DNA from: Planctomycetota bacterium
Lineage (GTDB): Bacteria; Planctomycetota; B15-G4; SIAN01
Reading direction: 5' to 3'
Assembly: GCA_016795285.1 (NCBI GenBank)
Contig: JAEUIC010000029.1
Location: 133,518-197,517, forward strand
Length of the DNA stretch: 64,000 bases
The notes under the pieces are model-generated. The model was not told the DNA's origin and made no database searches. It saw only the letters and a list, made by a program, of their open reading frames with translations. Of the stretch, positions 1-64,000 are shown piece after piece (within the stretch, counting starts at the first letter, position 1; the number at the start of each line of letters is the position of its first letter). The translations under genes were made by a program, and so were the position numbers.

Positions 1-2525
1 TCACCCGCGGCCTCGCGCTGCTGCGCGCCGAGCTCGATCGACGCAGCGGCGGCGAGCGCGCCCGCTGGCTCGGCGCCGTCGCCTCGCTGGCAACGAGCGG
101 GCCGCCCGCCGCGCTGGCCACCGGACTCTTCGGAGGAGTGCTCGCAGTGAAGAAGCTCGGGATCGCGGCGGCTCTGCTGGCCGTCGCTGGCGCCGCTTGG
201 TGGGTCACGCGTTCGGACGAGCGGAGCGCGCCGCCGACGTCGCACACCACCGCCACCGCGCCAATCGACGCCCCGCCGCTGCCGATCGACGCGCCGATGG
301 CTGCGCGGACCGAGCTGTTGAGCGCGCCGCCTGCGGCTGCCACGCCGCCGCCGCTCGCCGTCGCGTTCGGGTCGCTCCGCGTGCGCGTGCGCTGGGCCGA
401 TGGCCGGCCCGCCGAAGCGATCACCCTCTTCGCTTGTCCCGAAGCGGCCCCGAATGCGCCGCGCGTCGTGCTGGAGCAGAAGAGCGACGCGCAGGGCGAG
501 ACGCGCTTCGCGGAGCTCTTCGCCGGTCCGGTGCGCCTCGAGGCCGATCGCGGCGTCGAGGTGCGGACCGTCATCGCAGCCGGCGCCGAGAGCACGATCG
601 AGCTCGAACTCGTCGCCGGCGTCGCGGTAGAGGGGCGCGTCGTCGACGAAGCGGGCGCGCCGATCGCCGCTGCCGAGCTGCTGCTGATCTCGCCGCGCCG
701 CGACTGGCTCGCCGCGCGCGTCGTGGCGCACAGCGATGAGCGCGGCGAGTTCGCCGCCGACGAACTGCCGATCGGCCACCACCTGACCGCGCGCACGCCC
801 GGCCGCGTCCCCGCCTTCCTGCAGAAGATCGAGGAGGCACCGCGCGACGCGCCGTTGAAGATGCAGTTCGTGCTCGACTGGCGCGGCATCGCCGTGGCGG
901 GGCGCGTGGTCGATCCCGACGGGCGGCCGGTCTCCGGAGCGCGCATCGCGGCGGGGCGCAACGACGGCCAGACCTACGGCTCGCGCGACGGCAGCGTGCA
1001 GCAGCGCTTCGGCATGCCGGTCACGCGCAGCGACGCCGACGGCCGCTTCGAGCTCACCGGCGTCGAGCACGCGGAGCTCTGCCTCGCGGTGATGGCCGAC
1101 GGTTTCCCGCTCCACTTCGAACAGCTCCCCCATTGGGTCGGCGTGACGAGCTTCTGCGAGGTGCAGCTCGCGCGACCGGCCACGCTGGCCGTCGAGGTGC
1201 GCACGCCGGAGGGGGCGCCGGTTCCAGGCGCGACCGTTGTCGTCGTTGCGCTCGGCGAGCGGACCGCCGAGCGGCTGCCCTTCCCGCTGCCACGCGCTTC
1301 GAGCGATGCAGCCGGCGTCGGCACGCTCGACCTGCTGCCACCTGGAGCCCGGACGATCCGCGTCGAACCGCCGATCGGCTCGTCGTTTCACTCCGTCTCG
1401 TTCACGCTTGCCGGCGATCCGGTGACGCCGACGCGCCACCATGTGACCCTCGCGCGTGACGCCGCGATCGTCGGCCGCGCATTCGAATCCGATGGCACGC
1501 CGGCGACGTGGCTGGAGGTGTGGTGGTACTCGGCATCGAGCGGCCGCAGCCACTCCACCGCCGTCGACACCGAAGGCCGCTTTCGCCTCGAACCGGCCGA
1601 CTCGCCGCCCTACCTCCTAGGACTTCGAGATCCCGCGACCGGCAACGTGCTCCTCGAGCGGGGGGACGTCTCGCCGGGCCCGGAGCTAGTCGAACTGCAC
1701 CTGCTGCCGCCCGCCGCGCTAACGGGAGCCTTCCTCGCCAACGACGCCGAACATGGCGACTACGACGCGGCGCGAGCCCACTTTCGGGACAACTCGGCGC
1801 AACCGCATGCCGCCGGCAAGCCGCTTTGCTTCGCCTTCGATCGCGCCTTCCGTCACGGCGCGAACGCCACGTGGAGCGGCGACAACTTCACGTGCGGCGG
1901 ACTGCCACCCGGCACCTATCGCGTCACAATCCGCGACGACCAGACCGTGCTGTGGCAATCGGAGTGGATCGCGCTGGCCGCCGGCGAGACGCGCGACCTC
2001 GGGACGATCCGCTCGACGAAGCGGCGCGCCGAGGAGCCGGGCGACTTGGCGCTCGCCCTGGCTCCCGCGGACGCGCCGAACGTCTCGGTCTCGCTGCGCA
2101 GCGTCGACTACGACGTCACCGGCTTCGTCACCGGCAGCTCCGGGCTCTACGGAGCGATCTCCCTGCCGCCCGGCCCCTGCTTCCTCGACGTGCGCGCGGA
2201 CGGCTACGCGTCGCAGCTCCTGCCGCTCACCATCGTGTCGGGCGAGACGACGGAGCTTTCGGCGACGCTGCAACCTGGCGTCGCGCGCACGCTCTCCTTC
2301 GTCGGCACGTGGGACGAGCTGTCGGTGACGGTGCGCGATGGCGCCGGCCGCTTGGTCGCAGCGCAGCGACTGACGAGCCTCGATCCGAAGGGTCTCCTGC
2401 TGCTGCTGCCCGATGGCCGCTACGAGCTGTCCGCCGTCAGCGAGCGCGGTGCGCGCGCGGAAGGTCGTTTCGCCATCGAGGGGCTCGCCCCGCAGGACGC
2501 GCCGCTGCGCTTCGAGCTGCGCTGA
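1..2525 (+). CDS. C-terminal part of an ECF-sigma-fused membrane protein (5' end lies upstream of the window). It has one transmembrane helix followed by repeated carboxypeptidase-regulatory-like (CarboxypepD_reg/prealbumin-like) domains.
   Basis: The ORF track starts the gene at 138, but the same frame is open from nt 3. The upstream in-frame peptide (TRGLALLRAELDRRSG...VKKLGIAAALLAVAGAAWWVTRSDE) matches the sigma-region-4/TM junction of the two full-length paralogs (compare ...MKKGLVGAVLLVAAGAGALWWSD in 55901..59311). The downstream part shows repeated G-R-V-V-D-x-x-G-x-P...SD-x-x-G-x-F-x-L units. GC3 is high. Confidence 0.6.
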   Translation, partial: TRGLALLRAELDRRSGGERARWLGAVASLATSGPPAALATGLFGGVLAVKKLGIAAALLAVAGAAWWVTRSDERSAPPTSHTTATAPIDAPPLPIDAPMAARTELLSAPPAAATPPPLAVAFGSLRVRVRWADGRPAEAITLFACPEAAPNAPRVVLEQKSDAQGETRFAELFAGPVRLEADRGVEVRTVIAAGAESTIELELVAGVAVEGRVVDEAGAPIAAAELLLISPRRDWLAARVVAHSDERGEFAADELPIGHHLTARTPGRVPAFLQKIEEAPRDAPLKMQFVLDWRGIAVAGRVVDPDGRPVSGARIAAGRNDGQTYGSRDGSVQQRFGMPVTRSDADGRFELTGVEHAELCLAVMADGFPLHFEQLPHWVGVTSFCEVQLARPATLAVEVRTPEGAPVPGATVVVVALGERTAERLPFPLPRASSDAAGVGTLDLLPPGARTIRVEPPIGSSFHSVSFTLAGDPVTPTRHHVTLARDAAIVGRAFESDGTPATWLEVWWYSASSGRSHSTAVDTEGRFRLEPADSPPYLLGLRDPATGNVLLERGDVSPGPELVELHLLPPAALTGAFLANDAEHGDYDAARAHFRDNSAQPHAAGKPLCFAFDRAFRHGANATWSGDNFTCGGLPPGTYRVTIRDDQTVLWQSEWIALAAGETRDLGTIRSTKRRAEEPGDLALALAPADAPNVSVSLRSVDYDVTGFVTGSSGLYGAISLPPGPCFLDVRADGYASQLLPLTIVSGETTELSATLQPGVARTLSFVGTWDELSVTVRDGAGRLVAAQRLTSLDPKGLLLLLPDGRYELSAVSERGARAEGRFAIEGLAPQDAPLRFELR

Positions 2526-2650
2526 CGAAGCGCCGCTCCCCCGCCGCCGCAGCGCCGCAGCGCCGCCGCAGTGCAGCAACACCTCCACCGGCGCACCGCT
2601 AGATTCCGCCGCCGCTCGACCAGACGCCCGGCCCACCGGAATCGCTGCTC

Positions 2651-4930
2651 ATGACGCGCTCGCTTCGCCCTCGCCGCCCCGCTCTCGCGCTCGCGTTCGC
2701 GCGCTTCGCCGCGCTCGCCGCGCACGCCGCGCTCGTCACGCTGTTCGCGCTCGCCACGCTCTTCACTGCCGCGCCGCGCGCGCGCGCGCAGTCGACCGAA
2801 GCGCTGAAGGAGCTGCTCGACGGGGTCGAGACGTTGGCGGCGCCCGGCACGCCGAGCCCGCTCGCGGCGTGGAGCAAGGAGGCGTGGGTCGTGCTGGCCG
2901 GCAGCGGCGGCAAGGGGATCCGCGCGCCCGCCATCGTCGCCGGTCGCGCCGGCAGCGGCCGCTTCGTCGCGCTGCCGCACAACGGCTACTTCGCCGGCGC
3001 CGCGCTGGAGAAGGCGGGCACGGCGCGTTTCCTCGCCAACGCGGTCCGCTTCTGCGCCGGCAGCAAGCGCGAGCCGGTGGTCGCGACGCGCAACGCGGAG
3101 CTCGTCGCGCTGCTCGAGAAGCAGGGCATCGCCGCGCGCGCGCTCGGCAACGCGCCGCTGCTGCAGGAGCTGAAGGGGGTCGACGTCGTGATCGGCCTCT
3201 CGAGCGAGCTCGCGATGGACGACGTCGCGCCGCTCGAGGCGTGGGTGCGCGCCGGCGGCGGGATCATCGCGGGGCAGTGCGCGTGGGGTTGGCTGCAGGT
3301 GTCGGGCAAGGCGTCGCTCGACGAGAACTCGCTGCAGCGCCTGTTCGGGCGGTTCGGCGTGGCGTGGACCGAGGGCTACCTCGGCAAGACGGGCGGCGAC
3401 GGCTTCAACACGGAGCGCGAGCCGCCGCGCCTCACCCACGCCGAGTACGCCTTCGACTACCTCTCGAAACACACCAACCCCGAGGCGGTGAAGAACGACA
3501 CACCGATGTTCCAGGCGTCGGCGACGGTGACCGCGGTCGCGCAGGTGATCCCTCCCGACGACACGCTGCTGCGGCCGCGCCTCGTCTCGGTGGGCGCGAA
3601 GAAGGCGGCGGCGGTGAATCCGACGGCGGAGGCGCCGCTCGGTCGGTTGGCGGGCGGCGATCGGGCGCTGCTGGCGTTCCTGATCCGCGAGTCGGAGCGC
3701 ATCGCTCCCGGCGAAGTGAAGGCGCTCGCGGCGGCGCAGAGCTTCCCGGGCCCCGTGCCGAGCGACGCGCCGCGCACCACGCAGAAGCGGACGCTCGACA
3801 CCGCGCGGCCGCGCTGGCACTCGACCGGCCTCTACGCCGCGCCGGGCGAGCCGATCACGCTGCGCGTCCCGGCCGAGGCCGTCGCGGCCGGACTCGTGCT
3901 GCAAGTGGGCGCTCACACCGACCTGCTCTACGACCAGGAGCAGTGGAAGCGCGTGCCGAAGGCGTTCCTGCGGCGGCCGGTGACGGCGCTCGCGACGACG
4001 ATCGCGACGCCGCTCGGCGGGCTGATCTACGTCGACGTGCCGGAGGGCTGCCCGCTCGGCGCGGTGGAGATCGAGATCAGCGGCGGCGTCAAGGCGCCGT
4101 GGTTCGTGCTCGGGCGCGACGACGACGCGACCTGGGCGGCGACGCTGCGCACGAAGCCGGCGCCGTGGGCCGAGCTCGAGTGCGACCGGATCATCGTGAC
4201 GGTCCCCTCCAGCGCGATCCGCAACCTCGCCGCGCCGAGCGAGCTGATGGAGCTCTGGGCGAAAGGGGCCGACGCGATGGCGACGCTGGTCGGCGTGCCG
4301 CGCGCCCGGAAGAGCCCCGAGCGGTTCGTCGCCGACGTGCAGATCAGCGCCGGCTACATGCACTCGGGCTACCCGATCATGACCCACCTCGACGCGGCGC
4401 CCGCGATGAGCGATCCCGCCGAGCTGAAGAAGGGGCAGTGGGGTCTGTGGCATGAGCTCGGCCACAACCACCAGGAGGGCGACTGGACGTTCGAGGGCAC
4501 CGGCGAGGTGACCAACAACGTGCTGTGCGTCCACGTGCTCGAGACGGTCTTCGGCATCCCGACGCGCAAGGGGCACGATGCGCTCGAGGGGACGGTGGCG
4601 AAGATCCCCGCCTACCTCGCGAGCGGCGCCAATTTCGAAGAGTGGAAGAGCGATCCGTTCCTGGCGCTGCAGATGTACCTGCAGGTGCGCGAGCAGTTCG
4701 GCTGGGAGCCCTACCAGAAGGCGTTCAACGACTACCGGTCGCTGCCGCGCCGCGAGAAGCCGCGCACCGACGAGGCGAAGCGCGACCTCTGGCTGGTGAC
4801 GCTCTCGCGCGCCACCCACCGCAACCTCGGCCCCTTCTTCACCGCTTGGGGCGTCCCCACCTCCGACGCCGCGCGCGCCGCGGTCGCCGATCTGCTGGCG
4901 TGGATGCCGGAGGGGTTCCCGCCGAAGTAG
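2651..4930 (+). CDS. Secreted M60-like (enhancin-like) zinc metallopeptidase family protein
   Basis: N-terminal signal peptide (MTRSLRPRRPALALAFARFAALAAHAALVTLFALA...ARA). HEXXH zinc motif followed by Glu (WHELGHNHQEGDWTFEGTGE), as in the peptidase M60 HEXXHx(8-24)E signature. 759 aa. Family assignment is from motif memory only. Confidence 0.55.
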   Translation: MTRSLRPRRPALALAFARFAALAAHAALVTLFALATLFTAAPRARAQSTEALKELLDGVETLAAPGTPSPLAAWSKEAWVVLAGSGGKGIRAPAIVAGRAGSGRFVALPHNGYFAGAALEKAGTARFLANAVRFCAGSKREPVVATRNAELVALLEKQGIAARALGNAPLLQELKGVDVVIGLSSELAMDDVAPLEAWVRAGGGIIAGQCAWGWLQVSGKASLDENSLQRLFGRFGVAWTEGYLGKTGGDGFNTEREPPRLTHAEYAFDYLSKHTNPEAVKNDTPMFQASATVTAVAQVIPPDDTLLRPRLVSVGAKKAAAVNPTAEAPLGRLAGGDRALLAFLIRESERIAPGEVKALAAAQSFPGPVPSDAPRTTQKRTLDTARPRWHSTGLYAAPGEPITLRVPAEAVAAGLVLQVGAHTDLLYDQEQWKRVPKAFLRRPVTALATTIATPLGGLIYVDVPEGCPLGAVEIEISGGVKAPWFVLGRDDDATWAATLRTKPAPWAELECDRIIVTVPSSAIRNLAAPSELMELWAKGADAMATLVGVPRARKSPERFVADVQISAGYMHSGYPIMTHLDAAPAMSDPAELKKGQWGLWHELGHNHQEGDWTFEGTGEVTNNVLCVHVLETVFGIPTRKGHDALEGTVAKIPAYLASGANFEEWKSDPFLALQMYLQVREQFGWEPYQKAFNDYRSLPRREKPRTDEAKRDLWLVTLSRATHRNLGPFFTAWGVPTSDAARAAVADLLAWMPEGFPPK

Positions 4931-5068
4931 GCGCGCGGTCGACGCCGGGCGCCCCCCGCGCGGCTTCGCTCGCCGGGAACTCGGGTCGGGTAGATCCATC
5001 GAACGGCACGCGCCGCGCGGCGTCTCCACGCCCGCCGCGTCCCCTTCGCTCCCCGCCCGGAACCCGCC

Positions 5069-8000
5069 ATGCGCACGCCGCTCGCCTTCGGTCCCGCCAC
5101 CGCGCTCACCCTCGTCGCGCTCGCCCTCGCGCCGCTCTTCGCCGGGCCGCTGCCGGCCCCGCTCGATCCGCAAGCGGCGCAGGCGCTCGCCGCTGACGCC
5201 TCGCTAGCGAAGGTGGTCGATCGCGAGGGGATCGGTCTGGCGCGCGCCGGCCATTCGCTGCGTTGGCGGACCGCCGAGCCGAACGAGCCGCTCTTCGCCG
5301 GCGAGTGGTTGAAGACCGGCGCGCGCGGCGCCCATGCGCTCGAGCTGCGGACGAAGGGCGGCGCGCGGTTGATCCTCGGGCCGGGCGCGCAGCTCGAGCT
5401 GATCGACGCGGCGACGCTGCGGGTGGCGGCGGGCGAGGTGGAGATCGGCGCCGACGCGACGCAGCCGCTCACCGTGCGCGGGCCGGGCGAGACGGTGCTG
5501 ACGCTCGCCGCGCCGACGGTCGTGCGCGCGACGGAGGGGCGCCTCGAGGCGCTGAAGGCCGAGCCGCCGTGGCTCGCCGGCTTCAAGGCGGGGCAGCCGA
5601 CCGAAGCGCTCGGCTCGCTGCTCGCCACCATCGACGGCCGCGAAGTGCCGCTCACGCTCGGCTACCACAAGGTGACCGTCGACATCCGCGACCAGATCGC
5701 GCGCACCGTCATCGAGGAGAGCTTCGAGAACCACACCAGCACGGTGCTGGAGGGGGTCTTCTACTTCCCGCTGCCGGCCGACGCGTCGATCTCGAGCTTC
5801 GGCATGTGGATCGGCGACGACCTGGTCGAGGCCGACATCGTCGAGAAGGAGCGCGCCCGCGCCATCTACGAGCAGATCCTGCGCGAGAAGCGCGATCCCG
5901 GCCTGCTCGAGTGGACCGGCGGCAACCTCTTCAAGGCGCGCGTCTACCCCATCAGCGGCGAGAAGCGCATCAAGATCGGCTACACGCAGGTCCTGAAGAA
6001 GCGCGACGACACCTTCCGCTACCACTACGCGCTGCAGAGCGAGCTCTTGCGCGCGAACCCGCTGAAGCAGCTCTCGATCGACGTGCACGTGAGCTCCGCC
6101 GAGCCGCTCGCCGCCGTCGCCTCGCCGTCGCACTCCTGCCGCGTCGAGGCGACCGCGCATGCGGCGACCGTCTCCTTCGAGGCGCAGGAGCTCCGCCCCG
6201 ACCGCGACTTCGAGCTGCGCTTGGCCACGGTGCCGGCGGTGAACGGCGGCGCGTGGCGCGGCAGCCCCCACCTCTCCTTCGTCGACGACCAGCGCGGCGA
6301 CGACGGCTACTTCATGGTCCGCTTCACCGCGCCGCCGGCCGAGGTCTGCCCGCCGCCCGACGAGTCGGTGCCGAGCGACTGGCTGCTGCTCTGCGACACG
6401 TCGGGGTCGCTCCGCGGCGCCGCGCGCGAGCGGCAGCTCGAGTTCCTCGAGGCGCTGCTCGCCTCGCTCGGACCGCACGACACGATCCAGGTGGCGACTT
6501 GCGACGTCGCGACCCGCTTCGCCTTCCCGGCGCCGGTTTTCAACGACGAGGCGAACCGCGCGGCGGCGCTGAAGTTCGTCCTGCAGCGCGAGGCGCTCGG
6601 CTGGTCCGACCTCGCGGGCGCGTTCGGCGAGTGCTTCCAAGCGATGCGGAAGGAGACGCAGCTCGTCTACGTGGGCGACGGCATCGCGACGCTCGGTGAC
6701 GCCGATCCGGCGAAGTGCGCCGACGCGATCACCAAGGCGTTCCCCGGTCGGGGCCGCGTCCATGCCGTGGTGCCGGGCAACGCGCAGGAGCCGCTGGTGC
6801 TGCGCGCGATCACGCGGCTTGGCGACGGGTCGCTGCGCGAGATCGGCGGCGGCAGCGACGCGACGCAGGTCGCCGCGGCGCTCATCGCCGATGCCACCGA
6901 CTGGCGCGCGACCGACTTGAAGGTCGCGTTCGACGGCGTGCCGGTCGCTGCCGTCTACCCCGAGACGCTGCCGAGCCTCGCCATGGGCGAGCAGCAGATC
7001 GTGGTCGGCCGCTACGACGCGCGCACCGCGCGGCGCGGCACCGTGCGCGTCACCGGCCGCGGCATGGCGCCGCTCGAGCTGCCGATCGTGCTGGATGACT
7101 TGGGCGAGAAGGGCAGCTTCCTCCCGCGCCTCTGGGCGCGCCACCACATGGACCACCTGCTGGCGCAGCCCGCCAGCAAGGCAACGCGCGAGCAGGTGCT
7201 GGCGCTGTCGGAGGAGTTCCAACTGGTGTCGCCCTACGCGTCGTTCTTGGTCCTCGAGAGCGAAGCGGACCGCGAGCGCTTCCGCGTCCAGAAGCAGACG
7301 CGCATGCGCGACGGCGAGGAGTTCTTCGCCAAGGGGCGCACCGACGGCGACTTCGCGCTCGCGCAAGCGCAGATGGAGAAGGCAGAGCTCTGGCGCGTCG
7401 GGATCCGGCGCGACGTCCTGGCGATGCTGGCGGCGCTCGATCGCGATCTCGTCGAGCGGCTGCGGCCGCAGTCGAACGAGGTGGCGTGGGGCGAGGATCG
7501 CCTCGAGATGGTGACGCGCTCCTTCGCGACAGGGGGCGGCGGCGGTGGCCGCGGCGGGTGGCAGTTCGCTGGCATGCGCGGACTCGATGCGCGCAGCGGC
7601 GCCGCGCAGAAGCCGGGGGCACCGACCGGCGGCGGATGGGACGGCGGGGTCGACAAGCTGAATCGCGTCGCCGCGAACGGCAACGAGCTGCTCGATTTCG
7701 CCGGCGGCGAAGCGGAAGGAGCCGCGAGCGACTCCGATGGCGAGGACGATCTCGGCGGCAGCGACCTCCCGCCCGCCAGCGAGCAGGCGCCCGAACCGGC
7801 GGCGACACCAGCGCCCGGGGAGGCGAGTTTCGATGACGCCACCGCCGGCGGCTTCGCGCTGAAGAGCCGCGCGAGGCGCGCGCAAGCGTCGGCGGCTCGG
7901 CCGATGGGCGGCCTGTCGAAGTTCGGCTACCTCAGCGACCTCGGCGACCTCAGCGGCGAGCGCGACGCCAGCCGCGGCCGCGACGACGGGCGCAGCTGGT

Positions 8001-11000
8001 ACGCGCGCGCGCCGCGTCCGGCGCCGCTCGATCCCTTCACCAGCTGCCTGCCCGGGATCGCGCCGCCGTTGCCGCCGCGCACGCCCGCCTTCGACGGCGA
8101 GGTCGCGGCGCTGCTGGCGACGCTCGACGGGCGCGCGCGGATCGCCGCGCTGGCGGGCGGCATCGAGGTGAGCCTGCGCGGCACGACCACGTCGCGGCGC
8201 GGCACGACGCTCTCGCTCGGCGAGGGGCGCGCGCTGCTGGCGGCCGATGGCTGGTGGAGCGAGCCGCTCCATCGCGCCGGCGACGACGCGACGATCGAGT
8301 GGTGGGACGGCGCGCAACGCGGCGCGTGGAGCCGCGCGTGGCAGCTCGGGCGCGTCCGCGCGACGCGCGCCGGCGACGCCGCGAGCTTCCCGGCGCTCCA
8401 CTCCTGGCTCTTCCCCGACCTCGACGCGCGCTTCCGCGGCCACGCGGTGACGTTCGGGCGCAGCGACGATGGACGCGTCCTGCTGCACCTCATTCCGCCG
8501 GGTGCACGCACGGCGTCGGGCGACGGCAACTTCACCGACGTCCTGATCGATGAGGCGAAGGCGCTGGTCCTCGAGGAGCGCTGGTTCTCCAGCAACGTCC
8601 TCGTCCACGTGGTGCGCGTCGAGGAGAGCCGCGAGGCGGCCGGCCGCTGGTGGCCGACCCGCATCGTCGCCGAGTCGCCGCGCGAGTCGACCCGCGTCGA
8701 GTGGCAGCTCGAGGTGACCGCGCTGGCCGCCGCCGACTTCGCGCCGCGCCTCGCTGCGGCCCTCGCGCCGCGCGCCGCGCTGATCGAGCTGCCGGAGCTC
8801 GACCCGACGCTGCACCCGACGCCGGCCGCCGCGTTGGCCGCCGCGCGCCAAGCCGTCGCCGACGGCAAGGCGGGCCTCCTCGAGCGCTGGCTGCTGCTCT
8901 CCGCCGCGGCCGCGCGCGACGAGCACGACGCGACGCGCGCCGCCTTCGCCGAGGTCGCCGCGCTCTGTGGCGGCAAGCCCGGCCTCGCGCGCCTCGAGCT
9001 GGTGCGCCACCTCGTCGTCCGCGAGCACGAGACGCTGCGCCTGCAGCTGCTCGCGCGCGCCGCGGCCGAGGCGGCCCGCCGCTCGCCGGGCGAAGTGGCG
9101 CGCGCCGAGACGCTCCTCGCGCTGGCGGCGCCGCTCCACGCCGGCGACGAGCAGCTCGCGCTGCTCGACGCGCTGACGCCGCTGTTCGAGCGGCAGCCGG
9201 ACGCGCCATGGGCCCGCTTCGGCCACGCGCGCCAGCGCCTCGCGCAACTGCAGGCGACGCCGCGCAGCGACGAGGCGTACGCCGCCGCGGAGAAGCTGGC
9301 GCGCGACTTCCCGACCGAGGTCGAGGCGCACCTCACCTGGAGCCAGTTCCAGGCGCAGCGCGGCGCCATCGATGCCGCGCTGCGGACGCTGGCCGACGCC
9401 GCTTCGAAGCATGCGCCGTGGAGCAGCGGCGAGCAGCAGCAGCTCGCCGACGCGCGCGTCACGCTGCTCTGGAACGGCTACCGGCTGGAGCAGCTCGTCG
9501 ACGAGACGAAGGCGCTGCTCTCGACCGACGCGGAGCGCGTGCCGCAGCAGCAGCTCGACCGCTACCTGAGCGCGCTGGTGATGCTCGATCGCGAGGCGGC
9601 GTGGTGGAGCACGATCGAGCAGTGGCTCGGCGAGGCGCGCGCGACGGTGCGCGCCGGTCGACGGCTCGGGGAGGGCGAGGAGCGGCGGCTCGCGGCCGCG
9701 GTCCGCCACGCGTTGGGGCAAGGCGAAGGGTGCTGGTGGTGGAATCGGCGGTTCGAGCCGGCCGAGGCGCAGCTGCTGGCCGACACGGGCCGCGAGCTCC
9801 TCGCCGACGAGCGGGCGGGACGCTACGGCGCGCAGCTGCTGCCGGCGCTGGGGGAGACGCTCGAAGGACGCGCGGCCTACGCGGCGCTCTGGAGCGAGCT
9901 GCGCGAGAACGCGGCGACGGCCGCGGCAACGCGCGTCGCGCGCTTCGTCGCGCTGCTGCGGCAGGTGAACTACCAGCCGGCCGGCGAGGAGGCGACGTGG
10001 CAGGCGCTCTTCGCCGCGCTGGCGGCGCGCGCGGCGGCGACCAGCGATGCGAACGAGCGCGCGGCACTCGAGACGCTGCTGCTCGGCTACGCGCAGAACG
10101 CGCTGCAGCTCGACGTGCGGCGCGCTCAGCTGGCGCGCGCGAGCAGCGACGCCGAGCGCGAGGCGGCGGCGGCGGCGCTCTTCGCGGCGCTGCTGCAGGA
10201 GGGGTGGAGCGAGCCGTTCGAGACGGAGCTGCGCGGGCTGATCGAGCAGGTCGGGCCGGGCGCATCCGTGGAGCTCGCGACCGCCGCGACGGAGGCCGCG
10301 AAGGAGGCCGCGCGCGGGCGCCGCTTCGCCCGGATCATCGCGTGGCACGACTTCGTCGATTGGGCCATCGCGGCGCGCGCGAAGGCGGCGGTCGCCGCGC
10401 TGCCCGGCAGCAATGCGCTGCCGCGCAAGAAGCTGCAGTTGGCGCAGGAGGAGCAGACGCGACTGGCCCGCCTCGCGGTCCACGCGCGCCTCACCGCGGA
10501 GCTCGAGCGGGCGCCGGACGGCGAGTTCGCCGACTGGCTGCGGCTCGACCGCGCGTGGCTCGACGTGAAGCTGCGCCGCGACACCGAGCCGGCGCGCCGC
10601 GAACTCCTCGCCCTCTTGGCACGGCGCCTCGATGCGGCCGGCGCGACGCCCATCGAGGAGCTCGAGCGGGACGCGCTGGTGGCGGCGCAGCGAGCGGCGA
10701 CGACGCTGCTCCATCTGCTCGCGACCGCGCCCGAGGCGGCGCGCGCGGAGCAGCAGCGCGAGTGGCTGGCGCTGCGCGATGCGGCGCAGGCGACGAAGGG
10801 CGCGCTGCTCGACTGGCAGGAACTCGACTGGACGCGCCTGGTGGCGCTCGATCGCGGCGACGAGCTGGTGGCGCTGCTCGAGCGGTGGCTCGGCGACGGG
10901 ACGCAGTACGCGTTGCTGCGCTTCGGGGTCGACCTCGCGTGGCTCCATGCGGAGCGCGGCGAACTCGACAAGGCGATCGCGCTGGGTTGGCGGCTGGCGG

Positions 11001-13861
11001 AGAAGGAGGCGCTCGGCCACGACGACTGGAACGCGCTGGCGGCGTGGTGCACGGCGCGCGGCCAGCAAGAGGCGGCGGCGCGCGCGCAGCTCGAGGCGTG
11101 GCTCGCGGTCGACGCCGACACGCTGCAGAACTTCCTCTGGCAGCAGCGCTGGCAGCTCGACGATCGCGGCGACGGCACGCCGGGCGAGCTCTCGCCCCAC
11201 ACCTTCGCTCAGGCGATCGCGATGCTGCGCAAGGCGGAGCAGCCGTCGCAGCACCTCTGGGTGATCCGCGACCTCTACGGCCGCACGAAGGAGTTCCGGC
11301 TGCTCGAGTGCCTCGCGGAAGGAGTGGTCGGCCACACGGCGCAGGGGATCTACGCGTTCCTCGGCGACCTCGCGGCGCTGGAGGCGCTGATCGACGAGGA
11401 GGCGACGGTCGATCGCATCGCGCAAGGGATCGCGAACGCGCGGCCGCGGGCGAAGAGCGCCGTCGATGCGCGCGCGCTCCGCTACCTCGAGTTCCTCTCG
11501 CGCTGGCGCGCCTCCGCGCAGGTGAATGGCGGCGCGGCGCACGCGACGGCGGCACTCGCCGCGATGAAGGCGGCCTTCGAGCCGGCCATGCAGCCGGGCG
11601 AGGGAGTGCTGCTGGCCGCGTTCCTCGCGCGCCTCGACCGGCTCCACGCCCCCGAGCTGGTGGCGGAGCAGCTGCGGCAGCTCGCCGCGCTGCTCGCCGC
11701 CGAAGCGGTCGGCAGCGACGCGCGCCTCGCGGTGGCTGGCGCGCTCGCCACCGCCGAATGGAATGCGAATCGCCACGACGCGTCGCTGCGCACCCTGCAG
11801 GGTGAGCTGCTGGCGCGGCGGCGCGCGAACGGCGATCGGCTGCCCGACAGCGCCAACGGGGCGCTCGCGACGCTGGTCGAGCGGCTCGCCACGCGCGGCC
11901 GCTTCCTCGAGGCGGAGAAGCTGCTGGATGATGAGCGGAGCGGCGAGCGCGTCGTCGCGCTCCACGCGAGCCGCGGCCACTGGCTCGAGCAGCAGCTCCA
12001 CGCGCTCTTCGCGCGCGCGCTGCGCGACCGCGGGAGCGTCTCGCTCGGCAGCGGTGCGGAGCTCTTCGCGAAGGCGCGCGCGGTCGTGCTGGAGCGCCTT
12101 GCGACGCGGAGCCACGAGGGGCGCGCGCAGGAACTGGTCGACGAGTTCGTCGCGCTCTGCCGCGCGGCGCACGAGGTGAGGCTGCCGCGCGTCGGCGAGG
12201 AGCTCGAGCAGTTCGCCTTCCAGCAGCTGCCGCGCACGCTGGCGGCCTACCAGTACCGGAACGGCCAATCGATGGTCGCGAACGTCGCGCAGGCGTTGCG
12301 CGATCTGGCGAGCGCGCCGGTCGCCGTCGAATTCCTCGTCACGCGCGCCGAGACGGAGCCGCGCTGGATCGCGCGCATGGGGCAGTCGTTCTTCGATCAG
12401 CAGGGGTGGCAGCTCGCGCGGTGGCGCCATGAGGCGCGCCGCCTCGACGAGCGGCTCGAGCGGCGGCTCCTCGCGTTGGTGGTGGCCGAGCTGCGCGGCG
12501 AGATGCGCCACGGTCGGCAACGCGCGCGCGGCTTCTACGACATCGCCTACGACACCTTCTGGGCGGCGAAGGCGGCCGACTTCGCGGCAGCCGCGAAGGC
12601 GGAGCACGCGGAGGGGCGCGACGACGAGGCGGTGACGCTGCGCGTCGCGGACTACCTCTACCAAGGGCTGAAGCGCCCGGCGGAGGGCGTCGCGTTGCTG
12701 CGCGAGCGGCTGCGCGGCGGCCGGCTCGGGCTCGATGGCCAGGTCACCTTCTGCCGCTGGCTCCACGAGCAGCGCGGCGACGCCGAGGCGAAGCCGTTGC
12801 TCCTGAAGCTGATCGCGGCGCGGCCGGGGCAGCTCGACCTGCGCTTCACGCTGATGGCGGTCTGCACCGCGCTGCGCGAGCCGGCGGAGGCCGATGCCGT
12901 GCGCGCCGGCTGCGAGAGCTGGCTGCGCGAGAGCAAGCAGTGGGACGTCGAGGAGAACGTGCGGCAGCTCGCGTGGGCGTGCTACGAAGCGGCCCTCTGG
13001 GAGCACGCCGCCGCCTACTACGGCGAGGCGATCACGATGCGGACGCGCAGCCACGGCGCGCGCGCCAACGGCGACGGGACGCTCGGCCCCTACTACGAGC
13101 GGCGGAGCGAGGCGCTCGCCAAGCTCGGCCGGACGATGGAGGCGATCGATGCGGCGGCGGGCGCGATCGTCGCGTGGGGCGCGAACCTCGACGAGCGCAA
13201 CCGGGCGCTGCGGACGCTCGACGGGGCGATTGCGTCGGCGCGCGACCTCGCGGCGGTGGCGGCGCGGATCGACGCGGAGGTCGCCGCGAGCGGCCTCGAG
13301 AACCCGCTGCTTCGCAAGTCGCTGGCGAAGGCGTGGCGCGAGCGCGGCGAGCTCGAGCAAGCGCAGGCGCAGCTCGAAGCGGCGCTCGAGGCGGCACCTG
13401 ACGACGCCGAGGTGACCCAGCTCCTGCTGCAGGTGCACGACGCGCGGCGCCAGCCGGAGGGGGCGATCGCGGCGCTCTTCGCGGCGATGGAGGCACGGCC
13501 CCACGATCTCGAGCTGCTGGTCGAGCTCGGCGCGCGGCTGACGCGGATCGAGCAGGCCGAGCGCGCCGAGCGGGTCCACACGCAGCTCGTCGAGGCGTTC
13601 CTCGGCGAGAGCGAGGGGCACGCCGCGCTGGCCACGGTGCGCGAAGCTCAGAAGCGCTACCGCGAGGCCGCCCTGCAGTGGGAGCAGGTGATCCGGATCC
13701 GCGGCAACGAGCCGACCGGGTGGCTCGGCCTCGCGAAGTCGCTGCTCGCCGCCGGCGACCGCGACGCCGCCCGCGCCCCGCTCGACAAGCTGCTCTCCAC
13801 CGACTGGGAGGCCCGCTTCGGCGACGTGAAGAGCGAAGCGCGCCGGCTGCTCCGCCGCTGA
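5069..13861 (+). CDS. Giant (2930 aa) secreted VIT-vWA domain protein with a C-terminal alpha-helical/TPR-like region of about 2200 aa
   Basis: Signal peptide. VIT domain signature (YHKVTVDIRDQIARTVIEESFENHTSTVLEGVFYFPLPADASISSFGMWIGDDLVEADIVEKERARAIYE...GNLFKARVYPISGEKRIKIGYTQVL). vWA domain with MIDAS motif (LLLCDTSGSLRG). The remainder is long, Leu/Ala/Glu/Arg-rich helical repeats. The 2948-aa ORF on the opposite strand is compositionally Arg/Pro-rich and has no domains, so it is judged a shadow. Confidence 0.8.
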   Translation: MRTPLAFGPATALTLVALALAPLFAGPLPAPLDPQAAQALAADASLAKVVDREGIGLARAGHSLRWRTAEPNEPLFAGEWLKTGARGAHALELRTKGGARLILGPGAQLELIDAATLRVAAGEVEIGADATQPLTVRGPGETVLTLAAPTVVRATEGRLEALKAEPPWLAGFKAGQPTEALGSLLATIDGREVPLTLGYHKVTVDIRDQIARTVIEESFENHTSTVLEGVFYFPLPADASISSFGMWIGDDLVEADIVEKERARAIYEQILREKRDPGLLEWTGGNLFKARVYPISGEKRIKIGYTQVLKKRDDTFRYHYALQSELLRANPLKQLSIDVHVSSAEPLAAVASPSHSCRVEATAHAATVSFEAQELRPDRDFELRLATVPAVNGGAWRGSPHLSFVDDQRGDDGYFMVRFTAPPAEVCPPPDESVPSDWLLLCDTSGSLRGAARERQLEFLEALLASLGPHDTIQVATCDVATRFAFPAPVFNDEANRAAALKFVLQREALGWSDLAGAFGECFQAMRKETQLVYVGDGIATLGDADPAKCADAITKAFPGRGRVHAVVPGNAQEPLVLRAITRLGDGSLREIGGGSDATQVAAALIADATDWRATDLKVAFDGVPVAAVYPETLPSLAMGEQQIVVGRYDARTARRGTVRVTGRGMAPLELPIVLDDLGEKGSFLPRLWARHHMDHLLAQPASKATREQVLALSEEFQLVSPYASFLVLESEADRERFRVQKQTRMRDGEEFFAKGRTDGDFALAQAQMEKAELWRVGIRRDVLAMLAALDRDLVERLRPQSNEVAWGEDRLEMVTRSFATGGGGGGRGGWQFAGMRGLDARSGAAQKPGAPTGGGWDGGVDKLNRVAANGNELLDFAGGEAEGAASDSDGEDDLGGSDLPPASEQAPEPAATPAPGEASFDDATAGGFALKSRARRAQASAARPMGGLSKFGYLSDLGDLSGERDASRGRDDGRSWYARAPRPAPLDPFTSCLPGIAPPLPPRTPAFDGEVAALLATLDGRARIAALAGGIEVSLRGTTTSRRGTTLSLGEGRALLAADGWWSEPLHRAGDDATIEWWDGAQRGAWSRAWQLGRVRATRAGDAASFPALHSWLFPDLDARFRGHAVTFGRSDDGRVLLHLIPPGARTASGDGNFTDVLIDEAKALVLEERWFSSNVLVHVVRVEESREAAGRWWPTRIVAESPRESTRVEWQLEVTALAAADFAPRLAAALAPRAALIELPELDPTLHPTPAAALAAARQAVADGKAGLLERWLLLSAAAARDEHDATRAAFAEVAALCGGKPGLARLELVRHLVVREHETLRLQLLARAAAEAARRSPGEVARAETLLALAAPLHAGDEQLALLDALTPLFERQPDAPWARFGHARQRLAQLQATPRSDEAYAAAEKLARDFPTEVEAHLTWSQFQAQRGAIDAALRTLADAASKHAPWSSGEQQQLADARVTLLWNGYRLEQLVDETKALLSTDAERVPQQQLDRYLSALVMLDREAAWWSTIEQWLGEARATVRAGRRLGEGEERRLAAAVRHALGQGEGCWWWNRRFEPAEAQLLADTGRELLADERAGRYGAQLLPALGETLEGRAAYAALWSELRENAATAAATRVARFVALLRQVNYQPAGEEATWQALFAALAARAAATSDANERAALETLLLGYAQNALQLDVRRAQLARASSDAEREAAAAALFAALLQEGWSEPFETELRGLIEQVGPGASVELATAATEAAKEAARGRRFARIIAWHDFVDWAIAARAKAAVAALPGSNALPRKKLQLAQEEQTRLARLAVHARLTAELERAPDGEFADWLRLDRAWLDVKLRRDTEPARRELLALLARRLDAAGATPIEELERDALVAAQRAATTLLHLLATAPEAARAEQQREWLALRDAAQATKGALLDWQELDWTRLVALDRGDELVALLERWLGDGTQYALLRFGVDLAWLHAERGELDKAIALGWRLAEKEALGHDDWNALAAWCTARGQQEAAARAQLEAWLAVDADTLQNFLWQQRWQLDDRGDGTPGELSPHTFAQAIAMLRKAEQPSQHLWVIRDLYGRTKEFRLLECLAEGVVGHTAQGIYAFLGDLAALEALIDEEATVDRIAQGIANARPRAKSAVDARALRYLEFLSRWRASAQVNGGAAHATAALAAMKAAFEPAMQPGEGVLLAAFLARLDRLHAPELVAEQLRQLAALLAAEAVGSDARLAVAGALATAEWNANRHDASLRTLQGELLARRRANGDRLPDSANGALATLVERLATRGRFLEAEKLLDDERSGERVVALHASRGHWLEQQLHALFARALRDRGSVSLGSGAELFAKARAVVLERLATRSHEGRAQELVDEFVALCRAAHEVRLPRVGEELEQFAFQQLPRTLAAYQYRNGQSMVANVAQALRDLASAPVAVEFLVTRAETEPRWIARMGQSFFDQQGWQLARWRHEARRLDERLERRLLALVVAELRGEMRHGRQRARGFYDIAYDTFWAAKAADFAAAAKAEHAEGRDDEAVTLRVADYLYQGLKRPAEGVALLRERLRGGRLGLDGQVTFCRWLHEQRGDAEAKPLLLKLIAARPGQLDLRFTLMAVCTALREPAEADAVRAGCESWLRESKQWDVEENVRQLAWACYEAALWEHAAAYYGEAITMRTRSHGARANGDGTLGPYYERRSEALAKLGRTMEAIDAAAGAIVAWGANLDERNRALRTLDGAIASARDLAAVAARIDAEVAASGLENPLLRKSLAKAWRERGELEQAQAQLEAALEAAPDDAEVTQLLLQVHDARRQPEGAIAALFAAMEARPHDLELLVELGARLTRIEQAERAERVHTQLVEAFLGESEGHAALATVREAQKRYREAALQWEQVIRIRGNEPTGWLGLAKSLLAAGDRDAARAPLDKLLSTDWEARFGDVKSEARRLLRR

Positions 13862-13864
13862 TCC

Positions 13865-13965
13865 CCCACCAGGTGCCGGGGAGTTTCCGTCTCGCCCGGT
13901 GCCGGGGAGTTTCCGTCCGGCCCGGTGGCGGGGAGTTTCCGTCCGGCGCGGTGGCGGGGTTGATT
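13865..13965. repeat. Tandem direct repeat array: three units of about 26 bp (GGTGCCGGGGAGTTTCCGTC...) followed by a variant unit (GGTGGCGGGGTTGATTCTTCC)
   Basis: Read directly from the sequence: caccaGGTGCCGGGGAGTTTCCGTCtcgccc / GGTGCCGGGGAGTTTCCGTCcggccc / GGTGGCGGGGAGTTTCCGTCcggcgc / GGTGGCGGGGTTGATTCTTCCgcg. The array lies in the convergent intergenic region between the VIT-vWA gene and the TonB receptor gene. Confidence 0.85.
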
Positions 13966-14023
13966 CTTCCGCGAGCGGGGACGCGCGTCGGTGACGAGGA
14001 CGCGTCGGAAGAATCAACCCCGC
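13944..14023. repeat. Perfect 22-bp inverted repeat (GGTGGCGGGGTTGATTCTTCCG ... CGGAAGAATCAACCCCGCCACC) enclosing an inner palindrome (GACGCGCGTC / GACGCGTC). A large hairpin could form.
   Basis: Seen directly. The arms are the same motif variant as the two repeats upstream of the DinB-family gene at 20245..20290. Confidence 0.8.
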
Positions 14024-14089
14024 CACCGGTGCGGACCGCCGCGAGCGCACCGTCGGTGGCGCGCTCGCGGCGAGGCGATCAGGAGGCGA

Positions 14090-16207
14090 TCAGAACGTGA
14101 ACTCGAGGCGCAGGTAGAGCTGCCGCGGGGCGCCAGCGACCTTGCCGCCGCCGAAGAAGCCGCCGCGCGAGTGGACCAGCCACTCCTCGTCGAAGAGGTT
14201 GCTGGCACCGAGCGCTGCTCGGATCGTGCGCCCCCCCTCGCGTTCCCACGTCTTCTCGACTTGCGCGTCCCAGATCGTGCGCGACGGGTTGTGGCCGAGG
14301 TTGCCGTTCACGTTCTCGACCGCGGTGTTCGCCTCGTCGGAGAAGGAGTCGCCGACGTAGGTGCCACCCAGCGAGAAGCGCAGCCCGCCCTCCGCGAGGT
14401 AGTGGAAGTTCCACGCCGCCTTGCGCTCCCACGCGTACGGCGTCTCGTTGCCGCGGAACGGCCCTTCGCGCAGCTCCGACTCCTGCAGCGACGCCGAGAC
14501 CATCGCCCCGAAACCGGCGAGCGGCTCCCACATCGCGCCGGCATCGGCGTGCAGCGTGGCGTCGACGCCGTGCGCGACGATGCGCCCGATGTTCTCGTAG
14601 AAGCCGGAGTAGAAGACGCCGACGTCGTCGAAGTCGGTCCGCCACGCTGCCACGGTCCCGTCGATGCCGCCCGGCAGCTCCGCCCGCGTGCCGACCTCGA
14701 ACGAGTCGCCGTGCTCGAAATCGACGTCCTGCGCCGCCGCGCCCGCCGCGAGGTTGAACCCCCACACCTGCGGCGCCCGGAAGCCGCGTTGCCAGTTCGC
14801 GAACAGGGCCCAGTCGTCGCGCACGCGCCAGCTCGCGCTGACGCCCGGCAGCAGCGTGAAGAAGCGGTCGTCGAAGTCGCCGCCAAGCACCTCGTCGTCG
14901 CCGTCCGCGACCGGGATCCACTCGGCGCGCACGCCCGCGGTCAGCTCGAGCCCGTCGAGCGGCTCGAGCGTGTCGTCGACGTGCGCCGAGAACGACGTCA
15001 GGTCGAAGCTCGAGTCCTGCAGCACCGTCGCCGAGCCGCCGCCGAACGGCGTCGAGACGATCTCGTAGTCGGGCAGCCACTCCTGATGGGCGCGCAGTCC
15101 CCAATGGAGGCGATGGCCGCCGGCCGCGGCGAAGCGTCGCTCGCCGCGGATGCCGAGATCGACCCACAGCGAGTCGTCGGTCCAGTCGCGCACCTCGGTC
15201 GGCGCGCCGAACAGCGGGCGGCGCGCGGTGAGCTCGCGATGAGTCTGGCTGAACGCGACGTACGGCTCGATCCACGCCTCGTCGTTGCCGCGATGGTGGA
15301 CGACGTCGAACGCCGCGCGGAACCCGTCGAAGCGGCCCTCGGGCCGGGCGTTGCCGAAGCGATCGGCGGCGAACTCGGCGACGGTGAGGCCGCCCGGCGC
15401 CTGATGGCTGTCGGTGAACCACGAGAAGCGCGTCGCCGTCCACGCATCGGTGCCGTGCTCGCGGCGCAGCTTCACCTCGAGCGACTGCTGGTCGTACGCG
15501 CCGTCCTCGCGGTAGCCCTCGCCGCGCCGATCGCCGAGCGTGACCAGCCAGCCGAGCGCGCGATCGCTGCCGTCGCCGATCGTCGCCACCGTCGACATCG
15601 CATCGAACGAGCCGTAGGTCGACTGCAGCGACGACTCGAACCGGTCGGGGATCGGCCGCGTGATCACGTTGAGCACGCCGCCCACCGTGTTGGGCGAGTA
15701 GCGGACCGCTTGGCCGCCGCGGAGCAGGTCGATCGCGAAGACCTGCTCGGGGAAGAGCGGGAAGAACGAGAGCGCCGTCCAGCCGTACGGCAGCGGATTG
15801 GCCGGAACGCCGTCGATCAGCGGCAGCACGTACTCGGTGAGGCCGTCGTCCGGCAGTCCGTGGATCGAGAAGCTCGGCGCGGCCGCCTCGCCGCCGTTGT
15901 AGGGCCGCGTCGAGAGGGCCGGCAGGTAGAGCAGCAGGTCGTTCAGGTCGCGAGCCCCGATGGCGCGCACCTCCGCGGGACCGAGCACGTCGCGCGAACC
16001 TGGATGGCCGATCGGCACCACCGGCACGCCCGCCTGCCCGACCGAGCCGGTGACGAGCACCGCCGGCAGCTCGAGATCGGGCTTCTTGCCCCCCTCCTTC
16101 GGATCGGGCTCGCGAGCGCTCTCCTGCGCGCGCGCGACCGCTGGCGCGACGACGATCCCGAGCGCGACCCAACGCGACCTGCCCCGCATGCTCATCGGCG
16201 ACTCCAC
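14090..16207 (-). CDS. TonB-dependent outer-membrane receptor
   Basis: Signal peptide, plug-domain motifs, long beta-barrel region, C-terminal ...RLEFTF ending in Phe. 705 aa. Confidence 0.9.
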   Translation of the reverse strand: MESPMSMRGRSRWVALGIVVAPAVARAQESAREPDPKEGGKKPDLELPAVLVTGSVGQAGVPVVPIGHPGSRDVLGPAEVRAIGARDLNDLLLYLPALSTRPYNGGEAAAPSFSIHGLPDDGLTEYVLPLIDGVPANPLPYGWTALSFFPLFPEQVFAIDLLRGGQAVRYSPNTVGGVLNVITRPIPDRFESSLQSTYGSFDAMSTVATIGDGSDRALGWLVTLGDRRGEGYREDGAYDQQSLEVKLRREHGTDAWTATRFSWFTDSHQAPGGLTVAEFAADRFGNARPEGRFDGFRAAFDVVHHRGNDEAWIEPYVAFSQTHRELTARRPLFGAPTEVRDWTDDSLWVDLGIRGERRFAAAGGHRLHWGLRAHQEWLPDYEIVSTPFGGGSATVLQDSSFDLTSFSAHVDDTLEPLDGLELTAGVRAEWIPVADGDDEVLGGDFDDRFFTLLPGVSASWRVRDDWALFANWQRGFRAPQVWGFNLAAGAAAQDVDFEHGDSFEVGTRAELPGGIDGTVAAWRTDFDDVGVFYSGFYENIGRIVAHGVDATLHADAGAMWEPLAGFGAMVSASLQESELREGPFRGNETPYAWERKAAWNFHYLAEGGLRFSLGGTYVGDSFSDEANTAVENVNGNLGHNPSRTIWDAQVEKTWEREGGRTIRAALGASNLFDEEWLVHSRGGFFGGGKVAGAPRQLYLRLEFTF

Positions 16208-16371
16208 GTGCCCCCGTTCGGGGGCCGCGGCGAAGCAAACGAGGCGCCCCGAACGACGCGGCGAAGCGCGCGCAACGCTCGAGTCGCGACGTCATTCCGT
16301 CACCGTCGCGTGACCGCTGCACGAGCAGCGGGAACGACCGCCTGCCCACTGCGCGAGCGCCACCAGCAGCG

Positions 16372-16478
16372 ACCGCGAACGCCGGTGGCGGGGAGTTTCC
16401 ATCCACCCCGGTGGCGGGGAGTTTCCTTCCGGCACGGTGCCGGGGAGTTTCCGTCCGGCAAGGTGGCGGGGTATCTCC
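16372..16478. repeat. Tandem direct repeat array (four units) of the same GGTGSCGGGGAGTTTCC family. It lies about 170 bp upstream of the TonB receptor start.
   Basis: cGGTGGCGGGGAGTTTCCatccacc / cGGTGGCGGGGAGTTTCCttccggca / cGGTGCCGGGGAGTTTCCgtccggcaa / GGTGGCGGGGtatctcc. Confidence 0.85.
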
Positions 16479-16495
16479 ACCACGATCCGATCGCG

Positions 16496-18034
16496 TCACC
16501 AGCGTTCGCGGGTGAGCGGGATGACGATCGTGCGGCGATCGCCGGAGTTCACCGTGAACTCGATGGGAGCGATCGGCTCGAAACCGTCGATCAGTTCGAA
16601 CTCGACCGAGTAGGTGCCTTCAGACCAGAACGGCTGATCGAAGCTGCATGCCGATCCGTCGCGCGATTCGCCGCGCCAGCGAGGTCTCGGCCTCACCGTC
16701 GCCCATGGCAGTGGCACGCGTGTCTCGCCGTCGTGCAGTTCGAACGCGATTCGTGCAATCGCCGGCTCGTCGGGATTCGACCAGTTCCCGCCGCATTCGA
16801 AGCCGTCCCGCGCGGCCTGCGCGAGATCTCCGCTGGCGACCTTGATCCTCGAACACTCGCTGCCCTCAGCGTGACCGGACGCCAGCACGATCGGGCGCAC
16901 TCCTTCGCGCAACCCCGGTTGCCGCACCAATTCCACCGGCCCGACCGGCACGTCGGTCACGCTCGCACGGTTTCCGATGAACTTGACGGGCGCGCTCCGC
17001 CAACCGTGAGTCGCCCGCCCCGATCGCAGCCACACACCGACCCGATCATTTCGCGACGGCATCACCTCCTCACCCACTGCGACGATCTCGACCTCCGTCG
17101 CCGGCCAGAGCCGCACTTCGCGCGCGCCACCGCCGCGCGCATCGATCTCGAGAGTTCGCTCGACGCGACCCGCTGCCTGCACCGTCAACTCGATCTCTCC
17201 CGCCCACCAGTCCGCGATGCCCGCCTGGACCTTGAACCCGCCCGCCTCGGTCCACCACGCGCCGCCATCGATGCACCTCTCGCTGCGCTCCTCCCCACGC
17301 ACGATGCCAAACGCGAACGACCCGCCCTGCCGCACGAACTCCCACGATTCACCCAACGCGTCGAGCGGCACACCGGCTTCCGCGGCCACGACTCGGACGA
17401 AGGTCGCGGGCGGCGCGATCCACCGCAGCTCCGCTTCGCGCTCCTCGGACAGCCGGCGCCAACGAACGTCGAGCGGCAGCACGCGCTCGCCTTCGCTCGT
17501 CGCGAACGCCCGCCACCAGATCTTCGAGCGCGGCAGCTCGGCGAACGCGGCTGGCGGCGTCGCGACGAAGCGATCGCCGTTGACGGGAGGTTGGTGGATG
17601 TGGACTGCGCCGCCCGCCCAGAACTCGACGCGCACCGACGGATCGAGCTCAGGCAGCTTCATCCACTCGGGCACGCGGCGATCGATCGTTCCGTGCACCG
17701 TCGGCAGCGGCTCGGCGGCCGTCGACGGCCGGTCGAGCTCACGCAACACAAGCCCCGTCAGCGAGAGGCTCGCCACGTTCCGATCGGAGCCTCCCGGTTC
17801 GGTCGGCGACACGATCGCGGACGCGGCCTTCGACGACTCGCTCGCGCCCCGCCCACCGCTGCCGCCTTCGGCGAGCACCGCGCGATCGAACCGCAACTCG
17901 GGCATCTCCGGGGAGCACCCCCCAGCGAGCAGCGCCGGCAGCAGCGGCGCCACCATCACTCGCCGAGCCCTGCCCGATCGATCGCCGATCGCCATCGCTC
18001 GCTCCTCGTCGCGGTCGGCAGCGTGCCGATGCAT
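16496..18034 (-). CDS. Hypothetical lipoprotein. The likely true start is about 17956 (MVAPLLPALLAGGC lipobox-like signal).
   Basis: The ORF has high GC3 and varied composition, and the N-terminal signal ends in a Cys. It lies upstream of, and on the same strand as, the TonB receptor gene. Confidence 0.55.
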   Translation of the reverse strand: MHRHAADRDEERAMAIGDRSGRARRVMVAPLLPALLAGGCSPEMPELRFDRAVLAEGGSGGRGASESSKAASAIVSPTEPGGSDRNVASLSLTGLVLRELDRPSTAAEPLPTVHGTIDRRVPEWMKLPELDPSVRVEFWAGGAVHIHQPPVNGDRFVATPPAAFAELPRSKIWWRAFATSEGERVLPLDVRWRRLSEEREAELRWIAPPATFVRVVAAEAGVPLDALGESWEFVRQGGSFAFGIVRGEERSERCIDGGAWWTEAGGFKVQAGIADWWAGEIELTVQAAGRVERTLEIDARGGGAREVRLWPATEVEIVAVGEEVMPSRNDRVGVWLRSGRATHGWRSAPVKFIGNRASVTDVPVGPVELVRQPGLREGVRPIVLASGHAEGSECSRIKVASGDLAQAARDGFECGGNWSNPDEPAIARIAFELHDGETRVPLPWATVRPRPRWRGESRDGSACSFDQPFWSEGTYSVEFELIDGFEPIAPIEFTVNSGDRRTIVIPLTRERW

Positions 18035-18119
18035 CGATCTCAGGAACGGGCGCTCGCCCTCACGGTTCGAGCGAGGCGCCGATGGATCGCGCCTGCCCGC
18101 GCGCTACTTTGCGCGCACC

Positions 18120-19577
<1,458 letters not shown>

Positions 19578-19595
19578 CCGAACGCTCCGCGGCGT

Positions 19596-19640
19596 CCCGA
19601 TCCGGGAGCGTTCCGCCGCCGAGATCCGCACCACGCGGGG
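19596..19640 (+). repeat. REP-like intergenic element (copy 1): GATCCGGGAGCGTTCCGCCGCCGAGATCCGCACC
   Basis: Member of a roughly 35-bp family. Other copies are at 22978..23010, 23052..23086 (inverted), 26645..26700 (variant), 32815..32860 (inverted) and 51318..51352. Confidence 0.8.
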
Positions 19641-19668
19641 CCGCCCATCGGGGTGGCCCCGCGGTCGT
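19638..19668 (+). terminator. GC-rich hairpin (CGCGGGGCC-gcccatcggggt-GGCCCCGCG) downstream of the M20 peptidase gene
   Basis: Perfect 9-bp stem read directly. There is no U-tract, which is common for intrinsic-like terminators in high-GC genomes. Confidence 0.4.
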
Positions 19669-19747
19669 TCCGGGAGGAGCGGCACGGACGACGACGACGA
19701 AGTTCGCGCTGCAACGGGGCCACGGCCTCGCCGCGCCCCCCCTCTTC

Positions 19748-20233
19748 TCACCCGCGCGGCTTCTCGAGCGCCCCGCTCCGCACGGCGTGGATGTAGTCGA
19801 TCAGCGGCGGCGCGATGCCGGTCGCGCGCAGTTCGGCGAGGAGCTGCGCGCGGTGGTGGGTGCCGTGCAGGGCGACGTGGTGGAGCACGTCGGCGACGAC
19901 GCTCTCGAACCGTTCGCCCTTGCTGTTGACGTAGGCGAAGGTCGAGGCGAGCGCGGCGTCCGGGGTCGCTGCTGACTGCGCGCGCCACGCGCCGCGCAAC
20001 GGCGCGAGCTCGGCGACGCACTGCTCGAGCGACCACGCCGGCCAGACCGGCAGCGGCGCCGACTCGCCGCGCAATCGCGAGAGCCACAGCCGCGACGCGC
20101 CGATCACGTGGGCGAGCAGCTTCACCGAGTGCGGCGGCGCGCGCTCCGCTGCCGCCGCGAGGTGGAGCACCACCTCGCGATTCGCCCAATCGTCGTAGTC
20201 GAACAGCCGCTCGAGCGCCGCGGGAAAGGCCAT
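19748..20233 (-). CDS. DinB/YfiT-like (DinB_2 family) metal-dependent hydrolase-like protein
   Basis: 161 aa. Conserved His residues in a helical bundle (WANREVVLHLAAA..., HHVALHGTHHRAQL) are typical of DinB_2. Confidence 0.7.
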   Translation of the reverse strand: MAFPAALERLFDYDDWANREVVLHLAAAAERAPPHSVKLLAHVIGASRLWLSRLRGESAPLPVWPAWSLEQCVAELAPLRGAWRAQSAATPDAALASTFAYVNSKGERFESVVADVLHHVALHGTHHRAQLLAELRATGIAPPLIDYIHAVRSGALEKPRG

Positions 20234-20244
20234 CGATCACTCCT

Positions 20245-20290
20245 CCGGTGGCGGGGTCGATTCTTCCGGCCTGGTGGCGGGGTCGATTCT
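20245..20290. repeat. Two tandem copies of GGTGGCGGGGTCGATTCTTCC immediately upstream of the DinB-family gene's RBS and start codon
   Basis: Read in the gene's orientation: GGAAGAATCGACCCCGCCACC-aggcc-GGAAGAATCGACCCCGCCACC-GGAGGAGtgatcgATG. Confidence 0.85.
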
Positions 20291-20333
20291 TCCGCGCCGC
20301 GCGCGCCGCCTCCGCCGCTCACCGCCCCGCCGC

Positions 20334-21107
20334 TCACCGTGCCGTCGGCTGCCCCGCCGCTGCCGCTTCGGCGACGAAGAGCGCGACGCAGCGGATCTCG
20401 TCCTCGCTGAGCGTCCCGGCGAACGCCTTCATCGTGCGCGCCTCCATCCCCTCCTCGATCAGCTCCGCGAGATCGCCGACGTCGCGCGACTCGACTTGCG
20501 GCCCCGCGCCATGCAGCCGCACGAACCCTTGGTCGAGCTTCCCCTCGCCGCGCACGCCGTGGCACGGCGCGCACGCCTGCGCGTAGAGCGCCGCCTCGGG
20601 CGCCGCGAAGAGCGCCTCGACGTCGCGAGCCGGCGCCGTTCGCGGCAGCGCGATCAGCCGCTCGCAGAACGCGGCGAGCGACTCGATCTGCGCCTCGCTC
20701 AGCGCTCCCTTGAAGGGCGGCATCGCGACCGGCGAGCTCTGCCCGGCGCCATGCCGCGTGCCCGGCGCGAACTCGCCCTTCGTCGCACCCGGCACGCGCA
20801 CGCCATGGCGCACCACGGTCGCGACCGCCTCCGGCCCGCGCCCCCAGATCCACTCGTCGTCGCCGAGGTCGGGATAGCCCGGCCGCCCGCGCCGATCGGG
20901 GCCGTGGCAGAGCAGGCACTCCGACTCGAAGATCGCGCCGCCCTGCTCGAGCGCGAAGGCGCGCAGCGTCGGGTCGCTCGCGAGCTGCTCGAAGCTCGCC
21001 GTCGCGAATCCGGGCGGCGGCGGGAAGCTGCGGCACTGCACCAGCGCGCCCAGAAGCGCCGCACCGGCCACGCTCGCGACCATCGCCCCGCCGAATCGTT
21101 GACGCAT
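20334..21107 (-). CDS. Dihaem c-type cytochrome
   Basis: Signal peptide and two CxxCH motifs (CLLCH, CAPCH). 257 aa. Confidence 0.8.
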   Translation of the reverse strand: MRQRFGGAMVASVAGAALLGALVQCRSFPPPPGFATASFEQLASDPTLRAFALEQGGAIFESECLLCHGPDRRGRPGYPDLGDDEWIWGRGPEAVATVVRHGVRVPGATKGEFAPGTRHGAGQSSPVAMPPFKGALSEAQIESLAAFCERLIALPRTAPARDVEALFAAPEAALYAQACAPCHGVRGEGKLDQGFVRLHGAGPQVESRDVGDLAELIEEGMEARTMKAFAGTLSEDEIRCVALFVAEAAAAGQPTAR

Positions 21108-21166
21108 CGCTCATCCTCCGCGACGACGCCCATGCGGGCGCGCGAAGCGCGGAGCGTAGCGCGTCG

Positions 21167-22924
21167 CTACTTCGCGCGCGCCTGCAGCCATGCGACGACG
21201 GTCGCGAGGAACTCGGGATCGACCGGCCGCGGCCGCAGGTAGTCGGCGGTGGTCGGCGGGATCGTCGTCACCTTCTTGAAGAGGTGGTCGAGCGCCGCGA
21301 ACTTCGCAAGAGTTGCATCGGGATGGCCGGCCGCCTGCAGCGTCGCCAGCAGTGGCGGCGCATCGCGCTCCGCCGAGACCTGCACGTCCTGCTCGCCCTG
21401 CGCGATCAGCACCGGGCACTTCACCTGCGCGATCGTCGCCAGCGGATCGTGGCGCGCGTGGCTTCGCAGCCAGTCGCGATCGGCGAGCGCCGGTCGGTAG
21501 TCGGCGCGCACCTGCTGCAGATCGATCGGCCCGTCGCCGGCGACGAGCTTCAGGAACTCGGCGTGCACCGCGAGTTCGTCGTCGAGCAGCTTCCCGCGCA
21601 GACCCGCCGCCTCGAGCCCGGCGCGCTTCTGCTCGCGCAAGAGCGCCATCAAGTCGCGGCCGGGAGCGGCCAGCAGCACGACGCCGCGCAGCGGCTGCTC
21701 GATGGCCAGCAGCGGCGCGATCACGCCCCCCTCGCTGTGGCCGATGACGAAGAGGCGCTCCGGGTCGACGTCGTCGCGCGCGCAGAGCAGCTCGAGCCAG
21801 CCGCGCGCGTCGTCGGCGAGGTCGCGCAGCGTCGCACCGGTCAGCGTGCCGCCGCTCGCGCCGGTGCCGCGGTCGTCGACGCGCAGCACCGCGAAGCCGG
21901 CCGCGGTGACCGCGTCGAGCAGCTCGTGCGTCCCGAGGTCGAGGCCGCCCGAGAGGCCGTCGCGATCCTGCGGCCCGGAGCCGCCGACGAAGAGCAGCGC
22001 CGGCAAGCGGCCGGTCGCGCCGAGCGGCTTGGTGACGGCGCCGGCGAGCGTGAAGCCGCCGCGCGCGAGCGTCACCTCCTCGCGCGCGAAGTCGGCGCGC
22101 GGCAGGCTCGGCGGCGCGACCGTGAAGCGCTCGAGCGGCGCGTCGGTGCGGCGGATGCGGAAGCCCTGCGCCGGGATCTCGATCTCGAAGATCGCGCCGT
22201 CTTCGCGGAGCCGCGTCACCTGGCCGAGCGAGTCGCGGACCTTGCGGCCGCGATGGACGACGCCGTCGCGCTCGACCACGTAGTCGGCGAGGCGGCGCAG
22301 CTCGAAGGCCAGCATCGCCACGCTGTCGGCGTGGAAGAGCGGCGGGCGGAGCGTCTCGCCCTCCTCCGGCCGCGCCGCCAGCACGATCAGCTCCATCAGG
22401 CCGATCCAGTTGTTGGCGAGCAGCAGCGCGTCGGGGCCGACCGGCGCGACGATCGGCTGGCTCTTCGGGCCGCTGACGAGTCGCCCCCGCGCCTGGCCGT
22501 CGGCGACGACGAACTCGAGGTCGTGGACCATGCCGCCCACTTCGGAGAGGAAGTGCGCGCGGCGCGGATGGCCGCCGTCGTCGACGATCACCTCGCCGCT
22601 CGCGCGCAGCTCCGCCTTGCCGAGCGGTCCCTGCTGCTCGATCCGCCAACCGCCGGTGAAACGGTGGAGCGGCGGCGCGACGTCTTGCAGCGGACCGGCG
22701 TAGTCCCACCACGAGTGGCCGATCGCGACGCCGCCCTGCTCGAAGAGGAATCCCGCCTGCGCGCCGGGCGCGTAGTGGTCGGCGACGCGGAACGGCGCGC
22801 TCAATGCCGCGGGAGCTGCCGCGGTTGCTGCCGGGGGCGCTGCCGCTGGCGGCGTCTCCTGCAGCGGTGCGCAGCACAGGAACGCCGCCGCGAGCCACCC
22901 ACCGCCGATCGTCGTCGCCATCGC
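21167..22924 (-). CDS. Secreted alpha/beta-hydrolase fold protein (peptidase/esterase-like)
   Basis: GHSEGG nucleophile elbow (GxSxG). Likely start at MATTIGGGWLAAAFLCC (signal). The 35-codon N-terminal extension in the ORF track covers the REP-like repeat and is rejected. Confidence 0.7.
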   Translation of the reverse strand, partial: AMATTIGGGWLAAAFLCCAPLQETPPAAAPPAATAAAPAALSAPFRVADHYAPGAQAGFLFEQGGVAIGHSWWDYAGPLQDVAPPLHRFTGGWRIEQQGPLGKAELRASGEVIVDDGGHPRRAHFLSEVGGMVHDLEFVVADGQARGRLVSGPKSQPIVAPVGPDALLLANNWIGLMELIVLAARPEEGETLRPPLFHADSVAMLAFELRRLADYVVERDGVVHRGRKVRDSLGQVTRLREDGAIFEIEIPAQGFRIRRTDAPLERFTVAPPSLPRADFAREEVTLARGGFTLAGAVTKPLGATGRLPALLFVGGSGPQDRDGLSGGLDLGTHELLDAVTAAGFAVLRVDDRGTGASGGTLTGATLRDLADDARGWLELLCARDDVDPERLFVIGHSEGGVIAPLLAIEQPLRGVVLLAAPGRDLMALLREQKRAGLEAAGLRGKLLDDELAVHAEFLKLVAGDGPIDLQQVRADYRPALADRDWLRSHARHDPLATIAQVKCPVLIAQGEQDVQVSAERDAPPLLATLQAAGHPDATLAKFAALDHLFKKVTTIPPTTADYLRPRPVDPEFLATVVAWLQARAK

Positions 22925-22977
22925 CTCGCTCCGCGCCCGAGCTGGATCGGCGGCGGATGGTAGCTCTGGCGTTTCGT

Positions 22978-23086
22978 TCCGGGAGCGTTCCGCCGCCGAC
23001 TTCCGCACCTCGCGCCGAGCGCGTCCCATCGCCGCTGGCGCAGTGTGGAAGGGTGCGGATCGCCGCGGCGGAACGCTCCCGGAACG
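22978..23086. repeat. Large palindrome formed by two inverted copies of the REP-like element (CCGGGAGCGTTCCGCCGCCGACTTCCGCACC ... GGTGCGGATCGCCGCGGCGGAACGCTCCCGG)
   Basis: Arms of about 31 bp separated by about 45 bp. Located between the hydrolase gene start and the stop of ECF-fusion gene 23097..26594. Confidence 0.8.
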
Positions 23087-23096
23087 GGGTGCCGGT

Positions 23097-26000
23097 TTAG
23101 CGGCGGCTCACGAGTTCCGTGACGGAGCCGGCGACGATCTCGGCGCTCGCCTCGCGGACGGCGCCGTCGGGCGAGGTGATGACGATTCGAATGGGGCCGG
23201 GCGGCAGCGCGGGGAGTCGCCAGCGGCCGCCCTGCACCATCAGATGCGCCCACGGCACCGCACCGTCGAGCCACGCGCCGTTCGAACCGACTCGCGGCAG
23301 CGGCGCGCCGTGCAGGTCCTCGACGACGACCTCGGCGCCGAGCTCCGGCTGGCCGTCGCCACCGAGCAGCAGCAGCGACAGCGCGCCGCACGGCGGTGGC
23401 GCGAGCGTCCGCTCGATCCGCCCTGACTCGTTCGCGCCGATCGAGAGGCGCGTCGCCGCCGGCATCGGCAGCTCGCGAGCGGTCCAGAACGTCGGCGCCA
23501 CCAGCAGCTCGAGCGCCCCTTCGGGCAGCTCGTGGACGATCAGCCGCCCCGCTTCGATCGTGTGGCGCGCCAGGTAGGGAGCGAGGCCGTCGGCGGCGAC
23601 GGTGACGCCCCACGGAGCGCGGCCAGAGGAGTCAATCGCGCTCGGCGGCGGGAGCGTCAACGCCAGCTCGCGCGTCGAGCGGCGCAGCGTGACGGTGCTC
23701 TCGCCGGGCAGCGACTCGACGAAGCTCGCATCGACCTCCTGCGGCACGAAGCCGGTCGCGTGGACCAGCACACTCCAACGACCGGGAACGAGCGCGCGCG
23801 TCGTGAAGCGGCCGTCGGCGTCGCTGGTCGTGCGGCGCGGATCACTGCTCTCGAGCGACGGCACCTGCCACCGCCGCGCCGGCGGCAGCGCGACGCTCCC
23901 GTCGGCCGCGAAGACGAGGCCTGGCCAGCCGAGCACTTCAACGCTGGCGCCTGCGATCGGCGCGCCGCTCTCGTGATCGATCACGCGACCCGTCAACGGA
24001 CCGAACGCCAGATCGAGGTCGATCGACGGCTCCTCGCCGGGCGCGAAGCTCGGCAGCTCGCCCACGGAACCGTGGACGCTCTCGTCGCTCGTCCCGTTCA
24101 CCGTCCAACGCAACGGCCGGCCGCTCGGCACCGCGAGGTCGAAGAAGCCCTCGTCATCGAGCGGCTGCGACGACCCCGCGGCGCGCACCGGCTCGACGTC
24201 GGTGAGGGCGAGGAGTCCGCCGCGCAACGGCTCGCCGTTCACGCGCAGCGAGCCGGTGAAGCGGGCGCGCTGCGACTCGGGGAGCACGTGGAATTCGAGC
24301 GTGGCGGACTCGCCTTCGCGCAGCACGATCTCGCGCGCCGAAGGGCCGGCGAGGAGCAGGTCGCTCGGGATCATCGCCTGCACGACGTACTCGCCGGGCA
24401 GCAGTCGCTCGAAGCGGTACGAATCGTCGAGGTCGGCGGTGCGACCTCCCGAGCTGCTGGTGCGCGGTTGGAAGAAAAGGGAGCGCAACGGGACGGCCTC
24501 ACCAGGGAGCGGCGCCACCACCCGCTGCTGGAACAGGAACTTCGGCCGCATCGGCGACTTCGGTGCGCCGATCAGCCGCACCTGCAAGCTCGCGCCGCGC
24601 TGCAGCGCAACCACGGGCGGACCCGACGATGCCGCGAGCGGCACGTCGAGCTGGCGTGGCGCGAACTCGGCGTGCGCCACGCGCAGCGTCGCCCACTCGC
24701 CGCGCGCCGGCAGCTCGAAGAAGCCGGCGGCGTCGCTGGTTGCGCGAGCGTCGCTCTTCGGTGCCTTCGCGGGATCGCCGTCGAGCGGATACGAGGCCGC
24801 CTGCCCCGACACGAGCAGCACGACGGCGTTCGCGATCGGCGCCCCATCACTCGCCGCGACCACGCGACCGCGCAGCACGCCGACCGCGGCGATCGCGACG
24901 TCGATCGCGAGGTCGGCCCCGCACGGCAGCTCGACGAACTTCTCGACGGCCGCGCGTCCCGACACCTCGACGCGCACGTTCAAGCGGACCGGTGCTTCGA
25001 TGCTGGAGAAGCGCCAGCTCGCCGGCTCGTCGGGGTCGCGCTCGACCGAGAGCTGCCGGCCGCCACCGACGATCCCGCGCGTCGGCGGATTGGCGAGCCA
25101 CGGCGCGAACGCCTCGACCGTCACGCTCGGCTCGACGCCGTCGGGCAGCGCGCCGCTCACGACGACCCGTCCGCGCGCCGGGCGACCGAGCGCCAGCCGA
25201 TGCGTCTCGCCGGGATCGACCGCGAAGACGCTCACCGCGAACCCCTCCCGCTCCACGCGTACGCCGATCGCGCCATGACTGCGGCCTCCCGACGCCCCTT
25301 CGTCCGTCGGGAGGCCGGTCATGCGGAACGTGCCGTCCGCTCCGCTGGTCGCCGACTGCACGGCGCCGACTTCGAGCAGCGGCAGCTCGCTCGGCAGCGG
25401 CTCGGGCAGGGCCCAGTTGGCCCAGTCGTCGCAAGCGAGCAGCGCCGCACCCGCGACCGGCACCCCCGTCTCGTCGACGACGATGCCGGCCACGGTGCCG
25501 CCGGCGCGGACGATCAGCGGCGGCAGCTCGAGACCGTCGACGACCTTCGACGGCTCGCGTGGCTCGGCGGCCAGGCGACCGGGCAGGCCCGCCAACAATT
25601 GCAGCAGCGCGTCGACATGGAGCCCGGCGAGCTCGAAGCGGCCGTCGCTGTCGCTGTGCTGATCGACGTGCCAGACCATCTGCGACGCATCGGCGCCGAC
25701 GAGCTCGAGCGCCATGATCCGCGCGCCCGGCAACGGAGCGCCGCTCTCGTCGACGACGCGGCCGCGGACGGTGGCGAGCGCGGCGGAACTCTTAGCGGCG
25801 AGCGGCGCCGCGAGAGTGGCGAGGGCGGCAGCGCTGGCGCCGTTCGGGTCGCCGCTCGCTCCAGATGCCGCCGCGTCCGCGGCCGCGGGCGCGCCGATCG
25901 CCACCGCCGGAGCGGGCTGCTCGTCGGGGCGCGTCCACCGCCACGCGCCGATCAACGCACCGCCGATCAACAGCGCCGCCGCCACCTTCGTCGCCAGCGC

Positions 26001-26594
26001 GGCGCCGCCGCTCGCGATCGGCTCGAGGCCCCACGCGAAGCTCGCCAACCACTCGCTACGGCCGCCCGGATGGAGCGCGTCGAGTTTCGCGCGCAGCTGC
26101 TCGAGGGCGCGTCGCAATCGGGTGCGCACGGTCGGCTCGGGCGCCCCTTCACCGGCGGCGATCTGCGCGACGGAGCGCTCCTCGAAGAAGCGGAGCACGA
26201 TCACGCGTCGGTAGGGCTCGTCGAGTTCGGCGACCGCGTTCGCGAGCAGCCGCAGCGTCTCCGCGCGCTCGAGCGCGTCCTCGGTGGTCTCCACCTCCGA
26301 GCGGGCGACGGCCGCCTCGCGACGAGTGCGCCGCGCCGCGCTGCGCTGCGAGCGGAACGCGAGGTTGCGGACGACCGCGGCGAGCCACGAGCGGCCGTCC
26401 CGCAGGTGCGCCGGCGGCTGCGTCAGCGCGACGGCCGCCGCCTCCTGGACGGCATCGGCGGCCGCGTCGTCGTCGCGCAGCAGCTGGCGCGCGAGCGCGT
26501 GGAGGGAGCGGCGATGCTGCTCGAAGAGAGCCGCCATCGCGCTCGCCGGATCCGCTGCGCCCATCGCATCGATCGCATCCATCGCCTGCTCCAC
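23097..26594 (-). CDS. ECF sigma factor fused to a transmembrane helix and a large extracytoplasmic domain (about 900 aa) of carboxypeptidase-regulatory-like repeats
   Basis: N-terminus has sigma-70 region 2 (DAVQEAAAV...) and region 4 HTH (YRRVIVLRFFEERSVAQIAAGEGAPEPTVRTRLRRALEQLRA). This is followed by a hydrophobic segment (AAALLIGGALIGAWRW), then repeated GRVVDxxGxPxxGA...SDxDGxFxL units. 1165 aa. Confidence 0.8.
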   Translation of the reverse strand: MEQAMDAIDAMGAADPASAMAALFEQHRRSLHALARQLLRDDDAAADAVQEAAAVALTQPPAHLRDGRSWLAAVVRNLAFRSQRSAARRTRREAAVARSEVETTEDALERAETLRLLANAVAELDEPYRRVIVLRFFEERSVAQIAAGEGAPEPTVRTRLRRALEQLRAKLDALHPGGRSEWLASFAWGLEPIASGGAALATKVAAALLIGGALIGAWRWTRPDEQPAPAVAIGAPAAADAAASGASGDPNGASAAALATLAAPLAAKSSAALATVRGRVVDESGAPLPGARIMALELVGADASQMVWHVDQHSDSDGRFELAGLHVDALLQLLAGLPGRLAAEPREPSKVVDGLELPPLIVRAGGTVAGIVVDETGVPVAGAALLACDDWANWALPEPLPSELPLLEVGAVQSATSGADGTFRMTGLPTDEGASGGRSHGAIGVRVEREGFAVSVFAVDPGETHRLALGRPARGRVVVSGALPDGVEPSVTVEAFAPWLANPPTRGIVGGGRQLSVERDPDEPASWRFSSIEAPVRLNVRVEVSGRAAVEKFVELPCGADLAIDVAIAAVGVLRGRVVAASDGAPIANAVVLLVSGQAASYPLDGDPAKAPKSDARATSDAAGFFELPARGEWATLRVAHAEFAPRQLDVPLAASSGPPVVALQRGASLQVRLIGAPKSPMRPKFLFQQRVVAPLPGEAVPLRSLFFQPRTSSSGGRTADLDDSYRFERLLPGEYVVQAMIPSDLLLAGPSAREIVLREGESATLEFHVLPESQRARFTGSLRVNGEPLRGGLLALTDVEPVRAAGSSQPLDDEGFFDLAVPSGRPLRWTVNGTSDESVHGSVGELPSFAPGEEPSIDLDLAFGPLTGRVIDHESGAPIAGASVEVLGWPGLVFAADGSVALPPARRWQVPSLESSDPRRTTSDADGRFTTRALVPGRWSVLVHATGFVPQEVDASFVESLPGESTVTLRRSTRELALTLPPPSAIDSSGRAPWGVTVAADGLAPYLARHTIEAGRLIVHELPEGALELLVAPTFWTARELPMPAATRLSIGANESGRIERTLAPPPCGALSLLLLGGDGQPELGAEVVVEDLHGAPLPRVGSNGAWLDGAVPWAHLMVQGGRWRLPALPPGPIRIVITSPDGAVREASAEIVAGSVTELVSRR

Positions 26595-26644
26595 TCCGTC
26601 CGCGGTCGCTCCGAAAGGCAGGAGCCCGCGGTCACGCGAAGTGA

Positions 26645-26700
26645 TTCACGATTCCGGCGTGTGGCGGGGGCGTGTGCGGATCGCGGCGGCGGATCACTCC
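26645..26700. repeat. REP-like element, divergent copy
   Basis: Reverse complement reads cgtttcgttccgggagtgatccgccgccgcgatccgcac. It lies directly upstream of the ECF-fusion gene start at 26594. Confidence 0.6.
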
Positions 26701-26712
26701 CGGAACGAAACG

Positions 26713-26889
26713 TCACCGCTTCGCCGGCTCCGCCGCCCAGGCGGTGGCGAACCAGACGATGGAGGCGAGCAGGAGCCAGCGCTTCACGGCCGGCAGATCG
26801 AGCGCGCCGTGGAAGTAGGCGAGCGCCGGCCAGAGGGTGGTCGCCAGCGCGAGCCAGGAGACGATCCGCAGCAGTCGTCGCAGCGTCAT
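26713..26889 (-). CDS. Small two-TM membrane protein, translationally coupled (ATGA overlap) to the upstream NCS1 transporter gene
   Basis: MTLRRLLRIVSWLALATTLWPALAYFHGALDLPAVKRWLLLASIVWFATAWAAEPAKR. Start chosen at the Met that overlaps the transporter stop codon. Confidence 0.45.
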   Translation of the reverse strand: MTLRRLLRIVSWLALATTLWPALAYFHGALDLPAVKRWLLLASIVWFATAWAAEPAKR

Positions 26890-26893
26890 CGGC

Positions 26894-28351
26894 TCAGCCC
26901 TCGCTCGACGCCATGCCGCGGTGAATCGCGGCCGCACCGCCTGGCGCGCCCGCCATCGCCCGCACGGCGTCGCCGCTCGCGCGCCGTTGCCAGACCCAAC
27001 TCAACGCCACGTAGAGCAGCAGCGCGAGGCACCAACCGGGGAGGCTCACGAAGTAGAGCTCGACGCCGCCCCACTGCACCAGCGCGGCGCACGCCGCCAA
27101 CGTCGCGATCCAGGTCGCCGCCGCCGGCACGTAGCAGGCGCTGCCGCGCACCTCCGCGAACCAGCGCTGCAACCCCAGACGCGGCAGCAGCCAGAAGTCG
27201 GCGACGATCACCGCCCCCATCGGCATCAGCACCATCCCGTAGAACGCCACGAAGCCGAGCAGCTTCATCGCCAGCGCCGGGAAGAGGCCGGCGACGGTCG
27301 CGATTGCGCCGGCGAGCAGCGTCACCTTGAAGCGCGACGCGCGCGGCACGATCGCCTGGAAGGCGAGCCCGGCGCGGTAGATGGTCGGGTTCGCGGTGGT
27401 CCAGCCGGCAACGATCACGCAGAGCAGCCCGGCGACGCCGCACGCCGCGTCGGCCATCGGGCCGGGCAGCACGTCCTCGTGGCCCGGATCGCGCGCGAGC
27501 TGCACCGCGTAGAGGATCGACGCCGAGAGCCACGCCATGAAGTGGCCGACGAACATGCCGGCGGCGCTCGCCAGCGCGTAGCGGCTCTTCTTCGCGAAGC
27601 GGAAGACCGAGAGGTCGGCCATGCCGAGGTGCATCGCGAGGTTGCAGAACCAGGCGAAGAAGCAGACGTGCCAGAAGGTGAAGCGGGTCGCGCCGGCGCG
27701 CGGCTCGCCGCCCGGCCAGATGCGCGTCGTCGCCGCCTCAGAGATGTCGCCGATCCGCGTCACGCCGAGCTCGCGCAGCCCGATGATCCCGAAGGCGAGG
27801 AAGAGCAGCACCATCCACGGCGCGGCCAGCGCGGCGAAGCGCGCCACCGCTCGGTAGCCGGCGGCGGCCACCACGGCGATCAGTGCACCGACCAGCAGCG
27901 TCGTCGCGATCCAGCCGCCGCCGCTCGGCCAGGTGTCGGTGAAGCTCGGCATCGCGATGCCGGTCCAGACGCCGGCCGCCGTCGCCGAGACGGTGATCAT
28001 CGAGCCGGCGAGGAAGCAGAACATCACGCCGTTGGCAAGGTTGTAGAGCGGCACGAGCTTGCGCCCGCAGAGCCGTTCCAAGTGGGCGTAGAGGGTGAGG
28101 CGGACGCGCGTCGCGATGGGCGCGGTGACCAGCAGCCACGAGAGGACGGCGAGCGCGTTGCCGACCACGAGGCCCCACACCAGGTCGGCCGCGCCGACGC
28201 CGGTGCGCAGGAAGAGCGGGCCGATCATCAGCTCGGTGCCGGCGACGTGCTCGCTCGCGTACTGGCCGAGGAAGCTCTTCCAGCCGAGCTGCGCGGCGGG
28301 CGGCACCGGCGTGCGCTCGAACTCGAGGTCGGTCGGCGACTCGTCGGCCAT
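26894..28351 (-). CDS. NCS1-family (nucleobase/cytosine/allantoin/hydantoin:cation symporter-1) transporter
   Basis: 12-TM-type hydrophobic profile and NCS1-like N-terminal region (MADESPTDLEFERTPVPPAAQLGWKSFLGQYASEHVAGTELMIGPLF...). The ORF-track extension to 29170 is Arg-rich with no signal and is rejected. Confidence 0.75.
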   Translation of the reverse strand: MADESPTDLEFERTPVPPAAQLGWKSFLGQYASEHVAGTELMIGPLFLRTGVGAADLVWGLVVGNALAVLSWLLVTAPIATRVRLTLYAHLERLCGRKLVPLYNLANGVMFCFLAGSMITVSATAAGVWTGIAMPSFTDTWPSGGGWIATTLLVGALIAVVAAAGYRAVARFAALAAPWMVLLFLAFGIIGLRELGVTRIGDISEAATTRIWPGGEPRAGATRFTFWHVCFFAWFCNLAMHLGMADLSVFRFAKKSRYALASAAGMFVGHFMAWLSASILYAVQLARDPGHEDVLPGPMADAACGVAGLLCVIVAGWTTANPTIYRAGLAFQAIVPRASRFKVTLLAGAIATVAGLFPALAMKLLGFVAFYGMVLMPMGAVIVADFWLLPRLGLQRWFAEVRGSACYVPAAATWIATLAACAALVQWGGVELYFVSLPGWCLALLLYVALSWVWQRRASGDAVRAMAGAPGGAAAIHRGMASSEG

Positions 28352-28425
28352 GCCACGTGCGCTCCGCGGGAGAGGTCGCGGCGCAGTGTACGCGCGTCGC
28401 GCATCGCGGAGCGAGACGGCGGCGA

Positions 28426-29259
28426 TCAGTAGCCGCGCTGCCGCTCGCGGGTGCGCGGATCGAAACCGAGCGTGCGCAGGAACGGCAGCACGTCGCCGCC
28501 CGCCGCCTCCGAGAGCGCCGCCACCAGCAGCTCGTTCTGCACATCGAGCTTCCGGCTGCCGTCGAAGGTCGCGCGGCACTCGTCGCGACGCCGCCACAGC
28601 GCGCGCAGCACCTTCGGGAAGTAGCCGGGACCGTGGGCGAGGCGCAGCTGGAGCAGCTCGTAGCTGCGCCAGTCGACCCGATCGAGCGTCGGCAGCCACG
28701 CGTCGGCGCCGCGGCGCTTCCAGAGCTCGATCTCCGACTCGAGCCACGCCATGTCGGAGAGCGACTCGTTGAACCAGTGCGGCAGCGCGGCGCCGAGCTC
28801 GTAGGTGAAGCAGTGCGCCATCTCGTGGGCGTAGTTGTTGGCCGTGTCGAAGATGCCGTCGACCTGCAGGAACATCTCGGGGTCGGGGCCGCTCTTCAGC
28901 GCGAAGCCGAACGGGTAGCCGGCGCCGACGTGGACGATGACGAAGCGCGGCGCGAAGCCGTACCACTCTGCGAGCCAGTCGTACTGCTGCTGCAGCTGCG
29001 CCGCCACGGTCGCGAGCTCGAGCGACGGGTCGGCGTGGTTGAGGACGAGGACGTTGCGTCCGAGGCAGCGGTCGACGATCGGCACGCGGTGCCATTCGGT
29101 GGTCGGGCGCGGATCGACGGGCGCCTCTGCGCGCGGCCCCGTGCAGCCGCACGCGAGCAGCGCAATCCATGCGACCAGCGCGGACGGTGCGAGCCGCGCG
29201 AGCGGCCCCGCCGCGCCGTCAGTCGCCGCCACCGCCCCCGCCACCGTCGCCTCCCGCAT
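28426..29259 (-). CDS. Lipoprotein zinc metallopeptidase-like protein (HEXXH). The start is uncertain (29259-29284).
   Basis: Lipobox-like signal (...LVAWIALLACGC) and HEMAH motif (NNYAHEMAHCFTYELG). The upstream part of the ORF-track call is Arg/Thr/Pro-rich and is rejected. Confidence 0.5.
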   Translation of the reverse strand: MREATVAGAVAATDGAAGPLARLAPSALVAWIALLACGCTGPRAEAPVDPRPTTEWHRVPIVDRCLGRNVLVLNHADPSLELATVAAQLQQQYDWLAEWYGFAPRFVIVHVGAGYPFGFALKSGPDPEMFLQVDGIFDTANNYAHEMAHCFTYELGAALPHWFNESLSDMAWLESEIELWKRRGADAWLPTLDRVDWRSYELLQLRLAHGPGYFPKVLRALWRRRDECRATFDGSRKLDVQNELLVAALSEAAGGDVLPFLRTLGFDPRTRERQRGY

Positions 29260-29632
29260 CGCCGCCGCCATCGAAGCCACCGCCATCGAACCCGCCCGCG
29301 TCGCTGCCACCGGAGTCCGCTTCGGGCAGCGGGTCGTGGACTCCCTCCGCTCCGTGGGACGCCGGGCCGCGGTCGTGCGACGCTTGCGAGCTGCTGGCGC
29401 GGTGGCTCGACGAGTACATCCACAAGAACCACGGGTGGCCATCGTCAGAATGGGGCGTGGCGGAGGCGGCGGGAGCGGGCTCCGACGCACGACGACGCAT
29501 GGGGGCGCGACGCGCCGCGACGTACCGTTCCCTCAGGTAGAACGCGACGCTGAGCAGTCCGACCGCGAGAAGCCACCACTCCATCGGGCTCTCCTCCGGG
29601 CCTTCGACCTCGCGCGCCTCGAGGCCCTCCAC
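29219..29632 (-). CDS. Possible small membrane protein with a Gly/Asp-rich tail (low confidence)
   Basis: N-terminal TM (MEWWLLAVGLLSVAFYL) and C-terminal SGGSDAGGFDGGGFDGGGDAGGDGGGGGGGD. High GC3. It overlaps the 5' region of the HEXXH lipoprotein ORF in another frame, so at most one N-terminal reading is correct. Confidence 0.25.
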   Translation of the reverse strand: MEGLEAREVEGPEESPMEWWLLAVGLLSVAFYLRERYVAARRAPMRRRASEPAPAASATPHSDDGHPWFLWMYSSSHRASSSQASHDRGPASHGAEGVHDPLPEADSGGSDAGGFDGGGFDGGGDAGGDGGGGGGGD

Positions 29633-29702
29633 CGTCGGCGCTCGCTCGGAGTCGCCGCGATGCCGCGCGTCGCCGGACGGGCGCCGGCGAGCCGCGCATG
29701 CG

Positions 29703-30380
29703 TCACGGCTTGCGCCACTCGAGCGTCACGTCGTCGAGGCGCACCTCGTCCTTGCTGCCCTCGGTCGCGACGAGCAGCCGCAGCCGGATCCCCTTCGCGG
29801 GCGCGAGCGGCTGCGGATCGACGAAGACCGGGCCGAGCGTGCCATCGAGGAACATCTGCAGCTGCCCCTTCGCGGCGCGCATCTCGAAGGTGAACCAGCG
29901 GCCGGGGAAGGTCCACATGCGCGGGTCGATCGCGACGAAGCCGTCCTGCCGCAGCAGGCAGCACTTCACGCCATCGAGCGCGCTGTGGTAGCGGCCGAGG
30001 AAGGCGAAGGTGTAGAGCTCGGCGCCGGTCGTCGCGTCCTCGACCTTGAGCTCGAAGTTCGCCTTCTCCGCGCTCATCCCCTTGCAGGTGAAGCGGAAGT
30101 CGCTGCTGATCGGTCCCGCGAAGGTGAGCGCGCCGTCGCCGCTGAACCGCAGCTCGCCATCGATCACCTTGCCCGACTTGGTGGCGACCACCCAACCGTC
30201 GGGCAGCTTCTCCTTCGCGAAGTCGAGCGTGGTCGACTCCGGCAGCGCCGCGAGCGGTGCCGCGAGCAGTGGTGCCGCGAGCGGTGGTGCAGCGAGCGAC
30301 GTCGCGGCGAGCGGCGACCGCGGCGCGAGCGCGGCGAACGCGAGCGGAGCGCCGAGCAGCAGGGCGAACCGACGAGCCAT
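29703..30380 (-). CDS. Secreted protein with a possible LamG/DUF1080-like jelly-roll domain
   Basis: Signal peptide (MARRFALLLGAPLAFAALAP). 225 aa. Beta-rich composition (RFSGDGALTFAGPISSDFRFTCKG...FELKVED...). The ORF-track upstream extension to 31082 is rejected. Confidence 0.55.
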   Translation of the reverse strand: MARRFALLLGAPLAFAALAPRSPLAATSLAAPPLAAPLLAAPLAALPESTTLDFAKEKLPDGWVVATKSGKVIDGELRFSGDGALTFAGPISSDFRFTCKGMSAEKANFELKVEDATTGAELYTFAFLGRYHSALDGVKCCLLRQDGFVAIDPRMWTFPGRWFTFEMRAAKGQLQMFLDGTLGPVFVDPQPLAPAKGIRLRLLVATEGSKDEVRLDDVTLEWRKP

Positions 30381-30505
30381 CGCGAACTCCTCCGAGGTCT
30401 TCTCGCCGTTTCGACCGCCCTGCCAAGCGGCGGTTCCGGATGCGACGCCGCGCCGCGCTGCACTGCTCTGCGTCGCGCTGCTCTGCGCCGCGCCGCCTTG
30501 TGCTC

Positions 30506-31342
30506 TCAGCCCTCTTCCTCGTTCACCGCCGAGTCGTTGATGTTCGTCACCGCCCACGCCTCGGCGATCTGGTCGAGCGTGTTCTCGCGGAAGATCAGGA
30601 ACGGCACGCGCGGGATGCGGCGGATCTCCTCCTTGCCGCGGCTGTCGCGCACGACGACGTGGCCGGCGCCGAGCAGCAGCAGCTCGAAGACGTCGGGGTA
30701 CTCGACCGAGAGGCGCTTCGCGCCGCGCGTGATGGCGTCCTCCATGTCGCCGCGGCGGAAGAGGTGCAGCTCGTTGTGGGTGATGCGCCAGCGGTGGTTG
30801 AGGAAGACGTTGATCAGCACGCCGACCAGCCCGACGCCGACCAGCACGCTCATCGCGTGCATGAAGCCCGGCTCGATGCGCGCGTCGAGGCCGGCCAGCA
30901 GGTTCTTCAGCTGGCTCAACACGGGGATCTCGAACGCCTCGTTCAGGTAGAGGCCGCCGACCCAACAGAGCGCCACGAAGAGGAGCCAGCCGATGGCGAG
31001 GTTGCGGCGCACGTCGAAGCCGACCGCGACGAAGCTGGTCATCAAGATCGTGATGTAGACCCAGGTGAGGTTCACCTGCCATTCGGGCTGCCAGTGGAGC
31101 AGCGCAGCGCAGAGCTCGCCGCCGACCACGAGCGGCCAGAAGAGCGTGAAGAGCGGGTAGCTGCCGAACCGCAGCTCGTTGACGCGCGGCGCCATGGTCG
31201 GGCGCGGCGCGGCCGCGGCCTTCGCAGCGGCCGGGGCTGCCGCTGCTGCAGCGGTCGGAGCCGACGCGGCGGCGCTCGAGGTCGAGGCGGAGGACGAGGT
31301 GGGCGGCGGCGGTGCGCCGGCGGACGGGGCAGGATCAGCCAT
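30506..31342 (-). CDS. Integral membrane protein of unknown function, with an Ala/Pro-rich N-terminal tract (start may be at 31195, MAPRVNEL)
   Basis: Four or five hydrophobic helices (FTLFWPLVVGGELCAALL, VYITILMTSFVAVGF, IGWLLFVALCWVGGLYL, VLVGVGLVGVLINVFL). High GC3. Confidence 0.55.
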   Translation of the reverse strand: MADPAPSAGAPPPPTSSSASTSSAAASAPTAAAAAAPAAAKAAAAPRPTMAPRVNELRFGSYPLFTLFWPLVVGGELCAALLHWQPEWQVNLTWVYITILMTSFVAVGFDVRRNLAIGWLLFVALCWVGGLYLNEAFEIPVLSQLKNLLAGLDARIEPGFMHAMSVLVGVGLVGVLINVFLNHRWRITHNELHLFRRGDMEDAITRGAKRLSVEYPDVFELLLLGAGHVVVRDSRGKEEIRRIPRVPFLIFRENTLDQIAEAWAVTNINDSAVNEEEG

Positions 31343-31463
31343 GGTTCCCTACCTCATTGCGAGAGAGCGGTCGTGTGGAGGAGCGGAGTCGGATGCGGTG
31401 CGGTGCGGTGCGGCGCGGCAAACGCGGCCCGAGCCGCGACTACGCCAGCGCCGCGCGCGCCGT

Positions 31464-32348
31464 TCAGGGGCGGTCGTACTCGCCGAGCGGCCGCAGCCAG
31501 AGGTTGCGGTAGCGGACCGGGTTGCCGTGGTCCTGCAGGCGGATCGGCAGGCGATCGGCGTGCGCCTCGTAGCGCGCCAGCTCGCGGTGCGCGGTGGCCC
31601 CGAGCAGCTCCTGCCCGTGGTGGACGACGACGCCGTTGTGGAGCACGGTGACGCGCGCCGGCTTCACCAGCTTCGCGCCGTCGAAGCGCGGCGCCTCGAA
31701 GACGATGTCGTAGCTCTGCCACTCGCCGGGCGCGCGGCAGGCGTTCACCAGCGGCGGCTTCTGGCCGTAGAGCGCCGCCGCCTGCCCATCGGGATAGGTC
31801 GCGTTCTGGAAGCAGTCGAGGACCTGCACCTCGTAGCGCTGCATGAAGTAGATGCCGCTGTTGCCGCGCCCCTGCGAATCGCCGCTGGCCGGCAGCGGTG
31901 CGCACCACTCGACGTGGAGCTGGCAGTCGCCGAACGACTCGCGCGTCTCGATGTCGCCGGTGCCGTTCACCTCGACGTAGCCGTCGCCGACCTTCCAGCG
32001 CGCCTCGCCGCCGCCGCTGGTCCACTTCGCGAGGTCCTTGCCGTCGAAGAGGACGATCGCGTCGGAGGGTGCGCGGCCGGGCTGCGCGGGCGTGCTGGCG
32101 CTGCCGGGCGTCACCACGCGCGGCTGCGGCCGCCGCGAGTCGTGCACGCACCACTTGCCGTCGGGGAGCAGCGGCGTGTCGGTGTAGCCGGGCGCTTGCT
32201 GCTCCTGCGGCGGCTGCGGAGCGGCGCGGGCAGCGGCGGCGGCGAACGAGGCCGCGCCGATCGCGCCGAGGGTGCCGATCGAGGCGGCCACGGCGAGACA
32301 GCGGAGGCCGAGCCGAAGGCGGCGCGGCGGACGATCGAGACGGGCCAT
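31464..32348 (-). CDS. Secreted DUF1080-domain protein (3-keto-disaccharide hydrolase-like)
   Basis: Signal (MARLDRPPRRLRLGLRCLAVAAS...). Motifs GNSGIYF, YEVQVLD and IRLQDHGNPVRYRNLWLRPL are characteristic of DUF1080. Confidence 0.75.
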   Translation of the reverse strand: MARLDRPPRRLRLGLRCLAVAASIGTLGAIGAASFAAAAARAAPQPPQEQQAPGYTDTPLLPDGKWCVHDSRRPQPRVVTPGSASTPAQPGRAPSDAIVLFDGKDLAKWTSGGGEARWKVGDGYVEVNGTGDIETRESFGDCQLHVEWCAPLPASGDSQGRGNSGIYFMQRYEVQVLDCFQNATYPDGQAAALYGQKPPLVNACRAPGEWQSYDIVFEAPRFDGAKLVKPARVTVLHNGVVVHHGQELLGATAHRELARYEAHADRLPIRLQDHGNPVRYRNLWLRPLGEYDRP

Positions 32349-32538
32349 CGAGGTCTCCCATGCGCCGAGCGAGTCGCGCTCGCGGAACGGCGCGCGCGAG
32401 CGCTTGCCGGCGAGTGCCGTCGCTTGTCGATGCAGCGAAGCGGCACCATACTCTGCGGCCACTCGACACGGACATCGCGACGGTCGGCGATCCGCCGCGA
32501 AGGCGAAGGGGAGCTGCGAGGCTCCGGGGAGGCAGGGC

Positions 32539-32793
32539 GTGCCCGACTACAGCGCGTACCAGAAGGGCGTGATCAAGCGCTACTACGAGCACCGCGACAC
32601 GATCGCGGTGCACAAGCTCGCGGAGATCCTCTCCGACCTCTGGCTCGAGAAGAGCAAGGCGAAGGTGACGACGCTCTGGGAGTCGGCTTACAAAGAGCTG
32701 CAGAAGGCCGGCGTCCCGATCAACAAGGCGTGCGTCATCGTCGAGGACCGCGACCTCGAGGCGTTCGGGAAGCTGGTCGCCGAACTGTCCTGA
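32539..32793 (+). CDS. Small conserved hypothetical protein (84 aa)
   Basis: GTG start preceded by GGGGAGG 7 nt upstream. Varied composition (VPDYSAYQKGVIKRYYEHRDTIAVHKLAEILSDLWLEKSKAKVTTLWESAYKELQKAGVPINKACVIVEDRDLEAFGKLVAELS). High GC3. Confidence 0.5.
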   Translation: MPDYSAYQKGVIKRYYEHRDTIAVHKLAEILSDLWLEKSKAKVTTLWESAYKELQKAGVPINKACVIVEDRDLEAFGKLVAELS

Positions 32794-32814
32794 GCCGCTC
32801 GCCGCGGGAGGGTG

Positions 32815-32860
32815 CGGGTGCCGGCGGCGGAACGCTCCCGGATCGGGACGCCGCGATCCT
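32815..32860 (-). repeat. REP-like element, inverted copy
   Basis: Forward strand reads GGTGCGGGTGCCGGCGGCGGAACGCTCCCGGATCGGG. Confidence 0.75.
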
Positions 32861-32882
32861 CTTGAAATGACGCGGAGCCGGC

Positions 32883-32912
32883 GCGTTGGCACCGGCTCCG
32901 CATCGTGATCTC
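32883..32912 (+). terminator. Hairpin (GCGGAGCCGG-cgcgttggca-CCGGCTCCGC) between convergent genes
   Basis: Perfect 10-bp stem read directly. Confidence 0.4.
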
Positions 32913-32963
32913 GATCACGCGCCGTTCTTCGGTGGGCACCGACGGCGGCGCGAGGATCTCTCG

Positions 32964-33917
32964 TCAGCCCGCGAGCTTGGCAGCGGCCTCCTTCGGCACT
33001 TCGATCGTCGTCGCGCCGAACGCCTTCAGCGTGTAGCTCTGCTTGCGCTTCGAGTCACCGCGCGCCGTCGTCATGGTGGTCTCGATCACGATCTGCGTCG
33101 GCATGCCCGCCGCATCGAAGGTGATCGACGCCGTGCCGCTCGCGGTGATCTCGCCGCCGGCGCCACCGCCAGCACCGCCGCCCGCGCCGCCGAACCCGCC
33201 GCCGCCCGCGAACATCTCCTTGATGCGCTTCGCACCGGAGAACTCGTCGGCCGCTTCCTGGCTCAGCGCACCGCTGATGGTGCAGGCGCCGTTCGCCTCG
33301 CTGCAGGTGAGGTCCTTCAGCTTGCCGTGCATCCCGGTCAGCAGCTCGTGCGGCAGCGCCACGCTCGCGAGGCCCATCACCGCGAAGCGCTCGCGCATGT
33401 CGCCGCCGCCGCCGCCCGGACCGCCGCCGGGCGGACCGCCCGCGCCACCGGCCGGAGGACCACCCGCGCCGCCGCCCGCCTCACCGCCGCCGCGCCGGCC
33501 ACCGCCCGCGCCGCCGCCGAACTCGGGCGCCGTGTAGAGCTCCCACGCGTCGCCCTTCTTGTAGACCATCTTCGTGTCGCGTCGGTAGGCGAGCGACTCG
33601 CCGCGCGTCAGCTCGACGCCCTTGCCGATCTCGACCTTGCCGACGGTGGGCGTCGGAGCCGGCGGCGCGCCGCCGGCATCGCCACCACCACCGCCCTCGC
33701 CGCCGCCGCGCCGTCCGCCGCGACCGCCGCGCCCGCCCATCCCGGCGCCGTCATCGAGCGCCTCGAACGTGTAGCTCTTCAGCTCCGACAGCTTGGCGAG
33801 CTTCTCCTTCAGCATCGCCGCGGCATCACCAGTGGCGGCCGCCGGCGGCGGAGCGAGCGTCGCGCCCTGGTTGGCATCGCCGAGCAGCAACGCCGAGAAA
33901 CAGAGGCTCATCAACAT
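32964..33917 (-). CDS. Secreted glycine-rich protein of unknown function
   Basis: Signal peptide at MLMSLCFSALLLGDANQGA. Several poly-Gly/Arg/Pro tracts (GGRGGRGGRRGGGEGGGGG..., GGGPGGGGGD) alternate with ordinary sequence. The ORF-track N-terminal extension to 34241 is rejected. Confidence 0.5.
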   Translation of the reverse strand: MLMSLCFSALLLGDANQGATLAPPPAAATGDAAAMLKEKLAKLSELKSYTFEALDDGAGMGGRGGRGGRRGGGEGGGGGDAGGAPPAPTPTVGKVEIGKGVELTRGESLAYRRDTKMVYKKGDAWELYTAPEFGGGAGGGRRGGGEAGGGAGGPPAGGAGGPPGGGPGGGGGDMRERFAVMGLASVALPHELLTGMHGKLKDLTCSEANGACTISGALSQEAADEFSGAKRIKEMFAGGGGFGGAGGGAGGGAGGEITASGTASITFDAAGMPTQIVIETTMTTARGDSKRKQSYTLKAFGATTIEVPKEAAAKLAG

Positions 33918-34227
33918 CGTTCGTCCCTCATCGACCCGCGACGACCGGAGCTGCGCCAGCTCCGCCTGCGGCCGCGACTCGATGGTCGCGCGCACGCGGG
34001 CGCCGCGATGCGGGGTGGCAGCGGCGCCTCCTTCAATGCCGTCTTGTACGCCGTGCGTTTCGATCGAGTAGCGCGCGGGCCCTGTCATTCTGGCGACATC
34101 TTGCGATGGCGCGGTTCCGCGCGCGGCGACGCGTCCGCGCGCTCGTGCGCCGGCGCGCCGCATCGCCACCGGCGCCGCCGCTCGCCACCATTGACCGCCC
34201 CGCACGCCGCGGTGAATCTGCGCCGCG

Positions 34228-34902
34228 ATGCGACTCCTCATCGTCGAAGACTCCGACGCACTGCGCGACGCGCTCCGCTCCGGCCTCGAAGGGCTCGGCT
34301 ACGTGGTCGACGTGGCGGCGCGCGGCGACGACGGCCTGCAGCGCGCGATGGCGGGCGGCTACGACCTCGCGATCGTCGACGTGATGCTGCCGGGACTCGA
34401 CGGCTTCGCGCTGGTGCGGCAGCTGCGCGCCGGCGGCCACGACGTGCCGGTGCTGATGCTCACCGCGCGCGACACGGTCGCCGATCGGGTGCGCGGCCTC
34501 GACCTCGGCGCCGACGACTACCTCGTCAAGCCGTTCGCGGTCGAGGAGCTGCTGGCGCGCGTGCGCTCGCTGGTGCGGCGCGGCAAGGCGGCGCCGACGC
34601 CGCTGGTGAAGATCGAGGACGTGACGATCGACTCGGTGAGCCACGTGGTGCTGCGCGCCGGCCGGCCGATCGACCTGTCGCCGCGCGAGTACGCGCTGCT
34701 CGAGTACCTCGCGTTGCGCGCCGGCACGGTGGTGACGCGCGACGAGCTCGAGCGCCACCTCTTCGAGCAGCCGCCGGCCGACGGCAGCAACGCGGTCGAC
34801 GTGCTGGTCGGGCGGCTCCGTCGCAAGCTCTGCCCGCGCGGCACGCAGGAGCTGATCTACACGCGGCGCGGCCACGGCTACCTGATGGCGGCACCTCCAT
34901 GA
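34228..34902 (+). CDS. OmpR-family two-component response regulator
   Basis: Receiver domain (LLIVEDSDALRD...DLAIVDVMLPGLDG...LMLTARD) plus winged-helix DNA-binding domain (LSPREYALLEYLA...YTRRGHGY). Confidence 0.9.
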   Translation: MRLLIVEDSDALRDALRSGLEGLGYVVDVAARGDDGLQRAMAGGYDLAIVDVMLPGLDGFALVRQLRAGGHDVPVLMLTARDTVADRVRGLDLGADDYLVKPFAVEELLARVRSLVRRGKAAPTPLVKIEDVTIDSVSHVVLRAGRPIDLSPREYALLEYLALRAGTVVTRDELERHLFEQPPADGSNAVDVLVGRLRRKLCPRGTQELIYTRRGHGYLMAAPP

Positions 34903-36623
34903 GGTCGATCCGCACCCGCATCACGCTCGCCGTCGTCGGCTGCACGGCGCTCACCGTCGCCATCGCGGCGACGGTCGTCGCGCTGGCCGGCCGCAAGATG
35001 CTCTTCGACGCGCTCGACGAGCGGCTCCTGTCGCGCGCCCGCTGGTTCAGCGTGGTGCCGCGCTTCCCCGAGCCGCCCCGCGAGAGCGCCGAGGTGATCG
35101 CCGCGCGCGAGGCGGCCGCACGCGAGACGGCCGCGAACGGCGGCGCGAGCGGCGCCTCCCCCGCCGCCGGCGAAGCGAGCGGCGAGCGCGGCACCGAGCG
35201 CGGCGCAGCGACCCCGCCGAGCGGCGGCGGCGAGCGCGACGGACGCGGCGAGCGCGAGGGCCGCAGCGACCGCGACGGGCGCGACGGCCGCGACTCGCGC
35301 GGCCCCGGCCCGATCCCGTTCACCCGCAGCGACAGCCCCTCGACGCCGCAGTTCTGGGCGCTCGTCTGCGATGCGGACGACCACGCCGAGATCAGCCGCT
35401 ACGGCGATCTGCCCGACGGCCTGTCGCTCGCGACGCTCGGCGTGAAGCCGGGCGATCCGCCGAGCGACGTGAGGCTCGAGGATGGCCGGCGACTGCGCGT
35501 GGTCGCGTTGGCGAACCACTGGGTCTGGCGCGGCCGCGGGCGCGGCAACGACGGCCCGCCGTCGGCGCCCGGCGCCGCGCCGGGTGCCACCTCCGGCGCT
35601 GCCCCCGGCGAGCCGCCGCGCGACGAGCGCCACGCCGCGACCACCTGGCTCGCGCTCGAGGCGACCGACGTGCACGGCGAAGCGCGCCGGCTGGTCGGGA
35701 TGCTCGCCGCCGCCTGGGGCGCGGCGACGCTGCTGGCGTGGCTCGCGTCGTGGGGCGTGGCGCGGGCGGTGCTGAAGCCGGTGGCCGGGATGTCGCAGAC
35801 CATCGCGGCGCTCTCGCCCGAGAACCTCGCGGCGCGCGTGCCGATGGAAGAGGTGCCGGCCGAGCTCTCCGCGGTCGGCACGCGCTTGAACGCGCTGCTG
35901 CAGCGGGTGCAGTCGGCCTTCGAGCGCGAACGCGCGACCATCGCCAACATGGCGCACGAGCTGCGCACGCCGATCTCGGCGCTGCGGACCGAGCTCGAGT
36001 TCGCGCAGTTCCGCGCCGACGCGCGCCCCGCCGACAAGCGGACCATCGAGTCGAGCCTCGCGCTGGCGCTGCGCATGCAGGCGCTGGTGAACGCGCTGCT
36101 GACGATGTCGCGCATCGAGTCGGGCCAGGAGGTGCTGGCGCGCAGCGAGGTCGACGTGGCGCGCACGCTGCGCGACGCGTGGAGCACGGTGGCGGCGCGC
36201 GCGCAGGAGCGCGGCCTCACCTGGCGCTACCGCGGGCCCGAGTCGCTGCCCTTCTTCGCGAGCGCCGACCACCTCCACATGGTCGCGGCCAACCTGCTCG
36301 ACAACGCGGTCTCGCACGGCGCCGTCGCGAGCGGCGGTGGCGGCGAGGTCGAGGTGACGCTCGAACGCCACTCCGACGGCGCGAACGGCGCCGCGGGCGG
36401 GATCACCTTCACCATCGCCAACCGCTGCGAATCGGGCGCCAGCAGCCCCGGCAACCTCTTCGAGCCCTTCTGGCGCAGCGATCCGGCGCGCAGCGACGCG
36501 CGCCACTTCGGCCTCGGCCTCGCGCTGTGCGATCGCGTCGTGCGGCTGCTCGGCGGCACCATCGCGGCCGCGCAAGAGGATCGCCTCTTCCGCGTCCGCG
36601 TCACGCTGCCGGCGACGGCCTGA
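34899..36623 (+). CDS. Sensor histidine kinase, translationally coupled to the response regulator (ATGA overlap)
   Basis: N-terminal TM, low-complexity Gly/Arg/Glu/Asp periplasmic region, second TM, H-box (IANMAHELRTPISAL), HATPase N/G boxes (NLLDNAVSHG ... GLGLALC). The ORF-track start at 32886 is rejected. Confidence 0.85.
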   Translation: MRSIRTRITLAVVGCTALTVAIAATVVALAGRKMLFDALDERLLSRARWFSVVPRFPEPPRESAEVIAAREAAARETAANGGASGASPAAGEASGERGTERGAATPPSGGGERDGRGEREGRSDRDGRDGRDSRGPGPIPFTRSDSPSTPQFWALVCDADDHAEISRYGDLPDGLSLATLGVKPGDPPSDVRLEDGRRLRVVALANHWVWRGRGRGNDGPPSAPGAAPGATSGAAPGEPPRDERHAATTWLALEATDVHGEARRLVGMLAAAWGAATLLAWLASWGVARAVLKPVAGMSQTIAALSPENLAARVPMEEVPAELSAVGTRLNALLQRVQSAFERERATIANMAHELRTPISALRTELEFAQFRADARPADKRTIESSLALALRMQALVNALLTMSRIESGQEVLARSEVDVARTLRDAWSTVAARAQERGLTWRYRGPESLPFFASADHLHMVAANLLDNAVSHGAVASGGGGEVEVTLERHSDGANGAAGGITFTIANRCESGASSPGNLFEPFWRSDPARSDARHFGLGLALCDRVVRLLGGTIAAAQEDRLFRVRVTLPATA

Positions 36624-36653
36624 GGCACGGCGCCGCAGCGAGCCGCGGGACGC

Positions 36654-38030
36654 TCAACCGCCCTTCTTCGTGGCCTGCTCCGCGGCCCACGCGGCGATCA
36701 GCTCCGCCTCCTTCTCCGGTGGCAGGCCGGTGCGCAGCAGCGCGGGATCGGGGAGCTGCGGCGCCGGCTGCCCCTTCGCCTTGGCGTCCTCGACCATCTG
36801 CGCGCCGACGCGGCGGCGCCGCTCGACCTCGGTCGGCCACCAGGCGAGGATCGCCTTCAGCGTGTCGTCGAGCGCGCGGAAGCGCAGGCCCGCCTTCTCC
36901 GCGCGGTCGTTGCTCCAGGTGTGGAAGCCGATGTCGTTGCCGACCGGCGCCGACCAGATCGGGAAGGTCCCCGGCGGGATCCCCGCCTTCTCGAGGAAGT
37001 CGGCCGGGATCCACTTGGCGTCGCACGACCCCTTCGGCGCCAGCTGGATGCAGCCGGCGACGACGTCGCCGAAGCGCGCCACGTCGGCCGGCCCGCACGC
37101 GTTGAAGACGCCGGCCGTCGCGTTCTCCACCAGCCCGACCAGGAACTCGGCGAGGTCGCGCACGTCGATCCACTGCATCGGATCGCTCGGCGAGCCCGGC
37201 AGCGCGATGGCGCCGCCCTTCGCGATGCGCACCGGCCAGTAGGTGAAGCGGTCGGTGGGGTCGCCCGGCCCGACGATGTAGCCCGGACGGACCACGGCGC
37301 ACTTGCCGGGGAACGCCGCCTGCGCCACCCGTTCGCACACCGCCTTCAGGCCGCCGTAGAACTCGCCGCCCTGCCCCATCGTCTCGACCGTCTCGTCGGC
37401 GAGCGTCGCCAGCGGTCGATCCTCGTCGCCGTTCACCACGCTGTTGTCGGCGTAGGCGGAGATGCTCGAGATGAAGATGTAGTGGCCGGCGTTTTTCGCC
37501 AGCAGGTCGGCCGACGCCTTCACCATGCGCGGGTAGTAGCCCGAGTTGTCGATGACCGCGTCCCACGTCTTGCCGACCAGCTGCTCGAGCCCCTTCGGCG
37601 AGGCATCGGGGTTCAGCAGCTTGCCGTCGGCGCCGCGCGCATCGTCGGCCGGCAGGTTCGGATCGCGATTGCCATAGAGGTGGGTCACCCCTTCGAAGCC
37701 GAACGGGATGCGCTTCTCGGTGCGGCCGCGGTTGAAGACGGTCACCTCGTGGCCGCGCGCCAGCGCCACCTCGACCGTCTTCGGGCCGATGAAGCCGGTG
37801 CCGCCGAGGATCAGGATCCGCTTCTTCGCCGCCGCGCGACCGCGGACGAGCCCGCCGGCCGTGGCCGCGAAGAGCGGCGCCCCGGTGCTCCCGCTGGCGA
37901 GCCCGCCGAGCGCGAGCGCCGCCGAACCCGCGAGCGCCTGCCCGAGGAAGCGGCGCCGCGAGGGGCGCGCAGGCGACGGCGAGGACGGCGACGCGGAGTG
38001 GGATGCGGCGGCGAGCTTGCGAGTGGTCAC
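36654..38030 (-). CDS. Tat-exported NAD(P)-dependent epimerase/dehydratase-family (SDR-like) protein
   Basis: Twin-arginine signal (SRRRFLGQALAGSAALALG). Rossmann motif ILILGGTGFIGP. Confidence 0.8.
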   Translation of the reverse strand: MTTRKLAAASHSASPSSPSPARPSRRRFLGQALAGSAALALGGLASGSTGAPLFAATAGGLVRGRAAAKKRILILGGTGFIGPKTVEVALARGHEVTVFNRGRTEKRIPFGFEGVTHLYGNRDPNLPADDARGADGKLLNPDASPKGLEQLVGKTWDAVIDNSGYYPRMVKASADLLAKNAGHYIFISSISAYADNSVVNGDEDRPLATLADETVETMGQGGEFYGGLKAVCERVAQAAFPGKCAVVRPGYIVGPGDPTDRFTYWPVRIAKGGAIALPGSPSDPMQWIDVRDLAEFLVGLVENATAGVFNACGPADVARFGDVVAGCIQLAPKGSCDAKWIPADFLEKAGIPPGTFPIWSAPVGNDIGFHTWSNDRAEKAGLRFRALDDTLKAILAWWPTEVERRRRVGAQMVEDAKAKGQPAPQLPDPALLRTGLPPEKEAELIAAWAAEQATKKGG

Positions 38031-38231
38031 GACGAGGCTCCGGAACGGACCGACAAGACGGGTGGCGAGCAGGGATCGGCGCGCCGCGAACCGACGCGGC
38101 GCCGCACGGTACCGCTCTCACGGTACGACAGGGCGCCGCGCGAGTTGCATCGCCGCTGCCGTAACCTCGCGGCGGTGACGGCGCGCGCGACTCGCCGCTG
38201 ATCGCAATGCCACCCTCCGCAGGAGCCTTCC

Positions 38232-39737
38232 ATGTCCCGCTCGCTCTACAGTCTGCTGAAGCGCCGCCGCTCGCCGAAGGTCGATCTCGTGACGCGCCGC
38301 CAATGGCTGGCCAAGGTGGCGGCGGCGGGAGCGGCGCTGCTCGCGGGTGGGCTGGCCGGCGGGCTCGCGAGCGGCTGCGGCTCGCCGCGCGCGCGGCGCG
38401 TCGGCAAGCGGGTGGTCGTGGTGGGCGGCGGCTTCGCCGGCCTCGCGGCTGCCAGCGAGCTGATCGCCCGCGGCTACGACGTGACGCTGCTCGAGGCGCG
38501 CCATCGCGTCGGCGGGCGCGTGCTGTCGTTCCGCGACTTCCCCGCGGGGCGCGTCGTCGAGGGCGGCGGCGAGCTGATCGGCAGCAACCACCCGCTCTGG
38601 AACGCCTACGCGGAGCGGTTCGGCCTCGAGCTCACCGAGATCGTCGAGCCGGAGGAGGCGGAGTTCCCGGTGCTGCTCGACGGCGTGCGGCTCACCAGCG
38701 AGGAGTCGGACGCGCTGTGGGAAGAACTCGATGCAGCGGTGACGACGCTGAACGACGCGGCGCGCGCCATCGATGCCGAGCAGCCGTGGACGAGCCCCGA
38801 TGCGGCGGCGCTCGACGCGCGCTCGACGGCGGAGTGGCTCGCCGGGCTCGAGGTGTCGGCGCGCTGCAAGCGGGCACTGCAAGCGCAGTTCGAGGCCGAC
38901 AACGGCACGCCGATCGAGCGGCAGAGCCTCCTCGCCAACCTCGCGCAGATCAAGGGCGGCGGCGTCGAGAGCTACTGGACCGACAGCGAGACGCACCGCT
39001 GCAAGCCGGGCAACCAGGCGCTGGCGCTCGAGCTGGCGAAGACGGTCGTGGCGGATGGAGCGAGCCGCGTGCGGCTGGACGCGCCGGTGACGCGGATCGA
39101 CCACGGCGGCGCGGTCGCGAAGGTGACGCTCGCCGATGGCAGCGTGCTGGAGGCGGACGACGTCGTGCTGGCGTTGCCGCCCTCGCTCTGGAGCGCGATC
39201 GCCTTCGACGTCGCGCTGCCGGCAGCGCTCTCGGTGCAGATGAGCGTCAACGTGAAGTACCTCGCCGCGGTGAAGCGGCGCTTCTGGGAGGAGGCGGGTC
39301 TGGCGCCCGACGGCCTCACCGACGGGCTGATCGGCTGGACGTGGGAAGCGACCCATCGCCAGGAGGGCGCCGGCGACTTTGTGCTGACCGCCTTCTCGGG
39401 CGCCCGCGGCGCCGAGCAGGCGCGCGCGCTGCCGGCCGCCGGCCGCGACGCCGCCTACGCCGCCGCGCTCGAGCCGCTGCTGCCCGGCTTCACGGCCGAG
39501 TTCGTCGCCGCGCGCTTCATGGATTGGCCCGGCGATCCGCGCACGAAGGCGGGCTACTCGATGCCCGCGCCGGGTCAGCTGACGAGCGCGGGCCCGCTGC
39601 TGCGCGCCGGCCTCGGCAAGCTCCACTTCGCCGGCGAGCACTGCAGCCACGCCTTCGTCGGCTACATGGAGGGCGCGCTCCAATCGGGCGTCGCGGTCGC
39701 CAAGCGCCTCGCGGAGCGGGACGGCGTGGGGAGCTGA
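38232..39737 (+). CDS. Tat-exported flavin-containing amine oxidase (FAD-dependent oxidoreductase)
   Basis: Twin-arginine signal (TRRQWLAKVAAAGAALLAG). FAD dinucleotide-binding motif VVVVGGGFAGLAAASEL. Amine-oxidase-like C-terminus. Confidence 0.85.
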   Translation: MSRSLYSLLKRRRSPKVDLVTRRQWLAKVAAAGAALLAGGLAGGLASGCGSPRARRVGKRVVVVGGGFAGLAAASELIARGYDVTLLEARHRVGGRVLSFRDFPAGRVVEGGGELIGSNHPLWNAYAERFGLELTEIVEPEEAEFPVLLDGVRLTSEESDALWEELDAAVTTLNDAARAIDAEQPWTSPDAAALDARSTAEWLAGLEVSARCKRALQAQFEADNGTPIERQSLLANLAQIKGGGVESYWTDSETHRCKPGNQALALELAKTVVADGASRVRLDAPVTRIDHGGAVAKVTLADGSVLEADDVVLALPPSLWSAIAFDVALPAALSVQMSVNVKYLAAVKRRFWEEAGLAPDGLTDGLIGWTWEATHRQEGAGDFVLTAFSGARGAEQARALPAAGRDAAYAAALEPLLPGFTAEFVAARFMDWPGDPRTKAGYSMPAPGQLTSAGPLLRAGLGKLHFAGEHCSHAFVGYMEGALQSGVAVAKRLAERDGVGS

Positions 39738-39804
39738 GCGAAGGAGACTCCCCCGAGATGTGCGCTGGTCGTGCCGTCGCATCGACGGCCGACCTGGCGC
39801 CTCC

Positions 39805-41219
39805 TCACTCCGGCACCTTCCAGCGGCCGCCCTTGTCGGGGCCGATGCGTTCCAGGCGGCCTGCCTCGCGCAGCTTGCGGACGGCCCGCTCGATGGCACG
39901 CAGTGACTTGCCGAGCTGCGCCGCCACTTCGGGCAACGACAAGCCCGGGTCCGACCGGAGCAGCGACCGGATCGCTTCGGGCGTTTTCACCGGCGTTTTC
40001 ACCGGCGTTTTCACCGGCGCCTTCGGGGCCTTCCTCTGGGGCGCCGCCGCCAACAGGGAGAAGGTCACGACCACCGCGCGATCGCGAATCGACACGACCG
40101 GCGGCGTCAGGCCGCGCTCCTCCATCAGTCGCGCGATCTTGAGCGTGCCGCGGCCCCACGTCTCGATGATCCCGCGCCGATAGAAGGTGCGCGCGATCAT
40201 GGGGTTCCACGGCTTCGACTCGTGTTCGCGGAAGAGCGCCTCGGGCGTCAGGCCGAAGTGCAGCTCGCCGATCGAGATGATCTCGAGCCGATCGTCGTAG
40301 AGCGCGACGCTCACCGAGCCACCGCCGATCGCGTAGTCGCGATGCACGAAGGCGTTGGCGAGCGCCTCGCGCAACGCCTCCACCGGCAAGAGCGGGGTGT
40401 CCTCGCGCTCCATCCGGTCCGGAACGATGCGCCCCCGCACGGGCAACGACTCGATCAGGAAGCGCTCCGCACGGCGCATCAAGGCGAAGGCGTTGCCGTG
40501 GAACTGGCGGTGGTCGAGGAACTCGTCACGCGTCGTCCCTCGGAATCGCGCCACCTTGAGCAGCAGTTGCGGGAACTCGGGCAGGGGCACCTCCTCCGAA
40601 CAGAAGAGCGCCACTGCCGCCCGCGACACCCGATCGCCTTCGACCAGCAGCCCGAGTCCGCGCAGGATCTCGAGCGGCTCACGCGTCCCCGGATCATCGA
40701 TCCGGCCGCGACGGATCGCCTCCTCCAACGTGAGCACCAACTCGCGCCGATCGAGCCGCGTGATGTCGAATCCCGTGGCCGGTCGATTCTCCCAGCGCTC
40801 GGTCGCGTGCATCTCCTCCAGCAGCAACCGCTGGAAGGTCTCGCGCGGCATGACGCGAGTCGTGTTCAGCACCCGTTCGTACGCGACCCCACGGAAGGCG
40901 ATCGGAGCGCGAGGACTGTGCTGGGCGGAGAGCAGCAGCACCTCGCGCCCTCCGCCGATCGCGACGCGTTCCACTGTCGGAAAGAGCGGCGGCTCGAATC
41001 GCTGGACCTCCTGCGGAGCTCTTCGAGGGTGCGTTCGTTGACGATCTGCGCGACGACCTTCCCGGCTGGCGTCACGCCGATCACCACGCGCCCGCCTTCG
41101 CCGTTGGCGAACGCGCACACGGTGCGAAAGGCTCGCTCCTTCTCCGCCGTCGACTTCTTGAACTCGAGCGTCGCCGACTCGCCGGCGGCGGCCAAGTCCG
41201 CGAGTTGATCGGGATTCAC
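39805..41219 (-). pseudogene. Schlafen/AlbA_2-like domain plus HATPase_c_4-like ATP-binding domain plus C-terminal wHTH protein (often annotated as 'RecG-like / putative transcriptional regulator'), interrupted by a frameshift near 41001..41023
   Basis: The N-terminal AlbA_2 signature (ESATLEFKKS...ERAFRTVCAFANGEGGRVVIGVTPAGKVVAQIVNERTLEE) is in ORF 40866..41219. The rest (QEVQRFEPPLFPTVERVAIGGG...IAFRGVAYERV...HATPase-like...wHTH) is in ORF 39805..41118, in a different frame. The switch occurs within gaagagctccgcaggaggtccag. A KAPKAPVKTPVKTPVKTP repeat is present. Confidence 0.6.
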
Positions 41220-41256
41220 GGAACGACGCTCTCGGCCGCGGAGTCGGTGCCCCCGC

Positions 41257-42147
41257 TCATGGCGCGACCGCCTCCGCTTCCTGCAACTCCCTGAGCGTAC
41301 GCCCCTTGGCGTCCTTCCACTCCACGCGCCCGTTGGAGGATCGACCGAGCAGCACCCCTGCCGCGGTCGATGGCGAATTGAACGTGTAGTCCTGGGTCAT
41401 TCGATAACCCGCGCCCGCTGCCTCCAACACCCCTTGCGCCAACAGGGACCGCCGCAGCTCGACGAGGTAGCCGTGGATCGACGCGACCTCGTCCTTCACG
41501 GCCCGCGATCCTGCGCGCACGACGAATCCCGCGCTCCCATCGGCACCGCGCGCCTGGATGCCCTTGGCTTCGAGGAACAGTTCGCGCGACAGGCCGGCGT
41601 CGGCGCTCGGCTCGTCGAACAAGCCCACGCCCACGACCGGCAGGCAGAGCAGCAGGTCACCGAGGAACCCCTCGGCGTCGGCGGCGTCGGCCTCCGAGAG
41701 CGTCGGCAGCTGCGGCTTGTTGCCGTTGTCGAGTTCGGCGCGCTTGGCCGCGCTCGCCAGCGCCACCAGCCGTGCTTCGAGGTACTGCACGTGCGCCTTG
41801 TTGAGGTTCTGGTCCTTGCTGGTGAACAGGCAGGCGTGCGTCCAGAAGTCCTTCAGCTTGGCGTGCTCGACGAGTCGCGACAGCACTGGATCGCCCTCGC
41901 CGACATAGAGCCGTGGCAGCTGTGACGACTCGCCCGGCCCCCACAGGAGGTAGACACCGGTTCGCTTCAACTCGACCCGCGAGCGAACCTCGACGAACTG
42001 CGCGCGCGGGAAGACGAGCCCCTGCCCCGTCCAGTTGGACTTCTCGACGATGCGCAACGCCTCCGGATCGCCCGACGGAAGGAAGATGCGCACGGAGAAG
42101 CCGATGGGGGCGGCCAGTCCTTCGTGCGCCCCTTGCTTTCGAGGCAT
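41257..42147 (-). CDS. GIY-YIG nuclease-family protein with a C-terminal DUF4357-like domain
   Basis: GIY-YIG core (GVYLLWGPGE ... LYVGEGDPVLSRLVEH). The C-terminal region (GFVVRAGSRAVKDEVASIHGYLVELRRSLLAQGVLE...YRMTQDYTFNSPSTAAGVLLGRSSNGRVEWKD) resembles DUF4357 from memory. Start at MPRKQ. Confidence 0.6.
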   Translation of the reverse strand: MPRKQGAHEGLAAPIGFSVRIFLPSGDPEALRIVEKSNWTGQGLVFPRAQFVEVRSRVELKRTGVYLLWGPGESSQLPRLYVGEGDPVLSRLVEHAKLKDFWTHACLFTSKDQNLNKAHVQYLEARLVALASAAKRAELDNGNKPQLPTLSEADAADAEGFLGDLLLCLPVVGVGLFDEPSADAGLSRELFLEAKGIQARGADGSAGFVVRAGSRAVKDEVASIHGYLVELRRSLLAQGVLEAAGAGYRMTQDYTFNSPSTAAGVLLGRSSNGRVEWKDAKGRTLRELQEAEAVAP

Positions 42148-42240
42148 CGTGCACCTCTCCCGTCGTGGCGACCGTTCGGGCACGAACTGTATCAGCGCCG
42201 AACCGCTCGTCGCGCGGCGCCGCGCGCAACGCCGCGCCGC

Positions 42241-43029
42241 TCACGCCGGCTTGCGTGCGACGCGCAAGTGGAGCGGCCAGCGGACGGGGCGCGGGCGCTG
42301 CGGGTCGCCCCACGCGCGCGCCAACTGCGGGGTCAGCGCGACGAGCGGATCGCTGCCGGTGCGGCGGCGCTGCTGCTGCACGGCCGACCAAGTGGCGAGG
42401 TAGCCGAGCAGGCCCGCGAGCGAGAGCTCCTGCTCGATGGCGACGCGCGGCAGAGCGGCCGTGATCTCGGCGGTGATCTCGGCGAAGGGCAGCGCGAGGT
42501 CGCGGTAGCCGTTCATCACCAGCGCGCGCGGCGGCGGCCAATCGGGGGCGAGCGTCCCGTCGTGGAGCTCGCGCACCAGCGCGTCGATCGGCGGCGCGAC
42601 CTCGAGCAGGCTGTAGCACCAGAGCGCCAGCACGCCGCCCGGCGCCAGCACTCGCGCCACCGTCGCGTAGAAGCGCGGCAGATCGAACCAGTGGGCCGCC
42701 TGCGCGACGGCGACGAGATCGAAGGAGGCGTCGGCGAGGTCGCGCGGCTCGCCGTCAGCGTCGTTGGCGAGATGGCGATACGTGACGCGCGGGTGGGGCG
42801 TCGCTTGCGCGAGCTGCTCCGCGCTGACGTCGGTCGCCAGCACGCGCTCGAAGTGGTCGGCGAGCCCGAGCGCCGCCTGCCCGTTGCCGGTGCCGCAGTC
42901 CCACGCCGCTCGCCGCGCCGGCGCGCGCTCCGCCAATGCCGCGAAGAGCGCCGCCGGGTAGCGCGGCCGGAACTCGGCATAGGCGGCCGCGTGGCCGGAG
43001 AAGAGGGAGTCGAAGCTCGGGTTGGCCAT
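42241..43029 (-). CDS. Class I SAM-dependent methyltransferase
   Basis: Motif I AWDCGTGNGQAALGLA. 262 aa. Confidence 0.85.
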   Translation of the reverse strand: MANPSFDSLFSGHAAAYAEFRPRYPAALFAALAERAPARRAAWDCGTGNGQAALGLADHFERVLATDVSAEQLAQATPHPRVTYRHLANDADGEPRDLADASFDLVAVAQAAHWFDLPRFYATVARVLAPGGVLALWCYSLLEVAPPIDALVRELHDGTLAPDWPPPRALVMNGYRDLALPFAEITAEITAALPRVAIEQELSLAGLLGYLATWSAVQQQRRRTGSDPLVALTPQLARAWGDPQRPRPVRWPLHLRVARKPA

Positions 43030-43036
43030 CGCGCCG

Positions 43037-44515
43037 CTACTCCTCGAACTCGACCTGCCCGCGCCGCCACTCGGGCGGCAGCGGCTCGGTGAGGGGGACG
43101 ATCCACGGCGCGGGGGCGAGCGAGCGCTCCACGGCGGCGAGGTCGACGTTCGGATCGATCAGCGGCTGCGCATCGCGGCCGTTCAGCGAGCAGTCGACGA
43201 TGGCGCGGACTTGCGGGCGGCGCGCGGCGCCGGTGGCGGGATCGACGACCGTGTAGCGGCGCGCGAGGTGGTGGGCGTACTGCAGCACCATCTCGGGGCG
43301 ATCGCCCATCTTCTGCGCCTGCCAGTCGGCGAGCTCGGCGCGCGGGTCGACGATTCGCCGCTCGCCGGTGACGGGATCGGTGACGACGAAGTGGGCGCTC
43401 GACGTCTTGCTGCGCAGCTTCATGTGCCACGCGAAGAGGTGCCCCTCCTCGGTCCAGCTGACATTGCCGGGGTAGAGGAAGTGGCGCAGCGGGAAGAGCA
43501 GTTGGTAGGCGAGCCAGAGCGCCACGAGCGCGAGCGTGGCGCGCGCGAGCCGCGGCGGCGCGGCGGTGGCGAACGCGGCGAGCGGCCGCTCGACCGTCGT
43601 CTCGCCCTCGCGTCGCGCGAGCGCCTGGAAGACCCCCGAGTCGTAGCCGAACAGCGCGCGCGCCTCCGCCTGCTCCTGCCGCTGCCAGCCGCCGCGCCAG
43701 CGCGCGAGCCAGCGGCTCGGCCAATCGGGCGCGAAGAAGAGCGTCGTCGCGGCGATCGCCATCCACGGGAAGATGCCGATGTCGAAGAGGCAGGCGTTCA
43801 GCAGGTGGAAGCAGCAGAGCGCCGCGAACATCGCCACGCGCGTGCGCCGCCAGCAGAGGAGCGGCACCGCCAGCAGGTCGAGCAGCAGCCCCGACCAGCT
43901 CATGAACCACGGCGTCGCCGGATGGAGCAGCAGCGGGCCGATCAGCGGCAGCTCGCCGCGCCCCTTGAGCCACTGGCGCAACGGCTCGCCCTGCAGCCAG
44001 TCGCCGTTCACCTTCGCCAGCGCCGCGTAGCCGTAGACGATCAGCAGTTGCGCGCGCAGCAGGAAGAGCGCGAGGGACGGCGCCGGCCGGCGACCGCGCA
44101 GCGCCGCGCGCAGCGACCACTCCCCATCGGTCGGCACCCACGCCAGCAAGAGCAGCAGCAGGAGCACCAGATAGAAGTGGTTCAGGTAGCGCGCCTGCTC
44201 GAGCAGGAAGACCCAGCCGAAGCCGACGAAGAAGAGCGCCGCTGCGGTGCGCGTCCACCAGCCGACGGCGATCAGCGCCGCCAAGACGCCAAGCGCCGCG
44301 AACAGCGCCTGCAACCCCTCGAGCGACGGCCGCTCGACCCACTCGAAGCCGAAGTAGCGGAAGTGGAACGGCGGCGCGACGTAGTGCGCCTCGATCCAGC
44401 CGGCCGAGAAGAAGCGCGTCACCTCCCACAGCAGGATCGCGCCGAACGCGATGCGGAAGAAGGCGAGCGACGCGGCCGGGATCGGCGCGGCCAGCAACCG
44501 GCGTAGTCGTTCCAT
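43037..44515 (-). CDS. HTTM-domain (vitamin K-dependent gamma-carboxylase-like) integral membrane protein
   Basis: N-terminal HTTM signature (ASLAFFRIAFGAILLWEVTRFF...) and multiple TMs. Start at MERLRRLL; the upstream 25 codons in the ORF track lie within a tandem duplication. Confidence 0.7.
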   Translation of the reverse strand: MERLRRLLAAPIPAASLAFFRIAFGAILLWEVTRFFSAGWIEAHYVAPPFHFRYFGFEWVERPSLEGLQALFAALGVLAALIAVGWWTRTAAALFFVGFGWVFLLEQARYLNHFYLVLLLLLLLAWVPTDGEWSLRAALRGRRPAPSLALFLLRAQLLIVYGYAALAKVNGDWLQGEPLRQWLKGRGELPLIGPLLLHPATPWFMSWSGLLLDLLAVPLLCWRRTRVAMFAALCCFHLLNACLFDIGIFPWMAIAATTLFFAPDWPSRWLARWRGGWQRQEQAEARALFGYDSGVFQALARREGETTVERPLAAFATAAPPRLARATLALVALWLAYQLLFPLRHFLYPGNVSWTEEGHLFAWHMKLRSKTSSAHFVVTDPVTGERRIVDPRAELADWQAQKMGDRPEMVLQYAHHLARRYTVVDPATGAARRPQVRAIVDCSLNGRDAQPLIDPNVDLAAVERSLAPAPWIVPLTEPLPPEWRRGQVEFEE

Positions 44516-44593
44516 CGAGCGGACCCATCCGCGGCCGCCGTCGTCGGCGACCGCCACATCTCCGCGGCCGCCGTCGTCGGCGACGGCCATATC

Positions 44594-45229
44594 TCAGCGC
44601 ATCTTCGTCTGGTTCTGCACCTCGACGAGCTTGCCGTGGAGGTCGAGCACGAAGGTGAGCGTCGCTCCCGGCCGCAGCCGCGCCACGCCATCGCCGCCGA
44701 TCCGCTCCTGCGCGTAGCGCACCAGGATGAAGTGCTCCTCGTGGTCGATCGCGTCGAAGCGAAGCGTCCCCGCCTCGGGCGGCAGCGCGAAGAGCTGCGG
44801 GTTGCCTGACAGCACTTGCTCGGTGAAGAGGCGGATCTGCGGATCGCCGAAGACGCCGGGGCCGAGCTGCCGCGACAGCGAGAAGCCCTTGATGGCGATC
44901 AGGCCGGCGATCGGCGCCGCGTCGGGCTCCTGCGACTCGATCTGCTGGTAGTCGCGCAGCGTCCAGTCGACCGCGCCCTTGGCGCCGCCGACTCCGGCCG
45001 CGCTCGAGGAGCCGTCGTCGTCATCGCAGTCGTCGTCGTCGTCGTCCCAGCCGTCGTCGTCGTCGTCGAACCAGCCGTCGTCATCGTCGTCGTAGTAGTC
45101 GTCGTCGCAGCCGGTGCGGACGCTGCAGCTCGCGCCGCCGAGCGCGCCCGCTGCGAGCACGAGGACCGCCACCTTGGCGAGTGTCCGCCACCCGCTGCCG
45201 ATCGCGCCGCCCATCCCACCGCCCATCCC
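44594..45229 (-). CDS. Lipoprotein with an extreme poly-Asp tract
   Basis: Signal and lipobox-like sequence (LVLAAGALGGASCS), then CDDDYYDDDDDGWFDDDDDGWDDDDDDCDDDDGSSS, then a beta-rich domain of about 130 aa. Start is approximate. Confidence 0.5.
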   Translation of the reverse strand, partial: GMGGGMGGAIGSGWRTLAKVAVLVLAAGALGGASCSVRTGCDDDYYDDDDDGWFDDDDDGWDDDDDDCDDDDGSSSAAGVGGAKGAVDWTLRDYQQIESQEPDAAPIAGLIAIKGFSLSRQLGPGVFGDPQIRLFTEQVLSGNPQLFALPPEAGTLRFDAIDHEEHFILVRYAQERIGGDGVARLRPGATLTFVLDLHGKLVEVQNQTKMR

Positions 45230-45455
45230 ACCGCTCGCCACGTCGCGCTCCTCGCCTGCCTCTTCGCGCCCCCGCATCGCCGGGGGCCTCTCCGCCCTCG
45301 GCCGGCCATCAGAGCAACCGAAGGGCCATGCGGTTGCAACCGCCTTGCCCACCGTCGAGCGTGCGCCCCACTGCCCTCGCGCCCGCTCGGAACGCAAGAT
45401 GGCGCGCCCCGCGGCGCTCCGCCGGCCGCCCACCGTCCCAGAAGAGGGAAGCAAG

Positions 45456-48400
45456 ATGCGCAACCGTCTCGTCCGCGTAACGCTCGCCGCCACGACCGTC
45501 GCTGCGTCGTCCGCTACGCAGCTGCTGGCGCAAGCCGCGCCACCGACCGCGCCTCCGGCCAAGCCGCTGCCGAGCTTCACGACGACGCGCCTTTCCGATC
45601 AGTTCCTGTGCGAAGGCGCTTCGTTCGGCGACTTCAACAACGACGGCGACGGCGACGTCGTCTCCGGTCCCTACTGGTACGCGGGGCCCGACTTCAAGCA
45701 GCGCTTCGAGATCGCGGAGCCGACGGCCTACGACCCGCTCGGCTACTCGAAGAACTTCTTCGCCTTCCCCTACGACTTCGATCGCGACGGCTGGCTCGAC
45801 GTCTTCTTCGTCGGCTTCCCCGGCGAGCGGGCGTGGTGGGCGCAGAACCCGAAGGGCGAGGCGCGCCGCTGGATCGAGCACGACGTCTTCCCGATCGTCG
45901 ACAACGAGTCGCCCTGGTTCACCGACGTCACCGGCGACGGCCAGCCCGAGCTCGTCTGCATCAGCAAGGGGGCGTGGGGCTACGCGACCTTCGACGCGAA
46001 GGAACCGACGAAGCCGTGGACCTTCCACGCGATCTCGCCCGACCTCGGGCTGCAGCGCTTCACGCACGGGCTCGGCGTCGGCGACGTGAACGGCGACGGC
46101 CGGCCGGACCTGCTCGAGCGCACCGGCTGGTGGGAACAGCCGAAGTCGCTCGCCGGCGATCCGCTCTGGACCAAGCACGACTTCCCCTTCTCCACCGGCC
46201 ACGGCGGCGCGCAGATGCTGGTGGACGACGTCGACGGCGATGGCGACGCCGACGTCATCTCGAGCCTGAACGCCCACGCGTGGGGCCTCTCCTGGTTCGA
46301 GCAGGTGAAGGACGCTGCGGCCGGCGGCGCGATCACCTTCCTCGAGCACCGCCTGATGAACGAGCCGAGCGAGCCGCACCCCGAGGGGTGCTGCTTCTCC
46401 GAGCTGCACGCGCTGGCGCAGGCCGATGTCGACGGCGACGGGCTGAAGGACTTCGTCACCGGCAAGCGCTTCTGGGCGCACGGGCCGACCGGCTCGCCGG
46501 GCGCGGGTGATCCGGCACTGCTGGTCTGGTGGCAGCTGGTGCGGCGGACCGCGGGCGGCGCGGCGGGCCAGAGCGGCGCGGCGACCTTCGTCCCCCACAC
46601 GATGTATGACGACAGCGGCGTCGGCGTGCAGGTGGTCGCCGGCGACATCAACGGCGACGGCAAGTGCGACGTCGTGGTCGGCAACAAGAAGGGGACGTTC
46701 GTCACGCTGCAGGACGACGAAGTCACCCGGACGAATCGCGCGCTGCAGAAGCGGATCGAGGAGGTGCTGGACGAGAAGAAGCGCGAGATGGACAAGGTGC
46801 GCGGCGGGCTCGCGCCGCAAGCTGCCGCGCCGCAAGCCGCCGCCCCTGCGCGCCGCCATCCGGGCCGCGACGACGGCACGCTGCCGCTCGGCCTCGACGG
46901 CAAGCCGCTCAACAGCGACTTCGAGACGGGCGATCTGCGCGACTGGACGGCCACCGGCACCGCCTTCGAGGGGCAGCCGATCCGCGGCGACTCGCCGGCG
47001 CGCCGCAATCGCGAGTCGAGCCTCCACGAAGGCGACTTCTGGATCGGCGGCTACGAGAAGCACGGCGACGACCCGCAGGGGACGCTGCTCTCGGCGCCGT
47101 TCCGCGTGACGCAGCCGTTCGCCAGCTTCCTGATCGGCGGCGGCCCGCACGCGACCACCGTCGTCGAGCTGCTGCGCTGCGACGACGCCGGCGCGCCGCT
47201 CGACACGCCCCCCTTCTTCCGCTGCTTCGGCGCCGGCTTCGAGTCGATGCAGCCGATCGTCGTCGACCTCGCCCGCGAGCAGGGCAAGACGATCCGCCTC
47301 CGCCTCACCGACGCGCAGGGCGGCCACTGGGGCCACTTGAACTTCGACGACTTCCGCCTCCACGCGAAGCGCCCCGACGTGAAGCGGCCGGCCAACGTCC
47401 CGCTGATCCTCGAGCCCGATCCGCCGATCGCCGACGGCCTCGCGCCGCAGGACGCGGCGAAGGCGATGAGCGTCGCGCCTGGCTTCCAGGTCGACCTGAT
47501 CGCCGCCGAGCCCGACCTCCACCAGCCGATCGCGCTCTGCATCGACGGGAAGGGGCGCCTCTGGGTGGTCGAGGCGCACAGCTACCCGCAGCGCGAACCG
47601 GAGGGCCAGGGCAAGGACCTCGTCGTGGTCTTCGAGGATCGCGACCAGGACGGGCGCTTCGAGACGCGCACCGAGTTCATGAAGGGGCTGAACCTCGTCT
47701 CCGGCCTCGAGGTCGGGTTCGGCGGCGTATTCATCGGCGCGTCGCCGTGGCTCCTCTTCGTGCCCGACGCGAACGACGACCTCGTCCCCGACGGCGAGCC
47801 GCAAGTGCTGCTCGACGGCTGGCACTGGGAGGACACCCACGAGACGCTGAACGCCTTCGCGTGGGGCCCCGACGGCTGGCTCTACGGCTGCCACGGCGTC
47901 TTCACCCACTCGCGCGTCGGCAAGCCGGGCACGCCTGACGACCAGCGCATCCCGTTGAACGCCGCGGTGTGGCGCTTCCATCCGACGCGCCACGACTTCG
48001 AGATCTTCGCGCAGGGCACCAGCAACCCGTGGGGGCTCGACTGGAACGACCACGGCGAGGCGTTCGTCAGCGCCTGCGTGATCCCCCACCTCTTCCACCT
48101 GGTGCCGGGCGGCCGCTACATCCGCCAGGCCGGCAGCCACTTCAATCCCTACACCTACGTCGAGATCGACACGATCGCCGACCACCCGCACTACCCCGGC
48201 AACGACCCGTGGGGTGCCAACGGTCGCAGCCACGCCTTCGGCGGCGGCCACGCCCACTGCGGCGCGCTGATCTACTTGGCCGACGCCTTCCCCGCCGAGT
48301 ACCGCAACTCGATCTTCATGGGGAACATCCACGGCAATCGCGTGAACCGCGACCTGTTGGAACCGCAGGGCTCGGGCTACGTCGGCCACCACGGCCAGGA

Positions 48401-50909
48401 CTTCCTGCTGGCCAACGACAAGTGGTTCCGCCACATCGCGAGCCGCCTCGCCCCCGACGGCTCGGTCTTCATGATCGACTGGTACGACCGGCAGGCGTGC
48501 CACCACACGAACGAGGAGATCTGGAACCGGACCAACGGCCGCATGTACCGCGTGAGCTACGCCGCTCCCGGTGCGCCGCCCGCCGAGCGCCTGCCGGTGA
48601 ACGTCCCGGCGATGGCCGAGGACGCGCTGCTGCGCCTGCAGGCGAGCCCGAACGACTTCTGGGTGCGGCGCGCCCGCGTGGAACTGCAGCAGCGCGGCCT
48701 CTCGCCGCGCGGCGTCGCCACCGCCGAGCAGCTCGCGTCGCTGCACGCCGATCCGACGCGGCGGCTGCGCGGCCTCTGGCTGCTCCACGCCTGCGGCAAG
48801 CTCGCCGAGAGCTTCGCGCTGCAGCGCCTCGCGACCGACGCCGATCCGCACGTGCGCGGCTGGGCCGTGCGCCTGCTGGCCGAGGACAAGTCGCTGTCGC
48901 CGACCGCGCTCGACGCCGTGACCGCCGCCGCGAAGGGCGACGCGTCGCCGATCGTGCGCCGCGAGATCGCCTCGGCGCTGCAGCGCCTGCCGCTCGACGA
49001 CCGCTGGGAGCCGCTCACGGCGCTGCTCGCCCACGGCGAGGACCAGGACGACCGCAACCTGCCGGCGCTCTGCTGGTACGCGCTCGAACCGCTGGTCGGC
49101 TACAAGCCGGTGCGCGTCTTCACGCTGCTGCCCGACATCGCGCTCCGCTCGCTCCACTCGCTGGTGATCCGCCGCGCCGCCGCCGATCCGAAGTGCCACA
49201 TCGCGCTCGCCTCGCTGCTCGCCTCGATGGAGGACGCGAAGGTGCAGCGCATGGTGCTCGAGACGATGCACGGCGAGCTGAAGGAGCAGCGCGGGCTGGC
49301 GACGCCGGCCGGCTGGCCGGCCGCCTACGCGCTCCTCAAGGCGCAACCCGAGACGGCGCGACCGGCGCTGCAGGTGGCGATCGACTTCGGCGACCGCTCG
49401 GCGGTGCCGGAGCTGCTGGCCGCGGCGCAGGATCGCGGCGCCGACGTCGAGTGGCGCAAGGCGGCGCTCGCCGCGCTCGCCCAGCTGAAGGACGAGCGGG
49501 CGGCCGGCCTCGTCGCGAAGCTCGCCGTCGACAAGGCGGTGCGACGCGAGGCGCTGCGCGCTGCTGCGAGCTTCGACGAGCCGACCACGCCGGTCACGCT
49601 GCTCGCGCTCTGGAAGGAGTTCGACGCCGTCGAGCGGCGCGAGGCGATCGACACGCTCACCGCCCGGCCCGCGTGGTCGCGCCTCCTGCTGCTCGCGGTG
49701 GGCGAGGGCAAGGTCGCGCGCGCCGAGCTGCACGCGACCGCGCTGCGCCGCATGCGCGACTTCAAGGACGCGGATCTCGACACGCTGATCGCCGCCCACG
49801 TCGGCCTGGTGCGCGACACGCCGGAGGAGAAGCTGGCGCGCATCGCCGAGCTGAAGAAGGCGCTGACGCCCGACGCCCTGGCGAAGGGTGACCTCGAGCA
49901 CGGCCGCGCGCTCTTCGTCGCGACCTGCATGAAGTGCCACGCGCTGTTCGGCGTCGGCGGCAAGATCGCCCCCGACCTCACCGGCTCGAACCGCGCCGAC
50001 CTCGACTACCTGCTCACCAACGTCATCGACCCGAACCAGGTGATCGGCAAGGACTACCAGGTCACCAACGCGTTCGTGAAGGACGGCCGCATGGTGAGCG
50101 GCATCCTGCTGCGCGAGAACGAGTCGGCGGTGACGCTGCAGGCGGAGAACGAGGTGGTCACGCTCGCGCGCGCCGAGCTGCAGTCGCTGAAGCCGAGCAA
50201 GATCTCGCTGATGCCGGAGGGGCAGCTCGACGCCTTCCCGCCCGAGGCGATCCGCGACCTGATCGCCTACTTGCAGTCGCCGCGCCAGTCGCCGGTGCGC
50301 GCCACGACGGCGAGCCTCCCCTACTTCTTCGACGGCCAGTCGCTCGCCTTCTGGCGCGGCGACTTCGGCCTCTTCCGCGTCGAGCCGGGGGCGGGCGGGC
50401 CGGAGATCGTCGGCCACGCGCCGGCCGGGATCGACCAGAACGCCTTCCTCCTCTCCGACTTCGTGGTGGGCGACTTCGCGTTGACGCTCGAGGTGCGCCT
50501 GGTCGGCGATGCCGGCAACAGCGGCATCCAGGTGCGCAGCGTCCCGGTCGGCGACGACCCGCTGCGCTTCGAGATGAAGGGGTGGCAGTGCGACGTCGGG
50601 CCGGGCTGGTGGGGCAAGCTCTACGAGGAGCTCGGCCGCGCCGTGCTGTCGGATCGCTCGGGCGAGCCGCACGTCGTGAAGGACGGCTGGAACCGCTACG
50701 AGATCGTCGCGACCGGCAGCCGCATCCGCACGCGGCTGAACGGCCACGTCACCACCGACCTCGACGATCCGCAGGGGGCGGCGCGCGGGCAGATCGCGCT
50801 GCAGATCCACTCGGGCGGGCCGACCGAGGTGCGCTTCCGCAAGCTCGAACTCGTGGTCGATCCGCCGGCGCTGCCCGCCGTCGGCGTCGACGTCGCGCCG
50901 CGGCAGTGA
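45456..50909 (+). CDS. Giant multidomain protein: N-terminal FG-GAP/VCBS(ASPIC)-like repeats, then a PVC-type 'membrane-bound dehydrogenase' beta-propeller domain, HEAT repeats, a c-type cytochrome domain, and a C-terminal DUF1080 domain
   Basis: Signal peptide (MRNRLVRVTLAATTVAASSATQLLAQA). FG-GAP-like DxDGDGxxD motifs. Dehydrogenase-like region (LWVVEAHSYPQ...WGPDGWLYGCHG...NPWGLDWNDHGEAF). HEAT-like helical repeats. CMKCH haem-binding motif. C-terminal DUF1080 (GNSGIQVRS ... IALQIHSGGPTEVRFRKLEL). RBS AGAAGAGGGAAG upstream. Confidence 0.85.
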   Translation: MRNRLVRVTLAATTVAASSATQLLAQAAPPTAPPAKPLPSFTTTRLSDQFLCEGASFGDFNNDGDGDVVSGPYWYAGPDFKQRFEIAEPTAYDPLGYSKNFFAFPYDFDRDGWLDVFFVGFPGERAWWAQNPKGEARRWIEHDVFPIVDNESPWFTDVTGDGQPELVCISKGAWGYATFDAKEPTKPWTFHAISPDLGLQRFTHGLGVGDVNGDGRPDLLERTGWWEQPKSLAGDPLWTKHDFPFSTGHGGAQMLVDDVDGDGDADVISSLNAHAWGLSWFEQVKDAAAGGAITFLEHRLMNEPSEPHPEGCCFSELHALAQADVDGDGLKDFVTGKRFWAHGPTGSPGAGDPALLVWWQLVRRTAGGAAGQSGAATFVPHTMYDDSGVGVQVVAGDINGDGKCDVVVGNKKGTFVTLQDDEVTRTNRALQKRIEEVLDEKKREMDKVRGGLAPQAAAPQAAAPARRHPGRDDGTLPLGLDGKPLNSDFETGDLRDWTATGTAFEGQPIRGDSPARRNRESSLHEGDFWIGGYEKHGDDPQGTLLSAPFRVTQPFASFLIGGGPHATTVVELLRCDDAGAPLDTPPFFRCFGAGFESMQPIVVDLAREQGKTIRLRLTDAQGGHWGHLNFDDFRLHAKRPDVKRPANVPLILEPDPPIADGLAPQDAAKAMSVAPGFQVDLIAAEPDLHQPIALCIDGKGRLWVVEAHSYPQREPEGQGKDLVVVFEDRDQDGRFETRTEFMKGLNLVSGLEVGFGGVFIGASPWLLFVPDANDDLVPDGEPQVLLDGWHWEDTHETLNAFAWGPDGWLYGCHGVFTHSRVGKPGTPDDQRIPLNAAVWRFHPTRHDFEIFAQGTSNPWGLDWNDHGEAFVSACVIPHLFHLVPGGRYIRQAGSHFNPYTYVEIDTIADHPHYPGNDPWGANGRSHAFGGGHAHCGALIYLADAFPAEYRNSIFMGNIHGNRVNRDLLEPQGSGYVGHHGQDFLLANDKWFRHIASRLAPDGSVFMIDWYDRQACHHTNEEIWNRTNGRMYRVSYAAPGAPPAERLPVNVPAMAEDALLRLQASPNDFWVRRARVELQQRGLSPRGVATAEQLASLHADPTRRLRGLWLLHACGKLAESFALQRLATDADPHVRGWAVRLLAEDKSLSPTALDAVTAAAKGDASPIVRREIASALQRLPLDDRWEPLTALLAHGEDQDDRNLPALCWYALEPLVGYKPVRVFTLLPDIALRSLHSLVIRRAAADPKCHIALASLLASMEDAKVQRMVLETMHGELKEQRGLATPAGWPAAYALLKAQPETARPALQVAIDFGDRSAVPELLAAAQDRGADVEWRKAALAALAQLKDERAAGLVAKLAVDKAVRREALRAAASFDEPTTPVTLLALWKEFDAVERREAIDTLTARPAWSRLLLLAVGEGKVARAELHATALRRMRDFKDADLDTLIAAHVGLVRDTPEEKLARIAELKKALTPDALAKGDLEHGRALFVATCMKCHALFGVGGKIAPDLTGSNRADLDYLLTNVIDPNQVIGKDYQVTNAFVKDGRMVSGILLRENESAVTLQAENEVVTLARAELQSLKPSKISLMPEGQLDAFPPEAIRDLIAYLQSPRQSPVRATTASLPYFFDGQSLAFWRGDFGLFRVEPGAGGPEIVGHAPAGIDQNAFLLSDFVVGDFALTLEVRLVGDAGNSGIQVRSVPVGDDPLRFEMKGWQCDVGPGWWGKLYEELGRAVLSDRSGEPHVVKDGWNRYEIVATGSRIRTRLNGHVTTDLDDPQGAARGQIALQIHSGGPTEVRFRKLELVVDPPALPAVGVDVAPRQ

Positions 50910-50994
50910 CGCCGCGCGACGCGGCGTGCGCGCGACGCCGCTCGCGAACTATCCTGCCGCGCGTCCTGATCCCGAACCGCATGAGAGGCCCGCG

Positions 50995-51303
50995 ATGATC
51001 GTCCACATGGTGCTGCTCAAGGTGAAGTCGACCGTCCGCAAGCCGAAGCTCGCGAAGGTGATGGAGTCGATCGGCGCGCTCGCCGAGGTGATCCCCGGCA
51101 TCACGTCGTTCAGCTGGGGCCCCTACTCGTCGCCCGAAGGGATGAACAAGGGGTTCAACGTCGGCTTCTGCTCGACCTTCCGCAACGCGAAGGCGCGCGA
51201 CCGCTACCTCACCCACCCGGCGCACGAGAAGGTGAAGCTCGACGTGCTCGAGCTGCTCGACGGCGGCGTCGATGCGGTGATCGCGTTCGACTACGAGGAG
51301 TAG
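50995..51303 (+). CDS. Dabb (stress-responsive alpha/beta-barrel) domain protein
   Basis: About 100 aa. MIVHMVLLKVKS...FSWGPYSSPEGMNKGFNVGFCSTFRNAKARDRYLTHPAHEKV is typical of Dabb. Confidence 0.65.
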   Translation: MIVHMVLLKVKSTVRKPKLAKVMESIGALAEVIPGITSFSWGPYSSPEGMNKGFNVGFCSTFRNAKARDRYLTHPAHEKVKLDVLELLDGGVDAVIAFDYEE

Positions 51304-51317
51304 TGCGGGCGTCGGCG

Positions 51318-51352
51318 GCGGATCGATCCGGGAGCGTTCCGCCGCCGAGCAT
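51318..51352 (+). repeat. REP-like element copy (GATCCGGGAGCGTTCCGCCGCCGAGCATCGCACC) between convergent genes
   Basis: Seen directly. Confidence 0.8.
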
Positions 51353-51359
51353 CGCACCG

Positions 51360-51911
51360 TCAGCGGCCGGCGGTCGTTCCGCCGCTCGGCGTGCCGCCGC
51401 TGCCACCGCTGCTGCCGCTACCGCCGCCGGCCGGCGCCTGCGGCGTGGTCCACTCGGCGGCGAGATCGATCCGCCCCGTCACGCCGCCCGCCCCCTCGAC
51501 GGCCCACGCATTGCCACCCTGGCCGCGCGTCAACGCGAAGAGTCGCGTGCAGCGGTGGCTGCCGTCCGGCATCACCAGGCAGACCGGCGTCGGCGCTTCG
51601 TTGGTCAGCGTCGGCGCGAAGCCGAGCGCCATCAGCATCTGCTGCGACGACGGCGCGGACGACAGCGCCGTCTGCACGAGGTTGCGCAGCAACGCGAGGT
51701 CGGGATCGCAGCAGTTGGGACCGAGCGGCAGCTGCAGCGTCGTCCAGCGCGTCTCGACCGCGACCATCTCGGGCGTGCGCAGCGGCGCGAGCATCGCCGC
51801 CTTCACCGCCTGCTGCTCGAGCGGGGTGCGCGACTGGAACGGCGGCGTGCCGCTCGCGAGATCCACGGTGAGCGTGAACGAGAGGCGGAACGGCACGGTC
51901 GTCACGGGCAT
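51360..51911 (-). CDS. Hypothetical protein with a Gly/Ser-rich C-terminus
   Basis: High GC3 and ordinary composition. No recognisable motif. Confidence 0.45.
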   Translation of the reverse strand: MPVTTVPFRLSFTLTVDLASGTPPFQSRTPLEQQAVKAAMLAPLRTPEMVAVETRWTTLQLPLGPNCCDPDLALLRNLVQTALSSAPSSQQMLMALGFAPTLTNEAPTPVCLVMPDGSHRCTRLFALTRGQGGNAWAVEGAGGVTGRIDLAAEWTTPQAPAGGGSGSSGGSGGTPSGGTTAGR

Positions 51912-51988
51912 GGAACGATCCTCGCAACCGGGCAGTGCAGCGGGAAGTGCAGCAGGCGCCGATCAGTCGGGCGCCTTTCGGCGCGAGA

Positions 51989-54463
51989 TCATGGCCGATC
52001 GCTGGCGGCACCGCGAAGCGAAGTCTCCATCACCGGTGCCAGCGTCGTCAGCGACGCGGCGATCGCGAGCCCCATCGAGGCGTCGGGCTGGCGACGCATC
52101 GCCGACGACGTCCCGCCTTTCGCGATGCGGTGGCTCCAGTCCACCTCGCCGTCGGAACCACTGCGTCCCGAGCCGTCGCGGTCGATGCCGATCGTCTCGG
52201 TCCACTCCTGCGCATTGCCGAGCGCATGGACCAATCCGTACGGGGAGATCCCGATGCGCAGGCAATCGCCGACGGGGCGCAATCCGGCGTAGTCGTAGGC
52301 GTAGAGCAGCGCCATCGCGCTGGTGTCGCGCACCGCCGGGGCCGGTTCGCGCGGCGGGAAGAGCGTCTCGAGCGGCGCCGGGTCGTCCCCCCACGGGTAG
52401 ATCCGCCCGTCGTCGCCGCGCGCCGCCTTCTCCCACTCTTCCGCGGTCGGCAGCCGCTTGCCGGCCCACTCCGCATAGGCGACCGCCTCAGCGAAGGTGA
52501 GCCCCACCACCGGCAGCCGCCCCCACTCGGGGGAGTAGCCCCATTGCCAGGAGCGGGGCACCTCGGTCGGCACCCCCTGCGCGGCGCAATCGCTGCGGTA
52601 GTGCTCGTACTCGGCGCACGACACTTCGCAGCGGTCGATCCAGAAGGTCGGCAGCTCGCGGAGCTCCATCTGCGGCGGCGCGCCATCCGGCGCCGTGGCC
52701 GCGCTCGTCGTGGCAGGAGGGAGTCCGAACCGGAACGGCCCCGCCGCCACTTCGACCATCCCCGAGTGCACCTCGGCGAACGGCCGCACCCACGCGTGCA
52801 CCGTCGTCGCTCCGACCGGCAGCACGCGCGTGAGCTCGCTGAAGCCGACGCCCGGCTGCTCGACGACCACGCGCCCGAAACCCGGCTCGAGTTCGACATC
52901 GGCGAGCGGCAGCCGGCCGAGCTCGACGGCGGCGCCGAGCGCACCGGTCCGCGGGTCGATCGGCCGCCACGAGACCTTCGCCCCCTGCGCCATCGCATTG
53001 CCGGAGACCGTGAGGCGCGCCCGAGTGGCCGCCACGTCCTGCCGCTCGTCCCACACGAAGAGGAGCGCGAGCGCCGCCGCGCCGCCGAGCGCGCCGAGCA
53101 GCCACTCCCGATGCTGGCGCGACCAGAACAGGAGCTTGCGCGTGAAGGGCGGCGGGCTGGCTTCGATCGCCTCGAAGCTCAGGAAGTGGCGCAGGTCGCG
53201 CGCGAAGTCAGCGGCGCTGGCGTAGCGGTGCTCCGGCTTGCGCTCGAGCGCGCGCAGGCAGATCGTCTCGAGATCGTGCGGCACCTTCGACTGCGCGCGG
53301 CGGAGCGGCGGCGGAGCGGCGGCGGCGATCGCCTCGAGGACCTGATCGCGGTTCGGGCCGTCGAACGGGCGGCGCAGCGCCAGCAGCTCGTAGAGCACGA
53401 TGCCGAGCGCGAAGAGGTCGCTCGGCGCGCCGACCTCGTCGCGCTTGCCGGTGACCTGCTCGGGGCTCATGTAGTGCGGCGTGCCGACCAGGTCGCCGTC
53501 GAGCGTGATCGTCTCGTCGGTGCGGTCGAGCGCGAGACCGAAGTCGAGGAGCTTCGGCTGCCCGTCCGCGTCGAGCAGCACGTTGTGCGGCTTCACGTCG
53601 CGATGGACGATGCCGCGCTGGTGCGCGTGGTCGAGCGCGTCGGCGAGCGCAGCGACCAGCTCGGCCACGCGCCGGAACCAGCCGCGGTCGAGCGCCGGCG
53701 AGCCGCCGGGGCTGTTGCTGTGGCGATCCTTCTGCTCCTGGAGCAGGTCGTCGAGCGTGCGGCCCGGCACGTACTCCATCGCGTACCAGCGCAGCTCGCC
53801 GTCCTGGTGCGCTTCGAGGATCTTGACGATGCCGGGATGGTCGAGCCGTGCCGGCGCGCGCGCCTCGCGATCGAACCGCTCGACGCGCCCGCGCCGCCCC
53901 GCGCTGGCGGGCGGCAGCACCTTGATGGCGACGTCGCGCGGCAACGAGAGCTGGCGGGCGAGGTAGACGGTGCCCATGCCGCCTTCGCCGATCCGGCGCA
54001 CCAGCTTGAAGTCGCCGAGCTGGCGCCCCACCAGCGGGTCCTCGGAGGCGGGACGAGCGGCCCCGGCCTGCTCCTGGCGCGCCTGCTGCATCACCTCGCG
54101 CACCGCGAGGAACTCCTGGCAGGCGCGGCGGAGCGCGGGGCGCACCGGTTCGGGGTGGCGCGCGACGAACGCTTCGAGCGCCACGGAACTCTCGGGAGCC
54201 GCGCTGCCGGCCGGTCGCTCGCTCGCCTCAGGCGCCTCCTCCACCGTCCGCACGAAGGCGAGCAGCAGCGGCTCGATCGCGGGATCGAGCGGCGGCGGGT
54301 TGCGATCGGCGGAGGGGACGTTCACTGCGGGCGCGGTCCACGAGGGGGGGCGGCGTCGGTCATCGATCCGGGGGGAGGTGCGCGGGACGCGGCGCTGCTC
54401 GGCAACGCGCGAACCGCTGCCACAGCGCAGCATTCGCCGCCACGCAACTTCCTGCTTTACCAC
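51989..54463 (-). CDS. Ser/Thr protein kinase fused, through a TM segment, to a C-terminal FGE-sulfatase (SUMF1/formylglycine-generating-enzyme-like) domain
   Basis: Kinase subdomains (GEGGMGTVYLA, VAIKVL, HRDVKPHNVLL, DFGLA, GTPHYMSPE). TM (LLGALGGAAALALLFVW). FGE-like motifs (GNAQEWTET, RIAKGGTS). The exact start is uncertain. Confidence 0.8.
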   Translation of the reverse strand: MVKQEVAWRRMLRCGSGSRVAEQRRVPRTSPRIDDRRRPPSWTAPAVNVPSADRNPPPLDPAIEPLLLAFVRTVEEAPEASERPAGSAAPESSVALEAFVARHPEPVRPALRRACQEFLAVREVMQQARQEQAGAARPASEDPLVGRQLGDFKLVRRIGEGGMGTVYLARQLSLPRDVAIKVLPPASAGRRGRVERFDREARAPARLDHPGIVKILEAHQDGELRWYAMEYVPGRTLDDLLQEQKDRHSNSPGGSPALDRGWFRRVAELVAALADALDHAHQRGIVHRDVKPHNVLLDADGQPKLLDFGLALDRTDETITLDGDLVGTPHYMSPEQVTGKRDEVGAPSDLFALGIVLYELLALRRPFDGPNRDQVLEAIAAAAPPPLRRAQSKVPHDLETICLRALERKPEHRYASAADFARDLRHFLSFEAIEASPPPFTRKLLFWSRQHREWLLGALGGAAALALLFVWDERQDVAATRARLTVSGNAMAQGAKVSWRPIDPRTGALGAAVELGRLPLADVELEPGFGRVVVEQPGVGFSELTRVLPVGATTVHAWVRPFAEVHSGMVEVAAGPFRFGLPPATTSAATAPDGAPPQMELRELPTFWIDRCEVSCAEYEHYRSDCAAQGVPTEVPRSWQWGYSPEWGRLPVVGLTFAEAVAYAEWAGKRLPTAEEWEKAARGDDGRIYPWGDDPAPLETLFPPREPAPAVRDTSAMALLYAYDYAGLRPVGDCLRIGISPYGLVHALGNAQEWTETIGIDRDGSGRSGSDGEVDWSHRIAKGGTSSAMRRQPDASMGLAIAASLTTLAPVMETSLRGAASDRP

Positions 54464-54540
54464 CCCCCGGGGGGAGACCGAGGATCGCGGGAACTCCCGG
54501 GTCGGGCTCGGGAGGTTGCCGGGACTGCGCGGAGCTCGCC

Positions 54541-55854
54541 ATGGGAAAGAACGTCTATCTGCTCGCCACCCTCGACACGAAGGGGCACGAAGCGGCCTTC
54601 GTGCGCGATGCGCTGCGCCGGCTGAAGGTGGCGGTGAAGCTGGTCGACGCCGGCTCGCTCGGCGCGCCGAGCGTGCGGCCCGACGTGAAGCGCGAGGCGC
54701 TCTTCGCGGCGGCCGGCACGACGCTGGCCGAGGTGGCCGCGCGCGGCGAGCGCGGCGCGGCGGTGAACCTCGCCGCCGCCGGTGCCGCCGAGCTGGTGCG
54801 GCGCGCCTACGCGAAGGGCGACCTGGCCGGCGTGCTGGCGATCGGCGGCTCGGCCGGCACCACCATCGGCACCGCGGCGATGCGCGCGCTGCCGCTCGGC
54901 GTGCCGAAGGTGATGGTCAGCACGCTCGCCGGCACGCCGCAAGCCGGCGACTACGTCGGCAGCGCCGACATCGTGATGGTGAACTCGGTCGTCGACGTGC
55001 TGGGCATCAATCGCATCAGCGCGACGGTGCTGACGCGCGCGGCGCAGGCGATGGCGGGCATGGCGCGCGGCAAGCTGCCGAAGCTCGGCAAGCGGGCGAA
55101 GCCGCTGGTGGCGGCGTCGATGTTCGGCGTGACGACGCCGTGCGTCGAGCGGGCGAAGGCGCGGCTCGAGGCGGCCGGCTGCGAGGTGCTGGTCTTCCAC
55201 GCGACCGGCAGCGGCGGCAAGACGCTCGAGCAGCTGGCGCGCGACGGGCTGCTGGCGGGCGTGCTCGACGTGACGACGACCGAACTCGCCGACGAGCTGG
55301 TCGGCGGGATGCTCACCGCCGGCAAGACGCGCCTCACGGCGGCGGGCGCCGCGGGGATCCCGCAGGTCGTGTCGGTGGGCGCGCTCGACATGGTCAACTT
55401 CTTCGCGCCCGAGACGGTCCCGGAGCGCTTCAAGGAGCGGAAGTTCCATCGCCACAACGCCAACGTCACGCTGATGCGCACCACCGCGATGGAGAACGCC
55501 GAGCTCGGCGTCGAGATCGGCCGCAAGTGCGCCGCGGCGCGCGGGCCGTGCGCGCTCTTCCTGCCGAAGCAGGGCGTCTCCGCGCTCGATCGCGCCGGCC
55601 AGCCCTTCGACGATCCCGCCGCTCGCCAGGCGCTCTACGACAACATCGAGGCCAACTGCGGCGCCGTCCCGGTCCACGAGATGGACTGCCACCTGAACGA
55701 CCCCGCCTTCGCCGACGCGCTGGCCGACCAGCTGCTGGCGTTCATGGGGATCGGCGCGAAGCGGGCGGCGGGGAAGAGGGCGGCGAAGCGAAAGGGGTCG
55801 GCCAAGCGAAGCGGGACGACGAAGCGCGCAGTGCCGGCTCGACGTCGGCGGTGA
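54541..55854 (+). CDS. UPF0261 / Tm-1-like family protein
   Basis: MGKNVYLLATLDTKGHEAAFVRD... N-terminal domain, followed by a domain with the GVLDVTTTELADEL...PQVVSVGALDMVNF pattern characteristic of UPF0261. A basic C-terminal tail is present. Confidence 0.75.
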   Translation: MGKNVYLLATLDTKGHEAAFVRDALRRLKVAVKLVDAGSLGAPSVRPDVKREALFAAAGTTLAEVAARGERGAAVNLAAAGAAELVRRAYAKGDLAGVLAIGGSAGTTIGTAAMRALPLGVPKVMVSTLAGTPQAGDYVGSADIVMVNSVVDVLGINRISATVLTRAAQAMAGMARGKLPKLGKRAKPLVAASMFGVTTPCVERAKARLEAAGCEVLVFHATGSGGKTLEQLARDGLLAGVLDVTTTELADELVGGMLTAGKTRLTAAGAAGIPQVVSVGALDMVNFFAPETVPERFKERKFHRHNANVTLMRTTAMENAELGVEIGRKCAAARGPCALFLPKQGVSALDRAGQPFDDPAARQALYDNIEANCGAVPVHEMDCHLNDPAFADALADQLLAFMGIGAKRAAGKRAAKRKGSAKRSGTTKRAVPARRRR

Positions 55855-55900
55855 GCGGCAGCGCCGTCCGCCCCGACATCCATCCGCTCTCCCGACCGGC

Positions 55901-58900
55901 TCACTCGAAGGTGATGTCGCGCGACTCGACCTCTCCGCTACCGCCACCGTCGATCCAGACCTCCCGCAGCGTCGTCGCAACACCCGAAGCGTCGTCGGCT
56001 TGCGCCCAGAGGTGGTACGACGGAGCGCGCACCGCCACGAATTCGTAGCTGCCATCCGGTCCGGAACGAGCATGCGCTCCCTCGACGGCGACTCCCCACT
56101 CGCCGTCGTCGTCGCTGAAGCGCGCGGTGAGCATCAAGCTCGCATTCACCGCGGGGGCACCGGCCCCGCGATGCACGACGCGCCCGCGGAACACGCGCCG
56201 CGCCATGCCCTCGACTCGGTCACCCCGCACGTCCGGCACGCGCAACACGACCTCGCGCCCTCGGGGCGCCGCCGGCTGCGACGGCGAGAACCACGCCGGC
56301 GCATCGGGATCGGCTGACTTCGGGTCGCGCCGCACCGAGAGCGTGTGAACGGCCGGATCGAGGTTCTGCAGCTCGAACCGGCCGTCGGCGCCGGCCGCCA
56401 CGTGGAAGTTCGTTTCGGAATCCGCCACCGAAGCCCGCACGATCGCGCCGGCGAGCGGTGCGCCGGTGAGGCGGTCGACGACTCGACCGCGGTAGCCGAC
56501 CTCGCTGATCGGAATCTCGACGACTCCGCTCATGAGCGTTGCGAGCGGCAGCGGCAGCCTCCAATGGAAGCCGTCGGGCGCGGCCACCTCGATCCGGGTC
56601 CAGTTCGCCGCGTCCGCATCGATCGCCCCCTCGCCACCGAGGTCGTGCCACTCGCTGACGACGTACATCCCTTCGCGCGCGCGCCAACCGGTGAAGTCGG
56701 TGACCCCGTCCGCCGTGATCCGAAGGCGGATCGGTCCGGCGGGCGGCGCCGTCAGTGCGATCGCCGCCGCCTTCCCCTCGACGACGACGACCCGCTCCAG
56801 CGCTTGCGGCAACGGGACGTGCTCGTCGCGCGTGCCGTTCAACGTGACGAGGTGCAGGCCGACCTCGAGCCCCTCGAAGCGGGCGACTCCCGCGGCGTCG
56901 GTGTACTCCGCGCGTTCCTGCTGGCTCGGGCTGCGCAGGCAGACCTTCGCTTCCGAACGTGGCTCTCCGGCGGGATCGCGCACGACCACCTCGATCGTGC
57001 CGCCGCCGGCCAGATCGATCCGAAGGGGCAAGGCGAGCGGCAGCTCGACCAAGCGCAAGCAGGGCGGCGCCGCGCCCTCGACGACCTTGACCACGTACTT
57101 CCCGGGTGGGCCGTGCAGCAGGAAGGCGCCGTCGCTCCCGCTCGCGACCTCGTCGATCCGCTGCAGATCGTCGGGCCGCCACGAGAGCGGGTAGTAGGCA
57201 TTCAGCGACACCGCTGCTCCGCCCACGGGAACACCGCGCTTCAGCACGTGCCCGCGAACCTCCGGCGTTGCTCCCGCTTCGAGCTCGACCGTGCAACTCG
57301 CGCGGCGATCGGACGGCGCGATCTCGACGCTCTGCGGTGCGTGAGCCTTGGTCCAGACCGAGATGCGCAGCGGCCCCATCCTCGGAGCGCCGTAGCCCGT
57401 CGGCCGAGGGCCCGATTCGAGTTCGAGCCGCCCCCGCGGCGCATGCACCCTGCCGAAGTAGGCGACGCTGCCCGATTCCATCGAGGTGCCGAGCAGCGAG
57501 AACGACTCGATCGGGGCGCCCGATTTCGCGTCCAAGACGGTGAGGACCGGCATGCGACGAACGACCAGCAGCGCCGGTGCGCCCCCCTCGTCCGGCCGCA
57601 ACTGCGGCGAGCTGTGCCAAGTCCTCCCGCTGCGCTCCTCGCGGCGCTCGACGATCTCGAAACCTGGCGTCACGCAGTCGACCTGCACGCACGCCGCCCC
57701 GATCGACGCTGCGAAGGCGCCGCCTTCATCGGTATCGATGAGCCACGGGCCGGCGCGACGGGCGCGCCGCTGCTCGAATGGCGTCGTGCTCGCATTCGGT
57801 GTCCGTTCTGCCGAACTCGCCATCAACCGCAGTCGAACCGGTTCACGGACCGGCTCTCCCGCCTCGTCCACCAAGTAGCCCTCGATCTCGCCGAGCCGCT
57901 CGAGCGCGATCGAAACCTCGGGCGCGCCCTTCCCCGCGGAAGTAGCGGAGCGCGAGGCGTCGTTCCCCGACTCGATCGGCACCACCACCACCTGCCGCTC
58001 GAAGTCGGCGTGACTCACCACGAGGACGCCGTTCGAACGCGACAGCGACAACGCGAACCGGCCCTCCGCATCCGTCTGTGCTCGCGCGAGCGGCACGCTC
58101 GCCGGGTCGGGCGGCGCGCAGACCTCGACCAGCGCCCCGTCGCGCCAAGCGTTCTCCGGCAGCGGCAGCACGATCCGCGGCCAGCCCGCGGCGAAGTGGA
58201 GCTGCCCGACGCAACGGAGGTTCCCGTGGGCGTAGTCCCCGAAGCGGCGCGTCGCGTCGTCGAGCGTCAGCTGGAGCGGAGCGAAGAACTCGATCGTGAC
58301 GCCTGGCAGCGGTCGGGAGGTGGTTGCCTCGATGACGTCGCCTCGGATCTCGGCGACCATCGCTGCTGCCGACGGATCTGGCGGACGCGGCGCATGCTGG
58401 CTCGCCTCGCGGAGCGCGGTCGGCGACACCGTCCCTCCCGATGGCGCGACCTCATCGTCGAGCCGGGCGACCGCCTCCGTCGGCGTCGACGGCGTGATCG
58501 GCGAGTCGACCGGCTCGGCGCGCTTGCCGTTCGAGTCGCTCCACCAGAGCGCGCCCGCGCCTGCTGCCACCAGGAGCACGGCGCCAACGAGTCCCTTCTT
58601 CATCGCCATCCAGCTCCCGATCGTGATGACCGACCCCGCCGCGACTCCCGACGCGACCCCTACCGCCGCCTCGCTCGCTGCGTCGACGACCGACGCGCGG
58701 ACCGCCGCGAGCCCGCGCCCCAACTCGGAAAGCAAGGACGGCGCGACGAGGGACGCCATGGAGCAGCTGCGCGGCAGCCGCTGGCGCAACTGCTCGAGGG
58801 CGCGATGGAGCTGAACGCGGACGCTGCCGGGGCTGCGACCGAGCGCGCGCGCAATCTCCGCCGGCTTCAGCTGGTGCCGCAGCGTGAGGATCGCCACCTC

Positions 58901-59311
58901 GCGATAGGGCTCCGCCAGCCGATCGAGCTCGCGCTGGACGATCCCGTCGAGTTCTCGCAGTCCCGCCGCCGCGACGACCCCGCCTCCCGATGCGACCGGT
59001 TCGAGCGCCGGCAGCGCTTCCAGATCGCCCGCACGCACGACCCGACGACGTGCGTTGCGGGAGTGGTTGGCGAGGATGCCGAGCAGCCACGGCAGGACAG
59101 GTCGACTCGCGTCGAAGCGACTCCACCGCTCGATCGCGGTGACGAAGGTCTGCTGGACCAAGTCCTCGGCACTCGCGAGGTCGCGCGCCACGTGGCAAGC
59201 GACTCGCAGCAGGGTGGGGGCCGTGCGATCGAACAGCTCCGCCATCGCAGCGGATGCGCCACTGCGGCGAGCGTCGACGAACAGCTCCTCGAGCGATCGA
59301 TCACCAGCCAT
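55901..59311 (-). CDS. ECF sigma factor / TM / extracytoplasmic carboxypeptidase-regulatory-like repeat fusion protein (paralog of 23097..26594)
   Basis: Region 2 (AEDLVQQTFVTAIERWSRFD). Region 4 HTH (YREVAILTLRHQLKPAEIARALGRSPGSVRVQLHRALEQLRQRL). TM (MKKGLVGAVLLVAAGAGALWW). Then an exported domain of about 850 aa containing GRVVDxxTGAPLAGA...ADGRFEL units. 1136 aa. Confidence 0.8.
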   Translation of the reverse strand: MAGDRSLEELFVDARRSGASAAMAELFDRTAPTLLRVACHVARDLASAEDLVQQTFVTAIERWSRFDASRPVLPWLLGILANHSRNARRRVVRAGDLEALPALEPVASGGGVVAAAGLRELDGIVQRELDRLAEPYREVAILTLRHQLKPAEIARALGRSPGSVRVQLHRALEQLRQRLPRSCSMASLVAPSLLSELGRGLAAVRASVVDAASEAAVGVASGVAAGSVITIGSWMAMKKGLVGAVLLVAAGAGALWWSDSNGKRAEPVDSPITPSTPTEAVARLDDEVAPSGGTVSPTALREASQHAPRPPDPSAAAMVAEIRGDVIEATTSRPLPGVTIEFFAPLQLTLDDATRRFGDYAHGNLRCVGQLHFAAGWPRIVLPLPENAWRDGALVEVCAPPDPASVPLARAQTDAEGRFALSLSRSNGVLVVSHADFERQVVVVPIESGNDASRSATSAGKGAPEVSIALERLGEIEGYLVDEAGEPVREPVRLRLMASSAERTPNASTTPFEQRRARRAGPWLIDTDEGGAFAASIGAACVQVDCVTPGFEIVERREERSGRTWHSSPQLRPDEGGAPALLVVRRMPVLTVLDAKSGAPIESFSLLGTSMESGSVAYFGRVHAPRGRLELESGPRPTGYGAPRMGPLRISVWTKAHAPQSVEIAPSDRRASCTVELEAGATPEVRGHVLKRGVPVGGAAVSLNAYYPLSWRPDDLQRIDEVASGSDGAFLLHGPPGKYVVKVVEGAAPPCLRLVELPLALPLRIDLAGGGTIEVVVRDPAGEPRSEAKVCLRSPSQQERAEYTDAAGVARFEGLEVGLHLVTLNGTRDEHVPLPQALERVVVVEGKAAAIALTAPPAGPIRLRITADGVTDFTGWRAREGMYVVSEWHDLGGEGAIDADAANWTRIEVAAPDGFHWRLPLPLATLMSGVVEIPISEVGYRGRVVDRLTGAPLAGAIVRASVADSETNFHVAAGADGRFELQNLDPAVHTLSVRRDPKSADPDAPAWFSPSQPAAPRGREVVLRVPDVRGDRVEGMARRVFRGRVVHRGAGAPAVNASLMLTARFSDDDGEWGVAVEGAHARSGPDGSYEFVAVRAPSYHLWAQADDASGVATTLREVWIDGGGSGEVESRDITFE

Positions 59312-59382
59312 GCCGGCTGATTGTCGCCTGCACTTCGTTCGTTACGGGCCGACCGAAACTCCCGCGATCGCCCGTCGACCGA

Positions 59383-60363
59383 TCACGGCGGCAACGCGCC
59401 GAAGCCCCGCCGTCGCATCCGCTCGGGAAGCGGCGCCGGCGCCACGAACCAGCGGTAGCCGTAGACGTCGCTGAAGTAGAGGCGGTCGCGGCGCTCCTCG
59501 ACGAAGCGGCGCAGCGCGGCCGCCTCGCGCGGGGCGTCGGGCGGCAGGTAGCGCTCGATCAGGACGCGGGCGAGGTCGCCGTCGGGCACCTCGCTCGACA
59601 GCGTCTTCTGCAGCGCGACCAGGCCGGGCGCGTCACGCGGCTCGCTCAAGAGCCAGTCGATCTGCGCGAAGAGCTCCGGACTGCGGTTGCCGACGCCGAG
59701 GTGGAAGAGGAGCGGATCGACGATCAGCCGCACCGTCTGGTAGGTGCGCTCGCCCTCCTCGACCGTCACCGTCGTCGGGTGGAGCTGCTCCAGGTTCTCG
59801 AGGTACCACTCGAGCAGCCGCGCCGGCTCCTCCTCGCACTCGGCGAAGACCTCGGGGATGAACTCGGCGCGCAGCCAGCTCATCACCTGCGGCTGCGACT
59901 TGTACTCGTCGAGGATGGCGATGCGGTCGAGGATCGACTCGCGTGCCGGTCGGCGCACCGTCGGCAAGTCGGCCTGCGGCAGCTGCCCGTCGAACTGGTC
60001 CATCCAGACCAGCGTGTTCAAGAAGACCTGGCGGGCGCTCGGCGTCATCTGGGTCGGATCGCCGGCGAACCCCCACAGGAACCAGTTGCCGTGGCGGCCG
60101 AGCGCCACCGAGTTCGGCCCCTTCGAGTTGGTGCCGGAGGAGATCACCTCGGCGTCGGGCGTGTCCTCGAAGCCGAGCGGATCGGAGACGAGTCCGTAGT
60201 CGACCGTCTTGCCGAGCTCCCCCTCCTGCACCTTCCACGCCTCGAGCGTCGCCGGCAGCTCGCGCCCCGCGTGCCAGTGGCGGTAGCCCTCCGGCGTCGC
60301 CATCGCGAACGTCTCGAGGGTCGGGACGAGCGGGCCGCGGAAGATCGGATGGTCGAGGCGCAT
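59383..60363 (-). CDS. Hypothetical protein, probably co-transcribed upstream of ECF-fusion gene 55901..59311
   Basis: 326 aa, varied composition, high GC3. The overlapping 529-aa ORF on the plus strand is Arg-rich and is rejected. Confidence 0.5.
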   Translation of the reverse strand: MRLDHPIFRGPLVPTLETFAMATPEGYRHWHAGRELPATLEAWKVQEGELGKTVDYGLVSDPLGFEDTPDAEVISSGTNSKGPNSVALGRHGNWFLWGFAGDPTQMTPSARQVFLNTLVWMDQFDGQLPQADLPTVRRPARESILDRIAILDEYKSQPQVMSWLRAEFIPEVFAECEEEPARLLEWYLENLEQLHPTTVTVEEGERTYQTVRLIVDPLLFHLGVGNRSPELFAQIDWLLSEPRDAPGLVALQKTLSSEVPDGDLARVLIERYLPPDAPREAAALRRFVEERRDRLYFSDVYGYRWFVAPAPLPERMRRRGFGALPP

Positions 60364-60390
60364 CCCGTGCGCCTCATGGCCGAGGCAGAG

Positions 60391-60828
60391 TCAGAGCCAG
60401 TCGAGCTTCGTGTGGTGCTGCGCGCTGCCACCCATCGCGCCGAGCATCACGATCGGCTTGCTGAAGTCGGAACCGAGCCGGCACTCGGCCTGGTCGATCG
60501 ACGGGTTCTGCGCGTCCATCGGGTAGAGGCGCTTGCCGTCGCACACCACGACATCGAAAGGCGCCGCCGCCGCCGCATCGAGCTTCGTCACGTCCTGCGC
60601 CGCGAAGCCGTCGAAATGGGCGCCGAGGAAGGCGCTGAACGCGGCGAAGCGCGGCGTGTCGGGCACGCCGGCGTAGAGCACCTTGAGCGCGCGATGGGAG
60701 CCGAGTGGGTAGAGCTCGACTGCTGCCGCGCTCGACGCTGCAGCAGCGCGCGGCGGCGCCTCCTGCGGCCACGGCAACAGCGCGAACGCCGCGACTCCGA
60801 AGCGGACGAAGCGCTGCTCGATCGCCAT
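60391..60828 (-). CDS. Secreted hypothetical protein
   Basis: Signal at MAIEQRFVRFGVAAFALLPWPQEAPP. The ORF-track extension to 60987 is Arg-rich and is rejected. Confidence 0.45.
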   Translation of the reverse strand: MAIEQRFVRFGVAAFALLPWPQEAPPRAAAASSAAAVELYPLGSHRALKVLYAGVPDTPRFAAFSAFLGAHFDGFAAQDVTKLDAAAAAPFDVVVCDGKRLYPMDAQNPSIDQAECRLGSDFSKPIVMLGAMGGSAQHHTKLDWL

Positions 60829-60899
60829 CGCGGAGCTCCATGAAGATTGCGCGCAGACGCGGAGCGGGAGGATACGAACGCGCGGCGCGCGGCGTTTAC

Positions 60900-61224
60900 A
60901 TGGCTCCCATGGCGCTCCCGCTGCTGCTGCTCCCCGGCCTCGACGGCACCTCGATCTTCTTCGAGCCGCTGCAGGCCGCGCTGCCACCGACGCTCGAGCC
61001 GCGCGTCGTCACCTACCCGCGCGACGGCCGCCAGGATTACGACGCGCTCCTGCCGATCGCGCGAGATCGCCGAGCTGCGCCCCGACACCGAGTTCGCGAC
61101 GCTGACCGGCACCCACCTCGCGCTCTTCACCGAGGCGCCGCGCGCCGCCGAGCTGCTGGCCCGATTCGCGGCGCGGATCGCCGCACCGGCGGCCGTGGGC
61201 GCCCCCCCGGGTGGCGCCGGATGA
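60900..61224 (+). pseudogene. Alpha/beta-hydrolase gene remnant: N-terminal about 60 codons and C-terminal about 45 codons joined out of frame, with the catalytic core deleted
   Basis: Frame A reads MAPMALPLLLLPGLDGTSIFFEPLQAALPPTLEPRVVTYPRDGRQDYDALLPIAR (typical hydrolase N-terminus). Frame B continues REIAELRPDTEFATLTGTHLALFTEAPRAAELLARFAARIAAP (typical hydrolase C-terminus). The junction is at ...ctgccgatcgcgcgagatcgccgag... Confidence 0.4.
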
Positions 61225-61286
61225 CGTGATCGGCCGCTCTTTTCCGTTCTTCCGAGGCGGCGGGAGGGCGGCATCGGCGCGGATCG

Positions 61287-62639
61287 GTGCTACATCCCTG
61301 CCACGAAGGAGCGACAGCAGGGAGAGGGCTCGTCGCAGTGGAAGGGATCGCCGTGTCGTCGCGCCGCGCCCCGGCCGTGGGGCGCAGCGGCTGGATCGTC
61401 GCGCAGCTCGCGCTGGCCGTCGCGGCGGCGCTGCTGTTGCGGGCGGTCAGCCCCGAGCTCGCCACCGTGATGGTGGCGTGCGGCGCCGCGTTCCTGCTGC
61501 AGGCGCACGCCCCCGCCGCCTGGCGCGATCGCCTCCTGCTGGCCGCATCGCTGGTCGGCGGCGCGCTGATCGTCGCTCGCGCGCAGGTGGTCACCGGCCA
61601 TTTCACGCGCGCGCTCCTCACCGCGTCGCTCTTCGTGGTGCTGCTGGTCGCGCTGGCGCTGCTCTTCCTCTGGGTGCTGCGCTGGAAGTGCGCGGCGAAG
61701 TGGCGCGCCGCAGCGTTGCTGGCCATCGCCGCTGCGCTGGCCGTGGCGCGCAGCCAGGGCGAATTGCTGGCCGAGCCGCAGTGGCAGCTGGTCGGCGCGC
61801 TCTTCATGTTCCGGCTGCTCGTCTACGCCTACGACGTGCTGTCGGGCAAGCGGCAGGAGCGCTGGATCGACGGGTTGAACTACCTCTTCCAGCTGCCCGC
61901 CTTCCACTTCCTGCTCTTCCCGGTGGTCGACTACGCCACCTTCAAGCGCAGCCGCGCCGCCGATCCGTGGGCCTGCGCGCAACGCGGCATCGCCTGGATC
62001 ACGCGCGGGCTGCTGCAGCTCGCCGTCTACCGGCTGCTCTACCACCGCATCGCGGTCAGCCCCGACGAGGTCGACTCGCCCTGGATGCTGCTGCGCTACG
62101 TGCTGCCCGCCTACCTGATGTACACCAACGTCTCGGGGCAGTTCCACCTGATCGTCGGCCTGCTCCACCTGCAGGGCTGGCAGCTGCCCGAGACGAACCG
62201 GCAGTGGCTGCTCGCCGACTCGTTCACCGACTTCTGGCGACGCATCAACCTCTACTGGAAGGAGTTCATGGTCCGGGTCTTCTGGTACCCGGCCTGGTTC
62301 CGGCTGCGGAAAAGCGGCGAGCGGCGCGCCACCATCGTCGCGACGATCCTCGTCTTCGTCGCCACCACGCTGCTCCACAGCTGGCAGACCTTCTGGCTGC
62401 GCGGCGACTTCGCGCTGACGCCGCAGGACCTGGTCTTCTGGGGCTTCCTCGGGACGGCGGTGCTGATCGGCGTGCTGCGCGAGCAGGCCGGCCCGAAGGC
62501 CGCTGCCAAGCCGACCGGCTGGCGGCGCGGGCTCGCCATCGCGCGCGTCGCGCTGACCATGACGCTGCTCTGGTCGATGTGGAGCAGCGCCTCGCTCGGC
62601 GACTGGTTCGCCACGCTCGCCTGGTGGAATCGCGCATGA
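61287..62639 (+). CDS. MBOAT-family (AlgI/DltB/PatA-like) membrane O-acyltransferase homolog (start may lie downstream of 61287)
   Basis: Multi-TM protein of about 450 aa with a DFWRRINLYW segment. This corresponds to the MBOAT (F)WRRWH(I/M)SLS block, but Ile-Asn occupies the Trp-His positions. Confidence 0.6.
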   Translation: MLHPCHEGATAGRGLVAVEGIAVSSRRAPAVGRSGWIVAQLALAVAAALLLRAVSPELATVMVACGAAFLLQAHAPAAWRDRLLLAASLVGGALIVARAQVVTGHFTRALLTASLFVVLLVALALLFLWVLRWKCAAKWRAAALLAIAAALAVARSQGELLAEPQWQLVGALFMFRLLVYAYDVLSGKRQERWIDGLNYLFQLPAFHFLLFPVVDYATFKRSRAADPWACAQRGIAWITRGLLQLAVYRLLYHRIAVSPDEVDSPWMLLRYVLPAYLMYTNVSGQFHLIVGLLHLQGWQLPETNRQWLLADSFTDFWRRINLYWKEFMVRVFWYPAWFRLRKSGERRATIVATILVFVATTLLHSWQTFWLRGDFALTPQDLVFWGFLGTAVLIGVLREQAGPKAAAKPTGWRRGLAIARVALTMTLLWSMWSSASLGDWFATLAWWNRA

Positions 62640-63847
62640 GCGACGCCGCGAAACCGCCGCTGCCGCGCGCGGCACCCGCCGCCCCGCCGCCGCGCCCCGC
62701 TTGGCATCCCGAGCGGCTCGGCTCCGCGCTGCTGCTCTCCGCGCTGGTCGCGTTCCTCGCGCTCGGGCAGGCGGGCCACCTCGGCCGGCCGATGAAGCGG
62801 CTCGCCGACGACCTGCGCAACGACGGCCCGAACGCGGCCGACAGCGGCCACCTCACGCGCGACTACTACCGCGGGCTGCTCGGCGACGCGGGCGGCGTGA
62901 GCAAGGGGATCCCGGAACGGCTGTCGCGCTGGCTGCTCGGGCTCGGCCACGAGGCGGAGGTGCGCAGCGACACCTTCGCGACCTCGCCGATCGCGCGGCC
63001 GGGCGAGGCGTTCCCGCTGCGCGAGCTCGCGCCCGGCACCAGCGCCGAGCTGGCCGGCACGCGCGTCACCGTCAACTCGCACGGCATGCGCGACGACGAG
63101 TGCGCCGTGGAGACGCCGGCCGGCGCGCTGCGCCTCGCGCTGATCGGCGCGTCGAACGACATGGGCTGGGGCGTGCGCCACGAGGAGACGTGGGCGACGC
63201 GGCTCGAGGCGCTGCTCGGCGCGAAGCGCGGCACGCCGGTCGAGGTGCTGAACTTCGCCGTGCCGTCGTTCACGCTGCTGGAGCAGCTCTGGACCATCGA
63301 GGAGCGCATCGTCCGCTTCGCGCCGCGCCTGCTCCTCTTCACGGTGACGCTGCCCGAGCTGCGCAACGAGCTGATCGGCCGCCTCGCCACGCGCGTCCGC
63401 TCCGGCCGCGACCTCGGCTACGACTTCGTCCGCGCGATCGTCGCCGAGTCGGGCGCGCAGCGCGACGACCACATCGACGTCGTACAGCGGAAGCTCCGCC
63501 CCTACACCGAGGCGCTGGTCGACGGCGTCTTCGCCGAGCTGGTCAAGGTGAGCCGCGCGCGCGGCCTGCCGATCGCCGTCGTCGTCCTCAAGCTCGAGCC
63601 GGGCGGCGAGGTGGCGCGGCAGCTGCGCTGGTCGGCCGACGCCGCCGAGCGCGTCGGCCTGCCGGTGATCCGCGCCTTCGATGCGTGCCGCGAGCTGAGC
63701 TCGCACGAGCTCTACGTCGATCCGCGCTCCGATCACCACCCGGGCGTCGCCGCGCACGCCGCGCTGGCCGCCGAGATCGCGACGGCGCTGGACGCGCAGT
63801 CGGCGCTGCGCGCGGCGCTCGGCAAGACGGCGCTGCCGACCGATTGA
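62636..63847 (+). CDS. SGNH/GDSL-like hydrolase or AlgX/AlgJ/PatB-like O-acetyltransferase partner, translationally coupled (ATGA) to the MBOAT gene
   Basis: N-terminal signal/anchor (LLLSALVAFLALGQA). Block-I-like LALIGASNDMGWGV. The overall pairing with an MBOAT is typical of two-component O-acetylation systems. Confidence 0.5.
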   Translation: MSDAAKPPLPRAAPAAPPPRPAWHPERLGSALLLSALVAFLALGQAGHLGRPMKRLADDLRNDGPNAADSGHLTRDYYRGLLGDAGGVSKGIPERLSRWLLGLGHEAEVRSDTFATSPIARPGEAFPLRELAPGTSAELAGTRVTVNSHGMRDDECAVETPAGALRLALIGASNDMGWGVRHEETWATRLEALLGAKRGTPVEVLNFAVPSFTLLEQLWTIEERIVRFAPRLLLFTVTLPELRNELIGRLATRVRSGRDLGYDFVRAIVAESGAQRDDHIDVVQRKLRPYTEALVDGVFAELVKVSRARGLPIAVVVLKLEPGGEVARQLRWSADAAERVGLPVIRAFDACRELSSHELYVDPRSDHHPGVAAHAALAAEIATALDAQSALRAALGKTALPTD

Positions 63848-63880
63848 GGCGCGGACGCGGTGCCGCCCCCACCGCCCCGC

Positions 63881-64000
63881 TCAGTACCCCGCCGCGCAGC
63901 CGTCCTTGCGGCTCTCGCTGGCGCCGCGCCAGACGCCGTGCTTGGCGTCCCACTCGATCGCCTGGTAGCCGCCGAAGCCGCCGCGATCGTCCTTCAGCAC
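63881..64000 (-). CDS. ggt: Gamma-glutamyltransferase, extreme C-terminus (gene continues beyond the window end)
   Basis: Reverse-strand translation reads VLKDDRGGFGGYQAIEWDAKHGVWRGASESRKDGCAAGY*, matching the conserved GGT C-terminal block (...GGYQAI...ASDPRKDG.A.GY). Confidence 0.7.
   Translation of the reverse strand: MLKDDRGGFGGYQAIEWDAKHGVWRGASESRKDGCAAGY

Follow-up and report, generated by a model that had tools for sequence, protein, structure and literature searches.

The window (the whole stretch of planctomycete DNA that was analysed, 64 kb) contains a small lineage-specific segment with two genes, both on the minus strand, between a flavin amine oxidase gene and a methyltransferase gene (Table 1). 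The original prediction had placed two same-strand genes in this position, and this holds; the gap between them, given as 38 bp, is 37 nt: gene 2 has its GTG start at 41219, and gene 1 has its stop at 41257. The surroundings are metabolic: an amine oxidase, a methyltransferase of the small-molecule type (not a DNA methylase), an HTTM protein, and an epimerase. No Type I restriction-modification (R-M) operon with hsdM, hsdS, and hsdR surrounds the genes, and tblastn with HsdR, HsdM, and HsdS queries found no hsd genes in the 64-kb window (nothing at E<0.1). A remnant of hsdR was sought 3′ of gene 2, where the 65-nt spacer is unlike HsdR N-termini. No defence genes besides the two were found in the 64 kb.

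Table 1. Features of the island and its flanking genes (positions in the window)
Feature	Position	Strand	Details
Island (lineage-specific segment)	39740..42220	.	2481 nt, GC 0.686
Gene 1, intact 296-aa GIY-YIG + DUF4357/RAMA endonuclease (predicted), PADLOC PDC-S14 family	41257..42147	-	
Gene 1 GIY-YIG core	41713..41964	-	residues 62-145, GVY...YVG..R...H...E...N
Gene 1 DUF4357 domain (RAMA fold)	41293..41454	-	
Gene 2 frame A	41016..41219	-	codons 1-68, first half of Schlafen/AlbA_2 domain
Gene 2 Ex4ExK Schlafen motif	41157..41180	-	ESATLEFK (translation)
Frameshift site	41014..41015	-	codon 69 is two nucleotides, one base lost
Gene 2 frame B	39805..41013	-	rest of Schlafen domain, HATPase_c_4, repeat linker, wHTH
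Gene 2 HATPase_c_4	40060-40323	-	
Gene 2 wHTH	39856-39966	-	
12-nt tandem repeat x3	39980..40027	-	(VKTP)3, gene 2 linker ahead of wHTH
Left flank, flavin amine oxidase (core genome)	38232..39737	+	Pfam Amino_oxidase E 1.1e-52; GC3 0.94
Right flank, class I SAM methyltransferase (Methyltransf_11)	42241..43029	-	Pfam E 9.8e-16; GC3 0.94

The GC content of the island is the minimum among all 2481-nt windows of the 64 kb (median 0.7275). GC3 is 0.86 and 0.85 in the two island genes versus 0.94-0.95 in the four nearest flanking genes, with values of 0.81-0.89 also occurring in 4-5 other ORFs of the window. The lower GC and GC3 that had been judged by eye are thus borne out by computation. A close relative (L085) aligns to the window at 91% identity over 38333-39739 and at 87% over 42221-42442, and has 608 unrelated nucleotides between the same junctions in place of the island. 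It keeps the amine oxidase gene and the 3′ end of the methyltransferase gene. Homologues of gene 1 that are 73-83% identical occur in Steroidobacteraceae, Thermoanaerobaculales, Gemmatimonadota, Bryobacteraceae, and Leptonema, with others in Methanosarcina (62-67% identity), and homologues of gene 2 that are 71-80% identical occur in Fermentibacter, Zoogloeaceae, and others. Horizontal acquisition, suggested in the original prediction, is supported because the segment is a GC minimum, the 91%-identical relative has alternative content at the same place, and homologues 75-83% identical are found in distant phyla. At the island edges we found no flanking direct (att-like) or inverted repeats and no integrase, and a search there for promoters, terminators, att-like repeats, and terminal inverted repeats gave nothing above chance.

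Gene 1 belongs to PDC-S14, a candidate defence family in PADLOC, whose HMMs match it at E 2.7e-100, 2.1e-89, and 7.2e-77. The best match spans residues 27-305 of an ORF of 308 aa, with four other models of PDC-S14 matching as well. An identical protein record is annotated as a "GIY-YIG nuclease family protein [Planctomycetes bacterium]". The gene can be aligned over its full length with its homologues and keeps all conserved residues. An AF2 model from an alignment of 108 diverse representatives has a pLDDT of 95.1; a first model, from a shallow alignment (24 sequences, 72-83% identity), had a pLDDT of 55.9 and was set aside. Gene 1 has the beta-beta-alpha-beta-alpha fold of the GIY-YIG catalytic core, and I-TevI is among its fold matches. 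Among the 108 representatives (38-66% identity) Y66 and G83 never vary, and at least 90% have G64, V65, Y81, R91, H95, E124, and N141. These supply the GIY...YIG tyrosines and the Arg, His/Tyr, Glu, and Asn that follow them in the superfamily; we take the positions to correspond to residues of I-TevI. Pfam PF01541 does not match the window gene at E≤0.01; it matches 21 of 75 genome homologues at E≤1 and 32 of the 108 representatives at E≤0.01 (best 2.1e-5). DUF4357 lies above the Pfam gathering score and has a RAMA-type fold. The GIY-YIG core and DUF4357-like C-terminus proposed originally are correct. PDB chains searched with the gene 1 alignment profile returned nothing, and NCBIfam has no assignment for either gene.

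PDC-S14 was predicted as a single-gene candidate by "guilt-by-embedding" (Payne et al. 2024, bioRxiv 10.1101/2024.01.29.577857), and the literature searched contains no anti-phage experiment, characterisation, or mechanism for it. It is a large family (9,280 clusters of 50% identity at E≤1e-3). Its members are embedded in Type I R-M operons, as the method demands, unlike the copy in the window. The catalytic fold and residues of gene 1 are shared with R.Eco29kI, with the 6mA-dependent wH-GIY-YIG enzymes Ahi29725I and Apa233I, and with the 5hmC-specific PD-T4-3. In sequence it is not significantly similar to any of these four, and PADLOC does not assign it to PD-T4-3. Gene 1 also shares with GIY-YIG restriction and modification-dependent enzymes the layout of a nuclease and a DNA reader in one polypeptide, but the reader is a wH domain in the wH-GIY-YIG enzymes and DUF4357/RAMA in gene 1. 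RAMA domains, which occur fused to nucleases, are predicted to read modification, and RAMA/DUF4357 is typically joined to restriction nucleases and methylases; its recognition of modified (6mA) DNA is a prediction (PMC4738411). Modification reading by RAMA is unconfirmed biochemically even for MPND according to PMC11037411, which singles out the GIY-YIG-RAMA fusion, to which gene 1 corresponds, as a candidate Type IV enzyme and an untested analogue of the modification-dependent GIY-YIG enzymes.

Gene 2 encodes a Schlafen (AlbA_2) domain, an HATPase_c_4 domain, and a winged helix, the combination originally proposed. SLFN_AlbA_2 matches at E 9e-12, over profile positions 1-59 of 118 only, and the N-terminus can be aligned with intact homologues; HATPase_c_4 (E 4.8e-19) and HTH_24 (E 7.7e-6) are found by Pfam in frame B. 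The repaired 471-aa protein is 75-80% identical to intact homologues over 100% of its length, and PDB 3lmm matches its HATPase_c_4-wHTH part at E 2.1e-7. The linker repeats of the homologues are GKTx, EKTP, or QKTP, in variable number. The gene 2 motif aligns with SESASIEFK of rat Slfn13; across the family its E19 and K21 do not vary, and at least 90% of sequences have E14. The GVDD of Slfn13 aligns with GVTP in gene 2, where T50 and P51 are invariant in the family, and the third acidic residue of the mammalian SLFN13 active site (D248, which rat Slfn13 requires; PMC5862951) is Thr. The Ex4ExK or Ex4(E/D)xK Schlafen motif was defined by Perez Taboada et al. 2026 (PMC13056530), who describe "Slfn-HisKinase-HTH" as 19.2% of 5,930 prokaryotic Schlafens and the second commonest bacterial architecture. 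Gene 2 shares with it the AlbA_2/Slfn domain, Ex4ExK, a GHKL-like HATPase_c_4, and an HTH, and its family is likewise tied to defence islands and Type I R-M. It differs in being frameshifted and in the Thr at the D248 position. The validated pSlfn defenders are the DUF262 and Ig-like fusions, not HisKinase-HTH. RptR, considered as a possible match, turned out to be unrelated to gene 2 (PMC12255303), and in PADLOC the gene showed no more than a weak, non-significant similarity to pAgo-associated models.

Gene 2 is not intact in the window. A frameshift had been predicted at 41001-41023, and alignment with homologues places it at 41014-41015. Intact 471-aa homologues read TLEEL-A-QEF with Ala at codon 69, where the window has two nucleotides in the context CTC|CGCAGG. 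Programmed -1 frameshifting was rejected, as CTC-CG-CAG offers no slippery heptamer and the downstream AGGAGG corresponds to Gln-Glu-Val codons. At the assembly level, gene 2 appears to be inactivated here by a one-base deletion in codon 69. All other conserved family residues are kept across both frames, and any inactivation is therefore recent. The same retention could also be read as a sequencing or consensus error in a gene that the organism carries intact and active, and the source is a metagenome-assembled genome, in which single-base indels can occur. We consider such an error unlikely: the site is no homopolymer, an independent Logan assembly of SRR12144677 carries the same loss (100% identity over 14,112 nt), and pseudogenes are common in these families, with 6 of 80 gene 1 homologues disrupted. 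The frameshift may reflect decay of a toxic system, as had been suggested. As a gauge of assembly quality, other frameshifts were sought in the window; overlapping same-strand coding-like ORFs occur at 26.9-29.5 kb and 29.7-31.3 kb and have no Pfam matches.

Relatives of both genes are found in Type I R-M operons, in line with the expectation that the two families recur near restriction-modification genes. In 49 of 80 loci the gene 1 homologue has HsdR, HsdM, or HsdS within 6 kb, and in 31 none is nearby. The nearest upstream gene is HsdS in 11 of 74 loci and the nearest downstream gene is HsdR in 12 of 75. All of the closest gene 1 homologues (80-83% identity) sit between hsdS and hsdR with 4-nt overlaps. 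In the gene 2 family, three of eight contexts place the gene directly 5′ of hsdR and overlapping it; the closest relatives are single cargo between hsdS and hsdR, and some members stand alone, far from R-M genes. The same slot holds many unrelated cargo genes, among them DarTG, PrrC, TgvAB, RhuM, and DUF1016. Relatives of both genes share a position with PrrC (EcoprrI), DarTG2, and TgvAB (PMC12707154, PMC12255303, PMC11411939), although PrrC, DarTG, and TgvAB have no sequence relationship to gene 1 or gene 2. PrrC-style guarding cannot operate here because the window copies lack a host R-M system.

Homing endonucleases of the free-standing GIY-YIG type are well established, and with I-TevI among the fold matches, gene 1 could be a selfish homing-type enzyme. 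The highly consistent hsdS-hsdR position of its relatives, with 4-nt overlaps 5′ of hsdR, and their 73-83% identity across phyla would then be the result of homing or hitch-hiking. This seems improbable to us. Many unrelated cargo genes share the position, which identifies the slot itself as the hotspot; the 31 loci lacking Type I R-M genes and the missing hsd target in the window also argue against homing, as does the usual fusion of RAMA/DUF4357 to restriction nucleases and methylases (PMC4738411).

The position of some gene 2 relatives, directly upstream of hsdR and overlapping it, could also suit a transcriptional regulator of hsdR or of neighbouring cargo (the COG2865 annotation) in place of an RNase effector. 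The C-terminal wHTH and the absence of the D248 equivalent are consistent with this reading, and the HisKinase-fused Schlafens assayed in E. coli failed to protect against the phage panel used (PMC13056530). Against it, the Ex4ExK motif is conserved across the family, some relatives are alone and distant from R-M genes, and a nuclease role has been demonstrated for Schlafens of other bacterial architectures (PMC13056530; PMC13462974). We regard a purely regulatory family as rather unlikely and prefer a nuclease role.

The two genes had been proposed to form a module, and the family contexts do not bear this out. An AlbA_2/HATPase_c_4 gene is the nearest neighbour in about 6 of 80 gene 1 loci, in variable order, and a DUF4357 gene is a neighbour in one of eight gene 2 contexts; the closest relatives are single genes between hsdS and hsdR. 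One two-component system, a nuclease with a Schlafen sensor or regulator moving as a cassette, would account for a pair in Candidatus Fermentibacter daniensis (L121/L122), in which a DUF4357 gene (72% identity to gene 1) immediately precedes an AlbA_2 gene (71% identity to gene 2), in the order of the window, with a 4-nt stop/start overlap and without Type I R-M. The neighbour count is also far above random adjacency. On the other side, the families are apart in 74 of 80 gene 1 loci and seven of eight gene 2 contexts, the gene 2 homologue comes first in one locus (L079), other cargo (e.g., DUF1016/YhcG) is found beside gene 1 homologues about as often as AlbA_2 genes are, and PADLOC treats PDC-S14 as a single-gene candidate. 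A two-component system is accordingly doubtful in our judgement. The translationally coupled, same-order Fermentibacter pair hints at a mobile two-gene cassette with DNA-cutting and RNA-cutting arms, in which the Schlafen might sense or regulate and which could move out of the hsdS-hsdR slot and function with no Type I enzyme, and we give such a cassette equally little credence. If it were real, the frameshift in the window could reflect counter-selection of a toxic partner. The original view that the pairing is not a named system does not stand for the genes taken singly, since gene 1 is PDC-S14 and gene 2 is Slfn-HisKinase-HTH; the defence association of both does.

The segment 39740-42220 is probably a small, horizontally acquired defence islet with two independent single-gene candidate determinants, orphaned from a Type I operon. 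Its two genes are new members of candidate defence families already described, and one is a pseudogene; they do not make a new two-gene system. The domains and folds, the limits of the island, its signature of transfer, the frameshift, and the surroundings of both families are shown by the data, and from these we infer what the proteins do biochemically and that they act against phage. Gene 1 would be a stand-alone GIY-YIG endonuclease joined to a C-terminal RAMA-fold DUF4357, which is predicted to bind DNA, might read a base modification, and may direct GIY-YIG cutting of foreign DNA in a Type IV or restriction-like manner. Gene 2 has an Ex4ExK nuclease domain at its N-terminus, fused to a winged helix and to a GHKL/HisKinase-like domain of the nucleotide-binding kind. 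Its intact relatives may be infection-activated RNases (tRNases); tRNA cleavage is the defence mode of bacterial Schlafens (PMC13056530). Elsewhere both genes are typically cargo between hsdS and hsdR, and here they are orphaned.

The islet is one planctomycete example of two widespread, already catalogued candidate defence families and matters little alone. The PDC-S14 family gains a clean fold-level assignment, GIY-YIG with a RAMA-fold DUF4357. Genes that are cargo of the hsdS-hsdR slot also travel and persist without a restriction system, which argues for autonomous action and not for PrrC-like guarding of a Type I enzyme.

The segment carrying the two genes was predicted to be lower in GC and GC3 than its flanks and to be horizontally acquired, and both predictions hold. 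GC content is 0.68-0.70 here versus 0.72-0.75 around it (500-nt windows), and at the island's own length of 2481 nt no window of the 64 kb falls below the 0.686 of positions 39740-42220 (median 0.7275). GC3 is 0.86 in gene 1 (GIY-YIG and DUF4357/RAMA nuclease) and 0.85 in gene 2 (frameshifted Schlafen/AlbA_2 ATPase), versus 0.94-0.95 in the adjoining genes; comparably low values also occur in a few ORFs elsewhere in the window. Very distant phyla have gene 1 homologues of 73-83% identity, and Methanosarcina has homologues of 62-67%; similarity of this order points strongly to horizontal transfer. The metagenome contig L085, which comes from a close relative, matches the window at 91% nucleotide identity over 38333-39739 and 87% over 42221-42442, with 608 unrelated nt in place of the island (1412-2019 of SXGT01842408.1; a hydrophobic ORF of ~176 aa is predicted from a TTG at ~1454 to a stop at 1984). 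Because the same flanks enclose unrelated sequence there, the island is a lineage-specific segment, bounded by junctions at 39739/39740 and 42220/42221. A search around it detected no integrase, no tRNA and no flanking repeats. This interval, bordered by the amine oxidase and methyltransferase genes, is possibly a hotspot for integration or otherwise variable in content.

Features of the island and its surroundings in window coordinates
Feature	Position	Strand
Overlapping same-strand ORF pairs	26894-29532 and 29703-31348	-
Flavin amine oxidase, left neighbour of island	38232-39737	+
Gene 2, second frame	41013 to stop at 39805	-
Gene 2, tandem repeat in linker	39980-40027	
Gene 2, first frame	GTG start at 41219 to 41016	-
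Gene 1, 296 aa	42147 to 41257	-
Methyltransf_11 protein, right neighbour of island	42241-43029	-
HTTM / vitamin K-dependent gamma-carboxylase-like protein	43037-44590	-
Aspartate-rich predicted protein	44594-45580	-
FG-GAP/HEAT/3-keto-disaccharide-hydrolase protein, 1,931 aa	45114-50909	

Gene 2 starts 37 nt downstream of gene 1. Type I R-M genes are absent from the window, and the remaining neighbours of the two genes are metabolic. Directly downstream of the methyltransferase is the HTTM protein gene (HTTM E 1.5e-72, VKGC lumenal domain E 6.5e-42). Next to the FG-GAP/HEAT protein is a predicted protein in which one stretch is extremely rich in aspartate (…DDDYYDDDDDGWFDDDDDGWDDDDDDCDDDDG…). 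The ORF pairs have a coding-like GC3 signal that changes frame and no Pfam match in any member; they may represent overlapping genes or additional frameshifts.

The gene 1 protein has an identical database entry, 'GIY-YIG nuclease family protein [Planctomycetes bacterium]', located on a contig of 276,749 bp. Its predicted DUF4357-like C-terminus is matched directly by Pfam (E 6.6e-21). The predicted GIY-YIG core, for which the window protein itself is below Pfam significance, is assigned because PF01541 is matched by 32 of 108 diverse family representatives (best 2.1e-5) and G64-V65-Y66, Y81-x-G83, R91, H95, E124 and N141 are conserved among them. All 108 match DUF4357 and 22 match RAMA (best 8.9e-7), a predicted m6A-discriminating domain found fused to restriction nucleases (PMC4738411). 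Fusions of DUF4357 to GIY-YIG, T5orf172, GmrSD and McrB were recorded previously (PMC4619093, PMC5714182, PMC11090510). This is a very large family, with 9,280 clusters (50% identity) when E<=1e-3 is allowed and 1,696 when the limit is E<=1e-30. PADLOC identifies gene 1 as PDC-S14 (E 2.7e-100), one of the 'phage defence candidates' (PDC), a set drawn from genes that sit inside BREX, DISARM or Type I R-M loci (10.1101/2024.01.29.577857); one paper reports that PDC-S14 overlaps GAO_29 (PMC10855318). We found no experimental characterization of PDC-S14 in the literature searched. The DUF4357/RAMA-like module also occurs in other candidate defence proteins, since residues 205-300 (window 41257-41535) match two further PADLOC models, DUF3780 (E 2.7e-15, over the model's C-terminal part) and PDC-S57 (E 2e-7). 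Frameshifts or stop codons disrupt 6 of 80 genome copies of the gene (L043, L048, L056, L057, L068 and L075), so pseudogenization is common in this family as well.

The AlbA_2, HATPase_c_4 and wHTH domains expected in gene 2 are all recovered by Pfam: the first frame matches SLFN_AlbA_2 (E 9e-12, limited to profile positions 1-59 of 118), and the second matches HATPase_c_4 (E 4.8e-19) and HTH_24 (E 7.7e-6). Its frameshift is likewise confirmed. Codon 69 appears to have lost one base, because intact homologues have TLEEL-A-QEFQGFEPP where the window reads CTC-CG-CAG; with one base put back, the 471-aa protein is 75-80% identical to intact proteins over 100% of its length. Sequencing error is the alternative explanation. 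The site is not a homopolymer, and L134, a Logan assembly contig from run SRR12144677, is 100% identical to window 37234-51345. Since it shares the frameshift site, the lesion is, at assembly level, not one assembler's artefact. The linker just ahead of the wHTH contains a 12-nt tandem repeat (GGCGTTTTCACC x3, + strand) encoding (VKTP)3; homologues have similar tetrapeptide repeats (GKTx, EKTP, QKTP) that differ in sequence and copy number, a pattern suggesting that the linker of these Schlafens varies and is prone to slippage.

The N-terminal domain of gene 2 contains ESATLEFK, an instance of the Ex4ExK motif that defines Schlafen nucleases. Fusion of 'HisKinase' and HTH is the second commonest prokaryotic Schlafen architecture (19.2% of 5,930 proteins), and defence by tRNA cleavage was demonstrated for bacterial Schlafens with other fusions (PMC13056530). 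Rat Slfn13 requires a third acidic residue, D248 (PMC5862951), whereas the gene 2 family has an invariant Thr at the aligned position. The sole solved relative is the uncharacterized 3lmm, and PADLOC does not recognize gene 2. It probably encoded a sensor-coupled Schlafen RNase that no longer functions in this genome; a rival reading makes it a regulator.

The original prediction treated the two genes as a paired module, and this is not borne out. When 80 genome loci with a gene 1 homologue were searched by tblastn using gene 2 as query, one had a good match as neighbour (L079, 58% identity, genes in the opposite order) and a few others had distant or partial matches. A Type I subunit lies within 6 kb in at least 49 of these 80 loci. 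By Pfam scan, the nearest upstream neighbour is HsdS in 11 of 74 loci and HsdM in 6, and the nearest downstream neighbour is HsdR in 12 of 75; AlbA_2/HATPase_c_4 occupies these positions in 2-3 loci per side, about as often as other cargo such as DUF1016/YhcG. The closest homologues (P0003, P0006, P0012 and L051, 80-83% identity) are all arranged hsdS-[gene]-hsdR with 4-nt overlaps and without gene 2. Gene 2 homologues lie directly 5' of hsdR in three of eight contexts and follow a DUF4357 gene in one; the remainder have mixed or non-defence surroundings. A functional pair is a rival reading. The exception among these contexts is Candidatus Fermentibacter daniensis, where homologues of gene 1 (72% identity) and gene 2 (71%) overlap by 4 nt in the same order as in the window and no Type I system is present. 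Taken together, members of both families live in the hsdS-hsdR cargo slot and in defence islands but are not obligate partners; on present evidence the pairing is incidental. Two further Type I loci were noted: in L081:4019-7437 a single operon has two different AlbA_2/HATPase_c_4 genes (661 and 478 aa), one after the other, directly before hsdR, and L127:6952-10560 encodes a 1,202-aa HsdR with a Peptidase_S24 (LexA-like) match beyond the usual domains, an unusual fusion for a Type I restriction subunit.

Two autonomous single-gene determinants are the best-supported interpretation. The analysis establishes the folds, motifs, genomic contexts, acquisition and frameshift, whereas substrate, trigger and anti-phage effect are steps that we infer. 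Gene 1 would be a restriction-like endonuclease whose RAMA-fold domain binds DNA, possibly modified, and whose GIY-YIG domain cuts; it is proposed to act like wH-GIY-YIG or PD-T4-3 enzymes, although it belongs to neither family. Less probably, it could be a selfish homing-type endonuclease. Both genes are new members of candidate families that were already known. Of most use beyond this locus is that the large PDC-S14 family can be confidently assigned GIY-YIG and RAMA folds.
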